Part shown: positions 1 to 64,000 of the stretch, one piece after another
Layout: each line of letters opens with the position of its first letter
Position numbering within the stretch: the stretch's first letter is position 1
Assembly (NCBI GenBank): GCA_964560425.1
Contig: CAZLLE010000017.1
Coordinates: 9,084 to 73,083 of the forward strand
DNA: 64,000 nt
Direction: 5' to 3'
Origin: an uncultured Campylobacterales bacterium
GTDB taxonomy: Bacteria > Campylobacterota > Campylobacteria > Campylobacterales > QNZT01
The notes under the pieces: model-generated
The model's database searches: none
What the model saw: only the letters and a program-made list of their open reading frames with translations
Told to the model about the DNA's origin: nothing
Made by a program: the position numbers and the translations under genes

Positions 1-285
1 ATTAAAAAGATGATAAAAGAGGCAGATATTTCACCCATAAAAATCAAAGAGGAGATAAATATCTATTATGTAGCAGCCACAAGAGTAAAAAATGCTATCT
101 CTCTAGCTAGTTTTGATGAGAATATTTTTGAAAAACCAGAACCTCAAATAGAAGTAAAAACAAAATCAACAAAAAAAGATATAAAAGTTCCAATTCAAAA
201 TAGATTTGGAAGATTTAAACAAAGATATAGCTCTCATAGACCACAACAAAAACTAGATAGTTGGCTTAAAGATAATGGGTATTAG
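1..285 (+). CDS. 3' end of a superfamily-1 (UvrD/RecD-like) helicase gene, truncated by the window edge
   Basis: The frame is open from base 1. The peptide contains IYYVAATRVKNAISL, resembling SF1 helicase motif VI (YVAxTRAk), followed by a Lys-rich tail. Confidence 0.5.
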   Translation: MKKMIKEADISPIKIKEEINIYYVAATRVKNAISLASFDENIFEKPEPQIEVKTKSTKKDIKVPIQNRFGRFKQRYSSHRPQQKLDSWLKDNGY

Positions 286-313
286 ATATACTTAGAAAAA
301 AACTAGGAAAAAG

Positions 314-808
314 ATGAATTTTCATAAATTAGAAAAAGAGACAAAAGAGAAACTACATAAAGATCTATTATCAAATGCCATGAGTATAGGAGGGAAAAAT
401 ACTTTTCTTCAACTTATAGAGGATATAAGAGCCATTGAAGAGGAACCACTTCTTACAAAAATAAGAGTGCTAAGCTATGCAAAAGGAAAAATAAAGTGGA
501 ATAAATCTATCTATAAAGATAACCATATTCTACTCTTAGAAGCTATCAAAAAAGAGGAAAAAGATGGAAATATTCTTGAGGGATTAACACCAAAAAAACA
601 AAAATCTATAATAAATATGTTAAAGACACTAAACCCACTCACTTTTACAGTAAAACCAAAAAATCAAAATGATGGTGTAGGTTTTACATTTAAGGTTATT
701 GATTCTAGAGATAAAGAGAATAGTAAAATTGACATGATGTTTAAAATCATCTTTTTCTATAATATAGATTTTGCAAAACAAGTTCTCAAATATGAGATTA
801 AGGATTAA
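314..808 (+). CDS. hypothetical protein (164 aa)
   Basis: Long ORF starting 29 nt after the helicase gene on the same strand. It is Lys/Glu-rich and has no motif I recognise. Confidence 0.45.
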   Translation: MNFHKLEKETKEKLHKDLLSNAMSIGGKNTFLQLIEDIRAIEEEPLLTKIRVLSYAKGKIKWNKSIYKDNHILLLEAIKKEEKDGNILEGLTPKKQKSIINMLKTLNPLTFTVKPKNQNDGVGFTFKVIDSRDKENSKIDMMFKIIFFYNIDFAKQVLKYEIKD

Positions 809-852
809 CTTTCAAATGATATAATCATCAAAAAATTCATAGGAAAAAATAG

Positions 853-1290
853 ATGTTAAAAAAAATCATACTCTCGATAATATTGTTACAAAGTTTTTTA
901 CTTGCAGATTTCAAAAATATAAAATCTTCAGAATTAGAAACATTAATCAAAAAAGGTATCGTTGTTATTGATATTAGAACTCCAGCAGAGTGGAAAGAGA
1001 CAGGAGTAGTTCCTACAAGTAAAAAAATCATGTTTTTTGATGAACAAGGCAACTATAACATTCAAAAGTGGATGAGTGCTTTTACAAAAGTAGTAACAGA
1101 TAAAAATCAACCTTTTGTACTTGTATGTAGAAGTGGGAGTAGAACTAAAGTAGTTGGAAGTTTTTTGGCAAATGAGCTAGGATATACTAAAGTCAAAGAT
1201 TTGGGCAAAGGTATTATGTATGATTGGAAAAATATAGGTAAAAAAGTGGTTTTTGATAAATCACAAAAACCACCTATGCAGATAAATTAA
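853..1290 (+). CDS. secreted rhodanese-domain sulfurtransferase
   Basis: N-terminal signal-like segment ([18 protein letters not shown]). Rhodanese active-site loop CRSGSRT, preceded by the typical IDIRTPAEW block. Confidence 0.8.
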
Positions 1291-2144
1291 TATCTATTAT
1301 ATAAAGAGCGACTACTTTTAAGCTCTTCTAATCTCATAATTCTATCTTCTGTACTTGGATGAGTAGAGAAGAGAGATTTAAAAGATAGATCTTTTCCTGT
1401 AAGAGGATTGATAATAAACATATGAGAGGTCTCAGGAGTTGCATCATGAAGAGTTCCCCTTCTAGCATAACTATCGAGTTTTGATAGTGCAGATTGGAGC
1501 CATTCAGGATGTCCTGTAAGTTTTGCAGCACCCTCATCTGCTAAATACTCTCTATTTCTACTTACTGCCATCTGAATAATTGAAGCTACAATAGGTGTAA
1601 CCAGCATCAAAACCATCATGACAATAGGATTTGGACGATTCTCTCTACTTCCACCAAACATATACATAAAATTTGAGAGCATAGCAATTGCTCCAGCTAA
1701 AGTTGCGGCAATTGTACCAATCAAAATATCATAATGTTTCACATGACTCATCTCATGAGCCAAAACACCCTCAACCTCATGATCATCAAGCAGATCAAGC
1801 AATCCCTCAGTTACAGCTACGGCAGCATGAGAGTGATTTCGTCCTGTTGCAAAAGCATTTGGTATGCGATCAGGAATAATATAGACTTTTGGCACAGGAA
1901 CACCAGCTTTTTTAGATAATCTCTTTACCATAGCATAAAGACCTCTAGCACTTCTCTCATCTACTTCTATTGCATGGTAGTGTTTTAAAACCAATTTATC
2001 AGAATTAAAATAGCTAAAAAAGTTCATACCTACAGCAATAATAAAGGCAATTACCATACCTTGAGTTCCACCAAGCATACCACCTACCCAAATAAAAAAT
2101 AGTGTCATAAGTGTTAATAAAAAAAATGTTTTAAAAACTTCCAT
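1287..2144 (-). CDS. htpX: zinc metalloprotease HtpX (M48 family)
   Basis: HEMSH zinc motif, four hydrophobic segments, and a length and layout typical of HtpX. Confidence 0.9.
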
Positions 2145-2526
2145 TCATAACTCCTCTTTCAAATAATATACCATCTATCCCACGATCAGCAGCCCATATC
2201 ATGCTCTTTTCATTTTCAATTAGCAGAATAATTTTCATATCAAAAAGATAATTGTCTGCCAATTTTTGAGCTTTTTTTACAAGTTTTTGGGAATCACTCA
2301 CAAGATAAGAAGCTCCAATAGCTGAAGCAAAAACTATCTCCTTTTTTTTCCTAACACCCAAACCAAACACTACACCATTAGAAGAACAATATTTGCATAA
2401 ATCAAGATTATTCTCTGAAAAAAGAATCAAAACATTAGAGTTTGGCGGAGTTTTTTTAATATCCTCAATAGAATCTACACAATAAAATGGCGTAGAATCT
2501 ATCCATCTATGCCCAATAATTATCAT
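2131..2526 (-). CDS. hypothetical protein
   Basis: ORF whose internal ATG at 2526 overlaps the upstream stop in an ATGA junction. The longer 2553 start would overlap the upstream gene by 31 nt. Confidence 0.5.
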
Positions 2527-2738
2527 ATCAAAGAGGCACACTCTTTTGAGCAATAAAACTTACCATCTTTGATAATAGCCTCTTCACTACTCACATAAGC
2601 ACCACATTTGGCACATTCCAACATTGTTTCGCTATCTATATTCTCTTGTTTACTCTTTTTTTGTATTGCTGGTTTTTTGAATAAAACAAAATATATAGCA
2701 TAAACAATGAGAGCTACAATTACCAATTTTATTATCAT
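2523..2738 (-). CDS. small membrane-anchored Cys4 (zinc-ribbon-like) protein
   Basis: N-terminal TM helix, then CAKCGAYV...FYCSKEC (CxxC...CxxxC). The start overlaps the rsmG stop. Confidence 0.6.
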   Translation of the reverse strand: MIIKLVIVALIVYAIYFVLFKKPAIQKKSKQENIDSETMLECAKCGAYVSSEEAIIKDGKFYCSKECASLI

Positions 2739-3268
2739 CTATTCCCCTTTATATATAAATAGTATCGTTTATCTCTTTTAATAATTTCATAATTCATATC
2801 TTTTGAAACTTCATTAAAGACATTTTCACCCTTGTAAAAAAGTATTTCTGTCCTATTTGTGATAAACGATTTTGCCAAATCAAGTAACATGTCAGTTTTG
2901 GCAACAGCTCTTGAAGTGATTAAATCTGCTTCAAATGGCTCAATATCTTCCACTCTTTCAGTCAAAATTGTAACATTTTGAAGATCATAAGTTGATTTTA
3001 CAAGATGTAAAAATGCTGTTCTCTTCATAAGAGGTTCAACCAAAGTAAAATGAATATCAGGCAAAGCAATAGCCAAAATCATACCAGGAAATCCCGCCCC
3101 AGTACCTATATCGACCACCTCTTTAATATTAGTAAGATCTAAAAAGCCCAATGGATAGAGAGAATCTTCTATATTTTTTTCCACCTCTTGAATATTTTTA
3201 GCACCTGAGAGTCTATGTACTTTGTTGTATTTTAGAAGTAAATCTGTATATTGTTTAAACTTTTTCAT
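2735..3268 (-). CDS. rsmG: 16S rRNA (guanine527-N7)-methyltransferase RsmG/GidB
   Basis: SAM-binding block VVDIGTGAGFPGMILAI, plus a size and N-terminal region typical of GidB. Confidence 0.85.
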   Translation of the reverse strand: MKKFKQYTDLLLKYNKVHRLSGAKNIQEVEKNIEDSLYPLGFLDLTNIKEVVDIGTGAGFPGMILAIALPDIHFTLVEPLMKRTAFLHLVKSTYDLQNVTILTERVEDIEPFEADLITSRAVAKTDMLLDLAKSFITNRTEILFYKGENVFNEVSKDMNYEIIKRDKRYYLYIKGNR

Positions 3269-3832
3269 CTAAAAAAGATGCCCCATTTTCTCTTTTTTGA
3301 CTGCCAAATAGTTTTCATTATGTTTATTAAGTCCTTGAATAATAGGCAACCTCTCAACAATATCTACCCCCTCTAAACTCTCTATTTTTTTGGGATTATT
3401 GGTAAGCAATCTAATCTTTTTAATACCAAAATAATCAAGAATAAACTCAACCATCTCATAAGTTCGCTCATCTGCATCAAAACCCAACTGATGATTTGCC
3501 TCTACAGTATCGTAACCTTTATCTTGTAGAGCATAAGCATTTATCTTATTTAAAAGTCCAATATTACGCCCCTCTTGACGCAAATATATAACAAGTCCTC
3601 CATCCTTTTCAATACTCTCTAAAGCAAATTCTAATTGATCCCTACAATCACATTTCAAACTTCCAATTGCATCACCAGTTAAACACTCACTATGTACCCT
3701 AACTATAGGAACATCTCCAAATGGTTCTTTAAAAATCACCAAATGTTCCTTCTCTCCCTCTTTAAAAGATTGCACTCTAAAATCCCCAAAACGAGATGGT
3801 AATTTGGCAACCTCTGAAATTTCAATTTTCAT
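3269..3832 (-). CDS. ribA: GTP cyclohydrolase II
   Basis: [21 protein letters not shown] zinc/catalytic block and the [11 protein letters not shown] motif. Confidence 0.9.
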
Positions 3833-3894
3833 ATTATAAACTCTTGCATGATAAAATAAGTAAAAATGATTTTAACACAATAAAGGTAAATAGC

Positions 3895-4866
3895 ATGTTT
3901 AAAAGATTTCGTCGATTAAGAATGAACAAAACACTTAGAAATTTAGTCGAGGAGACAAAACTATCTGTAGATGATTTTATCTACCCTCTTTTTATAAAAG
4001 AGAGTGGAGAAAAGTATAAAAAAGAGATCGACTCTATGCCTGGAGTTTTCCAAATGAGTATAGATGTAGCAATCAAAGAGATAGATGAACTAAAAGAGTT
4101 GGGTATCTACTCAATCATACTTTTTGGTATTCCAAAAACAAAAGATAGCATAGGAAGTGACGCTCTATGCGAACATGGACTCATGAGTCAAAGTGTCAAA
4201 GCTATCAAAGAGGCTCACCCAGATATATTTGTAGTAACTGATCTATGTTTTTGTGAATATACAGATCATGGACATTGTGGAATCTTAGATATTCCAAATG
4301 AGAGTGTAAATAATGATGCAACACTAGAAATTTTAGCCCAACAAGCAATTATTCATGCTAGAGCAGGAGCAGACATGATCGCCCCTAGTGGAATGATGGA
4401 TGGAATGATTAGTTCACTTAGAGATGCACTAGATAAAGAGGGGTTTATAAATCTACCAATCATGAGCTACTCCACTAAATTTGCTTCCGCATACTATGGA
4501 CCTTTTAGAGATGTAGCAGAATCAAGCCCAAGCTTTGGTGATAGAAAAACATATCAAATGAACCCTGCAAATAGAAGAGAAGCTATATCCGAAAGTATAG
4601 AAGATGAAAAAGAGGGAGCTGATATATTAATGATAAAACCAGCCCTAGCCTACATGGATATCATAAGAGATGTAAGAGAAAATACATCTCTACCCCTAGC
4701 TGTATATAATGTAAGTGGAGAGTATGCCATGTTAAAAGCAGCCCAAAAAGCAAACCTCATCGACTATGATAGAGTCATGATGGAGACACTTTTGGGATTT
4801 AAGAGAGCAGGTGCAGATATAATCATCACCTATCATGCAAAAGAGGCAGCTAAACTTTTAACTTAA
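3895..4866 (+). CDS. hemB: porphobilinogen synthase (delta-aminolevulinate dehydratase)
   Basis: Typical N-terminus [18 protein letters not shown] and the catalytic region [13 protein letters not shown] chose the internal ATG at 3895 because the 3796 start would overlap ribA. Confidence 0.92.
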
Positions 4867-4874
4867 TCTATTTA

Positions 4875-4903
4875 TTGTATCAACATATTAAATGTTGATA
4901 CAA
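4875..4903. terminator. bidirectional intrinsic terminator hairpin
   Basis: Perfect 12-bp stem ttgtatcaacat / atgttgatacaa with a 5-nt loop, and T-rich sequence a few bases downstream. It lies between the convergent hemB and the permease gene. Confidence 0.7.
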
Positions 4904-4938
4904 GTAAATTTTTTAAAGTTGGTTTTTATATATGTTTT

Positions 4939-5460
4939 TTAACTTTTAGTAGTTGTACTATTTTCCCTAAAACTATTTATCGAATCTATTATCTTCCCTT
5001 GAATGATGGCAAAAATAAGAGTATAAAATGTCATGGATATTGTAAATACAACTCCAAACATATCCACCATAAAAGGCAAAAGAGGTAGTTTTACAGCTCG
5101 TGCATAGAGAAAAGTAGCGATTAATCCATCTCTAAGACCAGAAGAGCGCATATCTTCAAGCATTCCATACCATGCATACATTGGACCATGACTAATCACA
5201 CCGCCAAGAAGTGTATAAAATAACCCTTTAGCTCCACTATCTTTTCCAAAATATTTCATAATCTGTTTTGGTTTTAATATATAATTAATCAATGCAGTCA
5301 AACCAATAATAAGTATAAAAATTGGTATTAATTTTAAAAATATCATACCACTTTTTTGCAATGCAACTAAACTATTTTGATTATCAAATATAAGGAGTAA
5401 TATATAAACAATAATTACAACTATAAGAAATTTTACACCTTTTAGTTTCATCTGTTTCAT
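4939..5460 (-). CDS. small polytopic membrane protein, putative permease half (COG0701/DUF318-like)
   Basis: Four to five hydrophobic helices. Overlaps the upstream membrane gene by 4 nt (ATGA). The family assignment is from general resemblance only. Confidence 0.55.
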   Translation of the reverse strand: MKQMKLKGVKFLIVVIIVYILLLIFDNQNSLVALQKSGMIFLKLIPIFILIIGLTALINYILKPKQIMKYFGKDSGAKGLFYTLLGGVISHGPMYAWYGMLEDMRSSGLRDGLIATFLYARAVKLPLLPFMVDMFGVVFTISMTFYTLIFAIIQGKIIDSINSFRENSTTTKS

Positions 5461-5870
5461 GAAAACAACTTAACAGTAATAACACTCAAATAAGCAACTA
5501 AAATTGTACTAATAAGAGTCAAAATATTACGATAAAGTGTAAAACGCCCACCAAATACAGATGCCTCTGCTGGAATTTGAATAAACCCTAATGTAACCCA
5601 TGAAAGAATAAATGCACTTAGTGCATAAATAGATACACCCTGTTGCATCAATCCTTCTGCCACAATATAACTAATCATACCCTGCCCCACTGATATCGCT
5701 CCAGCAAATGTACCTGCAAAAACATCCAAAATATCACCATATCCAAAAAATGAAGAGAGCATATCAGGCGTAATATATATCTGCATCAATCCTACCAATC
5801 CAACAACACCTATCAACATAGGCATCATAGAGATAAAAGAGAGAAATGCTTTTTTTAGTGCTAATTTCAT
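5457..5870 (-). CDS. small polytopic membrane protein, putative permease half
   Basis: Four hydrophobic helices. Its start lies 3 nt downstream of the TsaA-like gene's stop and it is translationally coupled to the next gene. Confidence 0.55.
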   Translation of the reverse strand: MKLALKKAFLSFISMMPMLIGVVGLVGLMQIYITPDMLSSFFGYGDILDVFAGTFAGAISVGQGMISYIVAEGLMQQGVSIYALSAFILSWVTLGFIQIPAEASVFGGRFTLYRNILTLISTILVAYLSVITVKLFS

Positions 5871-5873
5871 ATC

Positions 5874-6368
5874 TTACTTCCATACAAATCTATCATCAGA
5901 TTTTTTCCTACTTACCTCATCTTTACTAGCCTTCATCCATCCTGAACGAACTTCACCTTCAACTTTATCAAAGTTTTCAATATATGGTTTTATATCCAAA
6001 AGAGGTGTACCATCCAAAATATCAACTCCTCTAATAGTGACAATATTTCCCTCTACTTTTATAAGCTCAACAACAGAGAGACCTATACTATTTGGGTGCA
6101 TTGGTGTTCTTGTCGAAAAGACTCCTCTTGGGGTATGTGTCATATCATTAAATGGAATTACACTCAATTTTGGCTCTTTTATTTCATGAAAGTAGTAGAT
6201 AAGATAGACATGACTAAAACCATCCAAATCTTTTAATCCATCTACAAATTCATCTTTAAATTCAATTGTGGCATAAGTATCTTTTGCCCCCTTTGGCTGT
6301 ACGGGCATATTGATTAATTCACAAAAAGGGGAATTAATTGTAGCAATTTGTGTTAATGTGATATTCAC
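5874..6368 (-). CDS. TsaA/YaeB (TrmO-like) SAM-binding domain protein
   Basis: GFSHVYLIYYFH...FSTRTPMHPNSIGLSVVELIKVEGN...GVDILDGTPLLDIKPY, characteristic of the TsaA-like beta-barrel domain. It has only the single domain (164 aa). Confidence 0.8.
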   Translation of the reverse strand: MNITLTQIATINSPFCELINMPVQPKGAKDTYATIEFKDEFVDGLKDLDGFSHVYLIYYFHEIKEPKLSVIPFNDMTHTPRGVFSTRTPMHPNSIGLSVVELIKVEGNIVTIRGVDILDGTPLLDIKPYIENFDKVEGEVRSGWMKASKDEVSRKKSDDRFVWK

Positions 6369-6382
6369 TTTTTTACCTAATC

Positions 6383-6673
6383 CTAATTATATTTTATAAT
6401 CGAAATAGCTTTATTATGCAATAAAGCATCCGCAATTTTTCTATGTGCACTCTCAATCAATCTTGAAAAGGTTGTTCTTGATATTCCCATTCTATCTGCA
6501 CACTCTTGTTGATATAATCCCTCAAAATCACTAAGTCTTATCGCTTCCATCTCGTCAATATCCAATACCATTCTCTCTAGAGAGTTTCTCCTTAGTCCAC
6601 ATGGCTTAAAACAGACTTTTGAATGATCTTTTTCAATATTTCTTGGAACTCTTTTTTTTCCAGAACCACTCAT
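6383..6673 (-). CDS. DUF134 (UPF0251) family putative DNA-binding protein
   Basis: KKRVPR...CFKPCG...LDIDEMEAIRLSDFEGLYQQECADRMGISRTTFSRLIESAHRKIADAL fits the DUF134 pattern. The start at 6673 has an AAGGA ribosome-binding site upstream. Confidence 0.7.
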   Translation of the reverse strand: MSGSGKKRVPRNIEKDHSKVCFKPCGLRRNSLERMVLDIDEMEAIRLSDFEGLYQQECADRMGISRTTFSRLIESAHRKIADALLHNKAISIIKYN

Positions 6674-6837
6674 AGAGATATCCTTTACAATTATATAAAT
6701 GAATTTTAACGAACATATGTTCATAAGTCAATATATAATAATAGACATATAATACTTGGAGTTAAGTTTTGGTTATATTAGGATATCATGGAAGCTTTTC
6801 TAATTTATACGCAAGAGAAGCGAACAAGGGATAAAAG

Positions 6838-7761
6838 GTGAGACACTTTTTGACACTACAAGATTTTACAAAAGATGAAATCTTAGAAATGGTAAATTTG
6901 GCATTTGAGATAAAACATGATCTTAAAAAGGGAGAAAAAAAAGATTATTTAAGAGGACAAACTCTTGGAATGATTTTTGAAAAAAGTTCAACAAGAACTA
7001 GAGTAAGTTTTGAGGTAGGTATGTTCCAACTTGGAGGACATGCACTATTTTTATCCTCAAAAGATATTCAACTCGGTCGCGGAGAACCTATGAAAGATAC
7101 GGCAAGAGTTATATCAAGAATGGTTGATATGATTATGATTCGTACATTTTCACACAAAGGGCTTGAGGAGTTTGCCTCTTTTTCAAAAGTACCAGTGATA
7201 AATGGACTCACAGACTCGTATCATCCAGTACAACTTATGGCAGATTACATGACAATAATAGAACATAAAAAAGATAAAAATCTAGTTGTTGCTTATATAG
7301 GTGATGGGAATAATATGGTTCACTCATGGCTAATGTTGGCTGCAAAACTTGGATTTGAATTAAGAATCGCTACACCAAAAGGGTGTGAAGTAGATAATAA
7401 AATTTTACAAGAGGCTTTGGAGATTGCCAAAACTTCTAATGCAAAAATAGTTGTCTCAAATAATCCCAAAGAGGCAGTAAAAGATGCAACAGTAGTAACC
7501 ACCGATACATGGATATCAATGGGGCAAGAGGATGAAAAAGAGCAGAAAGTAAAAGAGTTCAAAGGTTTTATTGTAGATAATGCACTCATGAGTTTAGCAC
7601 AAGAAAAAGCCATGTTTTTACATTGCCTTCCTGCTTATAGAGGATATGAAGTAAGTGAAGAAGTTTTTGAATCCCATGCAAATGAGATTTTTGAAGAGGC
7701 AGAAAACAGACTCCATGCACAAAAAGGTGTCATGGTATGGCTAGATAAAAATAGAAAATAA
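6838..7761 (+). CDS. argF: ornithine carbamoyltransferase
   Basis: STRTRVSFE carbamoyl-phosphate motif, HPVQ, and HCLPA motifs. GTG start. Confidence 0.9.
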
Positions 7762-7776
7762 GGAAATATAAGTTTA

Positions 7777-9144
7777 ATGATCGACTTCAACAAGTTCACA
7801 AAATACTCAAAACCAGGACCTAGATATACAAGCTATCCAACAGCACTAGAATTTAGTGACTCATTTACAAAAGAGGCTTATCTACAAGAGCTAAAGGATC
7901 AAAAAAGTGATACCCCTCTATCTCTATATTTTCATCTTCCTTTTTGTAGATCTGCTTGTTATTTTTGTGGCTGTAATGTTGTTTTTACATCAAAAGAGGA
8001 CAAAAAAGAGAGATATATTAGTTATATAGAGAAAGAACTCAAAATTTTAGCTTCATATCTTGATACCTCTAGAGAGGTTATTCAGCTCCACTTTGGTGGC
8101 GGAACACCAACTTTTTTTGATGAAGTACAACTAAAAAGAGTAATTGATCTTATCAAATCTACTTTTCCAAATTTTAGAGATGATTCAGAGATAAGTTGTG
8201 AAATTGATCCAAGATTTTTCACCCCAAAACATATGAATGTCCTCAAAGAGGGTGGATTTAACCGTATAAGTTTTGGTGTGCAAGATTTTGATCCCAAAGT
8301 TCAAGAAGCAGTACACAGAATCCAACCTTTTGAAGTTACAAAAAAGGCTATTGATTTAGCAAGAAGTGGAGGAATAAAGTCTGTAAATGTTGATCTTATT
8401 TATGGTCTACCATTTCAAACATTTGAAACATTCAAAAAAACTCTAGCAGAAGCAAGAGAGTTGGACGCTGATCGTTTTGCAGTTTTTAATTACGCTCATG
8501 TTCCATGGCTCAAAAAAACTATGAGAAAAATAGATGAAACTACCCTTCCACACCCATCAGTAAAACTAAAAATATTAGAGTACACAATAGAATTTTTTGA
8601 GACTCATGGATATAAAATGGTAGGAATGGATCACTTTGCAAAACCAGAAGATGAGCTATTTTTGGCAATTGAAAAAGGTGAACTACATAGAAACTTCCAA
8701 GGATACACCACAAAAGGTGGAGCCGATCTAATTGGCGTAGGACTTACAAGTATTGGTGAAGGTGCTAGTTATTATGCACAAAATACCAAAGATATGAAAT
8801 CTTATGAAGCAGCAATTGATGCGGGTGAATTACCATTTGAGAAAGGTATCAAACTCAATCAAGATGATATTATCAGAAACTATGTAATTATGGAACTTAT
8901 GAGTAACTTCAAACTCAATATTTCAAGAGTTGAAGAGAAATTTGATATCAACTTCAAAGAGTATTTCAAAGATGCCCTAGATTCACTACAACCATTTGTA
9001 GATGAAGAGTTACTCACAATCACCGACACAGAGATCAAAGCTAGTCAAACAGGAACAATGCTTATAAGAAATATAGCTATGGCATTTGATGCTTACATGA
9101 AAAAATTATCTGATAATAGTAAAAGATTTAGTAAGACTATATAG
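7777..9144 (+). CDS. hemN: oxygen-independent coproporphyrinogen III oxidase (radical SAM)
   Basis: YFHLPFCRSACYFCGC radical-SAM cluster motif, GGGTPT, and a HemN-like length. Confidence 0.9.
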   Translation: MIDFNKFTKYSKPGPRYTSYPTALEFSDSFTKEAYLQELKDQKSDTPLSLYFHLPFCRSACYFCGCNVVFTSKEDKKERYISYIEKELKILASYLDTSREVIQLHFGGGTPTFFDEVQLKRVIDLIKSTFPNFRDDSEISCEIDPRFFTPKHMNVLKEGGFNRISFGVQDFDPKVQEAVHRIQPFEVTKKAIDLARSGGIKSVNVDLIYGLPFQTFETFKKTLAEARELDADRFAVFNYAHVPWLKKTMRKIDETTLPHPSVKLKILEYTIEFFETHGYKMVGMDHFAKPEDELFLAIEKGELHRNFQGYTTKGGADLIGVGLTSIGEGASYYAQNTKDMKSYEAAIDAGELPFEKGIKLNQDDIIRNYVIMELMSNFKLNISRVEEKFDINFKEYFKDALDSLQPFVDEELLTITDTEIKASQTGTMLIRNIAMAFDAYMKKLSDNSKRFSKTI

Positions 9145-10422
9145 ATGCAAATCAATGAAATATTTAACTACCAAGAGATAACAGAGGATTGTATAAAGTG
9201 TGGTAAATGTATACCCGTTTGTACAATTCACAATGTAAATAGCGATGAAGTCACCTCTCCAAGGGGTTTTATCGAGCTTTTGGGAGCTTATCAAAATGGT
9301 CATTTAGAGCTTGATAAAAATGCAAAAGATATCTTTGAGAGCTGTTTTTTGTGTACAAACTGTGTAGAAGTTTGTCCAAATAGCCTCCCTACTGATATGG
9401 TTATAGAGCAAGTACGAAATGATATTCGTAAAAAATTTGGTCTTGCATGGTATAAAAAAGCCTTCTTTTTTCTACTAAGACACCGTAAAATAATGGATTT
9501 TTTAGCAAAATTGGGTTATGTATTTCAAACATGCGGATTCAAAATCAAAGAGCAACAAAGCTCAATGGAATCAAGATTTTCATTTCCTATGGTCAAAAAA
9601 GGGAGACTTTTCCCATCTGTAAAAACCAAAACTTTTCTAAACTCTCATCCTGATATTATAGAAAATGGGGGAAAAGGAAAAATAGGTATCTTTATAGGTT
9701 GTCTTGGAAACTATACATATACAGATATTGGAAAATCCCTTTTAGAAATATTAAAAATATTAGAGATAGATGTATACCTCATCAAAAAACAGCTATGTTG
9801 TGGTGCTCCTGCATATTTTACAGGTGATTTTGATACGGTTGATTATTTAGCAAAACATAATATAGAGTATTTTGAATCTTTTATTGATGATTTAGATGCT
9901 ATTATCATTCCTGAAGCTACATGTTCAGCTATGATCAAAATTGATTATGCACACTTTTTTTATGATAAACTAGATTGGAAACAAAGAGCTCAAAATTTAA
10001 GCCAAAAAATATTCATGGCTACAGAGTGGCTAGATAAAAATACTACTCTTCAAGAGATTTTGGCAAAGAAAAAAAATCTTAAAGATACAATCACATATCA
10101 TGACCCCTGCCATGCAAGAAAAATGCAAGGAATCTATCAAGAGCCAAGAAACTTAATATCTCAAAACTATACCATTACAGAGATGTCAGATCCAAATAGA
10201 TGTTGTGGTTTTGGTGGTGTTACGATGCAAAGTGAAAAATTTCACCTAGCACATGCAGCAGGCCTACCAAAAGCAGCCATGATAAAAGATACCAAAGCTG
10301 ATATAGTAAGCTCTGAATGTAGTGCTTGTAGAATGCAAATTAGCAACTCTTTACATGACGCAAAAGTAGAGACTATATTCAAAAATCCAATAGAGCTAAT
10401 TGCAAAAGCACTAAGAGAATAA
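9145..10422 (+). CDS. Fe-S oxidoreductase, GlcF/GlpC-like (two 4Fe-4S motifs and two CCG domains)
   Basis: CIKCGKCIPVC and CFLCTNCVEVCP ferredoxin motifs, plus CCGAPAYF and CCGFGG cysteine-rich CCG motifs. Confidence 0.8.
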   Translation: MQINEIFNYQEITEDCIKCGKCIPVCTIHNVNSDEVTSPRGFIELLGAYQNGHLELDKNAKDIFESCFLCTNCVEVCPNSLPTDMVIEQVRNDIRKKFGLAWYKKAFFFLLRHRKIMDFLAKLGYVFQTCGFKIKEQQSSMESRFSFPMVKKGRLFPSVKTKTFLNSHPDIIENGGKGKIGIFIGCLGNYTYTDIGKSLLEILKILEIDVYLIKKQLCCGAPAYFTGDFDTVDYLAKHNIEYFESFIDDLDAIIIPEATCSAMIKIDYAHFFYDKLDWKQRAQNLSQKIFMATEWLDKNTTLQEILAKKKNLKDTITYHDPCHARKMQGIYQEPRNLISQNYTITEMSDPNRCCGFGGVTMQSEKFHLAHAAGLPKAAMIKDTKADIVSSECSACRMQISNSLHDAKVETIFKNPIELIAKALRE

Positions 10423-10423
10423 A

Positions 10424-11902
10424 TTATATAAGAGGTTCATCCATCTCGGATGGGATCTCTAAATTCATCAACTTTAATACAGTTGGTGCAATATTATTTA
10501 ATCCACCATTTTTGACTGTTTTAACCTTATCACTCATAACAAAACAGAAAACATCATAAGTAGTATGATTTGTCAAAGTTTTTCCCTCTGGAGTTTTCAT
10601 CTCTTCACAATTACCATGATCACTTGTAATAATTAGATTGTATCCTTTCTCTTTTGCTAATTCAATAATTTGTCCCAACTCATAATCCACTGCCTCAACA
10701 GCTTTTACCCCTGCTTCAAAATCTCCCGTATGTCCTACCATATCACCATTTGCAAAGTTTACAACAATAAAATCATACTCACTTTTCATAGCTTTTCTTA
10801 CATTTTCACCCACTTCTGGTGCACTCATTTGAGGTTTTAGATCATAAGTTTTTACATCTGGACTAGGTACTAATACTCTTGTCTCATTCAAAAATGGTTC
10901 CTCTACTCCACCATTAAAAAAGAAGGTTACATGAGCATATTTTTCTGTTTCTGAAGTATGTAGTTGATTTAGAGAGGCTCTGCTTATCACCTCAGCCAAT
11001 GTATTTTTTGGGAGGGAATCTCTAAAAATTACAGGATATGGAAAATCTTTATTATATACCGTCATAGTAGCAATATTTAGATCTAGTTTTGGTTTTGTAA
11101 ACTCATTAAAATCACTATTTCCAATAGCATCTACCATTTCACGCATTCTATCACTTCTAAAATTGGCAAATATTATACCATCACCATTTTCAAATCCACT
11201 ATAATCACCAAAAGAGGTTGGTTCCAAAAACTCATCTGTAACATCTTTTTCATATTGAGAAGAGATATAATCTTTTGGACTTAATTTGATGTCTGGTTTT
11301 GCCTCTACAATAGCTCTATATCCCCTCTCAACCCTATCCCATCTAGTATCTCTATCCATACTATAAAAACGACCACTAATTGTTGCTATGGAGATATTTT
11401 GATCTAAATTATCTTCAATTTGTGAAATATACTCTATTGCTGATCTAGGATCAACATCTCTTCCATCTGTAATGAGATGTAATAAAACTTTTTTACCACT
11501 TTTAGAGGCTATTTTGGAGAGTGCTATAATATGTTCAATATGAGAGTGAACACCACCATCACTTAAAAGACCAACTATATGGATATTATTACTATTAGAG
11601 AGAATATTTTTAATCACTTCATTTTGGGCTAAACTTTCATCTTCTATAGCTTTAGATATTTTCACTAAATTTTGATAAAGCACTCTCCCACTCCCAATAG
11701 ACATATGACCAACTTCACTATTACCCATTTGTCCTTCGGGAAGTCCCACTGCTAATCCTGAAGTCTTTACCAAAGAGTTTGGTACATTTTCAAAAAGATA
11801 ATCATATGCTGGCTTTTTTGCTTGACAAAATGCATTATCATCACAACTCGATCTATACCCAATCCCATCAGTAATTACCAATAATACCCTATTATTCTCC
11901 AT
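10424..11902 (-). CDS. gpmI: 2,3-bisphosphoglycerate-independent phosphoglycerate mutase
   Basis: GNSEVGHMSIGSGR and SDGGVHSH motifs, and ITSDHGN near the C-terminus. The start at 11902 has a strong AGGAGG ribosome-binding site. Confidence 0.92.
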   Translation of the reverse strand: MENNRVLLVITDGIGYRSSCDDNAFCQAKKPAYDYLFENVPNSLVKTSGLAVGLPEGQMGNSEVGHMSIGSGRVLYQNLVKISKAIEDESLAQNEVIKNILSNSNNIHIVGLLSDGGVHSHIEHIIALSKIASKSGKKVLLHLITDGRDVDPRSAIEYISQIEDNLDQNISIATISGRFYSMDRDTRWDRVERGYRAIVEAKPDIKLSPKDYISSQYEKDVTDEFLEPTSFGDYSGFENGDGIIFANFRSDRMREMVDAIGNSDFNEFTKPKLDLNIATMTVYNKDFPYPVIFRDSLPKNTLAEVISRASLNQLHTSETEKYAHVTFFFNGGVEEPFLNETRVLVPSPDVKTYDLKPQMSAPEVGENVRKAMKSEYDFIVVNFANGDMVGHTGDFEAGVKAVEAVDYELGQIIELAKEKGYNLIITSDHGNCEEMKTPEGKTLTNHTTYDVFCFVMSDKVKTVKNGGLNNIAPTVLKLMNLEIPSEMDEPLI

Positions 11903-12005
11903 CTTTCCTCCTGTTATTATTAGGTGCAAAATATAATATATATTATTAGAATTTACTTAAGACAAATTGTACTAGAATGTGATTTTCAATTTTTTAAGGA
12001 TTTCA

Positions 12006-13067
12006 ATGCTTTATCTCTTATATCAATATCTAGATATAAATATTTTACAATATATTACCGTTCGTGCTGGAATCTCATTTTTCATATCTCTAGGACTTAC
12101 ACTCTTTGTTATGCCATATTTTATCAAATGGGCAAAAACAAAAAATGCCTCTCAACCAATCTATGATCTAGCACCTTCATCTCACAAAGAGAAAGCAAAA
12201 ACACCAACAATGGGTGGAATAGTTTTTTTGGGAGCTTCACTTGTAGCAACGCTATTAACAATTAAAATTACCAACTTTTTTGCTCTAGGTGCAATTGCCA
12301 CGATTATACTTTTTGCCATTATTGGAATTAAAGATGATCTATCAAAGATATTTAATAAAAGCAACCAAGCAGGTCTATCTCCAAAATCAAAATTTATTAT
12401 GCAACTATTTGCATCGGGAGCAATTGCTCTTTATTTATATATTGGAAACTTTACAACACAGCTTTATATACCATTTTATAAATTTCCTCTCTTTGATATG
12501 CAATTTTTTGCTGTGCTATTTTGGATTTTTGTATTTATCGCAACAAGTAATGCTGTAAATCTTACTGATGGACTTGATGGACTAGCTACAGTACCATCAA
12601 TATTTTCAATTATGTCACTAAGTGTATTTGTCTATATTATGGGACATTCAATATTAAGTGACTATCTACTACTACCAAATATTAAAGATATTGGTGAAGT
12701 TTCTATTGTAGCTGCAGCATTAATTGGCTCTCTTATAGGTTTTTTATGGCACAATTGTCATCCCGCAGAGATATTTATGGGTGATAGTGGTAGTTTAAGC
12801 TTAGGCGGATTCATAGCCTACATGGCTATCATTACAAAAAATGAGTTTCTTTTAGTGGCTATTGGATTTGTTTTTGTTTTGGAAACCGTATCTGTAATTT
12901 TACAAGTAGGGAGTTACAAAACAAGGAAAAAAAGAGTTTTTCACATGGCACCAATCCATCACCACTTTGAGTTAAAAGGTTGGGCAGAAAACAAAATCAT
13001 TGTAAGATTTTGGATTATGGCTCTTATTTCAAATTTATTGGCACTAATAACACTAAAGATTCGATGA
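12006..13067 (+). CDS. mraY: phospho-N-acetylmuramoyl-pentapeptide transferase
   Basis: Ten-TM profile with the [13 protein letters not shown] and [11 protein letters not shown] motifs. The start at 12006 has a TAAGGA ribosome-binding site. Confidence 0.92.
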
Positions 13068-14266
13068 TGACACTATTTGGTTACGGAAAAACAACAAGGG
13101 CAATTGCACAAAAATTTCATAATTGCAAGATTTATGATGATAGTTTTACAGAAGTTACAAAGGATGCTTTTGGAAATGAACTCATTCCGAGTAAATTATT
13201 TGACCCGGACAAAAGTGGACTAGAGGTAACTAGTCCCGGTATTCCCCCCTCAAATCCACTAATAAAAAAAGCACAAAATTTAATTAGCGAGTATGATCTA
13301 TTTGCAGATGCAATGCCATACTCTATATGGGTAAGTGGAACAAATGGTAAAACAACAACAACAGAGATGATACAATCACTCCTATCTAAACGAGGGAGTA
13401 TAGAGGGTGGAAACATTGGTACACCCTTGGCACTACTAAGCAAAGAGGCTCCAATTTGGGTATTAGAGACAAGCTCTTTTAGTCTACACTATACAAATAA
13501 AGCTGCACCAGACATGTATGTACTTTTACCTATCTCCCCAGATCATATTAGTTGGCATGGAAGCTATGAAGCATATGAAAAAGCAAAACTAAAACCACTT
13601 GATACAATGTGGGAGGGTGAAATTGCAATTATCCCAGAAAAATACAAAGATTATCCAACTGAAGCAATGAAAATAACATACAGTTCAGCTCAAGATCTAG
13701 CAGACTATTTCAAACTAGACATAAACAAAATCAAATTTAAAGAGCCATTCCTAACAGATGCACTTGTAGCAATGGGTGTAAATAAAATTTTATATGATGA
13801 AGTTGATTATGATGCTATAAATAGCTTTGTAATAGGGAAACATAGATTAGAAGAGATACTTGATAAAAAACATCGTCTATGGGTAAATGACTCAAAAGCA
13901 ACAAATGCCGATGCTTCTATCGCTGCACTCAAAAACTATAAAGATAAAAAAATAAATCTTATATTGGGTGGTGATGATAAAAAAGCAGATTTAGCACCAC
14001 TATTTGAACTACTCAAAGATTTAAATGTTGAAATTTTTGCTATTGGATCAAATACAGAAAAAATTGTTGAACTATCTAATAAAATTCACAAAAAAGTACA
14101 TGCATGTGATATTCTCAATATTGCTGTAGAAAAAATCAATGTTATACATACAGATAAAGATGTAGCAATACTCTCTCCTGCTGCTGCTAGTTTGGATCAA
14201 TTTACCTCTTATGAACATAGAGGAGAAGATTTTATTGAAGCAATAAAAAACCTAAGCATAGCTTAA
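13064..14266 (+). CDS. murD: UDP-N-acetylmuramoylalanine--D-glutamate ligase
   Basis: [12 protein letters not shown]-loop and a Mur ligase layout. The ATG at 13064 overlaps the mraY stop (ATGA). Confidence 0.9.
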
Positions 14267-14276
14267 GGTTTTTTTT
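14251..14276 (+). terminator. intrinsic terminator after murD
   Basis: cctaagc-ata-gcttaagg hairpin (one bulge) overlapping the stop codon, followed by T8. Confidence 0.6.
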
Positions 14277-14306
14277 GTATAATTACAACCTCTTAAAATA
14301 GAGAAA

Positions 14307-14382
14307 GGCTGGATAGCTCAGTCGGTAGAGCAGGTGACTGAAAATCACCGTGTCGGCGGTTCGATTCCGTCTCCAGCCACCA
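14307..14382 (+). tRNA. tRNA-Phe (anticodon GAA)
   Basis: Folded by hand. Acceptor GGCTGGA/TCCAGCC, anticodon stem GGTGA/TCACC with loop CTGAAAA, T-loop GGTTCGATTCC, encoded CCA. Confidence 0.95.
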
Positions 14383-14488
14383 CCTTTTTCTTTTATTAAA
14401 CTTCATTTAAAATAAACAATTAAAACAAAATTACATTCATAATAATAGTAAAAATAGCTATAATTTTCCTTTTTTTCAAAGGTATAAA

Positions 14489-15079
14489 ATGAAATATATT
14501 TGGCTATCTATCTATTTTATTGTTTTAGTATGGTCAGGCATACACCCAAAAGATTATTTTACTTGGTTTCTTGAAGTGGCTCCTGCACTTATTGGGCTTG
14601 GGGTCATGATATATAGTTATAGATCTTTTCCTCTTACTCCTCTTGTATATACTCTAATATTAATTCACTCTATTATATTAATGGTTGGTGGACACTATAC
14701 CTATGCAGAAGTTCCTCTTTTTGACTGGATCAAAGATAGTTTTGATTTGGCTAGAAATAATTATGATAAAGTTGGACATTTTGCTCAAGGATTTATTCCT
14801 GCTATGATTACTAGAGAGATTGTTATACGAAAATCGGTTATTAATGGTTCAGGTTGGAGAAACTTTTTTATAGTCTGCTTTGTATTAGCCTTTAGTGCAT
14901 TTTATGAGCTTATTGAGTGGTGGGTAGCAATCTTTTCAGATCAAGGAGCAGAGGCATTTTTGGGTACTCAAGGCTATATTTGGGATACACAATCAGATAT
15001 GTTTTGGGCATTATGTGGAGCAATAATAGCTCTTTTATTACTTAGTAAATATCACGATAGAGAGCTTGAAAAACTATAA
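14489..15079 (+). CDS. DUF2238 (YjdF-like) inner-membrane protein
   Basis: Multi-TM protein with conserved blocks GGHYTYAEVP, RNNYDKVGHF, YELIEWW and FLGTQGYIWDTQSDM. It is a paralog of the gene at 35370-35963. Confidence 0.7.
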   Translation: MKYIWLSIYFIVLVWSGIHPKDYFTWFLEVAPALIGLGVMIYSYRSFPLTPLVYTLILIHSIILMVGGHYTYAEVPLFDWIKDSFDLARNNYDKVGHFAQGFIPAMITREIVIRKSVINGSGWRNFFIVCFVLAFSAFYELIEWWVAIFSDQGAEAFLGTQGYIWDTQSDMFWALCGAIIALLLLSKYHDRELEKL

Positions 15080-15097
15080 AATAGGATAAAAATAATC

Positions 15098-15122
15098 CCT
15101 ACCATTATGATATAATGGTAGG
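15098..15122. terminator. bidirectional terminator hairpin
   Basis: Perfect 11-bp stem cctaccattat / ataatggtagg with a 3-nt loop and A/T runs on both sides, between convergent genes. Confidence 0.7.
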
Positions 15123-15138
15123 AAAAATTAGTAGTAAA

Positions 15139-16575
15139 CTACTGTTTAGTCAAAGTGGCAACACTTGTGGTTTCAGTATGTGTTGAAGTACATACACCAC
15201 TATTACATAACTCTAGCACCACTTCTGATAATCCATTTGCTTTCATGTGTGTTGCATCAACAAATGTCAGAGTCAACTCTATTTTATTCTCTTTTACAAC
15301 CATTCCTTGATAGCTACCACCAACAGCTGGAATATTCTGATTTATACCCTTTAACAATATAGAATTACCCCCTGTAGATGTACCCTGCAATATATTAGTA
15401 ATATTATTCATACTATATTGATAAGTAACAATATTTCCAGCTACACCAATATCTACTTTATAATTGGCTGATGAAGGTTTAGTAGTTATTTTTTCACCCA
15501 TAATATTTCCATTCATTTGACTATATGCAGAGACTGTATAGTTATCAGAGACATTCCAAACACCTGATGTAAGATCACTTTCTGGTTGAGTTAGCACAAC
15601 TTCACCTGTATCTGTAATTTCAAATAGAGGGCTTAAATCTGTAATTACTGGTTTTTTTGTAGATGTAATATTATTCTCTTTATTAATTTGATTTAGTGTT
15701 TTATTTTTTGCCTCTCTTTCTGCAAAATCAGCAAAATCTTTTATACCAAATCCATAAGAAGCACAATCAAGTGCAGCTTTTGCCATTTTAACTTTACTCA
15801 ATGTAGCCATTTGAGATAAAGCTGATACACAATCTGATGCCTTTACATGAAGATCAACAGCAATAACAGTCATAGATACAGATTCAACTTTTTTATTACT
15901 CGTCATATCTTTTAAATCTGCTATAGCTGAAGCACTTAATGATGATACACAAATTGCTTTAGTTATAAATGTAGGATCAGGTATAAAACAAGCTGTGAAA
16001 AGAGTTACACCATCACCAATAAAACCTAAAACATCATTTACTTTAAGTTTTCCAAAACCTTCTGTCTTTATTTTATAAAGAAACCCCATAAGCCCCCTCG
16101 CCCTTAATACATCATCCATATTAACAAACTTGACACTCTTAATAAGAGTATTTTTGATATTTATATTATTTTCATCAAATTCACTCAGTATAAAACTATT
16201 ATCTGTATAACTTCCATATTTATAAATCTTTTCACTATTAACTAAAAGTGATGGCAATCCATTTTTATATTCACCATAAAACCACTCACCATCCTCATTT
16301 GTATATAACATACTTTTTAAACTTTCAACTTTTTGAGGATCTGTTTTATCATAATTAAAAGAGAGTTCTATTGAATAATCTTTACCATTACCATCCAAAT
16401 CTCGGGAATGCAAAACTGCTCCAAACGGAACACTATTATCACTCAAAACTTGCAAGACATAAGCCCTATTTTGTGAAGGGTTCTCCTCTTGTTCCACATT
16501 ATTATCATCAGATGCACCACATCCAAAAAATAATAAACCAAATACCATACTTATAACCAAAAATCCAAACCTCAT
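15139..16575 (-). CDS. hypothetical lipoprotein (478 aa)
   Basis: Signal peptide with lipobox LLFFGC. No recognisable catalytic motif. Confidence 0.6.
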   Translation of the reverse strand: MRFGFLVISMVFGLLFFGCGASDDNNVEQEENPSQNRAYVLQVLSDNSVPFGAVLHSRDLDGNGKDYSIELSFNYDKTDPQKVESLKSMLYTNEDGEWFYGEYKNGLPSLLVNSEKIYKYGSYTDNSFILSEFDENNINIKNTLIKSVKFVNMDDVLRARGLMGFLYKIKTEGFGKLKVNDVLGFIGDGVTLFTACFIPDPTFITKAICVSSLSASAIADLKDMTSNKKVESVSMTVIAVDLHVKASDCVSALSQMATLSKVKMAKAALDCASYGFGIKDFADFAEREAKNKTLNQINKENNITSTKKPVITDLSPLFEITDTGEVVLTQPESDLTSGVWNVSDNYTVSAYSQMNGNIMGEKITTKPSSANYKVDIGVAGNIVTYQYSMNNITNILQGTSTGGNSILLKGINQNIPAVGGSYQGMVVKENKIELTLTFVDATHMKANGLSEVVLELCNSGVCTSTHTETTSVATLTKQ

Positions 16576-16698
16576 CTCTATGCTCCTATTATCTTTAAAG
16601 AGTTATTTAAGCACATAATATGCCCTATTTTTACACATTACAAAAACAAGTAAACTTTTGTTATTATTTTTCACTTTATTTTACAAAAGGAGGAGATC

Positions 16699-16884
16699 AT
16701 GATAAGAGGTTGCAAATACTACTTTAGTATGTTTGGTATGATGATTACAAGCATCAATATCACACTACAAAAGTTTTTCAATACCATCATACAACAGCTC
16801 AAAAAATCTATCTATATCAGAATAGATTATACATACGCTCAATCAAAATACATTTTTCAAAAAAATCAGACATATCAAGGATAA
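16699..16884 (+). CDS. possible small leader ORF (61 aa) upstream of the TonB-dependent receptor
   Basis: A very strong AAGGAGGAG Shine-Dalgarno sequence lies 4 nt before the ATG. The stop is 4 nt before the receptor ATG. No family recognised. Confidence 0.35.
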   Translation: MIRGCKYYFSMFGMMITSINITLQKFFNTIIQQLKKSIYIRIDYTYAQSKYIFQKNQTYQG

Positions 16885-16888
16885 TTAC

Positions 16889-18730
16889 ATGAAATATAAA
16901 ATATCAACACTCTTAAGTTTAGCTATTATAAGCCCTCTATTTTCTTCAAATATAGAACTCCAACCAGTTACTATCACAACTGCCACCAAATCTACACAAT
17001 CCATTCAAAACATCACATCAAATGTATCAATTATTACAGCTGATGAGATTCAAGAGAGAGGATACAAAAGTGTAGACAAAGCTCTTAGTGCCATTTCTGG
17101 TATACATCTAACTCGAAATGGAGGATTAGGTGCTAATAGTAAAATAAAATTTAGAGGTATCGGATCAAAAAGAGTTTTGGTTTTGATAGATGGAATCAGA
17201 TATAACAACCCTACATCTGTAAGTGGAGCAGAGCTTTCACATCTCATGATTGATAATATCCAACAAATTGAGATTATCAAAGGGGCTCAATCTGGTATTT
17301 GGGGAGCTGATGCTAGTGCGGGGGTAATTAATATTATTACCAAAAAAGTAACCAAAAATGGAATAAGTGGCTCAATATTTGGTGAATATGGGGAGTTTAA
17401 TACTCTAAAGTATGGATTTAATAGTAGCTACAAACAAGATAAATTTGATATATCTTTGAATACTTCAAGGATCACAACCGATGGCTTTAGTGCCAAAGTA
17501 CCCGATAACTCAAATGTAGATGACTTTGAAGATGATAGTTATGAAAATAGTTCTGCTGATATCAAAGTAGGATTTAATATTGATAAACAAAATAGAGTAG
17601 AAGCATTTTATAATTATATAGACTCTTCTCTTGATTATGATGGATTTAATATTGATCCAATATTAGCAGCAAATGATTCATTATCCAAAGAGGATTCAAA
17701 AGAGCAATTTTATGGAGTATCTTTTAACTCAAATCAATCTTGGGGAGAGGTCAAACTATATGCACAACAATCAAAATTTGAGAGATATTATCCTGCCGAT
17801 TTTACAAAACATTTTGACGGAGAGGTAAAAGAGTATGGAGTAAATAGTGTAATTAATTATAGACAAAATGGCTCTTTAACTCTAGGAATAGATCAAAAAA
17901 GTTTCAAACATGAAAACAGTATTGCACAAAAGTATAATAACCAAGGAGTTTTCCTCACAAATAGCAATACACTTGAGGGGCTTATAGGTGGAAAAACTAT
18001 CTTTTCACAATCTCTAAGATATGATAAATTTGATGATTTTGATAATAAATTTACCTACAAAATCGGAGTAAAACATATACATACAAATATCAAAGATTTT
18101 TGGACATCATTCAATTATGCTACAGGATATAATATCCCTTCATTATATCAACTATATAGCCCATACGGGAACCAAAACCTAAATCCCGAGGAGACAAAAG
18201 GGTTTGATATTAGTGCCAATTATAAAAACTTTGGTATCACATATTTTCAAAATCAAATTGATGAGATGATAAATTTTTATAAAGTAACATCCAAATATAG
18301 TAATATAAAAGGCAAAAGTGATTTTAATGGTATAGAGATAGAGTATAAAAATAGTATTGACTCTTTAGCACTCAAATATAACTTCAACTACACATATCTA
18401 AAAGCAGAAGACCCAAAAGGTAAACAACTCCACCACAGACCAAAAAATAGTGCAAACCTCACACTTGACTACTATGCTATGCAAAATACACATATTGGAG
18501 CATTGATTCAATATGTAGGAGAGAAGAAAAAATCACCTTATGACTCAAACCCAACAGTAGACTACAAAGCATATACGCTTGTAGATTTTATCACCGATTA
18601 TGATATAAATGACCAATTTAATATATATCTAAAAATAGACAATCTACTAGACAAAGATTATAGAGAAGTAACAGGATATGCTACGAGTAAGAGGGCATTT
18701 TATTTTGGATTTAGATACAATCTAAAATGA
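16889..18730 (+). CDS. TonB-dependent outer-membrane receptor, BtuB-size class
   Basis: Signal peptide, plug-domain blocks (ITADEIQERGYKSVDKAL, IRGIGSKRVLVLIDGIR), beta-barrel repeats, and a C-terminal aromatic region (FYFGFRYNLK). Confidence 0.85.
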   Translation: MKYKISTLLSLAIISPLFSSNIELQPVTITTATKSTQSIQNITSNVSIITADEIQERGYKSVDKALSAISGIHLTRNGGLGANSKIKFRGIGSKRVLVLIDGIRYNNPTSVSGAELSHLMIDNIQQIEIIKGAQSGIWGADASAGVINIITKKVTKNGISGSIFGEYGEFNTLKYGFNSSYKQDKFDISLNTSRITTDGFSAKVPDNSNVDDFEDDSYENSSADIKVGFNIDKQNRVEAFYNYIDSSLDYDGFNIDPILAANDSLSKEDSKEQFYGVSFNSNQSWGEVKLYAQQSKFERYYPADFTKHFDGEVKEYGVNSVINYRQNGSLTLGIDQKSFKHENSIAQKYNNQGVFLTNSNTLEGLIGGKTIFSQSLRYDKFDDFDNKFTYKIGVKHIHTNIKDFWTSFNYATGYNIPSLYQLYSPYGNQNLNPEETKGFDISANYKNFGITYFQNQIDEMINFYKVTSKYSNIKGKSDFNGIEIEYKNSIDSLALKYNFNYTYLKAEDPKGKQLHHRPKNSANLTLDYYAMQNTHIGALIQYVGEKKKSPYDSNPTVDYKAYTLVDFITDYDINDQFNIYLKIDNLLDKDYREVTGYATSKRAFYFGFRYNLK

Positions 18731-19563
18731 AAAAAATTATTTTCCTACTATTCACAATAACTTTTTTAGATGCAAGAGAGCGTATAATAGCACTCTCTCC
18801 TGCCATAAATGAGATCATCTTTGCAATTGGCAAAGGTGATCAGATAGTGGGAAATACCACTTATGCTTCCTACCCACAAGAGTCCCAAAATATATATAAA
18901 GTTGGTGGATACTTCTCTGTATCACTTGAAAAAGTAGTATCTCTAAAACCATCACTGATTTTAATGCAAAAAAACAATCTATCTCTAAAACCAAAATTTG
19001 AAAAGCTAGGGATAAAAACAGAGTTTATATCTATCTCATCCCTCCAAGATATAAAAGATAGCATCAAAAAAATTGCCCTACTTCTAAATGAGAAAGAAAA
19101 ATCCAAAAAAATTATAAAAGATATAGATCAAGCTATAAAAAGAACTAAAGGAATATTAGAAAATAAAAAGATTCTAATCGTTTTTGGTAGACAATTTGAT
19201 CTAAAAAAAGAGATTTTTGTAAGTGGGAATGGTATCTATTTTGCTGATATCATCAGATTATCAGGCAATAAAAATGCCTTTAGTGAACAAAGCACAAAAC
19301 AACCTATACTTTCGTATGAAGGAATCATAGCCACAAATCCAGATATTATATATATCTTAGCCCATAACCTAAAAAAAGAGGAAGAGAAAAATCTTATATC
19401 TTCATGGCTGAAACTTCCAATAAATGCAGCAAAAACCAAAACAATATATCTAACAACACAAAAATATGCAGGAATGCCAAGCCAAAGAGTAATAAAATAT
19501 ATAGATGATTTTAGAGAGGTTTTAGAAGATGCTAAAAGTAAATTTACCAAGCTTCAAGATTAA
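18727..19563 (+). CDS. periplasmic binding protein, cobalamin/siderophore (BtuF/FecB-like) ABC component
   Basis: Signal peptide, then RIIALSPAINEIIFAIGKGDQIVG, typical of class III (helical backbone) binding proteins. ATGA overlap with the receptor gene. Confidence 0.8.
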   Translation: MKKIIFLLFTITFLDARERIIALSPAINEIIFAIGKGDQIVGNTTYASYPQESQNIYKVGGYFSVSLEKVVSLKPSLILMQKNNLSLKPKFEKLGIKTEFISISSLQDIKDSIKKIALLLNEKEKSKKIIKDIDQAIKRTKGILENKKILIVFGRQFDLKKEIFVSGNGIYFADIIRLSGNKNAFSEQSTKQPILSYEGIIATNPDIIYILAHNLKKEEEKNLISSWLKLPINAAKTKTIYLTTQKYAGMPSQRVIKYIDDFREVLEDAKSKFTKLQD

Positions 19564-20239
19564 CCAAAAAGAGATTTTAAAAGATATCTCTCTAAATATC
19601 CAAGATAGAGAGAGTTTAACTATTTTGGGTTCAAATGGAGCTGGTAAAAGTACACTAGCGAGAATAGTATGTGGACTCTTACCCACAAAAGAGAGTATCA
19701 AAATTGAAAATAATTTCATAGAAAATATAGATCATAAACAAAGATCAAAACTTATCAACTATATACCACCAAAACTATCTATCTACGATAGCTTTATAAC
19801 AGCAGAAGATTTTTTATCACTAAGCACTCATGAGAGCCAAAATATTCAAAAGATATTAAAATTATTAGAGATAGAACAACACAAAAATAGCTATGCCTCC
19901 ACTCTTAGTAGTGGTGAACAACAACTCTTACTTTTGGCTTCGGCAATAACTCACAATGCAAAACTTACAATATTTGATGAGCCTACAAGCAATCTTGATC
20001 CACAAAAGATAAAAAAGGTTTATGATATTCTCAAAAATCCTACATATCTAAAGGAAAAAATTATTATCACTCATGATCTACAATTTGCATACAAACTCTC
20101 CTTTCCCATTTTCTATATCAACAATGGGGAAGGAGAGTATTTTGAAACTACTAATGATTTTTTCAATAAAAATAATTTAGAAAAAATATTTGATGGAAAT
20201 GTAATCAAAAAAGATGATAATATTGTTATAAAATTATAA
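19529..20239 (+). CDS. ABC transporter ATP-binding protein (BtuD/FecE-like)
   Basis: Walker A GSNGAGKST, signature LSSGEQQ, Walker B LTIFDEPTSNLD. Confidence 0.85.
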   Translation: MLKVNLPSFKINQKEILKDISLNIQDRESLTILGSNGAGKSTLARIVCGLLPTKESIKIENNFIENIDHKQRSKLINYIPPKLSIYDSFITAEDFLSLSTHESQNIQKILKLLEIEQHKNSYASTLSSGEQQLLLLASAITHNAKLTIFDEPTSNLDPQKIKKVYDILKNPTYLKEKIIITHDLQFAYKLSFPIFYINNGEGEYFETTNDFFNKNNLEKIFDGNVIKKDDNIVIKL

Positions 20240-20248
20240 TATTTTTAC

Positions 20249-20995
20249 TCAAAGTCCAAATTCTTCAACTCTATATTTCAAAACTGCTCCATCATCATCC
20301 GCAAAATAGACAAAGCCTCTATTATCAAATGCTATTCCTTCTTGAGCAAATTGTGGTAATTTTTTGCTCCATATAACTTTATCTTTTTTGAGACTATATT
20401 TAATCAAAAGATCTTGTTTGTCACTTACCATATATAGATTACCTTTGTAGATATCCAATCCAGCCACATCAATAAAACCATGATCTATTATATTATCAAT
20501 AGCCAACTTTTTCTTATCTCTACTTTTTAATTTAGCTATTACTGATGAGTGATTTTTTGGCCATTTTTTTGAGGATTGATTAGATAGATAGATATCAGAA
20601 CCATCAATTGTAATACCCTCGATACCATGTTTACCTGATTTAAATATTTTGATACCTCTATATTTTTTTTTCACTCCGATGATTCGTTTGATTTTGAGTG
20701 TTTTTTGATTTAATACAACTATAGAGTTACTCTCTTCATCAACTAAAAATAGCTCTTTGCCATCTTTTGAGCAGGCTACACCTTCAAGATCATATTGACC
20801 TACTCTCTTTTTTTGTAAAATTTTACCATCACGATCAATTTGATAAATAGTTCCTTCATCATTCGCAACAAAAAGAGAATCACTCTTTGGGGCATAACAT
20901 ATTCCTGAAGCTTCAGGGATTTTAGCAATCACAACATCAGCAAAACAGCCACTAAACAGGCTAATAATAGCACTCATACCAAAAATTAATTTCAT
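20249..20995 (-). CDS. secreted beta-propeller-like protein (SdiA-regulated/YjiK-like, tentative)
   Basis: Signal peptide. Recurring xEG(I/V)A(F/C) blocks (ASGICYAP, LEGVACS, IEGITIDG, QEGIAFD) spaced about 50 aa apart. Confidence 0.5.
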   Translation of the reverse strand: MKLIFGMSAIISLFSGCFADVVIAKIPEASGICYAPKSDSLFVANDEGTIYQIDRDGKILQKKRVGQYDLEGVACSKDGKELFLVDEESNSIVVLNQKTLKIKRIIGVKKKYRGIKIFKSGKHGIEGITIDGSDIYLSNQSSKKWPKNHSSVIAKLKSRDKKKLAIDNIIDHGFIDVAGLDIYKGNLYMVSDKQDLLIKYSLKKDKVIWSKKLPQFAQEGIAFDNRGFVYFADDDGAVLKYRVEEFGL

Positions 20996-22278
20996 CTTAA
21001 AAGTTCCTCTCTATTTTTTGACATTTCATAAACCTTTTCCCAAGTAAATGAGAAAAATTGAAATCCCTCTACTGTTACATTATCATGATCTAATTCATGA
21101 ATAACCTCTTCAAGCATTGACTCAAGAGATATTTGAGTATTCAAAATAAAATCAAGACTTTTACTAACTCTAATCTTTTTCATAATATCCATAAGCTCCA
21201 ATACATATTTATCTGCCAAATTCTTTTGAGATTTTTGAAAATATCTACTTACAGCCAAAACAAAAGAGCTAATCAATGCTCCCAAAGTAATAAGAAGTGC
21301 CAAAAAATCGGCATTCTCCTCAAAATAAGATGGATTATCTCTCTCATAAAAACTCTTGGCACCTTCATGTATAGGTAGATTTGATGTATACTCTATATTT
21401 GGCAATGAAACAAATCCTGCAAGATTTGTATATTTCAATAGCTCCAACTGTCTCTCATAAAGTGTTTGAGTAATCTCTTTGATAAATTTTTTGTCCATAC
21501 TTATATTAGCCAATAAAACTCTTTTTACAGATAAAGTATTGATATCTTCTTGTGGAATTGGAGGTTCTCCATTATATGTTCCTTTGGGGATTATACTCTC
21601 CTTTAAAGATAAGTTTTTAAGAGCTAAAGCACCAGTTTGCTTTAGGGAAAGTAGTTTCAAATTACTATTTTTTATAATATTTTTAATATTAATATTCATA
21701 GGAGCTCTAAGAAAAAATATAGCATCTATATCTCTATCCTCAAATGCTTCTGCAATATCCTCCAAAAAAAATGGATAATTTTTAATATCAGCAGGATATA
21801 CACCATAGTGGTTGGCTACAAACCAAAAGGCATTCCATTGACCACTTTTTGTATCAGCTAAAGCCATTTTTTTACCTTTTAAATCAGCAAAAGAGCTAAT
21901 ATTTGCATCTTTTCGCACAATAAGATGATAAAAATCTGAATATAGATTACTAACTATAGAGGCAGAAGGACCTACTTTCATATCCACTTGAGCAATTGCC
22001 AAATCAATATGCCCCTCTTCAAGAAGGTTAATATTGGCACTTGATCCACCAGTATCCATAACTTCTAATCTCATATCAGTTGAATATCTCTGCATAGTTT
22101 TAGAAATTGCCTCTGCAAACATATATGATTCACTATTTTTGTGACCTGCTCCTATTTTGAAAGTTTTATAATTATCATCAGGATAAAAAAAATATTTAAA
22201 AATATGAAAAGATACAAAAATAATTGAAACCATTATCAACACTACAATAAGTTTTTGTAAAAGAGTAAAGTTTTTCAT
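20992..22278 (-). CDS. TAXI-family solute-binding-like protein with an N-terminal anchor, a C-terminal TM helix and a cytoplasmic tail
   Basis: TAXI-like block DTGGSSANINLLEEGHIDLAIAQVD. Hydrophobic helices at both ends of the binding domain, then a helical tail of about 90 aa. Confidence 0.65.
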   Translation of the reverse strand: MKNFTLLQKLIVVLIMVSIIFVSFHIFKYFFYPDDNYKTFKIGAGHKNSESYMFAEAISKTMQRYSTDMRLEVMDTGGSSANINLLEEGHIDLAIAQVDMKVGPSASIVSNLYSDFYHLIVRKDANISSFADLKGKKMALADTKSGQWNAFWFVANHYGVYPADIKNYPFFLEDIAEAFEDRDIDAIFFLRAPMNINIKNIIKNSNLKLLSLKQTGALALKNLSLKESIIPKGTYNGEPPIPQEDINTLSVKRVLLANISMDKKFIKEITQTLYERQLELLKYTNLAGFVSLPNIEYTSNLPIHEGAKSFYERDNPSYFEENADFLALLITLGALISSFVLAVSRYFQKSQKNLADKYVLELMDIMKKIRVSKSLDFILNTQISLESMLEEVIHELDHDNVTVEGFQFFSFTWEKVYEMSKNREELLR

Positions 22279-22324
22279 AGTAAGATTATATCAAATTATT
22301 TGAATAAATTTTGAAGGCTGTTGA

Positions 22325-23440
22325 ATGAATGAGATAGAAACTCCAATATATCTACTAGAAGAGGTCAAATTAGAAGAGAATCTAAAATTACTCAAAGAGG
22401 TACAAGATAGAAGTGGAGTCAAAATATTATTGGCACTCAAAGGTTTTGCACTATATAAAAGTTTTGATCTAGTAAAAAAATATCTAAAAGGGTGCTGTGC
22501 AAGTGGACTACACGAAGCAAAACTAGCACATGAAGAGATGGGTTTAGAACTACATACTTATGCCCCTGCTTTTAAAGATAGTGAATTTGAAGAGATTTTG
22601 GATATCAGTGATCATGTAGTATTCAACTCCTTTTCACAATGGCAAAAATACAAAACTAAAGCACTCAAAAAAACTTCATGTGGTCTTAGAATAAATCCAG
22701 AAGTTTCATCCTCACCAACAGACCTATACAATCCATGTGCTACATTTAGCCGACTTGGAATCACCAAAAAAGAGTTTCAAGAGGATCAGATAGAGGGTAT
22801 AGAAGGTTTACATTTTCATGCTCTTTGTGAACAAAATGCAGATGCACTTGAAGAGGTACTAAAATCATTTGAAAAAAATTTTGGACACCTCATACCAAAA
22901 ATGAGATGGATAAATTTTGGAGGAGGACACCACATCACCAAAAAGGGATATGACAAAGAAAAACTCATATCAATAATCACAAATTTCAAAGCAAAATATC
23001 CAAATATCCAACTATATTTAGAACTAGGCGAAGCCGTAGGCTGGGAGAGTGGAGTATTAATATCAAGCATATTAGATATAGTTCACAATGAAATAGATAT
23101 AGCAATACTAGATACATCTACAGAAGCACACATGCCCGATACCATTATAATGCCCTATCGTGTAGAAGTAAGAGATGCAACCAAAGCAAATAAAAAAAAA
23201 TATACCTATAGACTCACAGGAAATACATGTCTAGCAGGAGATATCATGGGTGATTACTCATTTGATAAGCCTCTAAAAATAGGAGACAAAATCATATTTG
23301 AAGATCAAATGCACTACACAATAGTCAAAAATACAACCTTCAACGGTATCCCCCTACCCTCAATAGGCATTTTAAGAAAAAATGGAGATATAGAGATAGT
23401 CAAAAAGTTTGGCTACAAAGATTATAAAAGACGAGTTTAA
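22325..23440 (+). CDS. nspC: carboxynorspermidine/carboxyspermidine decarboxylase
   Basis: Resembles the Campylobacter-type CANSDC. N-terminal ETPIYLLEE...LLALKGFA (PLP-lysine context), FGGGHH, and size of about 370 aa. Confidence 0.8.
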   Translation: MNEIETPIYLLEEVKLEENLKLLKEVQDRSGVKILLALKGFALYKSFDLVKKYLKGCCASGLHEAKLAHEEMGLELHTYAPAFKDSEFEEILDISDHVVFNSFSQWQKYKTKALKKTSCGLRINPEVSSSPTDLYNPCATFSRLGITKKEFQEDQIEGIEGLHFHALCEQNADALEEVLKSFEKNFGHLIPKMRWINFGGGHHITKKGYDKEKLISIITNFKAKYPNIQLYLELGEAVGWESGVLISSILDIVHNEIDIAILDTSTEAHMPDTIIMPYRVEVRDATKANKKKYTYRLTGNTCLAGDIMGDYSFDKPLKIGDKIIFEDQMHYTIVKNTTFNGIPLPSIGILRKNGDIEIVKKFGYKDYKRRV

Positions 23441-23871
23441 ATCAATAAAATTCGATCCAATAACTCTTGGGAACTTATATCTTTTTTAGAATATAGCTGT
23501 TCAAAATTATTTTGCAAAATAACTTTGAATGGCTCTTTATCTTTTATTTCAAGAATACCAATCAAATTATCAAGATATTCTCCATCTCCTTGTGCAATAT
23601 CAACTGCCAAAGAGTCCATATTATCACTAATAAAATTCTGAGCTTTTCTATAATGATGACGATGATTTTCAAAAGCCTCATCACCGCTAGTAGCATAAGT
23701 AGTACCAGCAGATGAAACTTCAATAGAAGCTCCAATACTCACACCAAAAATATAATCAGCAAAATCCTCCCCCTCAACATGAGAATCTTGATAAGAACTA
23801 TGCCCAATTTGATGAGCCAAAAGTGTCGAAGATATAGACAACAATAAAAAAACAGAAGCTTTTTTCCACAT
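23437..23871 (-). CDS. secreted hypothetical protein (DUF3015-like, tentative)
   Basis: Signal peptide. The C-terminal block NMDSLAVDIAQGDGEYLDNLIGIL resembles DUF3015. Confidence 0.5.
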   Translation of the reverse strand: MWKKASVFLLLSISSTLLAHQIGHSSYQDSHVEGEDFADYIFGVSIGASIEVSSAGTTYATSGDEAFENHRHHYRKAQNFISDNMDSLAVDIAQGDGEYLDNLIGILEIKDKEPFKVILQNNFEQLYSKKDISSQELLDRILLI

Positions 23872-24027
23872 AACAGACTCCTTTATTAAAAGTATATCGT
23901 TCTATCGTGAAAAATATGTGAAAAAAACAAAAAAAATTAACTATATTTCTATATAAAATTAGCATTATTTAAGCTTCCTTCTTGTAAAATCACCACTCAA
24001 ATGTCCTGACACACATTTAAAACATGT

Positions 24028-24102
24028 GGCCCGTTCGTCTAACGGTTAGGACTCCGGCCTCTCACGCCGGCAATAGGGGTTCGAATCCCCTACGGGTCAC
24101 CA
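24028..24102 (+). tRNA. tRNA-Glu (anticodon CTC)
   Basis: Folded by hand. Acceptor GGCCCGT/ACGGGTC, anticodon stem CCGGC/GCCGG with loop CTCTCAC, T-loop GGTTCGAATCC, encoded CCA. Confidence 0.93.
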
Positions 24103-24114
24103 ACTTTTTATATA
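24081..24114 (+). repeat. attL-like copy (authentic tRNA-Glu 3' end plus 12 nt of flank)
   Basis: tcgaatcccctacgggtcaccaactttttatata, repeated at 26685-26719. Confidence 0.7.
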
Positions 24115-24124
24115 ATTATGTAAT

Positions 24125-24374
24125 TACACCCCTATCGTTGAATCTCCATTTTTTATAATATAATTCCAAAAATGATTTAAATAAAGAAGATACAGTTATT
24201 TTTAGTAAATCTAAGTTATTAGAAAAACATTTTAACAAAAGTACAAGTAAAAAAGAGAGAAATTATATTATTCATTCAGCTTATTTGGATGGTTATTCTC
24301 AAATTAAGATTGCAAACTATATTGAATTGTCAAAATCACTTATCTCTAAGTAGAGATTCAACGGTAGGGGTGTA
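24125..24374 (+). mobile_element. decayed element: 22-bp terminal inverted repeats flanking a transposase C-terminal HTH remnant
   Basis: tacacccctatcgttgaatctc (24125-24146) matches the reverse complement of 24353-24374 at 21 of 22 positions. The internal frame reads ...KSTSKKERNYIIHSAYLDGYSQIKIANYIELSKSLISK*, resembling the DnaA-like HTH tail of RayT/IS200-like (COG1943) transposases. There is no start codon and no catalytic part. Confidence 0.45.
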
Positions 24375-24415
24375 GTTTCATATCGGGAAAACAAGACCTC
24401 CATCATCTTTATCTA

Positions 24416-24916
24416 TTAAAAATTATCTATTTCAAAGCGTCCATCTATATTAATATAGCTAATATCTTTTGAAACCAAACATGCAACACTATAATAGAGT
24501 ATTATTTGGTTACATTTGCCATAATGTCTTTTAGGCTCAATTGCTACATTGTTTGCACTTGAACTAATAATTATTTGACTAAAACCACATCCCCGACTTA
24601 CTAAAGGAAATAATAGAAGGTTATCCTTTTCAAAATCAACATTTATATTTTTTAAACTAGAAATCGTTTTTATATTTCGACTAATATTTAAATCTTCTAA
24701 AAATAAGTCATAAGATTCTTGACTAGAGAAAACTTTAGGATAGTCAATTAAGTGGCTATAACTATAAAGTGATACACCCTCCACCTTATCCTTAGTATTC
24801 TCCCCTTTATATATAAAAGTAGCGTTACTATCATCACCACCCAAATCCAAACTACTATTAGAATCCGATCCACACCCAATAAACAAAACCAAAACCAACA
24901 TAACTAAATATTTCAT
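24416..24916 (-). CDS. hypothetical lipoprotein (166 aa) in the islet
   Basis: Signal peptide with lipobox LFIGC. No family recognised. Confidence 0.55.
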   Translation of the reverse strand: MKYLVMLVLVLFIGCGSDSNSSLDLGGDDSNATFIYKGENTKDKVEGVSLYSYSHLIDYPKVFSSQESYDLFLEDLNISRNIKTISSLKNINVDFEKDNLLLFPLVSRGCGFSQIIISSSANNVAIEPKRHYGKCNQIILYYSVACLVSKDISYINIDGRFEIDNF

Positions 24917-25076
24917 AACAAACCTTTTTCTTTTATTGTAGTAAAAAATAGTGTGGGAAAAGTGAAGTTTGTTGGATTTTTCATTTCCATCTAGAAATAA
25001 AGATTTAGTAATCTAATCATATTTTTTCGTTACAATAAAACCAATTTATAAAATATATTTTAATTAGGATTTTACT

Positions 25077-25317
25077 ATGACAAGCACCCAATTACAACGC
25101 CAAATCTGGCAAATAGCCAATGATGTTTGTGGCTCAGTGAATGGTGATGATAGTGTCAATGATGTCATCAAAACAAAAGGGTATTTTATCTACCCTAGCC
25201 AACTCTTTGAAACATTATAGCTATTGAAGCGAGTGCAAATGGCTACCCATCAGAACCCGATATAAAAGGTTTATTTGCTGATTTTGATACTACTATTGTC
25301 GCGGAGATAGAGGCATG
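25077..25317 (+). pseudogene. hsdM: remnant of a type I restriction-modification methylase gene (hsdM N-terminal domain), frameshifted and truncated
   Basis: Frame 1 reads MTSTQLQRQIWQIANDV.G...GYFIYPSQLFETL*. After a frame shift it reads NIIAIEASANGYPSEPDIKGLFADFDTTIVAEIEA*. Both are typical HsdM_N blocks. The methyltransferase catalytic domain is absent, and the remnant stop overlaps the fic ATG. Confidence 0.6.
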
Positions 25318-25920
25318 ATACTAGAAAATAGGCTTGGTATCACAAACCAACTAGAACTCTCAAAAGTAGAAGAGAAGCTAAGCAAACAAAAAGCAAAAGA
25401 GCTTTTTGACTCTGGTGACATTGAAAAAGTGGAGATTGGAATATTTGAGGGGCTAAAGTTTATACACCATTACCTTTTTTCAGATATCTACCCATTTGCT
25501 GGAAAACCAAGAGATACAAACATAGCAAAAGGTGGTTTTAGATTTGCTCCTATGATGTACCTTGAAGCTTCACTAAAGCATATAGACACCATGCCTCAAA
25601 GCACCTTTGAGCAGATAATAGAAAAATATGTAGAGATGAATATAGCTCACCCTTTTCGAGAAGGAAACGGACGAGCCACAAGAATATGGCTTGATTTGAT
25701 ACTAACAAAAGAGCTTCAAAAAGTGATAGAATGGAATAAGGTAGATAAAGATGACTACCTCAGTGCCATGGAGCGAAGTGTTATCAAAGATATAGAGATA
25801 AAATATATACTCAAAAATGCACTCACAGATAATATAAATAATAGAGAACTCTTTATGAACAATATTGATGTAAGCTACTACTATGAGGGTTACACGAAGT
25901 TTAAGACCAAGGAGCTTTAG
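25315..25920 (+). CDS. fic: Fic-domain AMP transferase, class III (NmFic-like, C-terminal inhibitory helix)
   Basis: Fic motif HPFREGNGRATR. The whole length resembles Neisseria NmFic (GGFRFA, KYVEMNIAHPF, RIWLDLIL). The C-terminal SYYYEG fits the inhibitory (S/T)xxxE(G/N) motif. Confidence 0.88.
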   Translation: MILENRLGITNQLELSKVEEKLSKQKAKELFDSGDIEKVEIGIFEGLKFIHHYLFSDIYPFAGKPRDTNIAKGGFRFAPMMYLEASLKHIDTMPQSTFEQIIEKYVEMNIAHPFREGNGRATRIWLDLILTKELQKVIEWNKVDKDDYLSAMERSVIKDIEIKYILKNALTDNINNRELFMNNIDVSYYYEGYTKFKTKEL

Positions 25921-26018
25921 CGATGCAAAAGAGCTACTTTATGGCGTAGAGAGAGAAATTTTGAAAAATAGGAAAGATTAAGTATAATAATTCAAAAGAA
26001 GTATACAAAGGATATATT

Positions 26019-26312
26019 ATGACAAAAAGTGCAAGAAAACAGACATCTATCAAAGTTGATCCAGTAGCATGGGAGAGTGCAAAAGAGATTTTTGCAGGGT
26101 ATGGTATAAGTGTAAGCGATGCTATAAATATATTTTTACATAAAGTCCAAAAAGTTGGTGGACTTCCTTTTGAGATGAGAGATGAAGAGTATAAAGAGCC
26201 TACAAAAGAGGAGATATTAGAAGGACTAAAAGAGGCAGTAGAGGAGGTAAATCTTTACAATCAGGGTAAAATAGAACTTTTAGATGCTAGGGAACTTTTA
26301 GATGAGTTATAG
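26019..26312 (+). CDS. RelB/DinJ-family antitoxin
   Basis: N-terminal ribbon-helix-helix-like block TSIKVDPVAWESAKEIFAGYGISVSDAINIFLHKV typical of DinJ/RelB, with an acidic C-terminal tail. Overlaps the toxin gene by 11 nt. Confidence 0.75.
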   Translation: MTKSARKQTSIKVDPVAWESAKEIFAGYGISVSDAINIFLHKVQKVGGLPFEMRDEEYKEPTKEEILEGLKEAVEEVNLYNQGKIELLDARELLDEL

Positions 26313-26634
26313 TATTAAAACTACAAAAAGATTTAAAAAAGAGTTAAAACAACTTGCAAAAAAGTATAAAAAAATAAAAGTTGATTATAAAAATCTACTT
26401 GATAACTTAGAAAACAATCCAACTCTTGGCACATCTTTAGGTAACGAGTGCTATAAGATTAGAATACAAAATTCCTCTATACCCACAGGGAAAAGTGGTG
26501 GTTTTAGAATTATTACATTGGTAAAAATCAAAAAAGATAAGATTGTATTGCTCACAATTTATAGTAAAACTGAAAAAGAGAGTATCGGAAGGGATGAATT
26601 AGGTACGATACTTGAAGGTTTAGATCATGAGTAA
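26302..26634 (+). CDS. RelE/ParE-superfamily toxin
   Basis: 110 aa. SIKTTKRFKKELKQLAKKY...CYKIRI...GKSGGFRIITLV...IVLLTIYSKTEKESI is the classic RelE/ParE-like pattern. Confidence 0.75.
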   Translation: MSYSIKTTKRFKKELKQLAKKYKKIKVDYKNLLDNLENNPTLGTSLGNECYKIRIQNSSIPTGKSGGFRIITLVKIKKDKIVLLTIYSKTEKESIGRDELGTILEGLDHE

Positions 26635-26640
26635 TCAAAT

Positions 26641-26666
26641 CTACACCTCCTGCTATTGAATATCCA
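26641..26666 (+). repeat. third, diverged copy of the 24125/24353 repeat motif
   Basis: ctacacctcctgctattgaatatcca compared with (c)tacacccctaYcgttgaatctc. It lies just inside the right island boundary. Confidence 0.45.
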
Positions 26667-26684
26667 CTTTTAATAACATCCAAA

Positions 26685-26719
26685 TTGAATCCCCTTCGGG
26701 TCACCATCTTTTTAATATA
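26685..26719 (+). repeat. attR-like partial duplicate of the tRNA-Glu 3' end
   Basis: ttgaatccccttcgggtcaccatctttttaatata compared with the tRNA 3' end at 24081-24114. Confidence 0.7.
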
Positions 26720-26817
26720 GACAAATAAACAAAAGATTCAAAGCCAAAATAATCTATTTAAACAAATATGTGATAAACTTTTTAAGTTATTAATAGATTT
26801 TAAAATTAGGGGAAAAA

Positions 26818-27651
26818 ATGAAGCTTAAACAGAAATTGGGGAATAATTTTAAGCAGAGTATTAAAGTCCAAGATAGGCTTTTTAAAACCAAAAGTGATTA
26901 TCAAAAGATAGAGATATATGAGAGTGATGAGTTAGGTAATATTTTAGTAATTGATGATGAAATTGCCATGACTCAAAAAGATGCACCATCTTATTATGAG
27001 ATGATTGCACAAGTGCCAGTTTGTACACATAGAGAGCCACAAAAGGTATTGATACTTGGTGGTGGTTTGGGTGGAAGTGCTAGGGAAATTTTGCGACATG
27101 AAGATATCTCTATTGATGTTGTTGAGTTAGATGAAGAGATCGTAAATGTTTCAAAAAAATATTTTGGTACTCTATCTAGCTCTTTAGAAAATGATAATGT
27201 CAAACTTACTATCTCAAATGGTATGGACTTTATATCTGATAGTGAAGATAAGAGTTATGATATTATCATCGTTGATGTTTTTTCTCATAATTCACAATAC
27301 AAGGAACTTTTTGAGCCTACTTTTTATGCTCAAGCAAATAGAGTTCTCAAAGATAATGGTCTATTAGTTACTCAAGGTGGTAGCTATAGAGAAGATATAC
27401 AAAATCATAAAGAGTTACTAACTAATGCAGGTTCAAACTTTTGGATTGCAATGCCATATAATTACGAGTTTATGGGTAGAATCAATAACTTTATTTTAGC
27501 ATCCAAAAAATACCATCCAACAGCAGATATTATTCTACAAAGAGCTGATCTTATAGATGATCTTCACTATTATAATAGCGATATTCAAAGATCTTCATTT
27601 ATTATGCCTACATATATCAACAAAGCACTTCTAGGGATTGCAAAAAGATAG
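26818..27651 (+). CDS. speE: spermidine synthase-like polyamine aminopropyltransferase
   Basis: YQKIEIYES...G..LVIDD, VLILGGGLGGSAREILRH, and the IIVDV acidic block. Confidence 0.75.
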   Translation: MKLKQKLGNNFKQSIKVQDRLFKTKSDYQKIEIYESDELGNILVIDDEIAMTQKDAPSYYEMIAQVPVCTHREPQKVLILGGGLGGSAREILRHEDISIDVVELDEEIVNVSKKYFGTLSSSLENDNVKLTISNGMDFISDSEDKSYDIIIVDVFSHNSQYKELFEPTFYAQANRVLKDNGLLVTQGGSYREDIQNHKELLTNAGSNFWIAMPYNYEFMGRINNFILASKKYHPTADIILQRADLIDDLHYYNSDIQRSSFIMPTYINKALLGIAKR

Positions 27652-28254
27652 ATGTTTAAAAATGCTATCGTACTCACAGGAGGAATTGCCACAGGTAAAA
27701 GTAGTGTCTGTAATTTTTTGAGACTTTATGGTTTTGAAATTATAGATGCTGATAGTGTTGCTCATGAGAGTTTAGATGAAAATATTCAAGCCATAGGAGA
27801 GATTTTTGGCTTGGAATATATCAAAAATTCAAAAGTAGATCGTAAAAAATTGGGTAAGCTGATATTTTCAGATGAGAGTTCAAGAGAAAAATTGGAAAAT
27901 TTTATACATCCAATTATCAAAGCCAAAATAAAAAAGCGAAGTGAAGCTTTTGAAAATAAAAATATCCCCTATATCATAGATATACCACTATTTTTTGAGA
28001 AAAAAAATTATGATATCAAAGAGATAATATTAGTTTACGCACCAAAAGAGCAACAGATCAAAAGACTCATGAGTCGAGAAGGCTACAACAAAGAGGAATC
28101 AAATGAGAGAATAAACGCTCAAATGCCAATAGATGATAAAAAATCATTAGCATCTTTTGTAATAGACAACTCCAAAGATCTTAAACATATGCAAAAAGAG
28201 GTAGAGAGATTTCTATCTTATATCAAAATAAAATATCCTACTTTAAAGATTTAA
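27652..28254 (+). CDS. coaE: dephospho-CoA kinase
   Basis: P-loop LTGGIATGKSSV. Size and layout are typical. The start abuts the speE stop. Confidence 0.9.
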   Translation: MFKNAIVLTGGIATGKSSVCNFLRLYGFEIIDADSVAHESLDENIQAIGEIFGLEYIKNSKVDRKKLGKLIFSDESSREKLENFIHPIIKAKIKKRSEAFENKNIPYIIDIPLFFEKKNYDIKEIILVYAPKEQQIKRLMSREGYNKEESNERINAQMPIDDKKSLASFVIDNSKDLKHMQKEVERFLSYIKIKYPTLKI

Positions 28255-28998
28255 ATGAAAATACTATTTTCACCAAGTGAAGCTAAAACATCTGGAGGGA
28301 GAGATCAAAGTTTTGATCAAAATAGCTTTATATTTCCAGAACTTTACAACAAACGAAAAGAGATAGTTGATAAATACAACTCTATGATAAAAAGTGAAAA
28401 TGATGAAAAACTATCAAAACTATTTGGCATAAAAAATCCACAAAAATTTAAACAATATAAAAAAAATATCTACTCTCAACCAACAATGAAAACTATAGAG
28501 CGTTATAGCGGTATTGCATTTGAATATTTAGATTATCAAACATTGACAAATTCACAAAAAAGTTATATTGACCAAAATACAATGATCTTCTCAAATCTAT
28601 TTGGTCCCATCTTGGCAGGAGATCAATTACTACCCGAATACAAACTAAAACAGGGTGAAAAACTAAATGACTTTGTAATAGAAAAATTCTACAAAGAGCA
28701 TTTTAGTACAGCCATTGATAATTGGCTATCAGATGAACCTTTTCTCGATCTAAGAGCTGGTTTTTACAATAAATTTTACAAAACCACAACCAAAGAGTAC
28801 ACAACACTAAAATTTTTAAAAAACAAAAAAGTAGTAAGCCACTGGGCAAAAGCATATAGAGGATTAGTTTTGAGAGCTTTAGCTCAAAATAGTATTCAAA
28901 ATATGGATGAGTTTATGAATATGGAGATTTCAGGATTAGAGATTAGTGAAATTATCAAAATTAAAAATATGAGGCAAATTAACTTTAATATTTTGTAA
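28255..28998 (+). CDS. yaaA: YaaA-family (UPF0246) peroxide-stress protein
   Basis: N-terminal MKILFSPSEAK plus the YSGIAFEYLD and HWAKAYRG blocks. Confidence 0.8.
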   Translation: MKILFSPSEAKTSGGRDQSFDQNSFIFPELYNKRKEIVDKYNSMIKSENDEKLSKLFGIKNPQKFKQYKKNIYSQPTMKTIERYSGIAFEYLDYQTLTNSQKSYIDQNTMIFSNLFGPILAGDQLLPEYKLKQGEKLNDFVIEKFYKEHFSTAIDNWLSDEPFLDLRAGFYNKFYKTTTKEYTTLKFLKNKKVVSHWAKAYRGLVLRALAQNSIQNMDEFMNMEISGLEISEIIKIKNMRQINFNIL

Positions 28999-29095
28999 TT
29001 AATCAGTTCTTAATAAAAGAAAATAGTAAAAAAAAACTTACTCAACACAATCTAAATAATTGTACAATTTTTTAACAAAACAAAAAAGGATAGAA

Positions 29096-30325
29096 ATGTT
29101 TAAAAATCTCTTAAAATCTCTTCTACTATTGCTTCTGCTTAGCTCCTCGATAAATGCTCTAGAGGTTCAAACGGAATATAGAGGATATAACTCTGCTATT
29201 GTATTGCATTTTGATACAGGAAATTACGAAAAACAAGCAGGGAAAATCAAAAAAAACTGGGTTGGAATATATAAAGTAGGAACATCCAATGCATGGGAAA
29301 ATGTTATTCAATGGGCTTGGGTTAAGGATATGGAAAAGCCTAAATATTCAAATCGTAAAATACGAGTATTAAAACTAGATAAACTTAATGCAGGAGATTA
29401 TGAGATTAGATTTTTTGTGGATAATAGTTACGATACTTTTGCCTCTTCAGAGTTTTTAATAAGTGATCAAGATAGTCTTCTTTCATTGTATCAAAAAAGT
29501 CAAAACAATATAGAGGTAGTGATTAGAGATATAAACCTTCTTGCAGAAGATACTTGGATTGCTATTTTCAAAAAAGATGATGTAAGTGAGAGGGAAAATA
29601 TTATAGATTGGAAATGGTGTAGATTTGGCGGTCCTGGTTCTGAGCATTTTCATTTTAAGACTTTTAATTATAAAAGTGGAGATTATGAAATAAGACTATT
29701 TCTAAATGGTTCTTATGATCTAGAAGATAGTTTAAAGTTTACTGTTAACAATGGAGCAGAGATACCAAAACTCTCTATATCATCTAGATTTGCTAATGTT
29801 ATCTATTTTAATGCTACACATGAAGCTGATGGAGAGAGTTGGATAGGTTTTTTTGAAAAAGGAGCTACAAGCAATAGAGCAAATCTTAAAAATTGGGCTT
29901 GGGTAACTACAGATGCTACACCTATAGAAATTGAAGATATGGAAGATGGTAAATATGATGTAAGGCTATTTTATAAAAATTCTTATGAAGTAAAAGCAGA
30001 GCTAGAGATTGAACTTGGGAGAAATCCATTTATTGATACTCCTTTTAGTGTTAATGAAAATTATACTTTATTGAAAATACGATTTATGTATGGAGTACCA
30101 TCAAATGCAACTGATTGGTTAGCTATTTTTAAAAAAGATGCAAAAAGAATAAAAGAGAATATTCTCTCTTGGGTATATGTAGGCGATAAAAGAGATGCCC
30201 TGAATGTAAGATATGTATTTATAAAAGTAGGTGATTTGCCTAATGGAGAGTATGATTTAGTATTTTTTGAAAATGATTCATATAAGCAGTATGGAATAAC
30301 GGGTAAAATTATACTTGATAGATAA
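29096..30325 (+). CDS. secreted protein built of four tandem modules of about 95 aa each (unknown family)
   Basis: Signal peptide. Four repeats follow the consensus W(I/V/L)(G/A)I(F/Y)K...N(I/L)..W.(W/Y)V...G(D/E/K)Y(E/D)(I/V/L)R(F/L)F...SY. The start at 29096 has an AAAGGA ribosome-binding site. Confidence 0.65.
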   Translation: MFKNLLKSLLLLLLLSSSINALEVQTEYRGYNSAIVLHFDTGNYEKQAGKIKKNWVGIYKVGTSNAWENVIQWAWVKDMEKPKYSNRKIRVLKLDKLNAGDYEIRFFVDNSYDTFASSEFLISDQDSLLSLYQKSQNNIEVVIRDINLLAEDTWIAIFKKDDVSERENIIDWKWCRFGGPGSEHFHFKTFNYKSGDYEIRLFLNGSYDLEDSLKFTVNNGAEIPKLSISSRFANVIYFNATHEADGESWIGFFEKGATSNRANLKNWAWVTTDATPIEIEDMEDGKYDVRLFYKNSYEVKAELEIELGRNPFIDTPFSVNENYTLLKIRFMYGVPSNATDWLAIFKKDAKRIKENILSWVYVGDKRDALNVRYVFIKVGDLPNGEYDLVFFENDSYKQYGITGKIILDR

Positions 30326-30454
30326 TTTTTATGCTAATTTTCATTAACTACTAATACAAAAACAACTTTTAAGTAAAATAATATCAAACTATTAAAATTT
30401 TTTAATATTTAAATGTTACAATTTAAACTGAATTTTAACATAAGAAGGTTGGAA

Positions 30455-31147
30455 ATGTCATTATCAAAAAAGGTAGTTGCTGAATTTATTGGTACATTTT
30501 GGTTGGTTTTAGGTGGAGCGGGGAGTGCTGTGCTTGCAGCGGCATACCCTGAACTTGGTATTGGTTTTATGGGAGTTGCTTTTGCTTTTGGTTTAACTGT
30601 TATGACTATGGCTTTTGCCATAGGTCATATTTCAGGATGTCATCTAAATCCTGCTGTATCTACAGGGCTTTTTGTAGCGGGTAAATTTCCAAAAAATGAA
30701 CTATTACCATATATTGCATCTCAGGTTTTGGGTGGTATTGCTGGAGCTACAGTTTTGTATCTTATTGCAACGGGCAAAGCTGGATTTGAAGTAGGTGGAT
30801 TTGCTTCAAATGGATATGGTGAACACTCTCCCGATGGATATAGTTTATTAGCAGCATTAATTACAGAAATTGTTATGACATTTATGTTTTTGATTATTAT
30901 TTTAGGGTCAACGGATAAAAGAGCACCAAGCGGATTTGCACCAATTGCTATTGGTCTCGGACTTACCCTAATTCACCTAATCAGTATTCCTGTAACAAAT
31001 ACATCTGTAAATCCTGCAAGAAGTACTGCTGTAGCTATATTTGCTGGAGACTGGGCAATTACACAACTATGGTTATTTTGGATTGCTCCAATTATCGGTG
31101 CAGTTTTGGCTGCATTAGTTTACAAATGGCTTGAAAAAGAAAAATAG
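30455..31147 (+). CDS. aqpZ: aquaporin Z
   Basis: Two NPA boxes (HLNPAVS, NPARS), six TM helices, and the N-terminal [13 protein letters not shown] block. Confidence 0.92.
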
Positions 31148-31148
31148 T

Positions 31149-31173
31149 AAAAGGGGATAAATCATCCCCTTTT
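31149..31173. terminator. bidirectional terminator hairpin
   Basis: 9-bp stem aaaagggga / tcccctttt with a 7-nt loop, between the convergent aqpZ and PAS genes. Confidence 0.7.
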
Positions 31174-31179
31174 TATAGA

Positions 31180-31701
31180 CTAAAACTTATATATTTCATC
31201 CATAAGATTTGCAAAAGTGATCTCTTCACCTCTCTCTTTTAGATAATTGTTCAAAAACTTCTCACTAGCTTCCATGCCATCTTTTTTCTCTACTTCTAAA
31301 ACTTTTGCATAAATATCGGCTATAGTTTCTATAGTGTGTTTTGGTGCAGATTTTCTATGTGCTGTATATCCTGTTACTTCACCATTTGCATTTTTTACTG
31401 GCTCAAATGTTGTAAAAATCCAGTAATATCTTCCATCTTTGGAGAGGTTTTTTACCAATGCCAAAATATCATGACCTGCTTTTAGTTGTTCCCACATAAG
31501 CTTGAATACAACTTTTGGCATATCGGGATGACGAATGATATTGTGAGATTTACCGATTAGTTCATCTCTTGAATAGCCTGAAATCTCAACAAAATAGTCA
31601 TTTACATCGGTAATAAGACCTTTTGTATCTGTACTGCTAATAATATACTTTTTTGGTTCTAACTTAATCTCTTCATCAATTGGAGTAGGTTTTTTAGACA
31701 T
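31180..31701 (-). CDS. stand-alone PAS-domain protein (Aer/CetB-like energy-taxis sensor module)
   Basis: ISSTDTKGLITDVNDYFVEISGYSRDELIGKSHNIIRHPDMP...DGRYYW matches the Aer-type FAD-PAS signature. There is no output domain. Confidence 0.8.
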   Translation of the reverse strand: MSKKPTPIDEEIKLEPKKYIISSTDTKGLITDVNDYFVEISGYSRDELIGKSHNIIRHPDMPKVVFKLMWEQLKAGHDILALVKNLSKDGRYYWIFTTFEPVKNANGEVTGYTAHRKSAPKHTIETIADIYAKVLEVEKKDGMEASEKFLNNYLKERGEEITFANLMDEIYKF

Positions 31702-31843
31702 CTTATATTCCTCATATTTTTGGCTCATGATACTAATAATATGTTGAATTTCAAACTATAGTAAAAATGAGTATTATTAATCCTTTTTATATACTTAAAA
31801 AAAGTTAAAATATTTTTTAGTTAAGGGTGCTATAATATATCTT

Positions 31844-32626
31844 ATGAAAAAGATTCTAATAACAAATGATGATGGTTTTGATAGTGATGGTTTAAAAGCC
31901 CTTGTATCAGCAGTAAAAGATTTAGCAGAGGTAATTGTTGTAGCTCCTACATTGGAGAAGTCAGCTTCTGGACATAGTTTGACTTTAATTAGACCTTTGC
32001 GTTTTGTGGAGTTAGAACATAATTTTTATAAGCTTGATGATGGAACGCCTACAGATTGTATATATTTGGCACTCAATGCTCTTTTTAAAGAGGATGAAAA
32101 ACCTGATTTAATTATTAGTGGTATCAATAAAGGCTCAAATTTGGGTGAAGATATTACATATAGTGGTACAGTTGCGGGGGCGATGGAGGGTGTAATTCAA
32201 GGAGTTCCTTCTATTGCTATTTCGCAAGTTTATCGAGGTGGAAAACATACTCTTGGATTTGATGGTTACAATTTGGCAAAAGAGGTGACTAGAGAGTTAG
32301 TCAAAAAGATATTTAATGGTTCATTTCCTTTAGGGGAGAGAAAATTATTAAATATTAATGTTCCACCTGTTTCAAAAAGTGAATCTAAAGGGTACAAAGT
32401 GACTAAAAGTGGATATCGGATATATGGAAATGATGCTCACATGCACAAAAATCCGAGAGGTGAAGAGCATTATTGGATTGGTTTGCATCCATTAGATTGG
32501 AAAAACAGTACAGATGAATATATGAGTGATTTAGAGGCGATTAATGCAAACTACATCTCTATCACTCCTATTCATTTAGATATGACCTCTTATGAAGATA
32601 TACGAAGAGTTCAAGAGTGGATTTAA
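31844..32626 (+). CDS. surE: 5'/3'-nucleotidase SurE
   Basis: MKKILITNDDGFDSDGL and GINKGSNLGEDITYSGTVAGAMEG. Confidence 0.92.
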   Translation: MKKILITNDDGFDSDGLKALVSAVKDLAEVIVVAPTLEKSASGHSLTLIRPLRFVELEHNFYKLDDGTPTDCIYLALNALFKEDEKPDLIISGINKGSNLGEDITYSGTVAGAMEGVIQGVPSIAISQVYRGGKHTLGFDGYNLAKEVTRELVKKIFNGSFPLGERKLLNINVPPVSKSESKGYKVTKSGYRIYGNDAHMHKNPRGEEHYWIGLHPLDWKNSTDEYMSDLEAINANYISITPIHLDMTSYEDIRRVQEWI

Positions 32627-33255
32627 AATTTGACAGATCTAAGATCTTATTTGGAGAGGATTTCCAAAAAATACAATCTACTAGAGTTCTTCTTATTGGT
32701 GTTGGGGGTGTTGGTGGATATTGCCTTGATTGTCTTTGTCGAAGTGGATTAAGTGATATTACTATTGTTGATTTTGATACATTTGAAGCTAGTAATCAAA
32801 ATAGACAGATAGGGAGTGAAGCTTTGGGAGCTATAAAAGTGGAACATCTGAAAACATTATATCCATCTATAAAAACAATTAATACAAAAGTTACGCCCTC
32901 GTGGTGTGAAGAGTTTGATTTTGAATCATTTGATCTAATCATTGATGCTATTGATGATATGAGTGCAAAAGTATCAATAGCAAATAATGCAGGAGATAAA
33001 CTAATTAGCTCTATGGGCGGAGCAAAACTAATTGATCCTACACAGATAGAGATTGGTTCTATTTGGAAAACTCATGGGGAAGGACTTGCCAAAAAGTTTC
33101 GTTATGAGCTTAGAAAAAGTGGTTTTAAGGGTGATTTTGAAGTAGTTTTTTCACCTGAAAAATCAAAGTGTGAAGGAATGGGAAGTTTTGTGGGTGTTAC
33201 TGGCTCTTTTGGTTTGACTCTTTGCTCTTTAGCTATTAGGAAAATTCTCTCATGA
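32617..33255 (+). CDS. ThiF/MoeB-fold adenylyltransferase, TcdA(CsdL)-like
   Basis: Rossmann motif IGVGGVGGY and DFDTFEASNQNRQ. GTG start overlapping surE. Confidence 0.75.
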   Translation: MDLKFDRSKILFGEDFQKIQSTRVLLIGVGGVGGYCLDCLCRSGLSDITIVDFDTFEASNQNRQIGSEALGAIKVEHLKTLYPSIKTINTKVTPSWCEEFDFESFDLIIDAIDDMSAKVSIANNAGDKLISSMGGAKLIDPTQIEIGSIWKTHGEGLAKKFRYELRKSGFKGDFEVVFSPEKSKCEGMGSFVGVTGSFGLTLCSLAIRKILS

Positions 33256-34208
33256 AAAAGATCTTTTCTATCATAGTTTCATCTTTTGTCGTTCTTTTTG
33301 GTTTTTCAGTGCCATCATTTCGTATGATGCCTATATCATATAAAGATGGTAATTTTATGGGAATTAAAATTCTTGATAGTATGGTAGTTGAGAATAGTAT
33401 GATAGATTCAATTAGACTTTTTGGACTTTCAGGATTGGCTTATGATAATGAAGATGATATATTGTACTCTATTAGTGATAGAGGAAGCCTTTTTAAATTC
33501 AAATTGATACTCAAAGATAATAAAATTATTTCACTAAAGCCACTAAGTGCTAAAAAGTTGATGGCAAAACATAACCGTACTTTTCTAAAACCATATCGAG
33601 ATTCAGAGGGACTTGCTATTGTTGGAAAAGGGGAAAATAAACACCTATTAATCTCTTATGAATGGAAACATAGAGTTAGCCAATTTACTCTCAATGGAAT
33701 AGAGATAAGCTCTATTTTATTACCCAAACCTTTAAAAGTATATAGGTATTATAAAAATAACAATAGTTCGTTAGAGTCTGTAACTTATCATCCAAAATAT
33801 GGTTTTATTACCTCACCAGAAGAACCTCTTAGAGTACAGAAAAATGGTTATCATGGGATATATAATAGAGATGGTGAAATATGTAAAATTAGAAAACTCA
33901 ATAAAAAAAACAGTATTACCTCTATTGAAGTTATGAAAGATAACAATCTATTAGTTTTATTAAGATCTTTTAATATGATGAAATTTGAGTTTGATATAAC
34001 ACTTAAAAAAGTTTATCTTGATAATATCTCTGATGGAGTCTGCAAGAGTAAAGATTTGGCAGTCATGAAGAGTAAAGATGGTTGGAATTTGGATAATTTT
34101 GAAGGATTAACCAAATATAAGGATAATCAATATCTCATGATAAGTGATGATAATGGTAATTTTTTGCAATCTACAATTTTAACACTATTTGAAATAAAGG
34201 AGTCATGA
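33252..34208 (+). CDS. secreted protein, esterase-like/phytase-like domain (tentative)
   Basis: Signal peptide and blocks DSEGLAI and NFEGL. Assignment from general resemblance only. Confidence 0.5.
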   Translation: MKKIFSIIVSSFVVLFGFSVPSFRMMPISYKDGNFMGIKILDSMVVENSMIDSIRLFGLSGLAYDNEDDILYSISDRGSLFKFKLILKDNKIISLKPLSAKKLMAKHNRTFLKPYRDSEGLAIVGKGENKHLLISYEWKHRVSQFTLNGIEISSILLPKPLKVYRYYKNNNSSLESVTYHPKYGFITSPEEPLRVQKNGYHGIYNRDGEICKIRKLNKKNSITSIEVMKDNNLLVLLRSFNMMKFEFDITLKKVYLDNISDGVCKSKDLAVMKSKDGWNLDNFEGLTKYKDNQYLMISDDNGNFLQSTILTLFEIKES

Positions 34209-35107
34209 AGATGGTAGGAAAAGTTTTATTGGCATTATCTCTGTTAGCAGGAAGTGTAAATGCACTAGATTTTCGTTATGGAAAAGGTTCATTTGATACG
34301 GATATAAGTATCAAATATTTTATGGATCATGAGATAGATTATGATATTGATGTTTTTGCCCTGAGTGAACAACATAAACCATTTAGCTCTTATCCTCTTT
34401 TTTTCTATTATGATGCAGAGTTATATGTATCAGATACACAAGAAGCCGATGTAGATTTTGCAAATCCTATGGCGGATATTCAGATGCCATTTTTTGGTAG
34501 TGCAAATGACATGCTAGATACTTTTACTGGCTTTTTTCCTGTACATGGTGATTATGATGCTTTGGGATTTGATTTTAATTTTGGTTTGGGTTATGATCTA
34601 TATAGAAAGGGAGAAAGCTTTTTTGGTATAGCTATCAATAGTGGTGCTTCTATGCCAATGATGAGTGCTGAAAATTTGGAAGATAAAGGTCAATTTGCAT
34701 TTGATTTAATGGATACATTTGACTTAGATATTAGCACATACAAAATCGGACCCGCACTAAAAGCAAACTTTGTATTAAATAATAAACTATCCCTATATGG
34801 AAGTTATAGTTATGGTTTTCAAACTGCTACAATTGAGAGTGATCTATTTAAATCAGATGTAGATGTAGATGGTAGCTACTCTCTTTTGGATATTGGGCTA
34901 AGATTTAGACCATGGAAAGAGAAAACAACTTATGGTTCTATAACTTTTTCACCTAAGTTATCCTTTACTTTAGGACATACAAATAAAAGCTGGGAAGTAG
35001 ATAGTGTAAAAGTTAATTTATATGGATTTAGAACAGATATATTTAGACCATTTACAGCCGACTATAAAAGTAGTTATACATATTTAAGTGTTGGTTATAG
35101 TTTTTAG
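34205..35107 (+). CDS. putative outer-membrane beta-barrel protein
   Basis: Signal peptide ending VNA, alternating amphipathic strands, and the C-terminal sequence YTYLSVGYSF ending in Phe. Confidence 0.55.
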   Translation: MKMVGKVLLALSLLAGSVNALDFRYGKGSFDTDISIKYFMDHEIDYDIDVFALSEQHKPFSSYPLFFYYDAELYVSDTQEADVDFANPMADIQMPFFGSANDMLDTFTGFFPVHGDYDALGFDFNFGLGYDLYRKGESFFGIAINSGASMPMMSAENLEDKGQFAFDLMDTFDLDISTYKIGPALKANFVLNNKLSLYGSYSYGFQTATIESDLFKSDVDVDGSYSLLDIGLRFRPWKEKTTYGSITFSPKLSFTLGHTNKSWEVDSVKVNLYGFRTDIFRPFTADYKSSYTYLSVGYSF

Positions 35108-35128
35108 TAGAGGATCAAACCTCTACTA
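35105..35128. terminator. bidirectional terminator hairpin
   Basis: Perfect 9-bp stem tagtagagg / cctctacta with a 6-nt loop, overlapping the stop codon, between convergent genes. Confidence 0.65.
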
Positions 35129-35132
35129 GATT

Positions 35133-35279
35133 TTATCTACAAGGTACACATGTAGTACAATTTGTAGATGGAACACAATTTGGATAGATATCACAACCTG
35201 TTGTAGGTACCTTTTGACTACAGCCACTCATGGTAGCAATTGTCAATGCTAATATTGAACTAAAAAGTAATATTTTCAT
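35133..35279 (-). CDS. unannotated small Cys-rich lipoprotein (48 aa)
   Basis: Not in the ORF track because it is under 60 aa. My translation is MKILLFSSILALTIATMSGCSQKVPTTGCDIYPNCVPSTNCTTCVPCR. It has a strong AAGGAG ribosome-binding site and a lipobox (MSGC), with 7 Cys in the 29-aa mature part. Confidence 0.5.
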   Translation of the reverse strand: MKILLFSSILALTIATMSGCSQKVPTTGCDIYPNCVPSTNCTTCVPCR

Positions 35280-35369
35280 CTCTTCTCCTTTAATTAGACA
35301 ATTAAACTTTACCTAAAGATAAATTATATTACTCTTAACTACTCTCTTATACCTATCTTAATCTTCTAA

Positions 35370-35963
35370 CTATACTTTTTCTTCACACTTATCAACTTTT
35401 AAATAAAAAAATAGATTTATCACTCCGCCAATAGTTGCAGCTAGTGTATCTTTATGAGCATCCCAAACATCTCCTTGAGTCCCTAAAAATGCCATGCCAA
35501 GATCGGGATGAAAAATTACAGCAGCTGCCCACTCAAGAAGTTCATATAAAGTTGCAATAGAGATAATTGCAGAGAGTGTAAAAATTACAGTCACCCTGCT
35601 CTTTTGTGTATAAAATGTAATTATCTCCAAAATTGGTCTAAAAAGAAGTAGCCCAAATAGGAAATGAACAACCCTATCATAATTATTTCTATCAAATGAG
35701 AAAAATTCCATAACAGGCTTAAAAAATGGAGTTTCAGCGTAAGTATAGTGAGCCCCTATAGTATGCAAGGTTGTAAATATAAAAAGCATTATTATAGTGA
35801 TAAAACTAAAACAATACTTCATATCCATCCAAATAATAATAGGAAAAAAGATAAAAATAAGAACATTTTCAAGTAACCAATCTTGACGATACTTAGGATT
35901 TATCGCCAAAAGTAACCAAATAACAATATAAATGGCATACATTATTTTATGAGATTTAGGCAT
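35370..35963 (-). CDS. DUF2238 (YjdF-like) inner-membrane protein, second paralog
   Basis: Shares the blocks GAHYTYAETP, RNNYDRVVHF, YELLEWA and FLGTQGDVWDAHKD with the gene at 14489-15079. Confidence 0.7.
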   Translation of the reverse strand: MPKSHKIMYAIYIVIWLLLAINPKYRQDWLLENVLIFIFFPIIIWMDMKYCFSFITIIMLFIFTTLHTIGAHYTYAETPFFKPVMEFFSFDRNNYDRVVHFLFGLLLFRPILEIITFYTQKSRVTVIFTLSAIISIATLYELLEWAAAVIFHPDLGMAFLGTQGDVWDAHKDTLAATIGGVINLFFYLKVDKCEEKV

Positions 35964-36077
35964 AAAAAGCTCCTACTTCTTTCTTGAATTTACTTATGAA
36001 GTCTATTATATACTCATATTGATTGGCTTAAGCTTAAAATAAATCAATATGAGTATAATTTCATAAAAAGGACTATT

Positions 36078-36242
36078 ATGAAAGATATAGATATTGTTAG
36101 AATTATAGATATTCCACCCGCAACATTAACACGATGGAAAAAAGCAGGTGATTTTAGAAAAATTTTATATACGATTGTTAAAAGTATGAGCAAAGAAGAA
36201 TTAAAACAATATATACAAAATAAAGACAATTCAAACGAGTAG
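36078..36242 (+). CDS. possible small helix-turn-helix protein (54 aa)
   Basis: My translation is MKDIDIVRIIDIPPATLTRWKKAGDFRKILYTIVKSMSKEELKQYIQNKDNSNE. It has an AAAGGA ribosome-binding site and an excisionase/MerR-like HTH pattern (I..I..TL.RW.K.G). It competes with a track ORF on the opposite strand. Confidence 0.4.
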   Translation: MKDIDIVRIIDIPPATLTRWKKAGDFRKILYTIVKSMSKEELKQYIQNKDNSNE

Positions 36243-36389
36243 GACTCTAGCCGTTTATATCCACCCCTTAAAAGAGGTTGTTTTACACTAAGTTACCGAT
36301 AAAAGAGACAAAAGAGTAAAATAGAGTCAATATTTTATAAAGGTTTCAGATGCTAAAAAGAAAACTTAAAAATTTAAATATAATTAACT

Positions 36390-37673
36390 TTGGAATTGAT
36401 TATTGTGAATGAATTTGAACTAGGACATCTATTTCTATATTTATCACTCATATTCGCACTTACTTTTGGTGTGGGGTATGTTTTTTCAAAATTTCGTCTA
36501 CCGTCTATTCTTGCTGCACTTTTTGTAGGTATAGCTCTTAGTTTTACCTCTTTGTCCTCAGCTCTTCATATAGCTAAATTTGAGACTATTTTTGAATTTC
36601 TATCATCTTTGGGAGTTCTATTTTTACTATTTTATATAGGACTACAAATAGATCTAAAAGAGATGAAAAAATCAAGTTCAAATATCCTTTGGCTCACTAT
36701 TTTAAATACCCTATTTCCTTTTATATTTGGGGTGATTGCTATGCTTTTTTATGGATATGGTTGGGCTATCGCTATGGTTATAGGTATGACTCGTATGCCT
36801 ACTGCTGAAGCAGTTATAGTACCTATACTCGATGAATTTAAGATGCTAAAAACAAAAGTAGGTACTTATATTATTGGAGCTGGTGTACTTGATGATGTTA
36901 TAGAAGTTATATTAGTAGGCATTGTTTCAATATGGATAGGAACAAAAACAGGTGAGAATCATGGTGGAATAGTTGCTTTACTCGTGGGTATAGGCTCTTT
37001 TTTGATAATTTGTTGGCTATTTTATCGATATCTACCAATCATCCTTAAAAATTATAAAGCTAAAGATTTAAATACTCTAATGATCTTTTCACTTATAATA
37101 CTTTTTGGTTTTGGTGGATATGGTGAATATGTAGAGATTGGAATGGTTGTAGGAGCAATCTTTGCAGGTATCATAATGAGACCTTTTTTTGAAGACAATG
37201 AAAAAAGAGGAGAACTTCTATCTAAAACTACACAAACAATAAGTTATGGTTTTTTTGGTGTACTCTTTTTCTTTTGGGTAGGTTTTAATATAAATATGGG
37301 AGATTTTTTAAAAGAACCTCTTTTGGCAATACTACTATATCTATCAGGAAGTGTTGGAAAACTTATTGGTGTACTTTTAATGGTACCTATGAAAAAACTA
37401 AATTTAAAAGAGGCTGTTATCATTGGAGTTGGATTAGATGCACAATTAACAACTGAAATTATTGTTGCACAACTTCTATACTCCGCTTCAATCATAGATC
37501 TACAACTTTTTACTGCATTGGTAGCAGCCTCATCATTTACAGCTATCACTGTACCACTTATGTTTACACTTCTAATTCGATATTGGGGCAAAAAAGCATG
37601 TGATGATATTGAACCATCTTCCTCTTTTTCAGAGCTGAAAAAAAATACTTTTTATCATGACAAAACTTTATAA
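36390..37673 (+). CDS. cation:proton antiporter (CPA2/Kef-type membrane domain)
   Basis: About 12 TM helices with Na+/H+ exchanger family-like blocks. The start codon is uncertain (TTG at 36390 or GTG at 36405). Confidence 0.78.
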   Translation: MELIIVNEFELGHLFLYLSLIFALTFGVGYVFSKFRLPSILAALFVGIALSFTSLSSALHIAKFETIFEFLSSLGVLFLLFYIGLQIDLKEMKKSSSNILWLTILNTLFPFIFGVIAMLFYGYGWAIAMVIGMTRMPTAEAVIVPILDEFKMLKTKVGTYIIGAGVLDDVIEVILVGIVSIWIGTKTGENHGGIVALLVGIGSFLIICWLFYRYLPIILKNYKAKDLNTLMIFSLIILFGFGGYGEYVEIGMVVGAIFAGIIMRPFFEDNEKRGELLSKTTQTISYGFFGVLFFFWVGFNINMGDFLKEPLLAILLYLSGSVGKLIGVLLMVPMKKLNLKEAVIIGVGLDAQLTTEIIVAQLLYSASIIDLQLFTALVAASSFTAITVPLMFTLLIRYWGKKACDDIEPSSSFSELKKNTFYHDKTL

Positions 37674-37688
37674 AGGGATAAGGTATAA

Positions 37689-38942
37689 ATGGAACTTTTA
37701 ATAATCAAACAGTTGGCTATAACCTTAGTTATAGGAATGATGATAGGTCTTCAAAGGGAGATGCATTATCACAAAAAAAAAGAGATAAGTTTTGCAGGAA
37801 CTAGAACTTTTGCTTTAATTGCACTTTTGGGATATTTAAGTGCTTGGTTACAATCCTTTTCACCACTATTTCTAGTAGTATCTTTGTCTATTTTTGGATT
37901 ATTACTCCTTGTCTCATATATAATCAAAAATATAAATGGAGCTTCCCATGGTGCTACAACTGAAATGGCTGCTCTTATCACTTTTATACTAGGGGTGATG
38001 CTCTCTTTTTCACTAGAAAATTATGCAATAGGTCTTGCTGTTATTATACTTTTTTTACTAGAAATAAAAGGTGATATTTCAAAAATTGAGGAGCATATTA
38101 CATCACAAGATCTAAGTTCAATGACACTCTTTTTGATGATGAGTTTTGTTGTACTTCCACTTTTACCAGATAAAATGGTTGATCCTTTTGGTATATTTAA
38201 CCCTTATAAGACCTGGCTTATGGTAGTTTTAATAGCAGGTATCTCTTTTATAGGATATATTGCAATAAAAATACTTGGAAATAAAAGAGGAGTTTATCTA
38301 ACAGGTATCTTTGGAGGTCTTGTCTCTTCTACTGCTGTTTCTATCACTCTTTCAAAGCTATATGCATTGCAGAAAACATTTTTAAAAAATTTTGCAGGAG
38401 GAATTGCTATAGCTTCAACAATTATGTATCTAAGAGTACTTTTGGAGACCTCCTTTTTCAATCTATCTTTGACAAAAGCTCTTGCTATTCCCTATCTTGG
38501 AGCAACTACTGTAGGACTTCTATTTGTCTTTTATCTCTATAAACATGAGGGAGTACATAAAATAACACAAATAGAAGCCAATAAAAATCCTTTAGATCTT
38601 TCAGAGGCATTAAAACTCGGTCTTCTATTTGGATTAATCTTTGGATCAATAGGAATATTTCAATCAAAATTTGGAGACTCAGGAGTCTATATCATCTCAT
38701 TTTTATCTGGATTTACAGATGTAGATGCCATAACTCTCTCACTCTCACAATTAGCCCACCATAAAATCAGTCAAGAGGTAGCAATGAGTGGAATTATTAT
38801 CGCGTCTATTGTAAATTCACTAGTAAAACTAGGAATTGTATTTATACTTGGAGGTAAGAAACTTGGGCTTTTAATGGCTCTTTTTTATCTTCTTAGTATA
38901 GGGGTACTTCTTGGTGCTACCTATTTTGATATTGTAATTTGA
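37689..38942 (+). CDS. MgtC/SapB-family membrane protein with a DUF4010 domain
   Basis: N-terminal MgtC-like block (IGLQRE...GTRTFALIAL), followed by a long polytopic DUF4010-like region. Confidence 0.7.
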   Translation: MELLIIKQLAITLVIGMMIGLQREMHYHKKKEISFAGTRTFALIALLGYLSAWLQSFSPLFLVVSLSIFGLLLLVSYIIKNINGASHGATTEMAALITFILGVMLSFSLENYAIGLAVIILFLLEIKGDISKIEEHITSQDLSSMTLFLMMSFVVLPLLPDKMVDPFGIFNPYKTWLMVVLIAGISFIGYIAIKILGNKRGVYLTGIFGGLVSSTAVSITLSKLYALQKTFLKNFAGGIAIASTIMYLRVLLETSFFNLSLTKALAIPYLGATTVGLLFVFYLYKHEGVHKITQIEANKNPLDLSEALKLGLLFGLIFGSIGIFQSKFGDSGVYIISFLSGFTDVDAITLSLSQLAHHKISQEVAMSGIIIASIVNSLVKLGIVFILGGKKLGLLMALFYLLSIGVLLGATYFDIVI

Positions 38943-39093
38943 TTCTTTTTTCACATTCACTATCTCCACTAGCTGTTGGTATGCAGTCTGGATATATAAT
39001 CTGTTGTTTTTTTGCTGTAGTAGTTTGTGTGCTATTTTGTACACATCCACCAAATAAGAAAATAGCGATAATTAAATAGAGAAAATTTTTCAT
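38917..39093 (-). CDS. small lipoprotein (58 aa), paralog-like to 35133-35279
   Basis: MKNFLYLIIAIFLFGGC lipobox. AAGGA ribosome-binding site before the ATG at 39093. Shares IIYPDCIPTAS with DIYPNCVPST of the other small lipoprotein. Its 3' end overlaps the convergent MgtC-like gene by 26 nt. Confidence 0.45.
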   Translation of the reverse strand: MKNFLYLIIAIFLFGGCVQNSTQTTTAKKQQIIYPDCIPTASGDSECEKRIKLQYQNR

Positions 39094-39224
39094 GTTCATC
39101 CTTTTTGTTTTCTTCATTTAAATCGGTTATTTCATAAAAAAATGTAACCTTTTAGCATTTCCTATTAGGGAGTATAAATTTAAAAAAGAGAAAACAACAA
39201 TAGAGAGATTCAACTGTTACAAGA

Positions 39225-40739
39225 TTAAGAGCTTCTCAAAAGTTGTCTCTTATTTGCTTTGTTCATCTTTTTGGATCTTAAATCTGGAATAGAAGTAGCA
39301 TTTTGGCGTAAAAAATCAGGTATTGACCTACCTCTAATTTTGATAATATCTTTGATAAGAGAGTCTGCTATCTTTCTTTTATCATAATTTAAAACTTCAC
39401 TCAAATACCTAAAAACTAATTGAGATAATCTATTTAGTGATATCTGCCAAGTTGACTCAGTCTCTTTATATATCCACTCACTATATCTATAAAATCCTCC
39501 AAATACATCTCCATCTTCATATATATAATTTACCGTATGATAAAAATTTCCACTATTATATGTCAAATCCCAAAACCTTGCAAATCGTTTCATTTTTTGT
39601 ATCTCTTTAAAAGGTAATAGATCATTTTGTAAAATATCATAAGGGGGTTTATCACTATAAATCATTCCATATTTTTTATCATGACGACTCAAAGTTGTAC
39701 CTGAAAGTTTTTTGAGTATTCCTATTTGTATCTCTGAATTGGTTATTTTTTTGAGTTCATTTAAATTTTTACCAAAACTCTCCAAACTCTCACTTGGAAG
39801 TCCCACAATGAGATCGACATGAAGATGTGCAGAGGTTTCATTTTCCAAAAAACTAATATTTTCACTCACCTTTTTTAAATTCATCTTTCTATTTATATTA
39901 TCCAAAACATCAAGATTTAGAGATTGAATACCTATCTCTAATTGAAGTGAATTTGGAGGAAATTTACATAATCTCTCTCTTAATTGTGGAGGAAAATTAT
40001 CAGGAATTACCTCAAAATGTAGAGAATACTCTTCATCTTTACTAAGAAAAAAGTCCATAAGTTTATTGGCAAGACGGATATTTAGATTAAAGGTTCTATC
40101 AATAAATTTAAACTTTCTAGCTCCCTTTTCCCACAAAATATCAAATTCTTTTAATAAAATATCCATATCAAAATTGCGAACCTTCTCATCTATAGCTGAT
40201 AAACAAAACTCACACTCATAAGGGCATCCCCTTGAGGCTTCTACATACATGTACCTATTTTCTATGTCATGTTGAGTATAGTATTGATAGGGAAGATTTA
40301 GCTCTTTTAGTTTTGGTGGTATTGCCCTTATAAATCTATTTTCTATTTTTCTACTATTCAAAATATCTCTACATATCTCATAAAAAGATATCTCACCCTC
40401 ACCAGAAATAATATGATCTGCAATATCAAAATTAACTCTCAAAGGAAAATGGCTAACTTCAGGACCTCCCAAAATTATCTTTATATCAGGAGAGATTTTT
40501 TTTATAATCTCAATAATATTAGCTACATCTTGGGCATTCCAAATATATGTGCCAACTCCTATAATTTTTGGATTTTGATCCAAAATTTTTTCAGCTATAT
40601 CTTGTGGATTTGAATTGATAACAAATTCCAAAATTTCAGCTCTATTTTGAAGTTCATGGAGATTTGCATATAAATATCTAAGACCAATGGCGGTGTGTGT
40701 ATATCGTGAGTTAATTGCTACTAAAATAATATCTTTCAT
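39225..40739 (-). CDS. B12-binding-domain radical SAM protein (DUF4080-type)
   Basis: N-terminal cobalamin-binding-like Rossmann region, radical SAM motif ASRGCPYECEFC, and a long C-terminal extension. Confidence 0.85.
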   Translation of the reverse strand: MKDIILVAINSRYTHTAIGLRYLYANLHELQNRAEILEFVINSNPQDIAEKILDQNPKIIGVGTYIWNAQDVANIIEIIKKISPDIKIILGGPEVSHFPLRVNFDIADHIISGEGEISFYEICRDILNSRKIENRFIRAIPPKLKELNLPYQYYTQHDIENRYMYVEASRGCPYECEFCLSAIDEKVRNFDMDILLKEFDILWEKGARKFKFIDRTFNLNIRLANKLMDFFLSKDEEYSLHFEVIPDNFPPQLRERLCKFPPNSLQLEIGIQSLNLDVLDNINRKMNLKKVSENISFLENETSAHLHVDLIVGLPSESLESFGKNLNELKKITNSEIQIGILKKLSGTTLSRHDKKYGMIYSDKPPYDILQNDLLPFKEIQKMKRFARFWDLTYNSGNFYHTVNYIYEDGDVFGGFYRYSEWIYKETESTWQISLNRLSQLVFRYLSEVLNYDKRKIADSLIKDIIKIRGRSIPDFLRQNATSIPDLRSKKMNKANKRQLLRSS

Positions 40740-40850
40740 TTTTTATTATAACAGAGAAACAAAAAAGTTAAAGAATACTAGTCAGGCATCTATTTGTAAT
40801 TAACAGCACAACTAAGTTAAACTACTCCAAAAAGGAACCTCTTAGATCTC

Positions 40851-41792
40851 ATGATTTTTTTTTGGATTGTTATTACAATAATCGTAGCTATTTTTTCAGC
40901 TAGTATAGGTAAAATTGATTTAGACTTAATAAAAATATTTGACACTTCAACAATAGAATATCAAATTTTTACACAAATTCGCCTACCTCGTGTGATATTA
41001 GCATTTACAAGCGGGGGAATACTTGCCCTCTCTGGTCTTCTATTTCAAACCCTTTTTAGAAATCCTCTTACTACACCATTTACATTGGGAGTATCAAGTG
41101 GAGCTACTCTTGGAGCAGCTATAGCAATTATTTTTGGATTTTCATTTGTATCTTTTTTTGGTTTTATTGGAGCAATTAGCACCATTTTTGTTATCTACTT
41201 TTTTTCCAAAAAATTAAATTCAAATAGTGATCAAAGATTGATTTTGGTAGGAATTGCACTCTCATTTTTATACTCATCTATGTTACTAATAATCTATTAT
41301 TTGAGTGATTTTCAAGAGAGCTATTTGATCCTTAGATTTACAATGGGAAGCCTTTTGACTGTGGGATTTGGTGAAACTGTACCTATAATTTTGAGTGCTA
41401 CCATCGTAATATTTGTATCTCAAAAATATAAAAATGAACTCAAACTTTTATCAATTTCAAGTAATTTTGCATTTTTAGAGGGAGTAAATGTAGATAGGGT
41501 TTTAATTATACTTTTTGTAAGCATCTCTTTGGCTATTGGGATAGTTGTAAGTATCGTAGGACCTATTAGTTTTATTGGGCTTATCACTCCTCATATTATA
41601 AGAACTATTCTCAAAAAGAGTATAGATCAAATTATCATACCTACATTCATAGCAGGAGGGCTTTTTTTACTTATTTGTGACACTATCGCTAGAAATTTAC
41701 CAACTATCTCTGAAATACCTGTTGGTATTATTACATCATTTATTGGTGGAATTGTATTTGTTTATATTTTAATTAGTAGCAAAAAATATTAA
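40851..41792 (+). CDS. FecCD/BtuC-family ABC importer permease (orphan)
   Basis: About nine TM helices. QIRLPRVILAFTSGGILALSGLLFQTLFRNPL is the hallmark FecCD N-terminal block. No ATPase or binding protein is adjacent. Confidence 0.85.
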   Translation: MIFFWIVITIIVAIFSASIGKIDLDLIKIFDTSTIEYQIFTQIRLPRVILAFTSGGILALSGLLFQTLFRNPLTTPFTLGVSSGATLGAAIAIIFGFSFVSFFGFIGAISTIFVIYFFSKKLNSNSDQRLILVGIALSFLYSSMLLIIYYLSDFQESYLILRFTMGSLLTVGFGETVPIILSATIVIFVSQKYKNELKLLSISSNFAFLEGVNVDRVLIILFVSISLAIGIVVSIVGPISFIGLITPHIIRTILKKSIDQIIIPTFIAGGLFLLICDTIARNLPTISEIPVGIITSFIGGIVFVYILISSKKY

Positions 41793-41906
41793 TTTTTTTC
41801 TATTTTTATCCGATATTTTAGAAATAGTAGAAGAAAAGATTATAATTATTAATTTTTCATAAATATTAATGTATAATCAAAACAAATAATTCAAAAGGAA
41901 CATATC

Positions 41907-43832
41907 ATGAATAAAAAAGTACAATTTCTAGCTCTATCAATCACAACAATTGCCCTTCTAAGTGGCTGCGGTGAGGAACCAAAAGAGAATCCACTATACG
42001 AGCAATATCTCATAAACAAAAAAATTGCAGAACTTAACAAACCAAAGGTGCATCAAGAACCTAAAGTAGTAGTGGAACATGAAAAAGAGAAAGAAGTAAA
42101 AACTACACACACACCAGAACCAGAAAAAAAAGAAGTTGTACTAATTCATGATAAAAAAGAAGAACCGAAAGTTGTTCCTACTCCAGAAAAAGAAGAAGTT
42201 AAAAATAATACTCCTGTTCCTGAGAAAAAGGAGGTAAAAGTAGCTACTCCTGTTCCTGAGAAAAAGGAAGTAAAAGTAGTTACTCCTGTTCCTGAGAAAA
42301 AAGAGGTTACAAAAACTCAAGAAATTAAAGAGATCAAAAAAATTAAAGAAGTTCAACCAATCAAAGAGGTAAAAGAGGTTCAACCGATTAAAGAAATCAA
42401 AGAAGTAAAAGAGGTTCAAAAAGTTAGAGAGGTAAAAGAGGTAAAAAATATTACAACTCCAACAGAAAAAAAAGAGATTAAAGAGATTAAACAAGTTAAA
42501 GAGGTAAAACAAGAAACGACAAAAGTTAAAGAGATCAAACAAGTTAAAGAGGTACAACAAGAGACAACAAAAGTCAAAGAGATTCAAAAAGTAAAAGAAA
42601 TCAAAACTGAAATAGAAAAAAAAGAGATCAAAGAGGTTAAGAAAGTTAAAGAGGTCAGAGAAGTAAAACCAATCAAAGAGGTCAAACCTATAGCAATCAT
42701 CGAGAGTACCAAACCAAAAGTACATACTCATATGCATAGACACTCTTCAATACTAAAACACTCTCATCCACACTCTCATAATAAAGATGGATCTCATACG
42801 CACAAACCAAAAATTATAACAAAACCAGTAGTACACACTCATATGCATAGACATTCATCAATACTAGAACACTCACACCCTCATTCTCATGGGGCAAAAA
42901 GTTCACACACTCATGCAATTGAACCAATTACTCAAGCAAAGATAACACAATCACTCACTCAAACAAAAATTTTAAAAGAGGATTCAGCAAAAGATGTTTT
43001 AGACTCTATTAAATTTACACAAACAACAAAACAGATAGAGGTACCAAAAAAAGAGATATCAAATGCTACTCCATTAGATTTAGCAAAAACAAAAGCTAGT
43101 GCTAAAATCGCAAAATCTGTTGCATTAGTTGAAAATGCAAAAGCCGTTGCAACCGCACAAATCGCAACAGCTGTATCAGATGTTAAAATTGCACAAATCA
43201 AAGATAAAAAAGAGCCTATATCAGAGCAAAAGATAAAAAGAGAGCAAGAAAAATCAGATATACAAATCAAAAAAGCAATCCAAACAACTCAAAATGCAAA
43301 AGATAAATCTGCAAATAAAATTGCAAAAAGTATTATCAAACTAGAGAAAGCCATTCCAGAGGATAAAGATATAATCAGCAATGTATCAAGTCAACAAGAT
43401 ATTACAAAAATGCTAACAACTGTAAAAATAATCAAAGAGAATGCAGCAAAAGAGATTTTGAAATCTATTAAATTTATTGAATCTAATGAACCAGTAAATA
43501 AAGAGGAGAGCAAAGAGGTAAAATCTACTAGTGTAGAGATTGCAAAAGCAAAAGCAGCCGCAAAAATTGCAAAATCAATAGCATATGTGGAGAGTGCAAA
43601 AGCTGAAGCAACTGCACAAATAGCCCAAGCTGTAGCAGAAGTAAAATTAGCAGAAGTCAATAGTGAAGATAAATCTATCTCACCAGACAAACTAAAAATA
43701 GAACAAGAAAAATCTGCTGTAGCCATAACCAAAGCTGTAGCAACAACTCAAATTGCCAAAGCAAAAGCAGCCCAAACAATTGCAAAAAGTGTTGAAAAAG
43801 TAGAAAGAGCAAGAGTAGAGACAGAAAAATAA
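41907..43832 (+). CDS. highly repetitive lipoprotein (KE-rich repeats, duplicated His-rich block, duplicated Ala/Lys-rich helical module)
   Basis: Lipobox LLSGC. Contains 3x TPVPEKKEVKV(A/V), many (I/V)KEVKEV units, 2x VHTHMHRHSSIL(K/E)HSHPHSH...SHTH, and two related C-terminal modules of about 150 aa. Confidence 0.7.
   Translation: MNKKVQFLALSITTIALLSGCGEEPKENPLYEQYLINKKIAELNKPKVHQEPKVVVEHEKEKEVKTTHTPEPEKKEVVLIHDKKEEPKVVPTPEKEEVKNNTPVPEKKEVKVATPVPEKKEVKVVTPVPEKKEVTKTQEIKEIKKIKEVQPIKEVKEVQPIKEIKEVKEVQKVREVKEVKNITTPTEKKEIKEIKQVKEVKQETTKVKEIKQVKEVQQETTKVKEIQKVKEIKTEIEKKEIKEVKKVKEVREVKPIKEVKPIAIIESTKPKVHTHMHRHSSILKHSHPHSHNKDGSHTHKPKIITKPVVHTHMHRHSSILEHSHPHSHGAKSSHTHAIEPITQAKITQSLTQTKILKEDSAKDVLDSIKFTQTTKQIEVPKKEISNATPLDLAKTKASAKIAKSVALVENAKAVATAQIATAVSDVKIAQIKDKKEPISEQKIKREQEKSDIQIKKAIQTTQNAKDKSANKIAKSIIKLEKAIPEDKDIISNVSSQQDITKMLTTVKIIKENAAKEILKSIKFIESNEPVNKEESKEVKSTSVEIAKAKAAAKIAKSIAYVESAKAEATAQIAQAVAEVKLAEVNSEDKSISPDKLKIEQEKSAVAITKAVATTQIAKAKAAQTIAKSVEKVERARVETEK
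42210..42317 (+). repeat. three tandem 36-bp coding repeats
   Basis: actcctgttcctgagaaaaaggaggtaaaagtagct occurs three times (units start at 42210, 42246 and 42282) with a few substitutions. All are in frame. Confidence 0.9.
42720..42890 (+). repeat. duplicated His-rich coding block (two 60-bp cores, 111 bp apart)
   Basis: gtacatactcatatgcatagacactcttcaatactaaaacactctcatccacactctcat compared with the copy at 42831-42890. Confidence 0.9.
42968..43829 (+). repeat. internal duplication of a coding module of about 400-460 bp
   Basis: LKEDSAKDVLDSIKF...AKTKASAKIAKSVALVENAKAVATAQIATAVSDVKIAQ... parallels IKENAAKEILKSIKF...AKAKAAAKIAKSIAYVESAKAEATAQIAQAVAEVKLAE... Confidence 0.8.
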
Positions 43833-43895
43833 CTATTTAATAAATATCTGCAAGTATAAAAGCTTGTGGGTATTAATATATTTGATTTTGAATAG

Positions 43896-43986
43896 TGGCG
43901 GACAGTGAGAGATTCGAACTCTCGGTAGGATTACTCCTACGCATCCTTAGCAGGGATGTGGTTTCAGCCAGCTCACCCAACTGTCC
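43896..43986 (-). tRNA. tRNA-Ser (anticodon GCT), class II with a long variable arm
   Basis: Reverse complement folded by hand. Acceptor GGACAGT/ACTGTCC, anticodon stem CATCC/GGATG with loop CTGCTAA, variable stem GTAGGA/TCCTAC, T-loop TTCGAATC, CCA. Confidence 0.9.
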
Positions 43987-44020
43987 ATTTGAAAGAAGCA
44001 GAATTATACATAAACAATCT

Positions 44021-44704
44021 TTAAATTTTGCTTAAAATCCTACTTACTACCTCTTTTGGATTTTCTGCTTTATAGATTGGTCTACCTATTACAATAAAAT
44101 CTACCAACTCATCTTTGGCTTTATCCAAAGATGCAACTCTCTTTTGATCACCGCTATCCTCACCAAATGGTCTTATACCTGGAGTCAATGTAATAAATTT
44201 ATTTGAAGTACTCTCTTTGATAGATTTACTCTCAAAAGCAGAGCATACCACACCATCTATTCCACTTTGATAAGCGTTTTGGGCAAATTGTACTGCTTTT
44301 TTCTCTATGCTTTCATTATATATCTCTTGAAAGTTTTTTTCATCAAAACTTGTCAACGCTGTAACAGCCAAAACAAGTGGAGGATTTTTGGTATTTGATA
44401 ATCTATCCATGACTGTTTTCATTGCTACTTTACCACTAGAGGCATGAACATTAAACATATCTACACCTAATTTAGCTATCTCTTCTGCTGCGTCTGCCAT
44501 AGTATTTGGAATATCATAAAGTTTGAGATCCAAAAATATTTTGAAATTTGGATTAATCTCTTTTAGCTCTTTTATAAGTTGATAAGAGTCTCTAATATAA
44601 CTTCTAAAACCAACTTTGAGCCAAATATCAAACTCCTTTAGTTCATTGGCTAAGTCCAAATTCTCTTTGGCTGTTGGTAAATCCAAAGATACACAAAGTT
44701 TCAT
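44021..44704 (-). CDS. pyrF: orotidine 5'-phosphate decarboxylase
   Basis: MKLCVSLDL..., the DLKLYDIPNT catalytic block and a C-terminal GRPI motif. Confidence 0.9.
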   Translation of the reverse strand: MKLCVSLDLPTAKENLDLANELKEFDIWLKVGFRSYIRDSYQLIKELKEINPNFKIFLDLKLYDIPNTMADAAEEIAKLGVDMFNVHASSGKVAMKTVMDRLSNTKNPPLVLAVTALTSFDEKNFQEIYNESIEKKAVQFAQNAYQSGIDGVVCSAFESKSIKESTSNKFITLTPGIRPFGEDSGDQKRVASLDKAKDELVDFIVIGRPIYKAENPKEVVSRILSKI

Positions 44705-45102
44705 TTTTGACCTTTTCGTACAGAGTCCAACACACCATTTATAAATTTTGGAGCAGTATCAGCTGCAAGGTTTTTTGATAACTCTATTGCCTCATTTATA
44801 ATTACTGCATGATCCAAAGAGCCATGAAGCATCTCATAAATTCCAAGACGCAAAATCGCTCGCTCAATTGATCCTATACTATCAATTTTCCAATCTTTTA
44901 GATGTCTATTCGCCTCTTGATCTATCTGATCTAAATTTTCACTTATACCATTAAAGAGTGAAAGTGCAAAATCCTTTTGTTGATTTCTTATCTTTTTGTC
45001 TTCAAGAATATCTTCTACAAACTTCTCAATACTCTCATTACCCATATCTTTTGCGTATAGTAGAGAGATTACACTCTCTCTGACTTGATGTCGTGTTGCC
45101 AT
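44701..45102 (-). CDS. nusB: transcription antitermination factor NusB
   Basis: MATRHQVRESVISLLYA and the typical NusB helical layout. ATGA overlap with pyrF. Confidence 0.9.
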   Translation of the reverse strand: MATRHQVRESVISLLYAKDMGNESIEKFVEDILEDKKIRNQQKDFALSLFNGISENLDQIDQEANRHLKDWKIDSIGSIERAILRLGIYEMLHGSLDHAVIINEAIELSKNLAADTAPKFINGVLDSVRKGQK

Positions 45103-45105
45103 AGG

Positions 45106-45579
45106 TTAATTATCTTCCAAATTAGTATAAAGACTCATCATCTCAATAATAGTTGTCATTGCTTCAAAACCTTTATTTCCTGCTTTGCTTCCTGCTCTCT
45201 CAATAGCTTGTTCTATTGTATCAACTGTCAATACACCAAAAGATACAGCAGCATTATGTTTGAGACCTACAGAGGCAACACCCTTTGTAGCTTCAGCAGA
45301 TATATAATCAAAATGTGGCGTACTTCCACGAATCACAGCACCAACGCAACAAACTCCATCATATTTTCCAGAAGCTAACAGCTTTGAGAGTGCAAAAGGT
45401 ATCTCAAATGCACCAGGTACCAATACTAAATCAAGATTTGATTCATCTCCACCATGTCTTACAAATGCATCTTTTGCACCTTCGACTAATCTATCTGTAA
45501 TAATGTGATTAAATCTACCATTAATAATAGCTACCTTTTCATTTCCACTTAGTGCTAATTTTCCCTCTATGATATTCAT
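45106..45579 (-). CDS. ribH: 6,7-dimethyl-8-ribityllumazine synthase
   Basis: [22 protein letters not shown] and GNKG motifs. Confidence 0.93.
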
Positions 45580-45645
45580 AAAATTCCTCTTTTTTATATT
45601 TTATTACTAAATTAAATATAGTACTTTTATACCATTTTATCTAAA

Positions 45646-46569
45646 TTAATTCAAACTATCCAAAATCAATAGTGCATCTTTATAGATAGGCTCATCAATA
45701 AAACCATACTCTTGATCCATAAAACCACTTACACCCTGCTCTATCATCTCTTCATACTGATTTTTAATATGTCTTGCTCTCTCAATTATCCAATCATCTG
45801 TCTTAAAAACCTCATTAGCAATCAAAACTTGTTTTGGACCAAGACAACTTTTGGCACTATAGCCCATTATTTTCTCTATTTTACACCAGTTTCTATAGCC
45901 TTCCAAATCATTATAGTTTTGATATGTAAAACCTACAGGAGTTACACCTGCAATTTTACTATCAATTAAAAATCTACTCATGATATATTCAATAGTAGGG
46001 TTACTAAATTGCAAAATAGATTGTGAAATTTTCAGATCATTTAAAAGGTCTAAAATACCAAGATAACAGACCTCAACAGTTCCATCTAAATTGATATAAC
46101 GAAGGTTATTAAAAGCTTCACTTGTCTCTATAGAGAGATGAAGTTTGATATCCTCATCCAAAATTTCCAAAACATTCTCTACATCTTCCAAATCTCTCAC
46201 TTTGGAGACACGAATAGCATCTGGTTTGACTTTATTTAAAAAGAGTATCTCCTCTTTACCACCTTTATCAAAAGGATTTACACGAACTGTGATCTTTGAC
46301 TTTGAATTTTCTAGATTGGATATAAATACAGCGGCCAAAAGCAGAGCTCTCTCTTTATATTGAGGAGCTACACCATCTTCCAAATTGATAATAATAATAT
46401 CAGCTTCCTGATCATCAATATTATTTAAATGGTCTATATTAAGAGGGTTCAGCATCATTGCTGATCTTATAGATGATATTTTTGCTGCCTTTCGATCAGG
46501 TGTACAGATTAGACCAGCTAACCATTCATCATCAAAACTATCAAAAAACGAGATATCTTTAAAAACCAT
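45646..46569 (-). CDS. HpcH/HpaI aldolase / citrate lyase beta (CitE)-like protein
   Basis: IIIINLEDGVAPQYKERA resembles the CitE DLEDAV..K..AR block and the layout is TIM-barrel-like. Substrate unknown. Confidence 0.6.
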   Translation of the reverse strand: MVFKDISFFDSFDDEWLAGLICTPDRKAAKISSIRSAMMLNPLNIDHLNNIDDQEADIIIINLEDGVAPQYKERALLLAAVFISNLENSKSKITVRVNPFDKGGKEEILFLNKVKPDAIRVSKVRDLEDVENVLEILDEDIKLHLSIETSEAFNNLRYINLDGTVEVCYLGILDLLNDLKISQSILQFSNPTIEYIMSRFLIDSKIAGVTPVGFTYQNYNDLEGYRNWCKIEKIMGYSAKSCLGPKQVLIANEVFKTDDWIIERARHIKNQYEEMIEQGVSGFMDQEYGFIDEPIYKDALLILDSLN

Positions 46570-46615
46570 GGAGGTACCTTTTTATGTAATAAGGCTTACA
46601 TGATATAATAACTTC

Positions 46616-46840
46616 ATGGAAAAAATACTAAATTGCATAGATAATTACATGAAAGATTTGGAGTGTAACATTATGGACATTGTAAATGATCAAGCTATTC
46701 CATTGACTGAAAAAAATAGACTTATGGAACCTATTGCTGATCAAAAAAAAGTTCTAGTTTACACAAAAGAGGCACTTTTGAGTATCAAAAGTAAAAAATA
46801 TGAAGCCAAATGTGGCATGATGAATCAAAGGAATAGTTAA
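46616..46840 (+). CDS. hypothetical small protein (74 aa)
   Basis: ORF ending 4 nt before the dut start. No family recognised. Confidence 0.35.
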   Translation: MEKILNCIDNYMKDLECNIMDIVNDQAIPLTEKNRLMEPIADQKKVLVYTKEALLSIKSKKYEAKCGMMNQRNS

Positions 46841-46843
46841 TAT

Positions 46844-47539
46844 ATGACAAACCAAGAGATGATCAAAGAGATGTTTACTCTCCAACAAAAACTCAATGAT
46901 AACACAAATGGCAAAGGTTGGGAAAAAGGATATACACAACATAATCGAATTATTAACTGGAGACGCTGTATATATATGGAGTCTGCTGAACTAATTGATA
47001 GTTTTAATTGGAAACATTGGAAAGATATCAATATAGAACCAAATTGGGAAAATGCAAAAGTTGAACTTGCTGATATTTGGCACTTTATTTTAAGCTTAGG
47101 ATTAGAACTATACAAAAATGAGAGATTGGGAGATATTGACCAAATAGCCCATGATGTATCACATATGAGATATTTTGATGAGTTTTGCAAAGAGGCACTT
47201 CAACCTGAAAAAGAGGATGCTTTTTCCATTATTAGTGTTGTTGAGTATCTTATGAAAAATAGTCTCAATCATGAAAGTTTCTCAAGATTGAGTGATGATT
47301 TTTTCTTGGTTGCTATTGAGTGTGGTCTTAATCTTGAAGAGTTATATAAACTATACATTGCAAAAAATGTCCTAAATGGTTTTAGACAAAATAATGGCTA
47401 CAAAGATGGAACTTATATCAAAACTTGGAATACTCAAGAGGATAATGAAGTGATGTTAGAGATATTAGAGCATGGCACACCAAATGCCCAAGAGCTATAT
47501 AACCAATTAGAAAAAAAGTATCAGACTATCTCCAAATGA
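46844..47539 (+). CDS. dut: dimeric all-alpha dUTPase (Campylobacter/trypanosomatid type)
   Basis: MFTLQQKLNDNTNGKGWEKGYT...INWRRCIYMESAELIDSFNWKHWK...ELADIWHFILSL closely parallels the C. jejuni dimeric dUTPase. Confidence 0.85.
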   Translation: MTNQEMIKEMFTLQQKLNDNTNGKGWEKGYTQHNRIINWRRCIYMESAELIDSFNWKHWKDINIEPNWENAKVELADIWHFILSLGLELYKNERLGDIDQIAHDVSHMRYFDEFCKEALQPEKEDAFSIISVVEYLMKNSLNHESFSRLSDDFFLVAIECGLNLEELYKLYIAKNVLNGFRQNNGYKDGTYIKTWNTQEDNEVMLEILEHGTPNAQELYNQLEKKYQTISK

Positions 47540-48060
47540 TCTCAAAAAAACTTATATTAATATGGTTGGTACTTTTACCAACTATACTACTTTCAAAAGC
47601 ACTCACAATGAGACAAATTTTAATACTCCATACCGTCAAAAATATTGCACTACAACATCCAAATAAGAGAGGAAAAACTTTTGAAAAAACAGCCATGGCA
47701 ATATGCCTAGTTGAAACAAGTGGAGGAAAAGCAAATTTTGGAGATAAACAACTACTTAGAAAAAATATCAAAGATGCCTCGTATGGAATAATGCAAGTAA
47801 GACTTCAAACAGCAAGATTTGTAGCTAAAGCATTTAATCTAGAATACATAAACCAAATGAGTGATATTGAAATCATCACAAACCTAATGCAAGATAACAA
47901 CTTCAGTGCCAAAATGGGTATTTTATATATAGTATGGCTAAGCGATCACTCAAAAAGCTATTTTGAAATGGTAAGCCGATACAACGGAGGCAGAGTAAAT
48001 CATCCATATTACAACAAAGTTCAAAACAAACTCAATTTTCTAAAAAAATATAAGTTTTAA
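47536..48060 (+). CDS. lytic transglycosylase (SLT-domain) protein
   Basis: Signal/anchor segment. Catalytic-Glu context AICLVETSGG followed by SYGIMQV. ATGA overlap with dut. Confidence 0.65.
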   Translation: MISKKLILIWLVLLPTILLSKALTMRQILILHTVKNIALQHPNKRGKTFEKTAMAICLVETSGGKANFGDKQLLRKNIKDASYGIMQVRLQTARFVAKAFNLEYINQMSDIEIITNLMQDNNFSAKMGILYIVWLSDHSKSYFEMVSRYNGGRVNHPYYNKVQNKLNFLKKYKF

Positions 48061-48184
48061 AAGAGTAATTTTAGACACTTTTTACAAAACAGGATAAAAA
48101 AACTCCTAATTTCTTTCTAATTAAGACTATTTTTATCTTCTTTAATATATCATTATGATAATAACAATCATAACGGAGAACTAT

Positions 48185-48514
48185 ATGAAGAGATTAATAA
48201 TTTCACTAACATTTTTAGCAACAATCAATTTAAGTGCTAATGTAAAGGCGGGAGAAAAAGTATATAAAGAGAATTGTGCTGTTTGTCACACTGTAAATGG
48301 TGGCTCTGCTTTAGGTCCTGATTTTAACATTGTATCTTATACAAGGCACAAAAAAGATATAGAGAACTATGCAAAAGATCCATATTCTCTTTTTGAGAAA
48401 TTTGGATACAGTGCAAATGCAATGCCTACATTACCATTGGAAGATCAAGAATTTAGGGATGTTGCGGATTATATCTCATCTTTACAACCATTTAAAGAGT
48501 GGATGAAAAAGTAA
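48185..48514 (+). CDS. periplasmic monoheme c-type cytochrome
   Basis: Signal peptide, CAVCH heme-binding motif, and a distal Met candidate (NAMP). GGAG ribosome-binding site before 48185. Confidence 0.8.
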   Translation: MKRLIISLTFLATINLSANVKAGEKVYKENCAVCHTVNGGSALGPDFNIVSYTRHKKDIENYAKDPYSLFEKFGYSANAMPTLPLEDQEFRDVADYISSLQPFKEWMKK

Positions 48515-48521
48515 GATAGAA

Positions 48522-48559
48522 GCAAGGAAAAGAAGGTAGCTTATAAAGCTTTTCCTTGC
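48522..48559 (+). terminator. hairpin after the cytochrome gene
   Basis: 11-bp perfect stem gcaaggaaaag / cttttccttgc with a 16-nt loop. The right arm overlaps the 3' end of the convergent gene. Confidence 0.45.
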
Positions 48560-49653
48560 AATTCAAGAAGCAGTAGACTTTGACACAGTGAGATATATTC
48601 GGCAATCTCTGTTTGTACTTCTGGAGATGGGTAGATATTTAAAACCATTTGATTTCCAAATATTTTATAAACCATAGCTCTTACATCAATAGAGTGCATA
48701 GCATGTGAACTATTTTCTAAATGAAATGTAAGTTGAAATTTCTTGTTTTGTAGCTCTTTGATCTGTAACTCTTCAATTTTTGCAAGTTGAGTTGTAAATA
48801 AAATTGAATTTTTGGATATATCAGATACCAATCCCTCAATCTGAATCTCCTCTTCAAATGCAAGTAGAGCCTGAACTGGTTTGTGGGGAGCAACTCTAAT
48901 ATTTTTACGGTGAACTGGTGAATTATCCATAAATTTAATACTATTTAGCTCTACAACAGAGTGAGCCAAATCAATACTAACAATATCTGCACGCATAACA
49001 TCTGGAATCATTTTATGCTCTAAATATACAAACTCCTCTCTTTTTAGAAATGATAAATACTCCTTATTTGATCTAATCTTCACATAATTATCTACAAATT
49101 CTAAAATTTCAGCTTCATGAACTAATGGAGCCTCTTTATAAAAACCATATAGATTAATTTTTGGCTCTTTGACAAAAATAGCTTGAAAGCTCTCTCCACT
49201 AGAACCATAATCAAAATATCTTGTAGCATAAAAGATATCTTTTCTTTGTGAGACTTTAGACTTCATATAAAGACTATGAACTCTCTCTATAATATCAAGT
49301 AAACTATCTTCATCTTCGCTATAATCAGTTACACCTACACCTTTAATCTCAATACCATACTTAATTTTTATGCTCATGACAAGGTTTTTCATAGTCATAA
49401 CAGCGGTATGCAATTTGGTATCATGTAAAAACAGCAAAAAGCTATTTCTACCCTCAGGGATCATGGGCGTAAAATCTAAAAATGAGTGAATAAATCCAAT
49501 TACTTCTTTGAATAGTTCTGGCTTTTGTAAATCAAACTTCAAATCTAATTTTGCAACACATAAATGTGTACTATAATTTTTAGCTTTATCTAATTGTGCT
49601 TCTAAGATTGCTTGATTTAAGAAACTAGCAACCAATATTCCTTCATTATCCAT
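48541..49653 (-). CDS. PilZ-like domain protein (putative c-di-GMP receptor) with an uncharacterised N-terminal region
   Basis: The C-terminal third carries RKNIR (RxxxR) and, 24 aa later, DISKNS (D.S..G-like), with PilZ-like spacing. Confidence 0.5.
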   Translation of the reverse strand: MDNEGILVASFLNQAILEAQLDKAKNYSTHLCVAKLDLKFDLQKPELFKEVIGFIHSFLDFTPMIPEGRNSFLLFLHDTKLHTAVMTMKNLVMSIKIKYGIEIKGVGVTDYSEDEDSLLDIIERVHSLYMKSKVSQRKDIFYATRYFDYGSSGESFQAIFVKEPKINLYGFYKEAPLVHEAEILEFVDNYVKIRSNKEYLSFLKREEFVYLEHKMIPDVMRADIVSIDLAHSVVELNSIKFMDNSPVHRKNIRVAPHKPVQALLAFEEEIQIEGLVSDISKNSILFTTQLAKIEELQIKELQNKKFQLTFHLENSSHAMHSIDVRAMVYKIFGNQMVLNIYPSPEVQTEIAEYISLCQSLLLLELQGKAL

Positions 49654-49722
49654 AATTTTTCCTCACTTATATACCCTTTTGCTATAATTCGACAAAAAGC
49701 AGAAAATATTTAGGGGTTGGAG

Positions 49723-51576
49723 ATGAAAAAAGCGTTTTATAATGATTTAAAGAAAATTTATAACATTACAGAGGAAAACCAGAAAAAATTAAATAATTTT
49801 TATAATATTCTAGGAGAAAATCCTAATATAGAGGATCAAAATTTTATAGATAATTTTTTGGGAAAAATAGGATTAGAAGTTAATAATGAAAATAGAATGG
49901 CTACTATTTCAAGAGTAGTATCTTTGAGAGATGATGCACTCATACAAGTACTAAAAAAAGCAAATTTTAGTGAAAATGAAATAATAGAAAAAAAAGAGGA
50001 GGCTTATCTATGGGTAGCTTCTCATCATCTAAAAATTCATCAATCACTCATAAATGAGATAGAGAAACAAGAGTTACTAACACCATTTTATCGCTCCGTT
50101 TTTAGAGGAGTTCATGCAGTAGGTATTACATTTAGTTCATGGCAATCTAGCTGGACAGCTCAAATCATAGATGGAACAAATAGGGAGCTATATAGACTAT
50201 TTAATGGTGATGAAGAGAAAATATTTGAGATGTTACATGAAAAAGAGCTATTTGATAAGGGACATGATGGAAACAAAGGGGATAGATCTTACTCTGTATT
50301 AGTTAAACAAGAGGATGGATCTTTTAAATCTATCCCTTATGCCGAAGCTTTTGCTTCAGAAGTTACAACTTCACTTTTAGCACTTGCCGATTTTAAACAC
50401 TCTCTTATACCACTTGAAGACAATCTATTTAATCAAAAAGAGGAGTATCTAAACTACATACAATCAATAATAGAAGCCCTAGCAGAGAAAGATAATAATA
50501 AATTAATTCCAAAATGGGCAGATGTAGATAGAAAATGGATGAAAATCACTACACCTATACAGATTGGACATCCATTAGAGTATTATGAAGATCACTATAA
50601 AAAAGCAGTAGCCTTAGAGTGGGACATGAGAATAGTAAATCCAGATAATAGTGCAGGTAATATCAAAGAAGAGATCAAATCTATGTATAAAGAGATATCA
50701 AATACTATAGAGAATTCTCAACAAACTTATGAAAACTCACTACCAAATATAGAAAAAGTACAACTCTATCTTGGTCGCCCCGCCCTCTACTATGGAGCTG
50801 AATTTTGTGGACTCTTCTCTGCTCAAGTTGTACCAAACGATGAACTAATCACTAAAGAAGAAGGCAAAAAAATATTTGCATTTGCTGATAATGTACTAGA
50901 ATCTATCAAAGCAAAACCTTTCATGAAGATTCAAAATGAGATATATCCAAAAGAGTTTTTAGATCAAGGAAGAGAGTTAATATTTAGAGATGAAAAAACT
51001 TGGCACCAAATATATAATATTACAACCATAGGACATGAATATGGGCATATTTTATGGCTAGATCATGACACAGAATCAATAATGAACAAAACAGGAAATT
51101 TTAAGAATATAGAGGAGTTCAAAGCCACGGCAGGGGGATTGGTAGCATTCTTTCTAAATGAAAAAGAGTCTTTAAAATATCATGTCCTAAACGACACAAT
51201 CAAAAGAGCAATTGGATTAATAGGCTGGATGGAGACAGGAGAGGTTGAACCATACTATTGTGAAGCACTTATTCATCTCTCTATTCTATTTGAAGCAGAG
51301 GTATTAAATTTTACAAACCAATTAGAGATAGATATGAGTGAAGATAAATATAACAGAATCAAAGCTCTATATATAAAAAGATATAAAGAGTTGGCTACAC
51401 ACTATATAAACAAAAAAGATGCCACACAATTTTTAGAAAAATTTGCATCAAAGAGTGGAAAATATTTCCTACCAGTTGATGATAGAGTCAAATATTTTGT
51501 AAATTACTATTGGAATTTACATCAAGATATTGGTCAAGTAGTAGATGATAGTAATGAAAAAGATAAGTGGATATAG
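49723..51576 (+). CDS. putative zinc metallopeptidase (HExxH ... EExxA, DPP III/M49-like arrangement)
   Basis: TIGHEYGHILWLD followed 23 aa later by EEFKATAGG. No signal peptide seen. The ATG at 49723 is preferred over the TTG at 49717. Confidence 0.55.
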   Translation: MKKAFYNDLKKIYNITEENQKKLNNFYNILGENPNIEDQNFIDNFLGKIGLEVNNENRMATISRVVSLRDDALIQVLKKANFSENEIIEKKEEAYLWVASHHLKIHQSLINEIEKQELLTPFYRSVFRGVHAVGITFSSWQSSWTAQIIDGTNRELYRLFNGDEEKIFEMLHEKELFDKGHDGNKGDRSYSVLVKQEDGSFKSIPYAEAFASEVTTSLLALADFKHSLIPLEDNLFNQKEEYLNYIQSIIEALAEKDNNKLIPKWADVDRKWMKITTPIQIGHPLEYYEDHYKKAVALEWDMRIVNPDNSAGNIKEEIKSMYKEISNTIENSQQTYENSLPNIEKVQLYLGRPALYYGAEFCGLFSAQVVPNDELITKEEGKKIFAFADNVLESIKAKPFMKIQNEIYPKEFLDQGRELIFRDEKTWHQIYNITTIGHEYGHILWLDHDTESIMNKTGNFKNIEEFKATAGGLVAFFLNEKESLKYHVLNDTIKRAIGLIGWMETGEVEPYYCEALIHLSILFEAEVLNFTNQLEIDMSEDKYNRIKALYIKRYKELATHYINKKDATQFLEKFASKSGKYFLPVDDRVKYFVNYYWNLHQDIGQVVDDSNEKDKWI

Positions 51577-51621
51577 AGGCTAAACACCTCATATCAGATT
51601 TCTTTGGCTATAATTTATTTT

Positions 51622-53988
51622 ATGAAGAAATTACTATTTTTAATAATACTGCCATTACATTTAATTAGTGCAACTTTAATCATTAATACAGCTAGAGATG
51701 ATGATAAAACGATCTCTATCTTACATTTAATAGATAATGAAAAGATATCTTGTGAAGAGGTATTGGATGAAGATTTTCAAGATAAAATTATTTGTCATCT
51801 TAGCAAACCAGTGAAAAATTCAAAACCGATAGAAAATCGTTTTTTTAAACTTCACTACTATAAAAATAATGTAGTAATTACACCAAAATTCAAAATGAAC
51901 TTATATGCCCTTCAAGGTGATTTGATTGAGAATAATGAGATTGTACAATATAGTGAAAAGAAGAAGAGATTACATTGGGTTGTTATTGGGTATGAAAAAG
52001 AGCCTATTAGTTTTCATAAAAGCAGTGAAGATGGGCTAAATTTCGCAATAGATTTTCAAAAAAAAGATTTTCCTTTTATTGAGGAGTTAGATCTAAATGG
52101 CAACCCTGCCAAAAATATTTCACATGCTGAAATAATGAGTCGTCTAAAACAATTTTATAAAGAGAAAAAATTTGACATGGCTCTTAATGAGTGTGATAGA
52201 ATTTTTAAAAATGAAAACTCTACATTTTTTAATGAAGCACTACTCTATAAAATGCGTATTTTTTATGATCAGTTATCAGGGGAGAGAGGTATGGAAAAAA
52301 TAGATCCTTATGAGCTGATTGATATGGCAAATGAGTGGATCAGTACCAACCCATCTAATATACACATTCCAGAAGTTTTACTATTTTTGAGCAAAAGCTA
52401 TTTGAGCTTGGGGCAAAATCTAAAAGCACAAAAATATCTTGATCTACTTACAGAAGTATATCCAGATAACAGATTTACACATTTAGCACAAATTATCCAT
52501 GCTGATAAATTGAGTAACTCTGGACAACAAAAGATGGCAATCAAAATATACAAAAAAGTTCTATATTCCACAAAAGATAGATATGTAGCAGCAATAGCAG
52601 CATTGAGACTTAGTCGTACTTATCTTACAAGTTCTGATGTAAATGAGGCAAAAAGATTTTTTGATAAAGTTATGGGTGGAAATAGAGACTTTATCAAAAA
52701 CAATCTCAAAAATTCATTTAGATTTGCCAAGAAATTTGCGGACAATAATGAAACACAACTAGCTATAGATATCGGAAATATTATCAAAAAAACACCAAAC
52801 GATGGCTCTTTAGATGAAGATGAGTTCAGTAAAGAGATGGCAGTTTGGCAAGAGAAGATTGGAAATAAAGAGAAAGCTTTAGAACTATATTATCAATACT
52901 TAGATAAATACCATGCAGGCTCTTATAATGCATTTGTTCAAACTCGTATTGATAGACTTTTAATTGATTCCAATGAATCAAACAACACAAAAAGATTAGC
53001 TCAACTAGACAATATAATGGCAAAATATAAGGGGCAACATATATACAAAAAAGCTCTTTTACAAAAAGCTCAAATCCTACTAGAGGAGAAAAGATATCAA
53101 GATATTTTAGATATAGGAGATATTTTAAAAAAATATGGGGGAGATATCTTGCTAAAGGAGGTTGCTTCCATCGTTGCAAAAAAGTCTCTAAAAAATGGAG
53201 ACTGTGCCAAAAGCATGAGTATGTTGGATGATTATAATATCAGTATGGAAAGTATGAATCAAGAGCAAATTTTTGATTGTCTAATGCGTATCAACAACTA
53301 TCCAAAAGCACTAAAATTGGCAAATAAGTTTGCAAAAAGTGAAAATTTAGAAGAGACTCTAAGGTGGAGTTATGAGATAGTAAAACTTTTTTCAAAAATG
53401 GGTAAATATGAAGATCTTATTCTACTAAGTAAAGATGTTGAAAAGATGGCAAATATCATGAAATTAAGTTCCTTATCAGATGATCGTACCTATGATGATG
53501 TAATTTATGATCGTATTTTCGCATTTTTTAATGTTGATGCTCCATTTGATCTAATTTTGGACGATGTAGTAACAATAGAGAAAAAATTTCCAAACAATCC
53601 AAAAAATCTGGATGTTTATGATCGAATTCTTAGAGAAGCAAAAAAGAGAAAAGATGATCTAATAGTAATCAATTATGCAAAAAAGATAATTGATCTACAA
53701 AAAAAATATAAACTAGATCTCTTTACACCAAAGGTTGAATTAGATTATATTGAAGGATTAAAGAGGCTAGGTAAATTTCGTGAAGCTCTGAAATTAGATC
53801 TTGATCTACTTTATAAAAAAATGAGTGATAAACAGAAGGCTCATGTACTCTATTTAGCAGGAGAATTAAGCCAAAGAATCAATAAAATAGAGGAGTCCAA
53901 AAGCTTTTTTCTTAAATGTGGAGAGATTATTGAGGATAGTGCATGGCGAAAACTATGCGTAGAAAATTTAAAATTACTAGAGGAATAA
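51622..53988 (+). CDS. large secreted TPR-repeat protein
   Basis: Signal peptide MKKLLFLIILPLHLISA. Multiple 34-aa TPR-like helical repeats (A..Y..LL..YP pattern). Start uncertain (51604 or 51622). Confidence 0.65.
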   Translation: MKKLLFLIILPLHLISATLIINTARDDDKTISILHLIDNEKISCEEVLDEDFQDKIICHLSKPVKNSKPIENRFFKLHYYKNNVVITPKFKMNLYALQGDLIENNEIVQYSEKKKRLHWVVIGYEKEPISFHKSSEDGLNFAIDFQKKDFPFIEELDLNGNPAKNISHAEIMSRLKQFYKEKKFDMALNECDRIFKNENSTFFNEALLYKMRIFYDQLSGERGMEKIDPYELIDMANEWISTNPSNIHIPEVLLFLSKSYLSLGQNLKAQKYLDLLTEVYPDNRFTHLAQIIHADKLSNSGQQKMAIKIYKKVLYSTKDRYVAAIAALRLSRTYLTSSDVNEAKRFFDKVMGGNRDFIKNNLKNSFRFAKKFADNNETQLAIDIGNIIKKTPNDGSLDEDEFSKEMAVWQEKIGNKEKALELYYQYLDKYHAGSYNAFVQTRIDRLLIDSNESNNTKRLAQLDNIMAKYKGQHIYKKALLQKAQILLEEKRYQDILDIGDILKKYGGDILLKEVASIVAKKSLKNGDCAKSMSMLDDYNISMESMNQEQIFDCLMRINNYPKALKLANKFAKSENLEETLRWSYEIVKLFSKMGKYEDLILLSKDVEKMANIMKLSSLSDDRTYDDVIYDRIFAFFNVDAPFDLILDDVVTIEKKFPNNPKNLDVYDRILREAKKRKDDLIVINYAKKIIDLQKKYKLDLFTPKVELDYIEGLKRLGKFREALKLDLDLLYKKMSDKQKAHVLYLAGELSQRINKIEESKSFFLKCGEIIEDSAWRKLCVENLKLLEE

Positions 53989-53990
53989 AA

Positions 53991-54497
53991 ATGAAAAAAT
54001 TAATATTAATAGCATTTCTTATAATAGGAACTGTTCAAGCAAATGCATTTGCTGAAATTGGTGCAGGATATGCCAAAGGTAATAATGATGGTAAGTTAGT
54101 TACTGCTTTTGGTTCATTAGCTCTTATTGGTGATATAGATTTGAGATTTGAGTACACAAAAAACATTTCAGAACATCCAGAGTTTACAAAAGAGGATATT
54201 AGTAGATATGGTGTTTTTGCCGTATATACACTCTATTTGGTACCTCATATATCTATAACACCAAAAATAGGAATGACAAAAACTGATAGTGACTTTAAAG
54301 TGAAAGAGGTTCTTGAAAATGTAACTGATTCTAGCACAGAATTTACTTATGGTGTCGAATTAAACTATGATTTAAGTAGAAGTGCCACAATTTTCATAGG
54401 TTATACAGACTATGGAAAAGAGCAAGACATTAAAAATATAGATACTTCTAAGCTAGATAATTCAAATTATGTCATAGGTTTAAAATTGCATTTTTAG
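53991..54497 (+). CDS. small outer-membrane beta-barrel protein (OmpW/OmpA-barrel-like)
   Basis: Signal peptide ending ANA, eight amphipathic strands, and the C-terminal sequence IGLKLHF. GAGGA ribosome-binding site. The start is 3 nt after the TPR gene stop. Confidence 0.65.
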   Translation: MKKLILIAFLIIGTVQANAFAEIGAGYAKGNNDGKLVTAFGSLALIGDIDLRFEYTKNISEHPEFTKEDISRYGVFAVYTLYLVPHISITPKIGMTKTDSDFKVKEVLENVTDSSTEFTYGVELNYDLSRSATIFIGYTDYGKEQDIKNIDTSKLDNSNYVIGLKLHF

Positions 54498-54585
54498 ATA
54501 TTAAATTAATTACTATTCTTTGTTTTATATTATATTTTCATTATAATCACAGATTTTAAATTCTAATTATAAAAGAAGGTATTTT

Positions 54586-55575
54586 ATGAATAAAAATTTC
54601 CAGGAATTATTACGCAGTAGAAAAGAGATTTCAGTAAGATATGATTATGATACAGCAGCAATTTGGTGTTATTTTAATCCAAATACACGCCCATGCTATA
54701 CAATGAGTATGCTTAAAGAAATTTATGAGCTACAGCTATCTATCATTGAATATTTTAAAAATAATGATATGAAACCACAAATTCCTATTCGTTATTATAT
54801 TCTAGCATCACAAACATCGGAGATATATAATTATGGAGGAGATTTAAATCTATTTTACAAGCTAATACTTGAACAAGATCGTGACACATTATATGAATAT
54901 GGAAAAATTGCTACAGAAATAATCTATTTAAATAGTGTGAACTTTAACCTACCAATTACAACAATTGCATTGGTAGAAGGTACTGCTTTGGGCGGTGGAT
55001 TTGAAGCTGCTCTATCATGTAATATTCTGATTGCAGAAGAGAACACCAAAATGGGACTACCTGAAATTAGATTTAATCTATTTCCTGGTATGGGAGCATA
55101 CACACTTTTAGCAAGAGTTCTTGGAATAAACCAAGCTGAAGATATAATAAGTAGTGGAAAAGTCTATGATACAAAATTTTTATATGATCTAGATATTGTT
55201 AATATTTTGGCAAAAAGTGGTACTGGAAAACAGACTTTAGATAAATTTATGAAAAAGCATACTAAAGCATTCAATGGAATGCAAGCAATTTTAAAAGCGA
55301 GACACAGATATAAGCCAATTTCTAGAGATGAACTCATGGATATTAATGAAATTTGGGTCGATGCAGCATTAAAATTAGAGGATAAAGATTTAAAAGTAAT
55401 GCAAAAATTGATAAAAGCACAAAATTCTAAATCAAATAATATGAAAATAAAATCAAGAACAAAACAAGATAGAAGAGTAAATAATAAAAATATAACTTTC
55501 CCTTTTTACGATTCAATAGGAAATAAAATATTTACTGACAGACGAAGTGGCTTAGATAGAAGATTATGTAGCTAA
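54586..55575 (+). CDS. crotonase-fold enzyme of the RpfF/DSF-synthase type with an Arg-rich C-terminal extension
   Basis: VEGTALGGGFEAAL...MGLPEIRFNLFPGMGAYTLLAR (both catalytic Glu), AIWCYFNPNTRPCY, GGDLNLF and LMDINEIWVDAALKLEDKDLKVMQKL are blocks I recognise from RpfF/BDSF synthases. Confidence 0.72.
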   Translation: MNKNFQELLRSRKEISVRYDYDTAAIWCYFNPNTRPCYTMSMLKEIYELQLSIIEYFKNNDMKPQIPIRYYILASQTSEIYNYGGDLNLFYKLILEQDRDTLYEYGKIATEIIYLNSVNFNLPITTIALVEGTALGGGFEAALSCNILIAEENTKMGLPEIRFNLFPGMGAYTLLARVLGINQAEDIISSGKVYDTKFLYDLDIVNILAKSGTGKQTLDKFMKKHTKAFNGMQAILKARHRYKPISRDELMDINEIWVDAALKLEDKDLKVMQKLIKAQNSKSNNMKIKSRTKQDRRVNNKNITFPFYDSIGNKIFTDRRSGLDRRLCS

Positions 55576-55657
55576 AAATACCCTTTCCCATTAAAGTTTT
55601 TTATAGCTCTTACCGATTTAGAGTTGTGAAAAACTAAAAAGGTAAAATGTGGCTTAA

Positions 55658-57487
55658 ATGAAGGGGATATTAAATTTAATCAAAAAGATTATTAAAAAAA
55701 GTGAAGATAATCCAAACTTATCTCAAGCACTTGCTAGAGTTATATTTTCGATAATATTACTTTTAACAGCAACTACACTACAATCTAGTAGTAATTTAAA
55801 TTACTCCTCTATGCAACTGATTGTATTGTTTCATACCATCTATTCAGCTAGTATGCTATATTTGTCATATAAAAATGATACTACTACTTTTGGTAGAAAA
55901 ATGTTTAATATTATTGCAGATCTTGGTGCTTTGTCACTAGTTCTTTATACATCCAATATTGCAACAATATTTGTATATCCTGTTATGCTTTGGATTATTG
56001 TAGGAAATGGTATGCGTTTTGGAACAAAATATCTCTATCTTTCTTTGGCTACAGGAACAATATTTTTTACATTAGCAACTCAATACAATGAAGCTTGGAG
56101 TATACATAAAGAGTTTGCCATATCTATGACAATTGGACTTATTATTTTAACTCTCTTTTACTCTACACTAATCAAAAAAATTTATAAATTAAATCATACT
56201 CTAGAAGAGAAAGTAAAAGATAGAACAGAAGAGTTAAAATTCAGATTTTATCATGACCCTCTAACAAAACTTAAGAATATAGAGGCTCTAAAGTTAGATT
56301 TGGAGAAAGATCCTTTTTTCTCACTATTTTTAATAAGTATTGATGATTTTAAGAGTTTTAATGATCTATATGGAATGGAAATTGGTAATACAATTTTAAA
56401 AGAGAGTACAAAGTTTCTAAAAGATTTGTATACTAATAATAATATAGAGTTATATAGAGTCTATAGCGATGGTTTTGTATTAAAAAATAAAGATAATGAT
56501 GATAATACAAGAGAGGAACTTTTTAATCTCCAAATGAAATTAAGTTTAATGGAATCTACAAAACTTAATCTACAACTCCCAAATATAAATGAAAAATTAA
56601 ATATTGATTTTACAATTATAGCAATACATACAAAAGAGCATGCTTTAGAAAAAGCTAATATGGGTCTAAAATATGCTAGAAAGACAAATAAATCTTATGT
56701 TGATTTTCATAAAAACATGGATGATAAAAAAGAGATTGAAAATATATTATACTGGAAAAATCAGATCAAAGAGGCTATTGAAGAAGATAGGATTATCCCC
56801 GTTTTTCAGCCAATTGTAGATAAAAATGGAGATATCCTAAAATATGAAGCACTTGTGAGATTAAAAAAAGGTAAGAAACTAATTTCACCATATTTCTTTT
56901 TAGATATCTCTATTCAAACTAAACAATATGAGAAGATAACATCTATTATGATAGATAAAAGTTTTATCCTTATGAGTAAAATAGGGAAAGATTTCTCTAT
57001 TAATCTATCTTTTGCTGATATTAAAAATCAACTTTTAATAAATCAGCTTTTTAGAAAAATTCAACAATATAATATTGGCTCACAACTAATTATCGAAATT
57101 GTTGAGAGTGAGGATATAGAAGATTTTATTATTGTTGAGACATTTATCAAAAATATTCGAAAATTCGGAGTGCGAGTTGCAATTGATGATTTTGGAACAG
57201 GCTATTCAAATTATACTCACATACTCAAAATTATGCCTGATTATCTGAAAATAGATGGATCACTTATAAAAAATATTAATACAGATACAAACGCCCATAA
57301 ATTAGTAGAGTCTATTATTTTTCTAAGTCACAACTTAGGCATTAAAACCATTGCAGAGTATGTTCATTCAAAAGAGGTTTTTGATGTTGTAAAAAAATTA
57401 GATATTGACGAGTTTCAGGGCTTCTATTTTTATGAACCACTATTACAAGAGAGTGTAGAAGATAAGATTCTTGAATTATCCTATTAG
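55658..57487 (+). CDS. membrane-bound degenerate-GGDEF / EAL c-di-GMP phosphodiesterase
   Basis: About five N-terminal TM helices. GGDEF-like domain with YSDGF in place of GGDEF. Intact EAL signature (EALVRL, EIVESE, DDFGTGYSN, KIDGS, QGFYF). Confidence 0.85.
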   Translation: MKGILNLIKKIIKKSEDNPNLSQALARVIFSIILLLTATTLQSSSNLNYSSMQLIVLFHTIYSASMLYLSYKNDTTTFGRKMFNIIADLGALSLVLYTSNIATIFVYPVMLWIIVGNGMRFGTKYLYLSLATGTIFFTLATQYNEAWSIHKEFAISMTIGLIILTLFYSTLIKKIYKLNHTLEEKVKDRTEELKFRFYHDPLTKLKNIEALKLDLEKDPFFSLFLISIDDFKSFNDLYGMEIGNTILKESTKFLKDLYTNNNIELYRVYSDGFVLKNKDNDDNTREELFNLQMKLSLMESTKLNLQLPNINEKLNIDFTIIAIHTKEHALEKANMGLKYARKTNKSYVDFHKNMDDKKEIENILYWKNQIKEAIEEDRIIPVFQPIVDKNGDILKYEALVRLKKGKKLISPYFFLDISIQTKQYEKITSIMIDKSFILMSKIGKDFSINLSFADIKNQLLINQLFRKIQQYNIGSQLIIEIVESEDIEDFIIVETFIKNIRKFGVRVAIDDFGTGYSNYTHILKIMPDYLKIDGSLIKNINTDTNAHKLVESIIFLSHNLGIKTIAEYVHSKEVFDVVKKLDIDEFQGFYFYEPLLQESVEDKILELSY

Positions 57488-57550
57488 GTGTGTATAAATT
57501 TAATAGGTTTTATTATAGTATTAGTTTAAAATTTTACTATAGGATTATAA

Positions 57551-58465
57551 ATGGAAAAAGCAAAGTATATTTGGATGGATGGGGAGCTTGTTGATTGGGA
57601 CAAAGCTCAAGTTCATGTATTGACTCATACCTTGCATTATGGGAATGGTGTTTTTGAAGGCACAAGAGCATATCAAACAGAAGATGGCTTAGCAATATTT
57701 AGACTCAAAGAGCACACGAAAAGACTTTTTAACTCTGCAAAAATTACAGCAATTAAACCAAACTTTACAATTCAAGAGATGGAAGAAGCTCATATTAAAC
57801 TACTTCAATCAAATAATTTTAAAGATAATGTATATTTACGACCATTAATATTTTTGGGTTATGGCGTTATGGGTGTTCATCATGTCAATGCTCCTGTACA
57901 CAGTATGATCGCAGCTTGGGAGTGGGGAGCTTATCTTGGAGATGAAGCTCTTGAAAACGGTATCAAGGTAATGACCTCCTCTATCACAAGAACATCTGTC
58001 AAGTCTAGTTTTGGAAAAGCAAAAGCAGTAGCAAACTATCTAAATTCACAAATGGCAAAATATGAAGCTATTGAGGCTGGCTTTGAAGAGGGGCTAATGC
58101 TTGATGATAACGGTTTTGCAGCAGAGGGGACAGGAGAGTGTCTTTTTGTAGTTAGAGATGGTAAATTAATATCTCCACCAAATGATAACTCTTTGGAATC
58201 AATCACTCAACTAACTGTATTGGAACTAGCTAAAGATATGGGTATTGAAATTGAGAGACGAAATATCACTAGAGATGAGATATATATTGCTGATGAAGCC
58301 TTTTTTACAGGTACCGCAGCAGAAGTAACACCAATTAGTTCACTTGATAATAGAGTAATTGGAGATGGGAAAAGAGGTGAGATGACTCACAAATTGCAAA
58401 GTGCATATTTTGATGTTGTTTTTGGAAGAGATGAGAAGTATAAACACTATCTCACATATATATAG
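57551..58465 (+). CDS. ilvE: branched-chain amino acid aminotransferase
   Basis: Fold-type IV PLP enzyme blocks (HTLHYGNGVFEGTRAY, KAVANY, TGTAAEVTPI). Confidence 0.92.
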   Translation: MEKAKYIWMDGELVDWDKAQVHVLTHTLHYGNGVFEGTRAYQTEDGLAIFRLKEHTKRLFNSAKITAIKPNFTIQEMEEAHIKLLQSNNFKDNVYLRPLIFLGYGVMGVHHVNAPVHSMIAAWEWGAYLGDEALENGIKVMTSSITRTSVKSSFGKAKAVANYLNSQMAKYEAIEAGFEEGLMLDDNGFAAEGTGECLFVVRDGKLISPPNDNSLESITQLTVLELAKDMGIEIERRNITRDEIYIADEAFFTGTAAEVTPISSLDNRVIGDGKRGEMTHKLQSAYFDVVFGRDEKYKHYLTYI

Positions 58466-58477
58466 GGAAGAGAAAAT

Positions 58478-59590
58478 ATGCCAGCAGATTTAAATGATTA
58501 TTTTAGCAAGAGAAAAGGTAATAATAGTGGTGATGGAGGTAATGGTGGTGGTAAACCACCAAGAAAAGTGAGACCAGAAGGACCAAATCCATTTGATGGA
58601 TTTACAAAAAAAACAGGTCTGCTATATTTACTGATTGGGCTTGTAGCTCTTTTTATAATTGCAAAACCATTTGTTGTAATCAACTCAGGTGAAGTAGGTA
58701 TCAAAGCAACAGCGGGTAAATATGACGCAACACCACTAAGACCAGGTTTTCATATCTTTTTACCATTTATCCAACAAGTAATGGTAGTTGATACAAAAGT
58801 AAGAAGTATTAACTACACTTCAAAAGTAGGAGATGATATATCTAGACCATCTAATTACAGAATGGGTGGAGCTACAGGTGTAAGAAATACATCTTCTATC
58901 TCAGCATTAGATAAAAGGGGACTTTTGATATCTATTGATATTACTGTTCAATATAGCCTAAAGCCAGAGAGTGCACCTCAAACAATTGCAACTTATGGCT
59001 ATTCATGGGAAGAAAAAATTGTAAATCCTATTGTCAGAGATGTTGTTAGGAGTGTAATTGGTCAATATAAAGCAGAAGATCTGCCAGTAAAAAGAAATGA
59101 GATTGCATCTCAAATCAAATTAGGAATTGAGACACAAGTAAACTCAAAAAATGGTCAACCAGTTAATCTAGCTACCGTAAACTTAAGAGAGATTATCTTA
59201 CCTAAAAAAATTGTTGAGCAAATTGAGAGAGTTCAAATTGCAAAACAAGAGGGTGATAGAGTAAAACTTGAAGTTGAAAGAGCAAAACAAGAGGCAGAAA
59301 AGAGAGCAGCACTAGCTCAAGGTGAAGCTGATGCTAGAAAAATTAATGCTCAAGGTATAGCAGATTCAATCAAGATTGAAGCTGATGCAAAAGCTTATGC
59401 CAATACAGAAATTGCCAAAAGTTTAACTCCTGATATTTTAACACTCAAACAGATAGAAGTACAAGGTAAATTTAATGATGCACTTCGTGTAAACAAAGAT
59501 GCAAAAATCTTCCTAACTCCAGGTGGTGCTGTTCCTAGTATATGGATTGATGCAAAAGATAAAGCTAAAACAACATCAATGAGTCAATAG
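58478..59590 (+). CDS. SPFH/band-7 (prohibitin/HflK-like) membrane protein
   Basis: Gly/Asn-rich N-terminus, one TM helix, SPFH core (VINSGEVGIK...), and a coiled Ala/Glu/Lys-rich region. Confidence 0.85.
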   Translation: MPADLNDYFSKRKGNNSGDGGNGGGKPPRKVRPEGPNPFDGFTKKTGLLYLLIGLVALFIIAKPFVVINSGEVGIKATAGKYDATPLRPGFHIFLPFIQQVMVVDTKVRSINYTSKVGDDISRPSNYRMGGATGVRNTSSISALDKRGLLISIDITVQYSLKPESAPQTIATYGYSWEEKIVNPIVRDVVRSVIGQYKAEDLPVKRNEIASQIKLGIETQVNSKNGQPVNLATVNLREIILPKKIVEQIERVQIAKQEGDRVKLEVERAKQEAEKRAALAQGEADARKINAQGIADSIKIEADAKAYANTEIAKSLTPDILTLKQIEVQGKFNDALRVNKDAKIFLTPGGAVPSIWIDAKDKAKTTSMSQ

Positions 59591-59596
59591 TAAACT

Positions 59597-60304
59597 ATGG
59601 ATAATATTATCAATAAAGTAGACTGGCAGAAGGTTCCTCTTCTTCCTGTCATTACTCAAGAGTATGGTAGCAATGAAGTTTTGATGCTTGCATTCATGGA
59701 TAAAGAGGCTCTTAGCCTAACTCTAAAAACCAAAATAGCACACTATTTTTCAAGAACAAAACAGAGAATTTGGAAAAAGGGTGAAAGCAGTGGAAATATC
59801 CAAAATGTCAAAGAGATATATATTGATTGTGATGATGATACTCTACTTCTAAAAGTAGAACAAGTAGGTGGAGTAGCTTGTCATACTGGTCGAAAATCAT
59901 GCTTTTTTACAAAACTAGATACTGATGAGATTGTATCTGAAGCTGATGAGAGTGTGAGTGCTAATTATAGTATCTCCGATCAACTCTATCATGTAATACA
60001 AGAGCGTAAAAAATCAGATCCTTCTAAATCTTATGTCGCTTCACTTTTACAAAAAGGTGAAAATGGTTATCTTAAAAAAGTAATTGAAGAGGCAGGAGAG
60101 TTTAGTTTTGCAATAAAAGATAATAATGAAAAAGAGATTATTCATGAAGCTGCCGACTTGGCATTTCATGTGCTTGTAGCATTAGGAGATAAAAATATTA
60201 ATCCTGATCGCATCAAGCAAGAGTTATCAAAACGCTTTGGTTTGAGCGGTATCGAGGAGAAAAAGATGCGAAAAGATGCCAAACCTAAAGAAGAGTCTTC
60301 TTAA
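59597..60304 (+). CDS. hisIE: bifunctional phosphoribosyl-AMP cyclohydrolase / phosphoribosyl-ATP pyrophosphatase
   Basis: HisI block (RIWKKGESSGN...DCDDDTLL...CHTG..SCF), followed by the HisE block (SYVASLL..G...KK..EEA.E). Confidence 0.92.
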   Translation: MDNIINKVDWQKVPLLPVITQEYGSNEVLMLAFMDKEALSLTLKTKIAHYFSRTKQRIWKKGESSGNIQNVKEIYIDCDDDTLLLKVEQVGGVACHTGRKSCFFTKLDTDEIVSEADESVSANYSISDQLYHVIQERKKSDPSKSYVASLLQKGENGYLKKVIEEAGEFSFAIKDNNEKEIIHEAADLAFHVLVALGDKNINPDRIKQELSKRFGLSGIEEKKMRKDAKPKEESS

Positions 60305-60800
60305 CTATATAGATCATCTCACTATATATGACTATGTCGCCTTTGGGTGGCTTGGTCTACTTATTGTTCTTATGCTTTTTTTGGCAATTTTATTACGAAA
60401 AAAAGCCTCCCTTTCTATCTCACTTCTTCTTTTAGCTATGCTTCTCATGTTTCTTGCTCCACTGCCAATTAAGCTATTTTTAGATCAAACTATTAGAAAA
60501 AGTGAGATAAAAACTATCTCTATTAATGAAATGAAATATGCAAAATCCTTAGTTATAGTAGGAGAGTTAAAAAATAGTTCTAAGATTGATTTTGATATAT
60601 GCAATATTGAGGCAAAAGTTTTGCGATTTGATAACAACAAATACAAAAATATACTCTACAGTATTAAACCATTACTAAAAAAGACGATCTATATTAACGA
60701 AGCTATTTTAAAAGAACAGACTACTCCTTTTAAAATTGTATTTCCAAAATTTCATTATGAGAAAGATTACAATGTAACTCTTTCTGCTACATGTTATTAA
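60276..60800 (+). CDS. membrane-anchored hypothetical protein (DUF2393-like, tentative)
   Basis: Two N-terminal TM helices, then a beta-rich domain of about 100 aa. Overlaps hisIE by 29 nt. Confidence 0.5.
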   Translation: MPNLKKSLLNYIDHLTIYDYVAFGWLGLLIVLMLFLAILLRKKASLSISLLLLAMLLMFLAPLPIKLFLDQTIRKSEIKTISINEMKYAKSLVIVGELKNSSKIDFDICNIEAKVLRFDNNKYKNILYSIKPLLKKTIYINEAILKEQTTPFKIVFPKFHYEKDYNVTLSATCY

Positions 60801-60819
60801 TAATAAAAGGGGTTCAAAG

Positions 60820-61368
60820 ATGAATTTTAGTCTATTTTATATGACGATTGTACATTGGATTGTAGTTGCCATTTTTGTGTTAATTTTTTTAATTTTACTA
60901 CTACTATCAATGAAAGAGAAAAATAGTAAAACATTTTTTTCAATGATATTTTCATCTTTTTTAGTGGTTAGTGTAGGAATAGTATTTTCTATATTTATTT
61001 TAGATAAATATACAAAACAAGCAGAACTTATATCTTACAAATATAAAATTGATTTTAGAACAGAGAGTGTGAAAGTAAATGGAAAAATTAAAAACATTGG
61101 AAAATTTAAAATTGGTTATTGCAACGCTATTGTAAGAATATCTAATCGTCCACCAAAGGGTTCATCACACTCAAACTCATTTTTTAAGGCTAGTAACTCA
61201 ATTACAGAGATTTTCTCTTCAAAACCACAAAAGAAAAACTTAATAGAAGAAGAGTTATTAGCAGTAATAGATTTGGAGCCTAAAAAATCAAAAAGATTCT
61301 ATATTCGTTTGGATTATCCCACATATTTTGTAAATCCTAAATTTAGTGTAAAAATTAACTGTCACTAA
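60820..61368 (+). CDS. membrane-anchored hypothetical protein, same architecture as the preceding gene
   Basis: Two N-terminal TM helices plus a beta-rich domain (V.G.(I/L)KN..K...). Confidence 0.5.
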   Translation: MNFSLFYMTIVHWIVVAIFVLIFLILLLLSMKEKNSKTFFSMIFSSFLVVSVGIVFSIFILDKYTKQAELISYKYKIDFRTESVKVNGKIKNIGKFKIGYCNAIVRISNRPPKGSSHSNSFFKASNSITEIFSSKPQKKNLIEEELLAVIDLEPKKSKRFYIRLDYPTYFVNPKFSVKINCH

Positions 61369-61404
61369 GTATGAAGAGAAGCTTTAATAAGCTTCTCTTT
61401 CAGG

Positions 61405-62259
61405 CTATTTAAATGGTTTTGAACAATCTTTTTCAATTGCACCAGGAACAGTTGCAATTTTCATAAAGTGGCTCATTTGGAGTGCAGGATAATTAATTGC
61501 AATATAATATTTTCCTACTAAAATTTTAGCTTTACCTTTTTCAATTAAAATAGTATATGGTAGTAACCCTGCATTTTTTGTACCAATTTTGGATACAAAC
61601 TTAGCTGTTCTTTTTCCTATCTTATATCCTAAGAGAGTTCTATTATCAGAAAGTTTTAATTCAAAAAGTAAATTTTCGCCCTTTTTATATGATTTGACTT
61701 TTGCAATAAGATCTGCATTATCTCCCTCTCCAATAATTGCCATATCATCATAATAAGGCATAGATAACATAAAATGATAACCAGCTAAATCATCAAAATC
61801 CATACCATCTTTAGAATCTTTCAAACCTTTGAAAGCACCATTAATTTTACTTAAAACAGCTTCTGCCGTTTTAGCATCAAAATCATCTTGTAAAAATGCT
61901 TTTGAAAAATAGAGCGGGTTAGCAATACTAATCTCTTCATCAATTTTATTTATAAGAACTCTCAAAACAGCAGCATGTCCACGATTTGGTTTATCTGCCA
62001 TCTTTTTTAGTGAAGGACAAGTAAAAACAACTGATGTAAGCTTTCCTTTTTTATCAATAGCATCAGTTGCCAAGACCTCAAAACCAGCACCTTTAAGGCT
62101 ATTCTCTACACTTTTAACATCTTGTAAAGCACCCTCTAAAAATGTACTAACTCGACCATCTTTATTAACTTCCCCTGCTCCAAATAGTGAACTACTCAAA
62201 AGAGTAACTGCTACCAAAGATGCTATTACACCTCGTTTTAAATTTACTAATCTACTCAT
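61405..62259 (-). CDS. secreted protein with two DUF302-like halves (tentative)
   Basis: Signal peptide. Blocks AAVLRVLINKIDEEISIANP and LLPYTILIEKGKAKILVG resemble the DUF302 core. Confidence 0.45.
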   Translation of the reverse strand: MSRLVNLKRGVIASLVAVTLLSSSLFGAGEVNKDGRVSTFLEGALQDVKSVENSLKGAGFEVLATDAIDKKGKLTSVVFTCPSLKKMADKPNRGHAAVLRVLINKIDEEISIANPLYFSKAFLQDDFDAKTAEAVLSKINGAFKGLKDSKDGMDFDDLAGYHFMLSMPYYDDMAIIGEGDNADLIAKVKSYKKGENLLFELKLSDNRTLLGYKIGKRTAKFVSKIGTKNAGLLPYTILIEKGKAKILVGKYYIAINYPALQMSHFMKIATVPGAIEKDCSKPFK

Positions 62260-62260
62260 A

Positions 62261-63343
62261 TTATTTTCTCTCCTTTTCTAAATCTTTAATCATAGTTTCA
62301 AGCTCATTAACCTTTTTGTCAATCTCTCTAAATATAATAACCGCTCTTCGTTTTAACTCCTCTAGTGTCATAGTTGGTTTTGAACTAGGAATAATTTTAG
62401 CACCAAGGTCAACCAAAGTTTTGGGAATATCTTCATCCAAATGTTTAATAAAATCAACTTTTGTCTTATCTGTGATATTATTAACTGCCTGCCAATTTGC
62501 AAGTTTTGGCATACCTATTACAAGTTGATGTGAATCTTTTTTGATATACATATACATAGTACATGGAGCAAATACACCTGAATCTGCCCTACTCTTTTGA
62601 CCATCAAAAATAGTATATGAAAATTTTAAATGACATAGTGAATATGTCCAAAATGCATCATAAGTATCAAATTTATCGTCTGTATCTTCATAACCCTCTT
62701 TGAGGTTATTAAAGCCTGCAATAAGATAATCTTTCTCTTCAAATTTAGCTTCAAACTCTTCTTGAAAGTTATCAATAAAATCATCCAAATCACCATCACG
62801 ACTAAATTGAAACTCAAAATGCATCATAGGATTATTAGGAAGCTTATCATATTCAATGTAGGATATTTTTCCATTAACACTCTTTTCAATAAGTTTATCA
62901 ATTGCTGGAAATAGTGAATTATACTCTTTACGAATATCTTTATCTGTAATTTGTAAAATATCTAAAATTGTATCTGGCATAAGATGCCCAACATAAGTCT
63001 CTTTTTCACTCTGCTTTTTATACATGAGTAGATTAAATGGACTAAATCCAGCTAATCGAGGCTCCTTCTCTAAAAGAGTTTTAAGTCCATCTTCATTAAG
63101 AATAGGAAAAAAATTAAGGGTATCAAGAGAAGTACTTCCATACTTTTTTTTATAAGCATCATTAATTCTTTTGTGGGGGTCTGTAGTAATAAAACCTAGA
63201 GCTGAAATATCTTTTTCTATCATATTATAGATATCACTACTAATATCTTTATCTGAACTAAAATATTTAATACCTTGAGCAGCTGATGCACCAATGGCTA
63301 GAATGGCAATCAAGGAAGATGATAAGATGAGCTTTGTAAACAT
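62261..63343 (-). CDS. secreted protein with two DUF302-like halves and a C-terminal coiled tail (tentative)
   Basis: Blocks FSPFNLLMYKK...YVGHLMP and FAPCTMYMYIKKDSHQLVIGMP. The start at 63343 has a TAGGAGA ribosome-binding site; the track start is 63367. Confidence 0.45.
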   Translation of the reverse strand: MFTKLILSSSLIAILAIGASAAQGIKYFSSDKDISSDIYNMIEKDISALGFITTDPHKRINDAYKKKYGSTSLDTLNFFPILNEDGLKTLLEKEPRLAGFSPFNLLMYKKQSEKETYVGHLMPDTILDILQITDKDIRKEYNSLFPAIDKLIEKSVNGKISYIEYDKLPNNPMMHFEFQFSRDGDLDDFIDNFQEEFEAKFEEKDYLIAGFNNLKEGYEDTDDKFDTYDAFWTYSLCHLKFSYTIFDGQKSRADSGVFAPCTMYMYIKKDSHQLVIGMPKLANWQAVNNITDKTKVDFIKHLDEDIPKTLVDLGAKIIPSSKPTMTLEELKRRAVIIFREIDKKVNELETMIKDLEKERK

Positions 63344-63548
63344 GAAATCTCCTATATTAAGTTTCATTTAGTATCGCTTGTAAATTTACTTTTACTTATA
63401 GTAAATCAAAAAGTAATATAAAATATAATTATAATATAAAGAGATTAATAGCAACTTAAAATATAACTTTTTTTTATAGATAATAAGTTTTAAGACAAAA
63501 ACAACTCCATAATATAATTAAGTTGTTTTTGCCCTAGTATTTATAAAA

Positions 63549-63568
63549 AGATAGGTTTTACCCTATCT
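63549..63568 (-). terminator. intrinsic terminator after the 63573 gene
   Basis: Hairpin agatagg-ttttac-cctatct with T/A runs on both sides, 5 nt past the stop codon. Confidence 0.6.
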
Positions 63569-63572
63569 TTTT

Positions 63573-64000
63573 TTACATTCCTATAGAATCCACTTTAGCT
63601 TCACCATCTACTTTTCCATCGCTACCTTCAAAGTCATAACTAATATGATCACCATCCTCTAGCTCATCAACAATACTATTTTCAATATGTTTATGAAAAA
63701 ATATTGTAATTATTCTATCTGAGTTTTTGTCATGTAACCAAACTGAATCTCTTGTAGTCTCCCAACTTCCCTCAATAGTCTCTCCATCTTTAAGTTTTAA
63801 TACAAAATGATCTTCACTAAAAGCAACTTCATCAATGAAATTATCTAAATATAAAAAATAACCTACAAAAGCACTTCTTGGCATAAATTCACCCTCTCCT
63901 ACATTATCATGAGGGGGATACCCTTCTCCCATTTTTGGTCTATCTCCTTCATCAAAATGAGGGTCTCTATCATCAAATTCTGGCTCTCTAGCGTCATCCT
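63573..64000 (-). CDS. acidic hypothetical protein, 5' end probably outside the window
   Basis: The frame stays open upstream of the M at 63932 all the way to base 64000 (...DDAREPEFDDRDPHFDEGDRPKMGEG...). No family recognised. Confidence 0.5.
   Translation of the reverse strand, partial: DDAREPEFDDRDPHFDEGDRPKMGEGYPPHDNVGEGEFMPRSAFVGYFLYLDNFIDEVAFSEDHFVLKLKDGETIEGSWETTRDSVWLHDKNSDRIITIFFHKHIENSIVDELEDGDHISYDFEGSDGKVDGEAKVDSIGM

Follow-up and report, generated by a model that had tools for sequence, protein, structure and literature searches.

The closest described counterparts of the locus analysed here are the Islander-type tRNA islands, exemplified by the pheV-tRNA islands of E. coli (PMC11537424) and the tDNA islands of Klebsiella (bioRxiv 10.1101/2020.11.02.365908). 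The att sites of tRNA-integrated elements usually extend from the T-loop to the CCA end of the tRNA gene (bioRxiv 10.1101/2020.11.02.365908). A second related group is formed by CIMEs, which derive from ICEs or IMEs and have kept the flanking att sites but no recombination or transfer genes; att-flanked remnants without an integrase are a recognised class and can be moved by cis-mobilization (PMC12084326). The islet described here, positions 24103-26706 (2604 bp) of the 64-kb stretch of DNA that was analysed (the window), is best explained as an eroded, integrase-less remnant of a tRNA-integrated element, a reading to which we assign a probability of roughly 0.85.

Relatives were obtained by protein search and contig look-ups, and the closest one found was L008 (NCBI GCA_053992415.1), whose SpeE is 90% identical to that of the window. 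The islet, its target tRNA gene and the adjoining chromosome comprise the following features:

24028..24102, + strand: intact tRNA-Glu gene (anticodon CTC), the integration target (ARAGORN; Rfam RF00005, 61.1 bits)
24081..24114, + strand: attL, the last 22 nt of tRNA-Glu (T-loop to CCA) plus 12 nt of flank (repeat search, three-way alignment)
24117..24382, no strand assigned: 266-bp element bounded by inverted repeats, resembling an IS/MITE remnant (repeat search)
24159-24353, + strand: start-less reading frame with a C-terminal HTH, inside the inverted-repeat element
24416..24916, - strand: orphan lipoprotein gene, 166 aa, lipobox LFIGC at residues 11-15 (ORF)
25077..25318, + strand: hsdM remnant, type I methyltransferase subunit (tblastn against the 513-aa HsdM of L017)
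25315..25920, + strand: intact gene for a class III Fic protein, a predicted NmFic-type AMP transferase, 201 aa (Pfam PF02661)
25961..25988, + strand: promoter-like site, TTGAAA, 16-nt spacer, TATAAT (11/12 positions), 30 nt upstream of relB (consensus scan)
26019..26312, + strand: relB-type antitoxin gene, 97 aa (Pfam PF04221, 33.7 bits, cut-off 22.4)
26302..26634, + strand: relE/parE-type toxin gene, 110 aa (Pfam PF06296, 29.3 bits, and PF05016, 26.8 bits, above cut-off)
26685..26719, + strand: attR, displaced tRNA-Glu 3' fragment plus flank (repeat search, homology to L008 from 26687)
26818..28998, + strand: core genes speE, coaE and yaaA, where the chromosome resumes (Pfam Spermine_synth, CoaE, H2O2_YaaD)

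The two att copies read TCGAATCCCCTACGGGTCACCAACTTTTTATATA (attL, 24081-24114) and TTGAATCCCCTTCGGGTCACCATCTTTTTAATATA (attR, 26685-26719). They differ by substitutions at 24082 (C/T), 24091 (A/T) and 24103 (A/T) and by one extra A in attR, exactly the three substitutions and one indel described in the first-pass annotation of this DNA; the ungapped 28-nt core identified by repeat search (24083-24110 and 26687-26714) is 93% identical (26/28) between copies lying 2604 bp apart. That annotation had interpreted the repeat as the attL/attR footprint of integration at tRNA-Glu and had proposed that a relative should show tRNA-Glu directly followed by speE. Such an empty site is present in L008, where the gene order is nspC-DUF3015-tRNA-Glu(CTC)-speE-coaE, the tRNA is 100% identical to that of the window, the tRNA-to-speE gap measures 126 nt, and the repeat is present in a single copy, not in the two that the annotation had listed as evidence against integration should they occur in a cargo-less relative. 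The alignment with L008 covers window positions 20246-24109 and then 26687-28253, with a 27-nt stretch aligning to both window copies, and the second segment (attR, speE and coaE) is 88% identical at the DNA level. The genes speE, coaE and yaaA, placed by the annotation right after the second copy, all have Pfam matches there; in L008, yaaA does not follow coaE. The conserved-order empty site is represented by this one genome, L009 and L011 being rearranged upstream of speE, and it is conceivable that L008 once carried the islet and shed it when the two repeats recombined, instead of having been free of it from the start. A SpeE scan of the genome collection returned distant homologues only (at most 37% identity), and the named SpeE homologues among the matches reached at most 56% (Campylobacteraceae bacterium 4484_4, 56%; Nitrosophilus, 52%; Nitratiruptor, 48%).

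The distribution of the mismatches between the copies is informative. In a three-way alignment, homology to the L008 attB from the left extends to about 24109; at 24082 (C) and 24091 (A) attB has the attL base; the T that directly follows CCA and the TTTTT(T)AAT next to it are shared with attR. The flank of attL, ACTTTTTATATA, is of the element type and that of attR, TCTTTTTAATATA, of the host type, the first flank bases of attR matching the L008 attB (TCTTTTTTAAT) and not attL. This partition is what would be expected if an imperfect attP had recombined with a crossover inside CGGGTCACCA (24092-24102).

The cargo is a mixture of intact genes and remnants. The arms of the inverted-repeat element (24117-24151 and 24348-24382; 35 nt at 86% identity, with a 21-nt core containing 1 mismatch) have no further occurrence in the window (chance expectation 0). 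The element is present once in the window, has a partial relative without the left arm in L031, and gave no match in plasmids or viral contigs. If its ends are put at 24119 and 24380, a TA can be placed on both sides, which in DNA of 31% GC would be a weak sign of a target-site duplication. The reading frame inside has one homologue among 5.8 billion proteins (P0199, 79% identity), and no transposase family was found for it above cut-off in Pfam, NCBIfam, PHROGs or a tblastn search against plasmids. Of the transposase remnant with inverted repeats proposed in the first-pass annotation, the repeats are confirmed, whereas the transposase is not, as the frame yields only HTH_38 and sigma-70 region 4 matches, all below cut-off; the element as a whole looks like an IS/MITE remnant.

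The orphan lipoprotein has no match in Pfam, NCBIfam, PHROG or PADLOC, and a search of 1.84 billion representatives returned, itself apart, just two remote homologues (E about 1e-5); its AlphaFold model is unusable (pLDDT 38.9). Kinship with the PrcB_C lipoprotein of L008 was considered and rejected, since the signal peptides alone match.

Of HsdM, the remnant retains residues about 1-26, 75-90, 113-137 and 507-513, as four blocks with 90-97% DNA identity to L017. Residues 138-506 are deleted, the catalytic domain is gone, hsdS and hsdR are absent, and NCBIfam TIGR00497 (hsdM) matches only the first 25 residues of the remnant; hsdM-fic of the islet is not a functional type I restriction-modification system. 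In the near-identical assembly L006 the blocks form one in-frame 80-aa ORF, and the window carries a 1-nt deletion at 25209. The hsdM stop overlaps the fic start (ATGA). The Fic protein bears the active-site motif HPFREGNGRATR, which fits HxFx(D/E)GNGRxxR, and a C-terminal inhibitory motif, SYYYEG (residues 187-192), which fits (S/T)xxxE(G/N) and aligns with the same motif in EfFic. It matches EfFic (PDB 5nv5, E=9e-95), NmFic (2g03 and 3s6a, E=3e-67 to 4.5e-67), the NCBIfam NmFic equivalog NF046029 (301 bits, cut-off 230) and the PADLOC candidate defence family PDC-S04 (E=9e-101), and the family is 75-88% identical across unrelated phyla, a spread that, like the orphan status of the lipoprotein, speaks for accessory genes.

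In the downstream pair, relB and relE overlap by 11 nt. RelB scores just below the cut-offs of the NCBIfam RelB/DinJ and RelB/ParD subfamilies; the toxin matches phrog_5869 (E=4e-16) and the RelE-like phrog_1213, and its match to NCBIfam RelE/StbE is weak (17.9 bits, cut-off 27.9). Exact look-ups of RelB and RelE returned the same contig only. In total, the region contains as many promoter-like sites as chance alone would produce, and the site at 25961..25988 is a weak indication of a putative relB promoter. The lipoprotein, the hsdM remnant, the class III Fic gene and the RelB/RelE-like pair that the first-pass annotation had named between the copies are all confirmed.

An integrase ORF or fragment was sought in the islet through ORFs and Pfam, and by tblastn across the window with integrases of sibling islands, and none was found, in agreement with the earlier statement that no integrase remains; the unannotated gaps between islet genes and remnants are short (50-160 nt). 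The GC and k-mer skew for which a check had been suggested is absent. The GC content of 0.310 compares with a mean of 0.3115 for 2.6-kb windows (z=-0.08), and the tetranucleotide distance ranks 142/308 against the rest of the window (z=-0.08). Atypical base composition is a supportive, not an obligatory, trait of tRNA-integrated islands. The annotation had also proposed to look for fuller islands that still have an integrase; neither the viral contigs nor the contigs looked up contained this cargo in such a form, and the search yielded instead other islands at the same tRNA in relatives, one of them with an unambiguous integrase pseudogene. Among viral contigs, neither the attL arm, the inverted-repeat arm nor RelE had a match, the tRNA 3' end matched complete tRNA-Glu(TTC) genes in tRNA clusters only, and Fic occurred in prophage-like contigs, which is expected for a widespread gene and uninformative for the islet. 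Three other assemblies contain the islet at 99.95% identity or more, so that its description as fixed holds as far as the data go; the description as decaying agrees with the collapse of hsdM, with the HTH fragment that lacks a start, and with the location of differences between assemblies: of the 10 that separate the window from L006, 6 fall inside the islet (P=5e-4).

We propose that an element of the tyrosine-integrase type entered the 3' end of tRNA-Glu(CTC) by means of an attP containing a near-copy of the final 22 nt of this gene, from the T-loop to CCA, and about 12 nt more. Recombination would have restored a functional tRNA at attL and left the remaining 3' end at attR, 2.6 kb downstream and just before speE. 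Later deletions would have stripped the integrase and most of the cargo, including a type I restriction-modification operon reduced to 80 hsdM codons and the fic gene embedded in it. The leftovers are the pseudogene bounded by inverted repeats, the orphan lipoprotein gene, the intact fic, whose product is predicted to be auto-inhibited and NmFic-type, and the intact relBE, in an islet unable to move by itself. The analysis demonstrates the two att copies, the empty site, the division of the flanks into host and element type, the identities of the genes and the use of the tRNA as a hot spot; that an integrase performed the insertion and that the present cargo arrived on the same element are inferred. 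Addiction through relBE and candidate defence through fic may explain why these genes outlasted the rest.

The same tRNA gene has received other insertions. An identical 45-nt tRNA 3' portion (anticodon loop to CCA) was found in nine metagenome contigs, which carry at least 4 further unrelated downstream sequences, three of the contigs ending exactly at CCA. L023 and L024 are 97.7% identical up to CCA and unrelated beyond it; L025, L027 and L028 are 99-100% identical through the tRNA, after which L025 and L027 diverge and L028 ends at CCA. From 56 nt after the tRNA, L023 carries an integrase pseudogene (PF00589, 29.9 bits, cut-off 27.1; phrog_1, E=2.9e-13), and L026 has an Arm-DNA-binding remnant at the same tRNA. 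A 310-aa ORF of L027, with weak Pfam matches (E=0.001-0.008) and nothing in PHROGs, NCBIfam or PDB, is possibly a diverged recombinase. Since homology stops at CCA before at least 4 unrelated sequences, one of them with an integrase pseudogene, tRNA-Glu(CTC) is an integration hot spot in this lineage.

These neighbours raise the question of whether the islet is cis-mobilizable in the manner of a CIME, its att sites being still usable and allowing excision or co-transfer with a related element that supplies a matching integrase. The islet resembles that recognised att-flanked, integrase-less class (PMC12084326), its att copies are still 26/28 identical, and in relatives the same tRNA hosts further elements, some of them with recombinase genes and several of them from one metagenome sample. 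However, the sibling islands have unrelated arms right after CCA and share no cargo with the islet. Moreover, the four assemblies of the species include no excised or empty variant, and the islet contains no third att-like copy (none at up to 7 mismatches) that would signal past tandem accretion. We therefore regard retained mobility as distinctly unlikely.

Alternatively, the duplicated 3' end could derive from an old tandem duplication of tRNA-Glu, the downstream copy having decayed and unrelated DNA having been inserted separately. The heterogeneity of the cargo would suit such a history, as the left part (inverted-repeat element and lipoprotein) has no detectable link to the right part (hsdM remnant, fic and relBE) and the fic-relBE unit also adjoins purT in relatives, where no tRNA fragment is visible in the short contigs available. 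Because of this second locus, arrival of fic-relBE on the tRNA-targeting element is an inference, and the unit may have reached the islet by another route. Against a decayed duplicate, alignment of the sequence upstream of 26685 with the tRNA 5' part revealed no resemblance: attR starts abruptly in the T-loop, without the 5' two-thirds of the tRNA, and is thus a 3' fragment, not a second tRNA gene. The single tRNA and 126-nt gap of L008, the split of the flank bases into host and element type predicted by an attP x attB exchange, and the use of the same tRNA end as the exact breakpoint of several other islands argue in the same direction and leave this scenario very improbable. That the match is coincidental, or that the repeat is a dispersed tRNA-like element with no link to integration (the second of these named by the first-pass annotation as grounds for abandoning its reading), deserves next to no credence, as the 28-mer occurs at two places only in the 64-kb window at up to 3 mismatches, two matches arose in 0/100 dinucleotide-preserving shuffles (expected 0.00), and the copies coincide with both breakpoints of the L008 homology.

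The remnant of a tRNA-integrated element is a clean, fully bounded case of erosion to a toxin-bearing stub. Such remnants are common and well understood in bacterial genomes, and this one is ordinary, with little import beyond annotation: it marks a hot spot in a poorly known, uncultured Campylobacterota lineage, the region should be marked as accessory, the hsdM fragment should not be called a gene, and the intact NmFic-type fic and relBE are candidate defence or addiction genes. Only one thread reaches somewhat further: fic has survived repeatedly, each time with a translated mini-ORF upstream of it. At two loci, tRNA-Glu here and purT in L043 and L044, fic was retained and its neighbours were lost by several short deletions, and both loci keep a short upstream frame that ends in the hsdM tail and the ATGA overlap (80 codons in L006, after at least 4 in-frame deletions; 28 codons in L044). 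It is tempting to speculate, although we consider it rather doubtful, that fic, encoding a predicted NmFic-type protein, was selected together with a translated leader for translationally coupled expression after loss of its restriction-modification partner.

Several known systems can be set beside the individual parts of the islet. The fic gene product aligns end-to-end with EfFic (5nv5) and shares with it and with NmFic (2g03, 3s6a) the active site and the SxxxEG inhibitory motif; in contrast to these class III Fic proteins, its gene is a survivor of a type I restriction-modification operon, situated after a collapsed hsdM, and its activity is predicted from sequence. A literature search on fic inside type I operons gave nothing usable; an intact arrangement is provided by L017, where the fic homologue lies within hsdM-fic-hsdS-hsdR. 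The islet shares with that operon the hsdM-then-fic order, the ATGA overlap and the DNA identity of the hsdM blocks, whereas it lacks the methyltransferase domain, hsdS and hsdR, and has relBE after fic. Like type II toxin-antitoxin pairs of the RelBE/ParDE type, relBE has the antitoxin first, overlapping genes, both Pfam families above cut-off and a promoter-like site upstream; unlike them, it encodes a toxin with a weak RelE/StbE match, and toxin function is a prediction.

As a whole, the islet resembles CIMEs in lying between attL and attR without integrase or transfer genes, at a site shared with integrase-bearing elements, and differs from them in having neither a conjugation or mobilization gene remnant that would show ICE/IME descent nor a tandem partner element. 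The original work on CIMEs was reportedly done in Streptococcus thermophilus. Compared with Islander-type islands, the islet has no integrase, is far smaller at 2.6 kb, is not atypical in composition and belongs to an uncultured Campylobacterota host represented by metagenome assemblies only. It nevertheless displays their characteristic layout: accessory cargo is enclosed by an intact tRNA on one side and a T-loop-to-CCA direct repeat on the other, a relative has the site unoccupied, and several different islands use the same tRNA.

The islet, an accessory stretch of about 2.6 kb between tRNA-Glu(CTC) and a displaced copy of the tRNA 3' end, is best explained by site-specific integration followed by deletional decay (probability about 0.85). 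A tyrosine-integrase element would have entered the 3' end of tRNA-Glu(CTC), deletions would have whittled it to a 2.6-kb stub with loss of the integrase, and the stub would have kept a RelBE pair and a Fic predicted to be auto-inhibited. The tRNA integration proposed by the first-pass annotation is supported, with corrections concerning a supposed transposase, the composition, a fuller version of the island and the arrival of fic-relBE. The window contains three tRNA genes; the islet and its boundaries comprise:

Features of the islet and its boundaries (window coordinates)
24028-24102, tRNA-Glu(CTC), Rfam tRNA 61.1 bits
24081-24114, attL copy, terminal 22 nt of the tRNA with 12 nt of flanking sequence, TCGAATCCCCTACGGGTCACCAACTTTTTATATA
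24117-24382, unit of 266 bp bounded by 35-nt inverted repeats of 86% identity, with a 21-nt core containing one mismatch
24416-24916, minus strand, lipoprotein gene, 166 aa, lipobox LFIGC
25077-25318, remnant of hsdM, aligned with the 513-aa HsdM of an hsdM-fic-hsdS-hsdR locus (L017)
25315-25920, fic, class III, NmFic-type, its ATG overlapping the hsdM stop (ATGA)
26019-26312, relB, above the Pfam cut-off
26302-26634, relE/parE-type toxin gene, above the Pfam cut-off
26685-26719, attR copy, TTGAATCCCCTTCGGGTCACCATCTTTTTAATATA

The duplicated tRNA end reads as originally described: the copies are separated by substitutions at 24082, 24091 and 24103 and one extra A, and share an ungapped core of 28 nt (93% identity, spacing 2604 bp). 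At up to three mismatches this 28-mer has two matches in 64 kb, both of them the att copies, against a shuffle expectation of 0.00. The attR copy begins inside the T-loop, and no resemblance to the remainder of the tRNA was detected upstream of it; tRNA att sites usually have this extent, T-loop to CCA with some flank (bioRxiv 10.1101/2020.11.02.365908). As claimed, speE, coaE and yaaA follow directly after the second copy. The synthetic attB junction for the islet joins the intact tRNA to TCTTTTTAATATAGACAAAT, and the synthetic attP junction reads ...ATAACATCCAAATTGAATCCCCTWCGGGTCACCAACTTTTTATATAATTATG.

A SpeE scan of the genome collection returned distant homologues only, and a protein search yielded relatives at 90, 86, 84 and 82% identity. 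The contig of the 90% relative (L008; NCBI GCA_053992415.1) carries the empty site, with the gene order NMT1-nspC-DUF3015-tRNA-Glu(CTC)-speE-coaE, a tRNA-to-speE gap of only 126 nt and one copy of the tRNA 3' end. By blastn, L008 6005-9881 aligns with window 20246-24109 (90%) and 9855-11436 with 26687-28253 (88%), so that the 27 nt at 9855-9881 match both repeat copies. This is the attB/attL/attR relationship predicted for a relative; as to the two findings that would have spoken against integration, a cargo-less relative with both copies and a dispersed repeat, the relative has one copy and the repeat occurs nowhere else in the window. In two more distant relatives (L009, L011) the region upstream of speE is rearranged and uninformative on the empty site. 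Three-way alignment shows the L008 attB to agree with attL at both in-tRNA mismatches (C at 24082, A at 24091) and with attR from the first base past CCA (T, then TTTTT(T)AAT). The pattern would fit an imperfect attP copy with strand exchange within CGGGTCACCA (24092-24102); it would also fit mutation of attR after integration.

The islet could alternatively be a CIME, putatively of conjugative-element descent and mobilizable in trans; it has the structure of an att-flanked remnant (PMC12084326), and we consider this reading improbable. A tandem tRNA duplication as the source of the repeat is very improbable, given the single copy and short gap in L008, the split of homology at the repeat and a second copy devoid of the rest of the tRNA. 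A chance match is negligible, as shuffles predict none and the copies coincide with the L008 alignment breaks.

A metagenome scan with a 45-nt pattern from the 3' portion of tRNA-Glu(CTC) recovered nine contigs (L022-L030): L029 represents the islet of the window itself, three contigs terminate precisely at CCA, and five carry four further unrelated downstream sequences. Homology between contigs ends at CCA or at most 4 nt from it. Over the 386 nt before CCA, L023 and L024 share 97.7% identity, and beyond it they are unrelated; L025, L027 and L028 agree at 99-100% identity as far as the tRNA end, past which L025 and L027 diverge (L028 ends at CCA). Near-identical upstream sequences with different downstream islands were seen several times within one sample (Ga0256834). 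In L023, a frameshifted and shortened tyrosine integrase begins 56 nt past the tRNA (Pfam PF00589, 29.9 bits, cut-off 27.1; phrog_1, E=2.9e-13); a helicase of the UvrD type and an antitoxin-like pair come next. L026 carries, at 165-698 and 784-1023, a truncated SoFic-like Fic and an Arm-DNA-binding integrase fragment; two of the islands at this tRNA, unrelated to each other, therefore contain Fic-family genes. L024 and L027 encode an excisionase-like HTH, and L027 also an ORF of 310 aa whose recombinase signals are weak.

These contents and the CCA breakpoints mark the tRNA as an integration hot spot: integrative elements target the tRNA-Glu(CTC) 3' end in this lineage, and integrase loss is recurrent. 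The collection points to population-level variation of the site. The sibling islands share no cargo with the window islet, and a search of viral contigs and looked-up contigs for a fuller, integrase-bearing version of the latter found none with this cargo. The islet itself lacks an integrase, as claimed, and tblastn with the sibling-island integrases gave no match anywhere in the window.

The GC and k-mer comparison proposed earlier shows that the islet is no compositional outlier (GC 0.310 vs 0.3115; tetranucleotide z = -0.08). In tetranucleotide usage, the stretch at about 41000-45400 departs most strongly from the rest of the window; it includes a 641-aa ORF without a Pfam match (41907-43832, plus strand), just upstream of tRNA-Ser(GCT) (43896-43986, minus strand). 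Two DUF2238 membrane-protein genes were identified in the window by Pfam (14489-15079 and 35370-35963), one of them directly after tRNA-Phe (14307-14382).

At the left of the islet, the inverted repeats of the supposed transposase remnant are real, and no further copies of their arms occur elsewhere in the window. The frame inside them (24159-24353) has no start codon; its family matches, to HTH_38 and sigma-70 region 4, are all sub-threshold, and a transposase identity is therefore not shown. Its sole match among 5.8 billion proteins is a 104-aa ORF (P0199, 79% identity). This ORF lies beside thrS-infC (L031, 7495-7809), on a JGI contig that shares its source metagenome with L029; the right inverted-repeat arm is kept there and the left is missing. 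The lipoprotein is indeed an orphan, with no match in the family search; besides itself, a set of 1.84 billion representatives yields two distant relatives.

The hsdM remnant, class III Fic and RelB/RelE-like pair were all correctly recognized. HsdM residues of about 1-26, 75-90 and 113-137 and the last seven survive at 90-97% DNA identity to L017; residues 138-506 are deleted. Relative to L017 there are at least four deletions, of 12, net 126, 54 and 1107 nt, none of which shifts the frame. A near-identical assembly, L006, has the pieces (8259-8501) joined in a single in-frame ORF of 80 codons that is coupled to fic; a 1-nt deletion at 25209 breaks this frame in the window. Fic contains HPFREGNGRATR and a C-terminal SYYYEG, matches EfFic (PDB 5nv5, E=9e-95) and NmFic chains (2g03, 3s6a; E=3e-67 to 4.5e-67), exceeds the NCBIfam NmFic equivalog cut-off (301 bits vs 230) and matches PDC-S04, a candidate defence family of PADLOC (E=9e-101). 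The L017 homologue resides within the hsdM-fic-hsdS-hsdR operon, and the family retains 75-88% identity across unrelated phyla. A TTGAAA-16-TATAAT site precedes relB.

Three other assemblies carry the islet at ≥99.95% identity: ENA ERZ27262694 (L006), Logan SRR8542060 (L007) and JGI Ga0256914 (L029). Between the window and L006 (99.95% identical over 16819-37651, 20.8 kb), six of ten differences fall in the 2.6-kb islet (binomial P=5e-4), including the hsdM frameshift and three in fic, two synonymous and one non-synonymous (T131K). This excess fits relaxed constraint, the numbers being small and the sequences metagenome consensuses.

In related metagenome contigs the fic-relBE unit adjoins purT, the common stretch running from window 25292 onward and taking in the final codons of hsdM together with the ATGA overlap. 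L043 (611-1424) is 96.4% identical to window 25292-26105 over 814 nt, to the contig end; L044 (5547-6229) shows 87.7% DNA identity. In L044 only three short scraps of relBE survive, and an ORF of 28 codons that terminates in the hsdM tail overlaps the fic start. The module therefore occupies at least two loci, and at each fic outlasts its neighbours. The simplest reading, an inference, is that the module reached tRNA-Glu on the integrating element. Selection might, at two independent loci, keep a translated mini-ORF ahead of fic so that the two are translationally coupled; this is improbable and, if true, of modest interest. Judging from the families, addiction plausibly protects the RelBE toxin-antitoxin pair from further deletion, and retention of Fic may reflect a role in defence.

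The region, which belongs to an uncultured member of Campylobacterota, is an ordinary genomic islet that has decayed. Compared with tRNA-integrated islands, it has their structural hallmarks except for an integrase and atypical composition; compared with CIMEs and other att-flanked remnants, it matches the structural definition (PMC12084326).

Follow-up and report, generated by a model that had tools for sequence, protein, structure and literature searches.

On the evidence of its sequence, the protein encoded at 41907..43832 belongs, as a divergent member, to a small lipoprotein family that is unannotated and had not been described before. The explanation that we favour, and to which we give about even credence, is that it is a lineage-specific, repeat-expanded envelope lipoprotein lipidated on Cys21, with metal-binding His blocks and an adjacent permease that is a positional neighbour. 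The window is the whole 64-kb stretch of DNA that was analysed, and its relevant features are as follows.

16889..20239, + strand: TonB-dependent receptor, Peripla_BP_2 protein and ABC ATPase genes, with no permease (profile matches)
18727..19563: Peripla_BP_2 binding-protein gene
19529..20239: ABC ATPase, the only one in the window
40851..41792, + strand: FecCD-family ABC permease of the BtuC/FhuB/FecCD class (Pfam FecCD, 8.5e-74)
41841..41877, + strand: promoter-like elements between the two genes (114-bp gap): TATAAT, 41841-41846, and the extended -10 TGTATAAT, 41870-41877 (sequence reading)
41894..41899, + strand: ribosome-binding site AAAGGA, 7 nt 5' of the ATG (sequence reading)
41907..43832, + strand: lipoprotein ORF, 641 aa (ORF list and sequence reading)
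41907..41969, + strand: lipoprotein signal peptide, residues 1-21, with lipobox LSGC and Cys21 (sequence reading)
41970..42047, + strand: conserved, non-repeated N-terminal motif (GEEPKENPLYEQY...), residues 22-47 (family alignment, AF2)
42048..42317, + strand: PEVK-like (Pro/Glu/Val/Lys-rich) spacer, residues 48-137, which holds the 36-bp array (composition, AF2)
42210..42317, + strand: variable 36-bp (12-aa) tandem array TPVPEKKEVKV(A/V) (TRF, strain comparison)
42318..42692, + strand: tripeptide (I/V)-K-E repeat region, residues 138-262 (autocorrelation, TRF, AF2)
42720..42803, + strand: His block 1, residues 272-299, HTHMHRH-SSILK-HSHPHSH-NKDGS-HTH, 10 His (sequence reading)
42831..42914, + strand: His block 2, residues 309-336, HTHMHRH-SSILE-HSHPHSH-GAKSS-HTH, 10 His (sequence reading)
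42933..43391, + strand: helical Ala/Lys module 1, residues 343-495, three long helices (alignment, family profile, AF2)
43392..43832, + strand: helical Ala/Lys module 2, residues 496-641 and the stop codon (alignment, AF2)
43843..43874, + strand: terminator-like hairpin 3' of the stop codon (weak consensus match)

Gene and protein architecture

The ORF is a real, protein-coding gene, since it has a ribosome-binding site, a signal peptide and a lipobox, since relatives retain its N-terminal motif and C-terminal module, and since a second strain has an intact in-frame allele. The reading that it is not a gene at all, only a repeat-generated ORF or an assembly artefact, is already refuted and keeps next to no probability. 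It could draw on the very low-complexity composition, on the long spurious antisense ORFs that the repeats also yield and on metagenome contig L008, which breaks between the His blocks, but the features just listed speak against it, as do the mostly synonymous differences between the His blocks and the agreement of the sequence in three independent assemblies.

The sequence-only reading had described a 641-aa ORF with an LLSGC lipobox and a body of nested repeats, and both descriptions hold (plus strand; L-S-G-C, Cys21). Its further statement that the whole protein is repeat-derived was nearly right; residues 22-47 are the exception, being non-repeated and conserved in the family. As read from the sequence, MNKKVQFLALSITTIALLSGC is the signal peptide, with a positive n-region (MNKK), an h-region (VQFLALSITTIALL) and the lipobox at its end. 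The lipobox fits the pattern [LVI][ASTVI][GAS]C where the predicted signal peptide ends, and Cys21 is the sole Cys of the 641-aa protein. A lipoprotein lipidation pathway is present in the phylum (PMC7240156).

Upstream of the gene, a consensus scan finds TTTAGA-18-TATAAT ending at 41846; the promoter-like elements are consensus matches and no more, and shuffled sequences contain such sites at least as often. Downstream, a 7-bp indel between strains (43843-43849) lies at the 5' edge of the terminator-like hairpin.

The lipoprotein has no genuine match in Pfam or NCBIfam. Exact look-ups in the protein collection recovered the permease sequence but not the lipoprotein. A weak Pfam match to RRG8 was rejected as compositional and far under its cut-off. 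ChePep (NCBIfam NF041272) reached 26.9 bits against a cut-off of 650 over the E/K-rich residues 59-269, and membership is excluded because the match reflects low-complexity composition only. A full-length homology search was dominated by KE low-complexity words and returned one match, P0001, a multicopper oxidase that aligns solely on the VKDVKE-type repeat and is non-homologous.

The PEVK-like spacer is dominated by four residues: residues 22-130 contain 21% E, 20% K, 17% V and 14% P, which together make up 72%. AF2 assigns residues 48-137 a pLDDT of ~35 and no secondary structure, so that they are predicted to be disordered. Three 36-bp repeats had been claimed for this region and are present at 42210..42317, where they encode TPVPEKKEVKV(A/V)/TPVPEKKEVTKT and are recovered by TRF (period 36, 2.8-3.2 copies, 89-93% matches). 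The KE-rich stretch that follows had been read as ~40 heptad-like units, which does not stand. In residues 131-265, hydrophobics recur every 3 positions, with autocorrelation of 0.72 at lag 3 and 0.59 at lag 6, and TRF finds a base period of 9 bp and higher-order repeats at 18, 27, 36, 48 and 63 bp. The unit is instead the tripeptide (I/V)-K-E; the quoted 8-residue pattern fits 4 sites only, and the figure of ~40 approximates the number of triplet positions.

In the full-length AF2 model, which has low confidence (mean pLDDT 52.7), residues 48-194 are predicted to be disordered, including the Pro-interrupted first half of the KE region, and residues 195-251 (42489-42659) are predicted to form one long isolated helix of 57 residues (pLDDT up to 86). 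Extended charged spacers are known from titin PEVK, the Pro-rich (EP/KP) region of TonB, TolA domain II and E/K-rich single alpha-helices. The composition dominated by P, E, V and K and the predicted isolated helix are alike, and a distance-spanning role is plausible. However, there is no homology to the TonB, TolA or titin PEVK spacers, the anchor here is a lipid and not a transmembrane helix, and the KE part, unlike classical E4K4 helices, repeats strictly every 3 residues and has a beta-branched residue at its hydrophobic position.

The sequence-only reading also claimed two duplicated Ala/Lys modules of ~150 aa. The duplication is borne out, and the aligned length is 140 aa: residues 343-482 and 496-635 share 50% identity over 140 ungapped residues, with an alignment score of 332 vs 75.5 +/- 9.8 for shuffled sequences. 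AF2 places the helices of module 1 at residues 344-370, 389-433 and 440-481, and it predicts 3 helices for module 2 alone (mean pLDDT 68.5). Module 2 retains the ancestral junction IP...(I/V)S..Q of single-module relatives, and its identity to the P0004 and P0005 modules is 52% and 50%, respectively. A Foldseek search with the module fold returned only generic helical hairpins or bundles and no significant PDB match (best E = 0.18), and the module profile had no match among PDB sequences.

The lipoprotein family and its length variation

A module profile search of 1.84 billion representatives yielded 31 proteins with E <= 1e-3, of which 14 had E <= 1e-10; none of the 31 carries a Pfam family. 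E-values were 2.9e-61 for P0004 and ~1e-26 for P0006-P0008. All relatives with a named source come from Campylobacterales or epsilonproteobacterial genomes (a Helicobacteraceae, an Epsilonproteobacteria and a Campylobacterales MAG), and the distant members include SUN_0568, a "hypothetical protein" of Sulfurovum sp. NBC37-1. Literature searches on SUN_0568, epsilonproteobacterial His-rich lipoproteins and repeat-variable lipoproteins gave nothing specific to the family. The host is known only from draft and metagenome assemblies with no phenotype attached, which limits practical impact.

As judged from the aligned sequences, the family ground plan is a lipobox, a short NxLY motif, a variable low-complexity linker and a single three-helix Ala/Lys module of ~140 aa. 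Lipobox, motif, linker and one module are common to P0004-P0007, P0009, P0012 and an ORF at locus L005 (2887..3840). The G-C position of the lipobox aligns in 7 of 8 close family members; P0008 has no lipobox Cys. In the N-x-(L/Y)-Y motif, all 8 aligned sequences have N28 and Y31, and GEEPKENPLYEQY is nearly identical to GQEPKENTNPLYEQY of P0012 and to the motif of the L005 ORF. A helix is predicted for residues 29-43 (AF2).

The lipoprotein departs from this plan in several respects. The module and the His block are each present twice and the PEVK/KE spacer is long, whereas its relatives carry a single module and lack both HxH blocks and a KE/PEVK spacer. The KTLYPK motif has been lost, and the KKYPSL(S/A)EKLFGK tail that ends most relatives is missing; that tail is not universal in the family, because P0004 and P0005 also lack it. 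Linker expansion recurs among the relatives, with 9 tandem 5-aa units (TKAVQ/TKTVQ) in P0006 and an internal duplication in P0007.

Around single-module relatives, the gene order RluX-MgsA-Sel1-(NUDIX)-X-deacetylase is constant, and Sel1-(NUDIX)-X-Hist_deacetyl holds in L001, L004, L005, L010, L011 and L016. The window contains no Sel1, NUDIX, deacetylase or MgsA homologue and no second family member. The lipoprotein gene thus lies outside the usual position of the family and is therefore a relocated orthologue or a paralogue.

The length of the 36-bp array varies between strains. The near-identical metagenome strain L009 has 5 copies of the unit vs 3 in the window, an exact in-frame difference of 72 bp (2 units) between two alleles from two short-read assemblies. 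Gene order is the same and the flanks are ~99.8% identical, with ~15 substitutions and 3 small indels in the remaining ~11 kb. Besides the 72-bp indel, the coding sequence differs by 2 substitutions, both non-synonymous; apart from these, the KE region, the His blocks and the modules are identical in the two alleles. The expectation that repeat number varies is thus borne out, and "hypervariable" is too strong, as only the 36-bp array differs.

On/off phase variation, which had also been proposed, is not supported, since every repeat period is a multiple of 3 bp and the variant stays in frame. No phase-variation tract of at least 5 G or C was found, and A7-A8 runs are ordinary in this AT-rich window, which has 108 A/T runs of at least 7. 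The gene carries neither a non-3n unit nor a homopolymer of the contingency-gene type in its promoter or 5' coding region. Mycoplasma Vlp/Vsa lipoproteins are size-variable through in-frame tandem coding repeats, and the change in lipoprotein length by a short in-frame tandem unit (12 aa here, 3 vs 5) is common to both systems. They differ in that there is no homology, no promoter-tract on/off switch, only two alleles and a didermic environmental host here.

Histidine blocks and the neighbouring permease

Both His blocks fit VHTHMHRHSSIL(K/E)HSHPHSH-x5-SHTH. The region contains 20 His per 65 residues (P ~7e-19 vs the 1.9% His background of the window), and AF2 predicts that it is disordered. 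Two His-rich blocks had been claimed and are present, with 10 His each and not ~12. Across a 20-codon core, they differ by 7 synonymous changes and 1 non-synonymous change (Fisher p = 1.7e-5; pS 0.55, dS ~1.0, dN 0.021). On this codon comparison the pair is old and under strong purifying selection, because the differences are nearly all synonymous (dS ~1, dN 0.02), and the blocks are therefore of importance to the protein. No further HxHxH cluster occurs among the real ORFs of the window, and the blocks match no PDB sequence. P0003 has long exact stretches in common with the His-block sequence.

Metal binding by the His blocks is plausible and is their most natural reading from sequence. It would not be the family function, because the relatives lack HxH blocks; their linkers show only modest His enrichment (2-8%). 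His-rich stretches may also serve as pH sensors or reflect mere composition. Near the lipoprotein gene, no metal-regulator box, metal transporter or metalloenzyme gene and no Fur box was found, and upstream NikR-type boxes gave 20 matches vs 17 expected by chance.

Dense His clusters that bind Ni or Zn are found in H. pylori Hpn, the His-rich loops of ZnuA/AdcA and the (HX)n loops of ZIP/CDF proteins, some with alternating HxH, and the likeness to these is compositional only. Hpn is cytoplasmic and the ZnuA/AdcA and ZIP/CDF segments are loops in folded transport proteins, unlike the blocks described here, which lie in a predicted-disordered stretch of a lipoprotein. Another comparison is offered by the Pht proteins, which are described in PMC3842936 as streptococcal Zn-binding surface proteins; phtD shares an operon with adcAII, whose product is the extracellular component of a Zn transporter. 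Both systems feature an exported protein with a repeated short His motif whose gene adjoins an ABC-transporter component, whereas the neighbour here is a chelate-class permease and not a Zn-binding protein. The Pht motif is HxxHxH vs HxHxHxH here, where all clustered His are spaced i, i+2, and there is no sequence homology and no Pfam match.

The permease gene had been placed upstream on the same strand, 114 bp away, and this is exactly the gap, because it ends at 41792. Its best NCBIfam matches are FhuB and BtuC, all under curated cut-offs. In the cluster at 16889..20239, the TonB-dependent receptor best matches a B12 receptor and the Peripla_BP_2 protein best matches BtuF, with NCBIfam scores again all under curated cut-offs. 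Rfam models identified 3 tRNAs only across the window and no cobalamin riboswitch. Thus, the earlier label of "orphan" permease is true locally, but a permease-less cluster resembling BtuB, BtuF and their ATPase lies 21 kb upstream and is the likely partner of the permease. The proposed functional coupling of lipoprotein and permease finds no support in the wider family, where members with readable context have no FecCD neighbour.

Under the favoured explanation, the protein would be exported by Sec and then lipidated on Cys21, which would leave it lipid-anchored in the cell envelope. Module and junction were probably duplicated long ago in this lineage (50% identity today), and a 37-aa His block, HxHxHxH-x5-HxHxHxH-x5-HxH, would have arisen before module 1 and then duplicated, with both copies since kept almost unchanged in protein sequence. 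Slippage of 9-bp and 36-bp units may have expanded the linker into a charged spacer of ~250 residues, partly a PEVK-like disordered segment and partly one long helix. This spacer would keep the His blocks and helical modules, whether periplasmic or at the surface, at a distance from the membrane anchor, and in-frame gain or loss of 36-bp units would alter its length between strains. The two His blocks may capture or buffer divalent metals (Zn, Ni, Co or Cu), and the adjacent FecCD permease would more probably belong to the B12-type uptake cluster 21 kb upstream.

An unlikely competitor is a purely structural envelope spacer or tether, comparable to Lpp, TolA or the TonB spacer, in which the His blocks serve protein contact or pH response. 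The parts conserved in the family are the anchor, linker and helical module and not the His blocks, spacer composition resembles known extended linkers, with an AF2-predicted 57-residue isolated helix and disorder, spacer length varies among strains and relatives, and no metal-related genes lie nearby. A C-terminal Lys, with which Braun's lipoprotein also ends, occurs in 5 of the 9 close family proteins compared, this one included. However, a mere linker fails to explain HxHxHxH conserved in both copies (dN/dS ~0.02), searches for homology to Lpp, TolA or the TonB C-terminal domain gave nothing in Pfam (E <= 0.1), PDB or Foldseek (E >= 0.18), and a family of 31 representatives is oddly rare for a core envelope component. 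It is improbable that the protein is a surface-exposed, size-variable adhesin or an antigen or phage-receptor decoy whose in-frame changes are selected for surface diversity. The 12-aa unit changes from 3 to 5 copies while ~11 kb elsewhere is nearly unchanged, the 2 other coding differences are both non-synonymous and linker repeats differ across the family, but just one array varies, no on/off switch exists and two alleles are too few to indicate diversifying selection. The source also looks like a free-living, environmental Campylobacterales, with relatives in MAGs and environmental metagenomes, and immune selection is therefore unlikely.

It is very improbable that the lipoprotein is an accessory metal- or chelate-capturing partner of the FecCD permease, co-transcribed with it and replacing a missing substrate-binding protein. 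Its position 114 bp downstream on the same strand, which is kept in L009, would suit this role, as would the absence of an adjacent binding-protein or ATPase gene and the selected state of the His blocks, but a matching binding protein, ATPase and TonB-dependent receptor without a permease are encoded at 16.9-20.2 kb. FecCD importers take Peripla_BP_2-bound chelates (B12, haem, siderophores) and not free Ni or Zn, and the lipoprotein has no such domain (no Pfam or NCBIfam match; only helices and disorder in AF2). The intervening gap contains -10-like elements and a ribosome-binding site, relatives with readable context lack a FecCD neighbour, and L009, the only further strain available, is so closely related that its gene order gives no independent evidence of conservation.

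Implications for Campylobacterales

A rare lipoprotein family without database annotation is now documented, whatever its function, and the window and L009 alleles show cleanly how, in nature, a coding tandem repeat has changed length in frame between strains that are otherwise almost the same. The reasoning behind the "orphan" annotation of the permease is also corrected, as this gene most likely supplies the missing part of a split uptake system of the B12 type.

Periplasmic enzymes that depend on Ni or Zn play an important part in Campylobacterales. If the His blocks bind metal, the protein would represent a new extracytoplasmic metal-handling architecture in this order, which combines a lipid anchor, a variable stalk and tandem HxH. 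A quite improbable extension is that it acts as a "fishing line" that catches Ni, Zn or Co at the cell surface or within the periplasm and passes the metal to an uptake or maturation partner, with a strain-tunable PEVK/single-helix stalk and two selected (HxH)n sites placed before a helical docking domain. If true, this would constitute a metal route without a classical binding protein or secreted metallophore and the first function for a Campylobacterales-restricted family of helical-repeat lipoproteins.

Architecture and duplication history of the lipoprotein

The lipoprotein gene agrees with the sequence-only reading in its ORF, lipobox signal peptide, 36-bp array, duplicated modules and 114-bp distance from the upstream permease gene. 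Its N-terminus, MNKKVQFLALSITTIALLSGC, is a classical lipoprotein signal peptide with an L-S-G-C lipobox, read from the sequence, which holds the sole Cys of the protein.

Features of the lipoprotein gene and its predicted protein
41907..43832, plus strand: lipoprotein ORF, 641 aa
7 nt before the ORF start, plus strand: ribosome-binding site AAAGGA
Residues 29-43: short helix in the N-terminal motif (AF2)
Residues 48-194: disorder, P/E/V/K-rich (AF2)
Residues 195-251: one isolated 57-residue helix, second half of the (I/V)-K-E (KE) repeats (AF2, pLDDT up to 86)
Residues 272-299 and 309-336: His blocks 1 and 2, disordered (AF2)
Residues 343-482 and 496-635: Ala/Lys-rich modules 1 and 2, three helices each (AF2)

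P, E, V and K make up 72% of residues 22-130. TRF reports 2.8-3.2 copies of the 36-bp unit (89-93% matches), and in the KE-rich part it detects periods of 9, 18, 27, 36, 48 and 63 bp that overlap. Across residues 131-265 hydrophobic residues recur with a three-residue period (autocorrelation of 0.72 at lag 3, 0.59 at lag 6 and 0.48 at lag 9), so the elementary unit is the tripeptide (I/V)-K-E and not the heptad first proposed, whose eight-residue pattern fits only 4 sites. Three minus-strand ORFs overlie the repeats (42141..42743, 42959..43270 and 43391..43732; 200, 103 and 113 aa). Their translations are low-complexity and F/L/N-rich or A/S/C-rich, and they were rejected as genes and regarded as by-products of repetitive sequence.

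The two modules are 50% identical over 140 ungapped residues (score 332 versus 75.5 +/- 9.8 for shuffled sequences), with a dN of 0.39 and a dS of 0.81, and are an old duplication. AF2 on the module alignment predicts three long helices (mean pLDDT 68.5), and Foldseek against the PDB returned only generic helical hairpins (E >= 0.18) for this model. PDB sequence searches with the module profile and the His blocks gave no match. The full-length AF2 model is of low confidence (mean pLDDT 52.7) and gives a consistent picture.

Each His block contains 10 His, fewer than the roughly 12 first counted, in the pattern HxHxHxH-x5-HxHxHxH-x5-HxH. Together they place 20 His in 65 residues (P about 7e-19 against a window His background of 1.9%). 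Their 20-codon cores differ by 7 synonymous changes and 1 non-synonymous change (pS 0.55, dS about 1.0, dN 0.021; Fisher p = 1.7e-5), which indicates an old duplication whose peptide has since been kept almost constant. The His blocks are under selection, and their His pattern is important for the protein.

A new Campylobacterales family

No Pfam or NCBIfam family matches the lipoprotein. A ChePep match (26.9 bits against a 650-bit cut-off) and a sub-threshold RRG8 match are both compositional and were rejected. Searches with the full-length protein were swamped by low-complexity words. A query of residues 265-641 recovered P0003, a fragment with 100% identity, together with P0004 and P0005, which are lipoproteins 288 and 309 aa long. 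A search with the 80-aa His-block region returned no candidate and is uninformative, as it missed P0003 despite long exact shared stretches; His-rich words seem to be masked in the word-indexed protein search.

A module profile built from 4 modules and searched against 1.84 billion representative proteins matched only 31 at E <= 1e-3, with 14 at E <= 1e-10. None of the 31 carries a Pfam domain, and among the matches checked the only name was "hypothetical protein" (P0003 from JGI, and a distant member from Sulfurovum sp. NBC37-1). Those matches that lie in genomes belong to a Helicobacteraceae, an Epsilonproteobacteria and a Campylobacterales MAG. By sequence, this unannotated family comprises the only true relatives of the lipoprotein, itself a predicted exported, lipobox-bearing protein.

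Close relatives share a ground plan of lipobox, N-x-(L/Y)-Y motif, variable low-complexity repeat-prone linker, Pro-rich junction and one helical module; P0008 alone lacks the lipobox Cys. The motif of the lipoprotein, GEEPKENPLYEQY, nearly matches that of the relative P0012. Linker growth by tandem duplication recurs in the family, as seen in the 9 tandem 5-aa units of P0006 (4 TKAVQ, then 5 TKTVQ) and the internally duplicated segment of about 50 aa in P0007. Unlike its single-module relatives, the lipoprotein has two modules, two His blocks inserted ahead of module 1 and a spacer of about 250 residues, and it lacks the KKYPSLSEKLFGK tail of most relatives. Module 2 retains the ancestral junction (IPEDKDIISNVSSQQDITKML, compared with IPTPVKPVKVISHEQ-IAKIL). 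Nested duplication has enlarged this protein.

The remoter members have a signal peptide and consist of many ~18-residue "SVAxVEIAKA" helical units. Among them, P0013, P0015 and the product of 8016..9581 on contig L006 also carry an unannotated Cys-containing C-terminal domain (...CGMNGAKFA...CPN...SGxVPSC). The L006 gene adjoins a phytase-like gene and a TonB-dependent receptor gene; phytase-like genes are also present in the window at 20249..20995 and 33252..34208.

Single-module relatives occur in the gene order RluX-MgsA-Sel1-(NUDIX)-X-deacetylase on 6 independent contigs (L001, L004, L005, L010, L011 and L016). On all of these, a Hist_deacetyl-family gene lies directly 3' of the relative, often with abutting or overlapping stop and start codons, an arrangement which suggests that these lipoproteins may be translationally coupled with a cytoplasmic deacetylase-family enzyme.

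Length variation of the repeat array

Metagenome contig L009 has the same gene order as the window (Na/H exchanger, MgtC/DUF4010, radical-SAM, FecCD, lipoprotein, pyrF, nusB, ribH) and encodes a 665-aa allele. Between the two coding sequences there is an in-frame indel of exactly 72 bp, with 5 copies of the 36-bp unit in L009 and 3 in the window. Two substitutions also separate them, both non-synonymous (P255S and T268A). Outside the array, about 15 substitutions and 3 small indels separate the contigs over ~11 kb. The two extra units carry a base combination seen in none of the window's units. Simple assembler collapse is an unlikely source of the difference, since k-mers of about 38 or more would leave only one route out of unit 2.

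Spacer length therefore differs between strains, and the copy-number variation expected in the sequence-only reading is borne out for this one array, for which "hypervariable" is too strong a term. The KE region, His blocks and modules are constant in length between alleles. Poly-G/C tracts are absent and every repeat period is divisible by 3, so the suggested on/off phase variation is not supported.

In a third assembly, L008, the C-terminal 329 residues are identical and the contig ends between the His blocks. Its single difference from the window is a 7-bp indel at 43843-43849, at the 5' edge of a terminator-like hairpin. A minus-strand tRNA-Ser(GCU) gene is found 63 bp past the stop codon, within 43843..43986.

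Permease context and the role of the lipoprotein

The FecCD permease gene at 40851..41792 (Pfam E = 8.5e-74) ends exactly 114 bp before the lipoprotein gene. Its best NCBIfam match is FhuB, followed by BtuC. It had been called an orphan, but a cluster at 16889..20239 contains, in this order, a TonB-dependent receptor gene (best NCBIfam match, a TonB-dependent B12 receptor), a Peripla_BP_2 gene (best match, BtuF) and the sole ABC ATPase signature in the window (19529..20239), with no permease gene among them. The only FecCD permease lies 21 kb away, and the two loci look like a split uptake system for B12 or another chelate. None of these proteins reaches a curated NCBIfam cut-off and a search of the window for a cobalamin riboswitch was negative, so "B12-type" is a best guess within the chelate-importer class. 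Divergent from the permease, 39225..40739 (minus strand) encodes a B12-binding radical-SAM protein with a DUF4080 domain, which fits a corrinoid theme.

Permeases of this class import chelates that Peripla_BP_2 proteins bring to them; free Ni or Zn is not their substrate. No relative whose context was read, including distant members located elsewhere, adjoins a FecCD gene. Promoter-like elements, TATAAT and TGTATAAT, occur in the 114-bp gap, NikR- and Fur-type boxes do not exceed chance, and metal-homeostasis genes are absent from the window. Together with the split cluster elsewhere, these findings make a positional reading of the adjacency the best one.

Other genes in the window include a 66-aa ORF at 38917..39117 (minus strand), which has no Pfam match and starts with MKKTKRMNMKNFLYLIIAIFLFGGC, readable as another signal peptide of the lipobox type. 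A single Fur-box-like site occurs in the window (TATAAGGATAATCAATATC, 34116..34134). It has 3 mismatches, with any match in only 7/100 shuffles, and sits a short way upstream of the outer-membrane beta-barrel ORF 34205..35107. A 619-aa protein encoded at 49717..51576 (plus strand) matches DUF7897 over nearly its whole length (E = 2.8e-229) and is followed by a DUF7494/TPR protein gene; both are conserved and uncharacterised.

The explanation preferred here combines a new-family lipoprotein, nested duplication, selected His blocks and a variable spacer. The charged spacer would form an extended stalk, the His blocks may bind divalent metal and the helical modules could mediate docking or self-association. 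Taken whole, this explanation is about evenly poised between right and wrong, and metal binding is its weak link. A purely structural envelope spacer, with the long charged region on its side and the selected His pattern against it, is a rather doubtful reading. A size-variable surface protein is unlikely, with one array varying and the other repeat regions constant. The first model, a permease accessory, draws on the neighbouring gene and is improbable for an adjacency that looks positional. An assembly artefact is excluded by the synonymous-dominated divergence of the His blocks and keeps a negligible probability.

Mycoplasma Vlp proteins are size-variable repeat lipoproteins. By analogy, they and the streptococcal Pht proteins would be closest to this lipoprotein in function. 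Pht proteins are extracytoplasmic His-motif proteins (PMC3842936). The lipoprotein belongs to neither group: its motif spacing differs, homology is absent and the defining tests fail. The proposed transporter link does not hold, and what is new is the lipoprotein family, a previously undescribed scaffold on which this organism carries a repeat-variable, His-cluster envelope lipoprotein.

Follow-up and report, generated by a model that had tools for sequence, protein, structure and literature searches.

Two core types of receptor are known for signalling by fatty acids of the DSF family: the phosphorelay of RpfC and RpfG, and the soluble receptor RpfR. The RpfF-RpfC-RpfG system of Xanthomonas campestris, which also occurs in Methylobacillus, Thiobacillus and Leptospirillum, couples a synthase to a membrane sensor kinase, and Methylobacillus has been cited with an rpfF-rpfG-rpfC cluster (PMC4504480). 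In the RpfF-RpfR system of Burkholderia cenocepacia and Cronobacter turicensis, a single GGDEF-EAL protein serves as the receptor. A further relative is PA1396, the interspecies DSF sensor kinase of Pseudomonas aeruginosa. A search of the literature gave nothing relevant on RpfF or DSF in Campylobacterota, Epsilonproteobacteria or hydrothermal vents, in agreement with an earlier note on this DNA, made from the letters alone, whose author was aware of no DSF-family signalling described in Campylobacterota.

The window analysed here is a stretch of 64,000 nucleotides from an uncultured Campylobacterales bacterium. It carries an RpfF-family crotonase gene followed by the gene of a 609-aa membrane protein, with the following features:

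54586..55575, + strand: RpfF-family crotonase gene (putative DSF-family signal synthase), 329 aa, open reading frame
55003-55005 and 55063-55065, + strand: codons of the catalytic glutamates E140 and E160 of the crotonase, from the alignment to 3m6m
55441..55572, + strand: Arg-rich C-terminal tail of the crotonase (residues 286-329), from alignment A1
55576..55657, + strand: intergenic spacer of 82 bp between the crotonase and 609-aa protein genes
55658..57487, + strand: gene of the 609-aa membrane protein (RpfC-type input, degenerate GGDEF and EAL), open reading frame
55658..56191, + strand: RpfC-type polytopic membrane input domain of the 609-aa protein (residues 1-178)
56249..56686, + strand: degenerate GGDEF domain of the 609-aa protein (residues 198-343), with YSDGF at 56462-56476
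56759..57439, + strand: EAL domain of the 609-aa protein (residues 368-594), Pfam EAL

The two same-strand reading frames 82 bp apart are as the earlier note had described them, and the motif strings that it quoted (AIWCYFNPNTRPCY, GGDLNLF, VEGTALGGGFEAAL, GLPEIRFNLFPGMGAYTLLAR, LMDINEIWVDAALKLEDKDLKVMQKL, YSDGF and GMEIGN) all occur in the translations. A promoter and terminator scan found no terminator-like site on the + strand between the genes; for promoters it was uninformative in this AT-rich DNA, with 31 promoter-like sites against 26 expected. Judging by this layout, the two genes probably share a transcript.

Pfam finds ECH_1/ECH_2 in the 329-aa protein. On the NCBIfam model NF006452/PRK08788 (cutoff 177) it scores 349.6 bits, and the validated synthases Bcam0581 and Xcc RpfF, whose test sequences were rebuilt from PDB alignments, score 396.6 and 395 bits; models of metabolic families give the crotonase at most 74 bits, against 350 for the DSF-synthase family. 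A sequence search of the PDB returns RpfF and DfsA as the best matches (155-164 bits), with metabolic hydratases at 65 bits or less. On the xanthomonad RpfF equivalog model NF053515 the crotonase reaches 193 bits and stays below the cutoff of 550, as does the validated BDSF synthase Bcam0581 (185.6 bits). Thus, that model is xanthomonad-specific and does not define function.

The AlphaFold2 model of the crotonase (pLDDT 80.5) and its Foldseek matches show a crotonase fold with the RpfF-type C-terminal helix arrangement. The top 12 matches in the PDB are DSF synthases (DfsA, RpfF, Cronobacter RpfF and RpF-1), with E-values of 1e-22 to 2e-19, rmsd of ~2 A and target-normalised TM-scores of 0.89-0.93; metabolic hydratases follow at 1e-13, nine orders weaker in E-value and with rmsd of ~16 A. 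Residues were mapped through the alignment to 3m6m, the chain numbering of which is offset by 16. Given the published roles of the active-site and pocket residues of Xcc RpfF (PMC9864630), 9 of 9 are kept: the catalytic glutamates Glu141 and Glu161 correspond to E140 and E160, while Met170, Trp258, Leu136 and Gly137 correspond to M169, W257, L135 and G136, and Gly138, Gly85 and Leu276 to G137, G84 and L275. Across alignment A1 (19 sequences), E140 never varies and E160 hardly does. The crotonase is 46-48% identical to Thiobacillus and Methylobacillus crotonases encoded in RpfC-kinase clusters; it shares 34-36% with Xcc RpfF and Bcam0581, two enzymes that are themselves no more than 38% identical.

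By sequence, predicted fold and these nine residues, the crotonase is a member of the same family as the validated DSF/BDSF synthases. The assignment in the earlier note to the RpfF/BDSF type, rather than to the metabolic hydratases, is thereby upheld, with NF006452, the PDB search and Foldseek all placing the protein with RpfF and DfsA. From family membership we infer that it releases a cis-2-unsaturated fatty acid.

The crotonase also bears an Arg-rich tail of 44 residues, a feature not mentioned in the earlier note. Its pattern is RTKQDRR, 7-8 residues, FPxxDxxGNxV and then DRRxxxDRR. Every one of the 19 sequences in alignment A1 has the tail, as do 115 of the 120 best crotonase homologs; the characterised RpfF and Bcam0581 are without it. 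Tail-bearing crotonases form one split in 190 of 200 bootstraps (95%), and the partners of this clade are membrane GGDEF-EAL proteins, never kinases. These partners carry three unrelated membrane inputs; for the membrane domain of the Sulfurovum-type partner (loci L088, L005 and L006), hhalign detects no relationship to the RpfC type (probability 0.7%). Hence, the input domain may not be what defines the partnership.

In the AlphaFold2 model the tail is largely low-confidence, with a small hairpin, and no Pfam or NCBIfam model was found to cover it. A PilZ RxxxR motif and an I-site RxxD motif were both considered for it and rejected on inspection, since the spacing does not fit. Speculatively, the tail might dock the synthase to its GGDEF-EAL partner. 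A broader reading, which we hold to be possible but rather doubtful, is that the tail represents a third, undescribed form of synthase-receptor coupling, one that would anchor the enzyme to membrane GGDEF-EAL partners, regulate it there, or itself respond to c-di-GMP, in place of the RpfC-REC and RpfR-FI contacts. It would then mark a widespread, uncharacterised DSF branch (Campylobacterota, Desulfobacterota and some Gammaproteobacteria) whose partners can have one membrane input exchanged for another. The conserved tail hints at an unexplored coupling of signal synthesis to c-di-GMP turnover.

The gene pair itself recurs. The crotonase and an RpfC-type EAL receptor are encoded next to each other in seven of nine distinct genomic contexts (the window, L084, L007, L089, L090, L091 and L093), in either orientation and with different flanking genes. 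In L092 the crotonase lies 2.2 kb from the receptor gene; L094 has a receptor ortholog and no crotonase within the available flank. In L004/L086 the crotonase, 70% identical, has no EAL neighbour. The pairing of these two genes is not due to chance, for it recurs in unrelated neighbourhoods and in both orientations, and the synteny in relatives on which the earlier note had staked its proposal is borne out by these seven contexts. As in RpfR-type systems, a GGDEF-EAL output is encoded beside an rpfF homolog. Monophyly of the crotonases paired with the RpfC-type EAL receptor was recovered in 0 of 200 bootstraps, so that the tree lends no support to co-inheritance of synthase and receptor subtype. 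Finally, the 8 kb flanking the pair on each side contain no genes for fatty-acid degradation, as the earlier note had said of the vicinity.

Residues 1-190 of the 609-aa protein are membrane helices, and Pfam detects no PAS domain in the protein. The figure of about five transmembrane helices given in the earlier note stands only as an approximation: a confident AlphaFold2 model (pLDDT 95.3) shows an amphipathic N-terminal helix and six membrane-length helices, while five transmembrane helices have been published for the homologous domains of RpfC and PA1396 (PMC5391125, PMC6536496). Single-sequence phmmer searches match the input domain to the N-termini of hybrid kinases with 24-78 bits, and the A3 profile gives 134-215 bits on such kinases and 160 bits on the 609-aa protein of the window. 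The matched kinases have the architecture TM-HisKA-HATPase-REC-Hpt and are convergent to RpfF-family crotonase genes in 54 of 72 loci; the JGI name for proteins with a matching input domain is 'sensor histidine kinase RpfC'. In the Methylobacillus locus an RpfC-like kinase is followed by a REC-HD-GYP protein, and the REC domain of this kinase is closest to that of Xcc RpfC among REC-only PDB entries.

Furthermore, a sequence taken to be the N-terminus of Xcc RpfC, which matches PMC5391125 at 11 residues whose identity is stated there, aligns with residues 1-177 of the 609-aa protein (E=2e-13). Conserved positions of the input domain are R27, R80, D88, L111-W112, G116-N117-G118-x-R120-x-G122 and Y125-L126, and its most conserved motif falls in the TM IV-V region implicated in PA1396. 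The family comprises 1157 cluster representatives. The RpfC-type input domain is also found fused to many stand-alone GGDEF cyclases.

On this sequence evidence, the membrane region of the 609-aa protein is a homolog of the input domain found in DSF sensor kinases of the RpfC type. The HisKA-HATPase-REC-Hpt transmitter is absent, Pfam finding only GGDEF and EAL past the membrane domain; the protein is therefore not RpfC, and has only the input domain in common with it. The earlier note had regarded the polytopic module as a different receptor solution, a view that has to be given up: the module is of the RpfC type, recombined with a GGDEF-EAL output.

Whether this input perceives a DSF-family signal is the point at which the leading alternative arises. 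The pair could be functionally linked while the membrane domain acts as a general sensor of membrane or lipid state, the synthase and the phosphodiesterase being coupled by protein contact, for which the Arg-rich tail is one candidate, or by an effect of c-di-GMP on synthase activity. The N-terminal DSF-docking residues of Xcc RpfC are R15, D17, S18, E19 and Q22 (PMC5391125). Of these, Q22 is kept in the 609-aa protein (as Q23), whereas R15, D17, S18 and E19 are not conserved, although the pairwise alignment alone would also keep D17. At the position of E19, a residue described as conserved throughout the RpfC-type input domains (PMC6536496), the 609-aa protein has N20. This poor conservation favours a general sensor, as do the three unrelated inputs among the partners of tail-bearing crotonases and the fusion of the same domain to many GGDEF cyclases. 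Nevertheless, every characterised protein with this input (RpfC and PA1396) senses DSF-family fatty acids (PMC5391125, PMC6536496), and both the placement of the strongest conservation in TM IV-V and the linkage of the domain to RpfF-family genes in most kinase-type loci argue in the same direction. We thus consider a general sensor unlikely.

For the output of the 609-aa protein, Pfam reports a weak GGDEF domain (41 bits) and a strong EAL domain (180 bits). Alignment to PA0861 sets YSDGF against the GGDEF motif, and GMEIGN stands in place of GHxxGD; most of the 19 orthologs have Y(G/S/A)DGF and none an intact GGDEF, so that the GG(D/E)EF of active diguanylate cyclases is missing. By contrast, the residues of an active EAL phosphodiesterase (E(A)L..R, N, ExxE, DDFG(T/S)GYS, K, E and Q) are all present by sequence, in the signatures EALVR, N449, EIVESE, DDFGTGYS, KID, AEY and FQG, and the catalytic positions are invariant across the 19 orthologs at identities of 31-100%. 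A degenerate GGDEF and an intact EAL domain had been claimed in the earlier note, and both are confirmed by PA0861 and the orthologs. Fused as they are to an RpfC-type input, these domains make the protein a one-component chimera with an RpfC input and an RpfR-like output.

Such a protein might also work as a DSF-responsive c-di-GMP receptor or scaffold, or as a phosphodiesterase that the signal inhibits rather than activates. Degenerate GGDEF-EAL membrane proteins such as LapD are receptors, the NCBIfam LapD model gives the 609-aa protein 118.8 bits (far under its cutoff of 1020), and sequence by itself does not reveal the sign of regulation. LapD-type receptors, however, have lost the catalytic and metal-binding signatures of EAL, which are invariant in the 19 orthologs here, and we regard these roles as distinctly improbable. 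That the crotonase is an ordinary metabolic enoyl-CoA hydratase or isomerase, next to the EAL gene by accident, is scarcely credible: its fold is generic and NCBI records label its homologs 'enoyl-CoA hydratase', but the HMM, PDB and fold evidence given above rules out a metabolic hydratase, beta-oxidation genes are absent nearby, and the adjacency is kept across different contexts.

Taken together, these results make it reasonably probable that the gene pair is a compact DSF-family quorum-sensing module with RpfC-type membrane sensing and EAL output. By analogy, the crotonase would dehydrate a 3-hydroxyacyl thioester from fatty-acid synthesis and then cleave it to yield a cis-2-unsaturated fatty acid. 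This lipophilic signal would partition into the membrane and, as homology and conserved gene linkage suggest, be perceived by the RpfC-type input of the 609-aa protein. From there it would travel along a long helix (residues 151-189) to the non-catalytic GGDEF and the catalytically competent EAL domain, and c-di-GMP hydrolysis would change, most likely by activation as in RpfC/RpfG and RpfR. The chimera would thus bypass the RpfC-to-RpfG phosphorelay. For this module, what the synthase makes, which ligand is sensed and in which direction regulation runs are all inferred.

What would be new here is the joining of an RpfC-type input straight to an EAL enzyme beside the synthase, which would shortcut a pathway whose descriptions to date all come from other bacterial groups. 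If this reading is true, the natural chimera would show that the membrane module for sensing fatty acids can be carried from one protein to another as an input domain, and it would offer a single-protein phosphodiesterase read-out for lipid detection by the structurally uncharacterised RpfC-type domain. The known range of DSF-type quorum sensing would also grow to include sulfur-oxidising and environmental Campylobacterota, for whose ecology the control of biofilms is important.

Compared with the described systems, the module in the window has in common with RpfF-RpfC-RpfG the synthase family, the polytopic membrane input, a sensor gene adjoining the synthase gene, and c-di-GMP degradation as the end point. 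Unlike that system, it is without HisKA, HATPase, REC, Hpt or a separate RpfG, the input being fused directly to the degenerate GGDEF and EAL domains, and hydrolysis is expected from EAL instead of HD-GYP. The synthase has the additional Arg-rich tail and no REC domain to bind, and the docking residues R15, D17, S18 and E19 of RpfC are not conserved. PA1396 has an RpfC-related input as well, and its DSF sensing resides in TM helices IV-V with the N-terminus dispensable, which is compatible with the divergent N-terminus of the 609-aa protein; PA1396, however, belongs to the histidine kinases and its genome lacks a cognate synthase, whereas the gene of the 609-aa protein, a GGDEF-EAL enzyme, has a synthase gene as its neighbour.

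With RpfF-RpfR the module shares a one-component GGDEF-EAL receptor beside an RpfF-family synthase, and in both the EAL phosphodiesterase is expected to be under the control of the signal. RpfR, though, is soluble, senses BDSF by its PAS domain and binds RpfF via an N-terminal FI domain; the 609-aa protein has neither and carries a membrane input instead, and its GGDEF site is degenerate (YSDGF). DspI (PA0745) of P. aeruginosa is likewise a crotonase implicated in a cis-2 fatty-acid signal (cis-2-decenoic acid), but it is distant from the crotonase of the window (40 bits by sequence, Foldseek rank 39), and its gene lies among fatty-acid metabolism genes rather than beside a sensor gene. Across loci with an RpfC-type input the outputs are graded, from a kinase with a REC-HD-GYP protein, through a kinase with a REC-PAS-GGDEF-EAL protein in Alphaproteobacteria, to the direct fusion found in the window.

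The putative DSF-family signal synthase (the crotonase) and the membrane GGDEF-EAL protein (the receptor) are encoded in tandem. ORF reading gave exactly the coordinates assigned to both genes in the earlier note, and the motifs quoted there were all found in the translations.

54586-55575, + strand: crotonase gene, 329-aa ORF
55658-57487, + strand: receptor gene, 609-aa ORF, 82 bp from the crotonase gene

Pfam assigns ECH_1/ECH_2 to the crotonase, and a weak GGDEF (41 bits) and a strong EAL domain (180 bits) to the receptor. CiaB, a DUF7494/TPR protein and a small outer-membrane barrel are encoded upstream, and IlvE-like, SPFH and HisIE proteins downstream; as had been claimed, no fatty-acid-degradation gene is found among these neighbours, from CiaB to HisIE. 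The GC content is ~30%, the relatives are Campylobacterota, and the locus is also present on a 169-kb metagenome contig. The barrel gene (OMP_b-brl, 184 aa; 53943-54497, + strand) lies directly 5' of the crotonase gene and shares 46 nt with the end of the DUF7494/TPR gene. Since the order CiaB-TPR-OMP-crotonase-EAL is retained only in L084, a relative's locus at 81% identity, the OMP gene is placed outside the conserved module. An AAGAAGG ribosome-binding site (54574-54580) precedes the crotonase gene; a TATAAT hexamer (54542-54547), ~38 bp 5' of the start codon, is a consensus match only, and the promoter scan called no full promoter there. Elsewhere in the window, a + strand gene (41907-43832) encodes a predicted 641-aa lipoprotein whose lipobox reads LSGC. 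It carries long tandem repeats rich in K, E and V (PEKKEVK, KEVKEVQ), and its two His-rich blocks, HTHMHRHSSIL(K/E)HSHPHSH, may bind metal; this gene accounts for a spike in AT skew (0.415) between 42 and 44 kb.

The crotonase is a member of the DSF-synthase family. In NCBIfam, it reaches 349.6 bits with NF006452/PRK08788, whose cutoff is 177, and 193 bits with the xanthomonad RpfF equivalog, whose cutoff is 550; no metabolic hydratase model exceeds 74. When the sequences of three solved synthases were rebuilt from PDB-search alignments and scanned likewise, Bcam0581/DfsA and Xcc RpfF scored 396.6 and 395 bits on NF006452, which is thus the family of both validated enzymes; on the equivalog they scored 185.6 and 520. 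Because validated Bcam0581 itself scores so low there, function should not be judged by a miss on this narrow model. The top four matches in the PDB sequence search are RpfF/DfsA proteins (155-164 bits), the best metabolic enzyme reaching 65 and DspI 40. With the AlphaFold2 model (pLDDT 80.5), twelve DSF-synthase chains rank first (E 1e-22 to 2e-19, rmsd ~2 Å), followed by metabolic hydratases at E 1e-13. Furthermore, the catalytic Glu141 and Glu161 of Xcc RpfF and its pocket residues Met170, Trp258, Leu136, Gly137, Gly138, Gly85 and Leu276 (PMC9864630) align with E140, E160, M169, W257, L135, G136, G137, G84 and L275 of the crotonase. These results agree with the earlier assignment to the RpfF/BDSF-synthase type rather than to metabolic hydratases. 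Identity is 46-48% to Thiobacillus and Methylobacillus crotonases (neighbour-joining analysis), 36% to Bcam0581 and 34% to Xcc RpfF, these two being only 38% identical to each other. Recognition of the RpfF homolog is not new, because IMG's automatic annotation already labels these crotonases 'DSF synthase'; no description of DSF signalling in Campylobacterota, of an RpfC-input::GGDEF-EAL receptor or of the crotonase tail described below was found in the literature searched.

The receptor's GGDEF site reads YSDGF, with GMEIGN at the GHxxGD position. This degeneracy, and the completeness of the EAL domain, had been pointed out before and extend across 19 orthologs (31-100% identity): the GGDEF site is degenerate in all, mostly Y(G/S/A)DGF, and the EAL signatures ExLxR, N, EIxE, DDFG(T/S)G, KID, AE(Y/F) and QG are invariant. 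Hence, phosphodiesterase activity is expected of the receptor, with the GGDEF domain in a regulatory role.

By homology, its membrane module is a predicted RpfC input domain, that is, the polytopic membrane domain of the DSF sensor kinase RpfC, so the idea of a different receptor solution is not borne out. Segments of the two proteins served as queries against the ORFs of 80 genomic loci carrying crotonase relatives. In most distant loci, receptor residues 1-190 match the N-terminus of the gene convergent to the crotonase (24-78 bits, low bias, single-sequence phmmer), and with a profile of the domain, 54 of 72 loci yield a match of 134-215 bits. These neighbours are hybrid kinases of RpfC architecture (membrane domain, HisKA, HATPase, REC, Hpt), and proteins matched by the profile carry the JGI label 'sensor histidine kinase RpfC'. 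The Methylobacillus kinase has a REC-HD-GYP protein encoded after it, completing a canonical rpfF-rpfC-rpfG cluster; among REC-only PDB entries, its REC domain comes nearest to that of Xcc RpfC (3m6m_D, 75.8 bits). What we take to be the Xcc RpfC N-terminus aligns over its full length with receptor residues 1-177 (E=2e-13). That string matches 11 residue identities in PMC5391125 (K2, S3, R15, A16, D17, S18, E19, A21, Q22, L172, A178). A DSF review names Methylobacillus, Thiobacillus and Leptospirillum as bearing rpfF-rpfC-rpfG clusters (PMC4504480). Motifs common to the input domains include R27, R80, D88, LW 111-112 and GNGxRFG 116-122. The estimate of about five TM helices accords with published topologies (PMC5391125; PMC6536496), but the very confident AlphaFold2 model (pLDDT 95.3) has six membrane-length helices, besides an amphipathic N-terminal helix and a long exit helix (151-189). 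It should also be noted that two loci carry short extra input-domain paralogs beside the full kinase, reminiscent of Xanthomonas RpfH: L078 (9707-10645 and 10869-11816, both - strand) and L027 (9695-11083 and 10570-11442, both - strand); of these, L078 9707-10645 was scanned with Pfam and shows nothing beyond a HisKA stub.

Exhaustive phmmer among 1.84 billion cluster representatives returned 1157 proteins with the input domain at E<=1e-3. Sorted by motif, the best 150 comprise 83 kinases, 23 GGDEF-only proteins, 9 GGDEF-EAL proteins and, for the remainder, fragments; Pfam scans of 61 were consistent with this sorting. The GGDEF-only proteins (~340-395 aa, GGDEF intact; e.g. P0235, P0250, P0254, P0257) would be candidate diguanylate cyclases responding to fatty acids. 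No Pfam model exists for the input domain; the sole match, a weak one, is 8xMP. Alphaproteobacterial loci differ in the regulator: after the RpfC-type kinase convergent to the crotonase comes an EAL-containing gene, in the place of RpfG with its HD-GYP domain, as in the locus scanned with Pfam:

L030 9422-11611, - strand: EAL-containing gene after the kinase, REC-PAS-GGDEF-EAL

The same layout is seen in L015, L023, L033, L056, L057, L069, L077 and L083. Kinase with REC-HD-GYP, kinase with REC-PAS-GGDEF-EAL and direct fusion thus form a series of outputs from phosphorelay to fusion.

The earlier note had missed a 44-residue Arg-rich C-terminal tail on the crotonase (residues 286-329), RTKQDRR-x7/8-FPxxDxxGNxV-x-DRRxxxDRR. 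It is conserved in 19/19 aligned homologs and 115 of the 120 best matches, and is not found in RpfF, Bcam0581 or any crotonase paired with an RpfC-type kinase. Tail-bearing sequences form one split in 190/200 bootstraps; gammaproteobacterial loci with a GGDEF-EAL gene nearby have a divergent version. AlphaFold2 gives the tail low confidence except for a small hairpin. The partners of tail-bearing crotonases are membrane GGDEF-EAL proteins with at least three input types: the RpfC type, a five-helix domain with intact GGDEF, and TM-PAS in Desulfobacterota. Genes of the second type lie immediately upstream of tail-bearing crotonases:

L088 3017-4987, + strand: five-helix domain fused to intact GGDEF-EAL, Sulfurovum sp. 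NBC37-1
L005 4056-5987: five-helix domain fused to intact GGDEF-EAL
L006 3984-6005: five-helix domain fused to intact GGDEF-EAL

This domain, marked by an N-terminal FSD(D/E)EYELKS and a later WFLVIIxxFFLGG, has no homology to the RpfC type by hhalign and no match in Pfam.

Only about 16 full-length receptor orthologs were found. The crotonase immediately adjoins the receptor gene in 7 of 9 distinct readable contexts (the window, L084, L007, L089, L090, L091 and L093), with differing flanking genes and in both tandem and convergent orientations. The two are 2.2 kb apart in L092, and the short flank of the receptor gene in L094 has no crotonase; in L004/L086, a 70%-identical crotonase lies between secretin and HAD hydrolase genes with no EAL gene near. 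Conservation of the two genes as neighbours in relatives, proposed earlier as a check, is upheld, as a strong linkage with exceptions.

Family memberships, catalytic-residue conservation, input-domain homology and conserved gene linkage are what the sequences show. The best reading of the locus is a one-component DSF module. The crotonase would make a cis-2 fatty acid that would be sensed in the membrane by the RpfC-type domain, and the receptor's EAL domain would then change c-di-GMP in one direction or the other. Given how varied the membrane inputs of the tail clade's partners are, coupling may instead run through the tail and not through ligand sensing. In Xcc RpfC, R15, D17, S18 and E19 dock DSF (PMC5391125), and E19 is reported conserved in all RpfC-type homologs (PMC6536496); these residues are not conserved in the receptor family, E19 being N20 in the receptor, which speaks against carrying the RpfC mechanism over unchanged. 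PA1396, however, senses DSF via helices IV-V and does not need its N-terminus (PMC6536496), and the helix IV-V region is where the input domain's most conserved motif lies.
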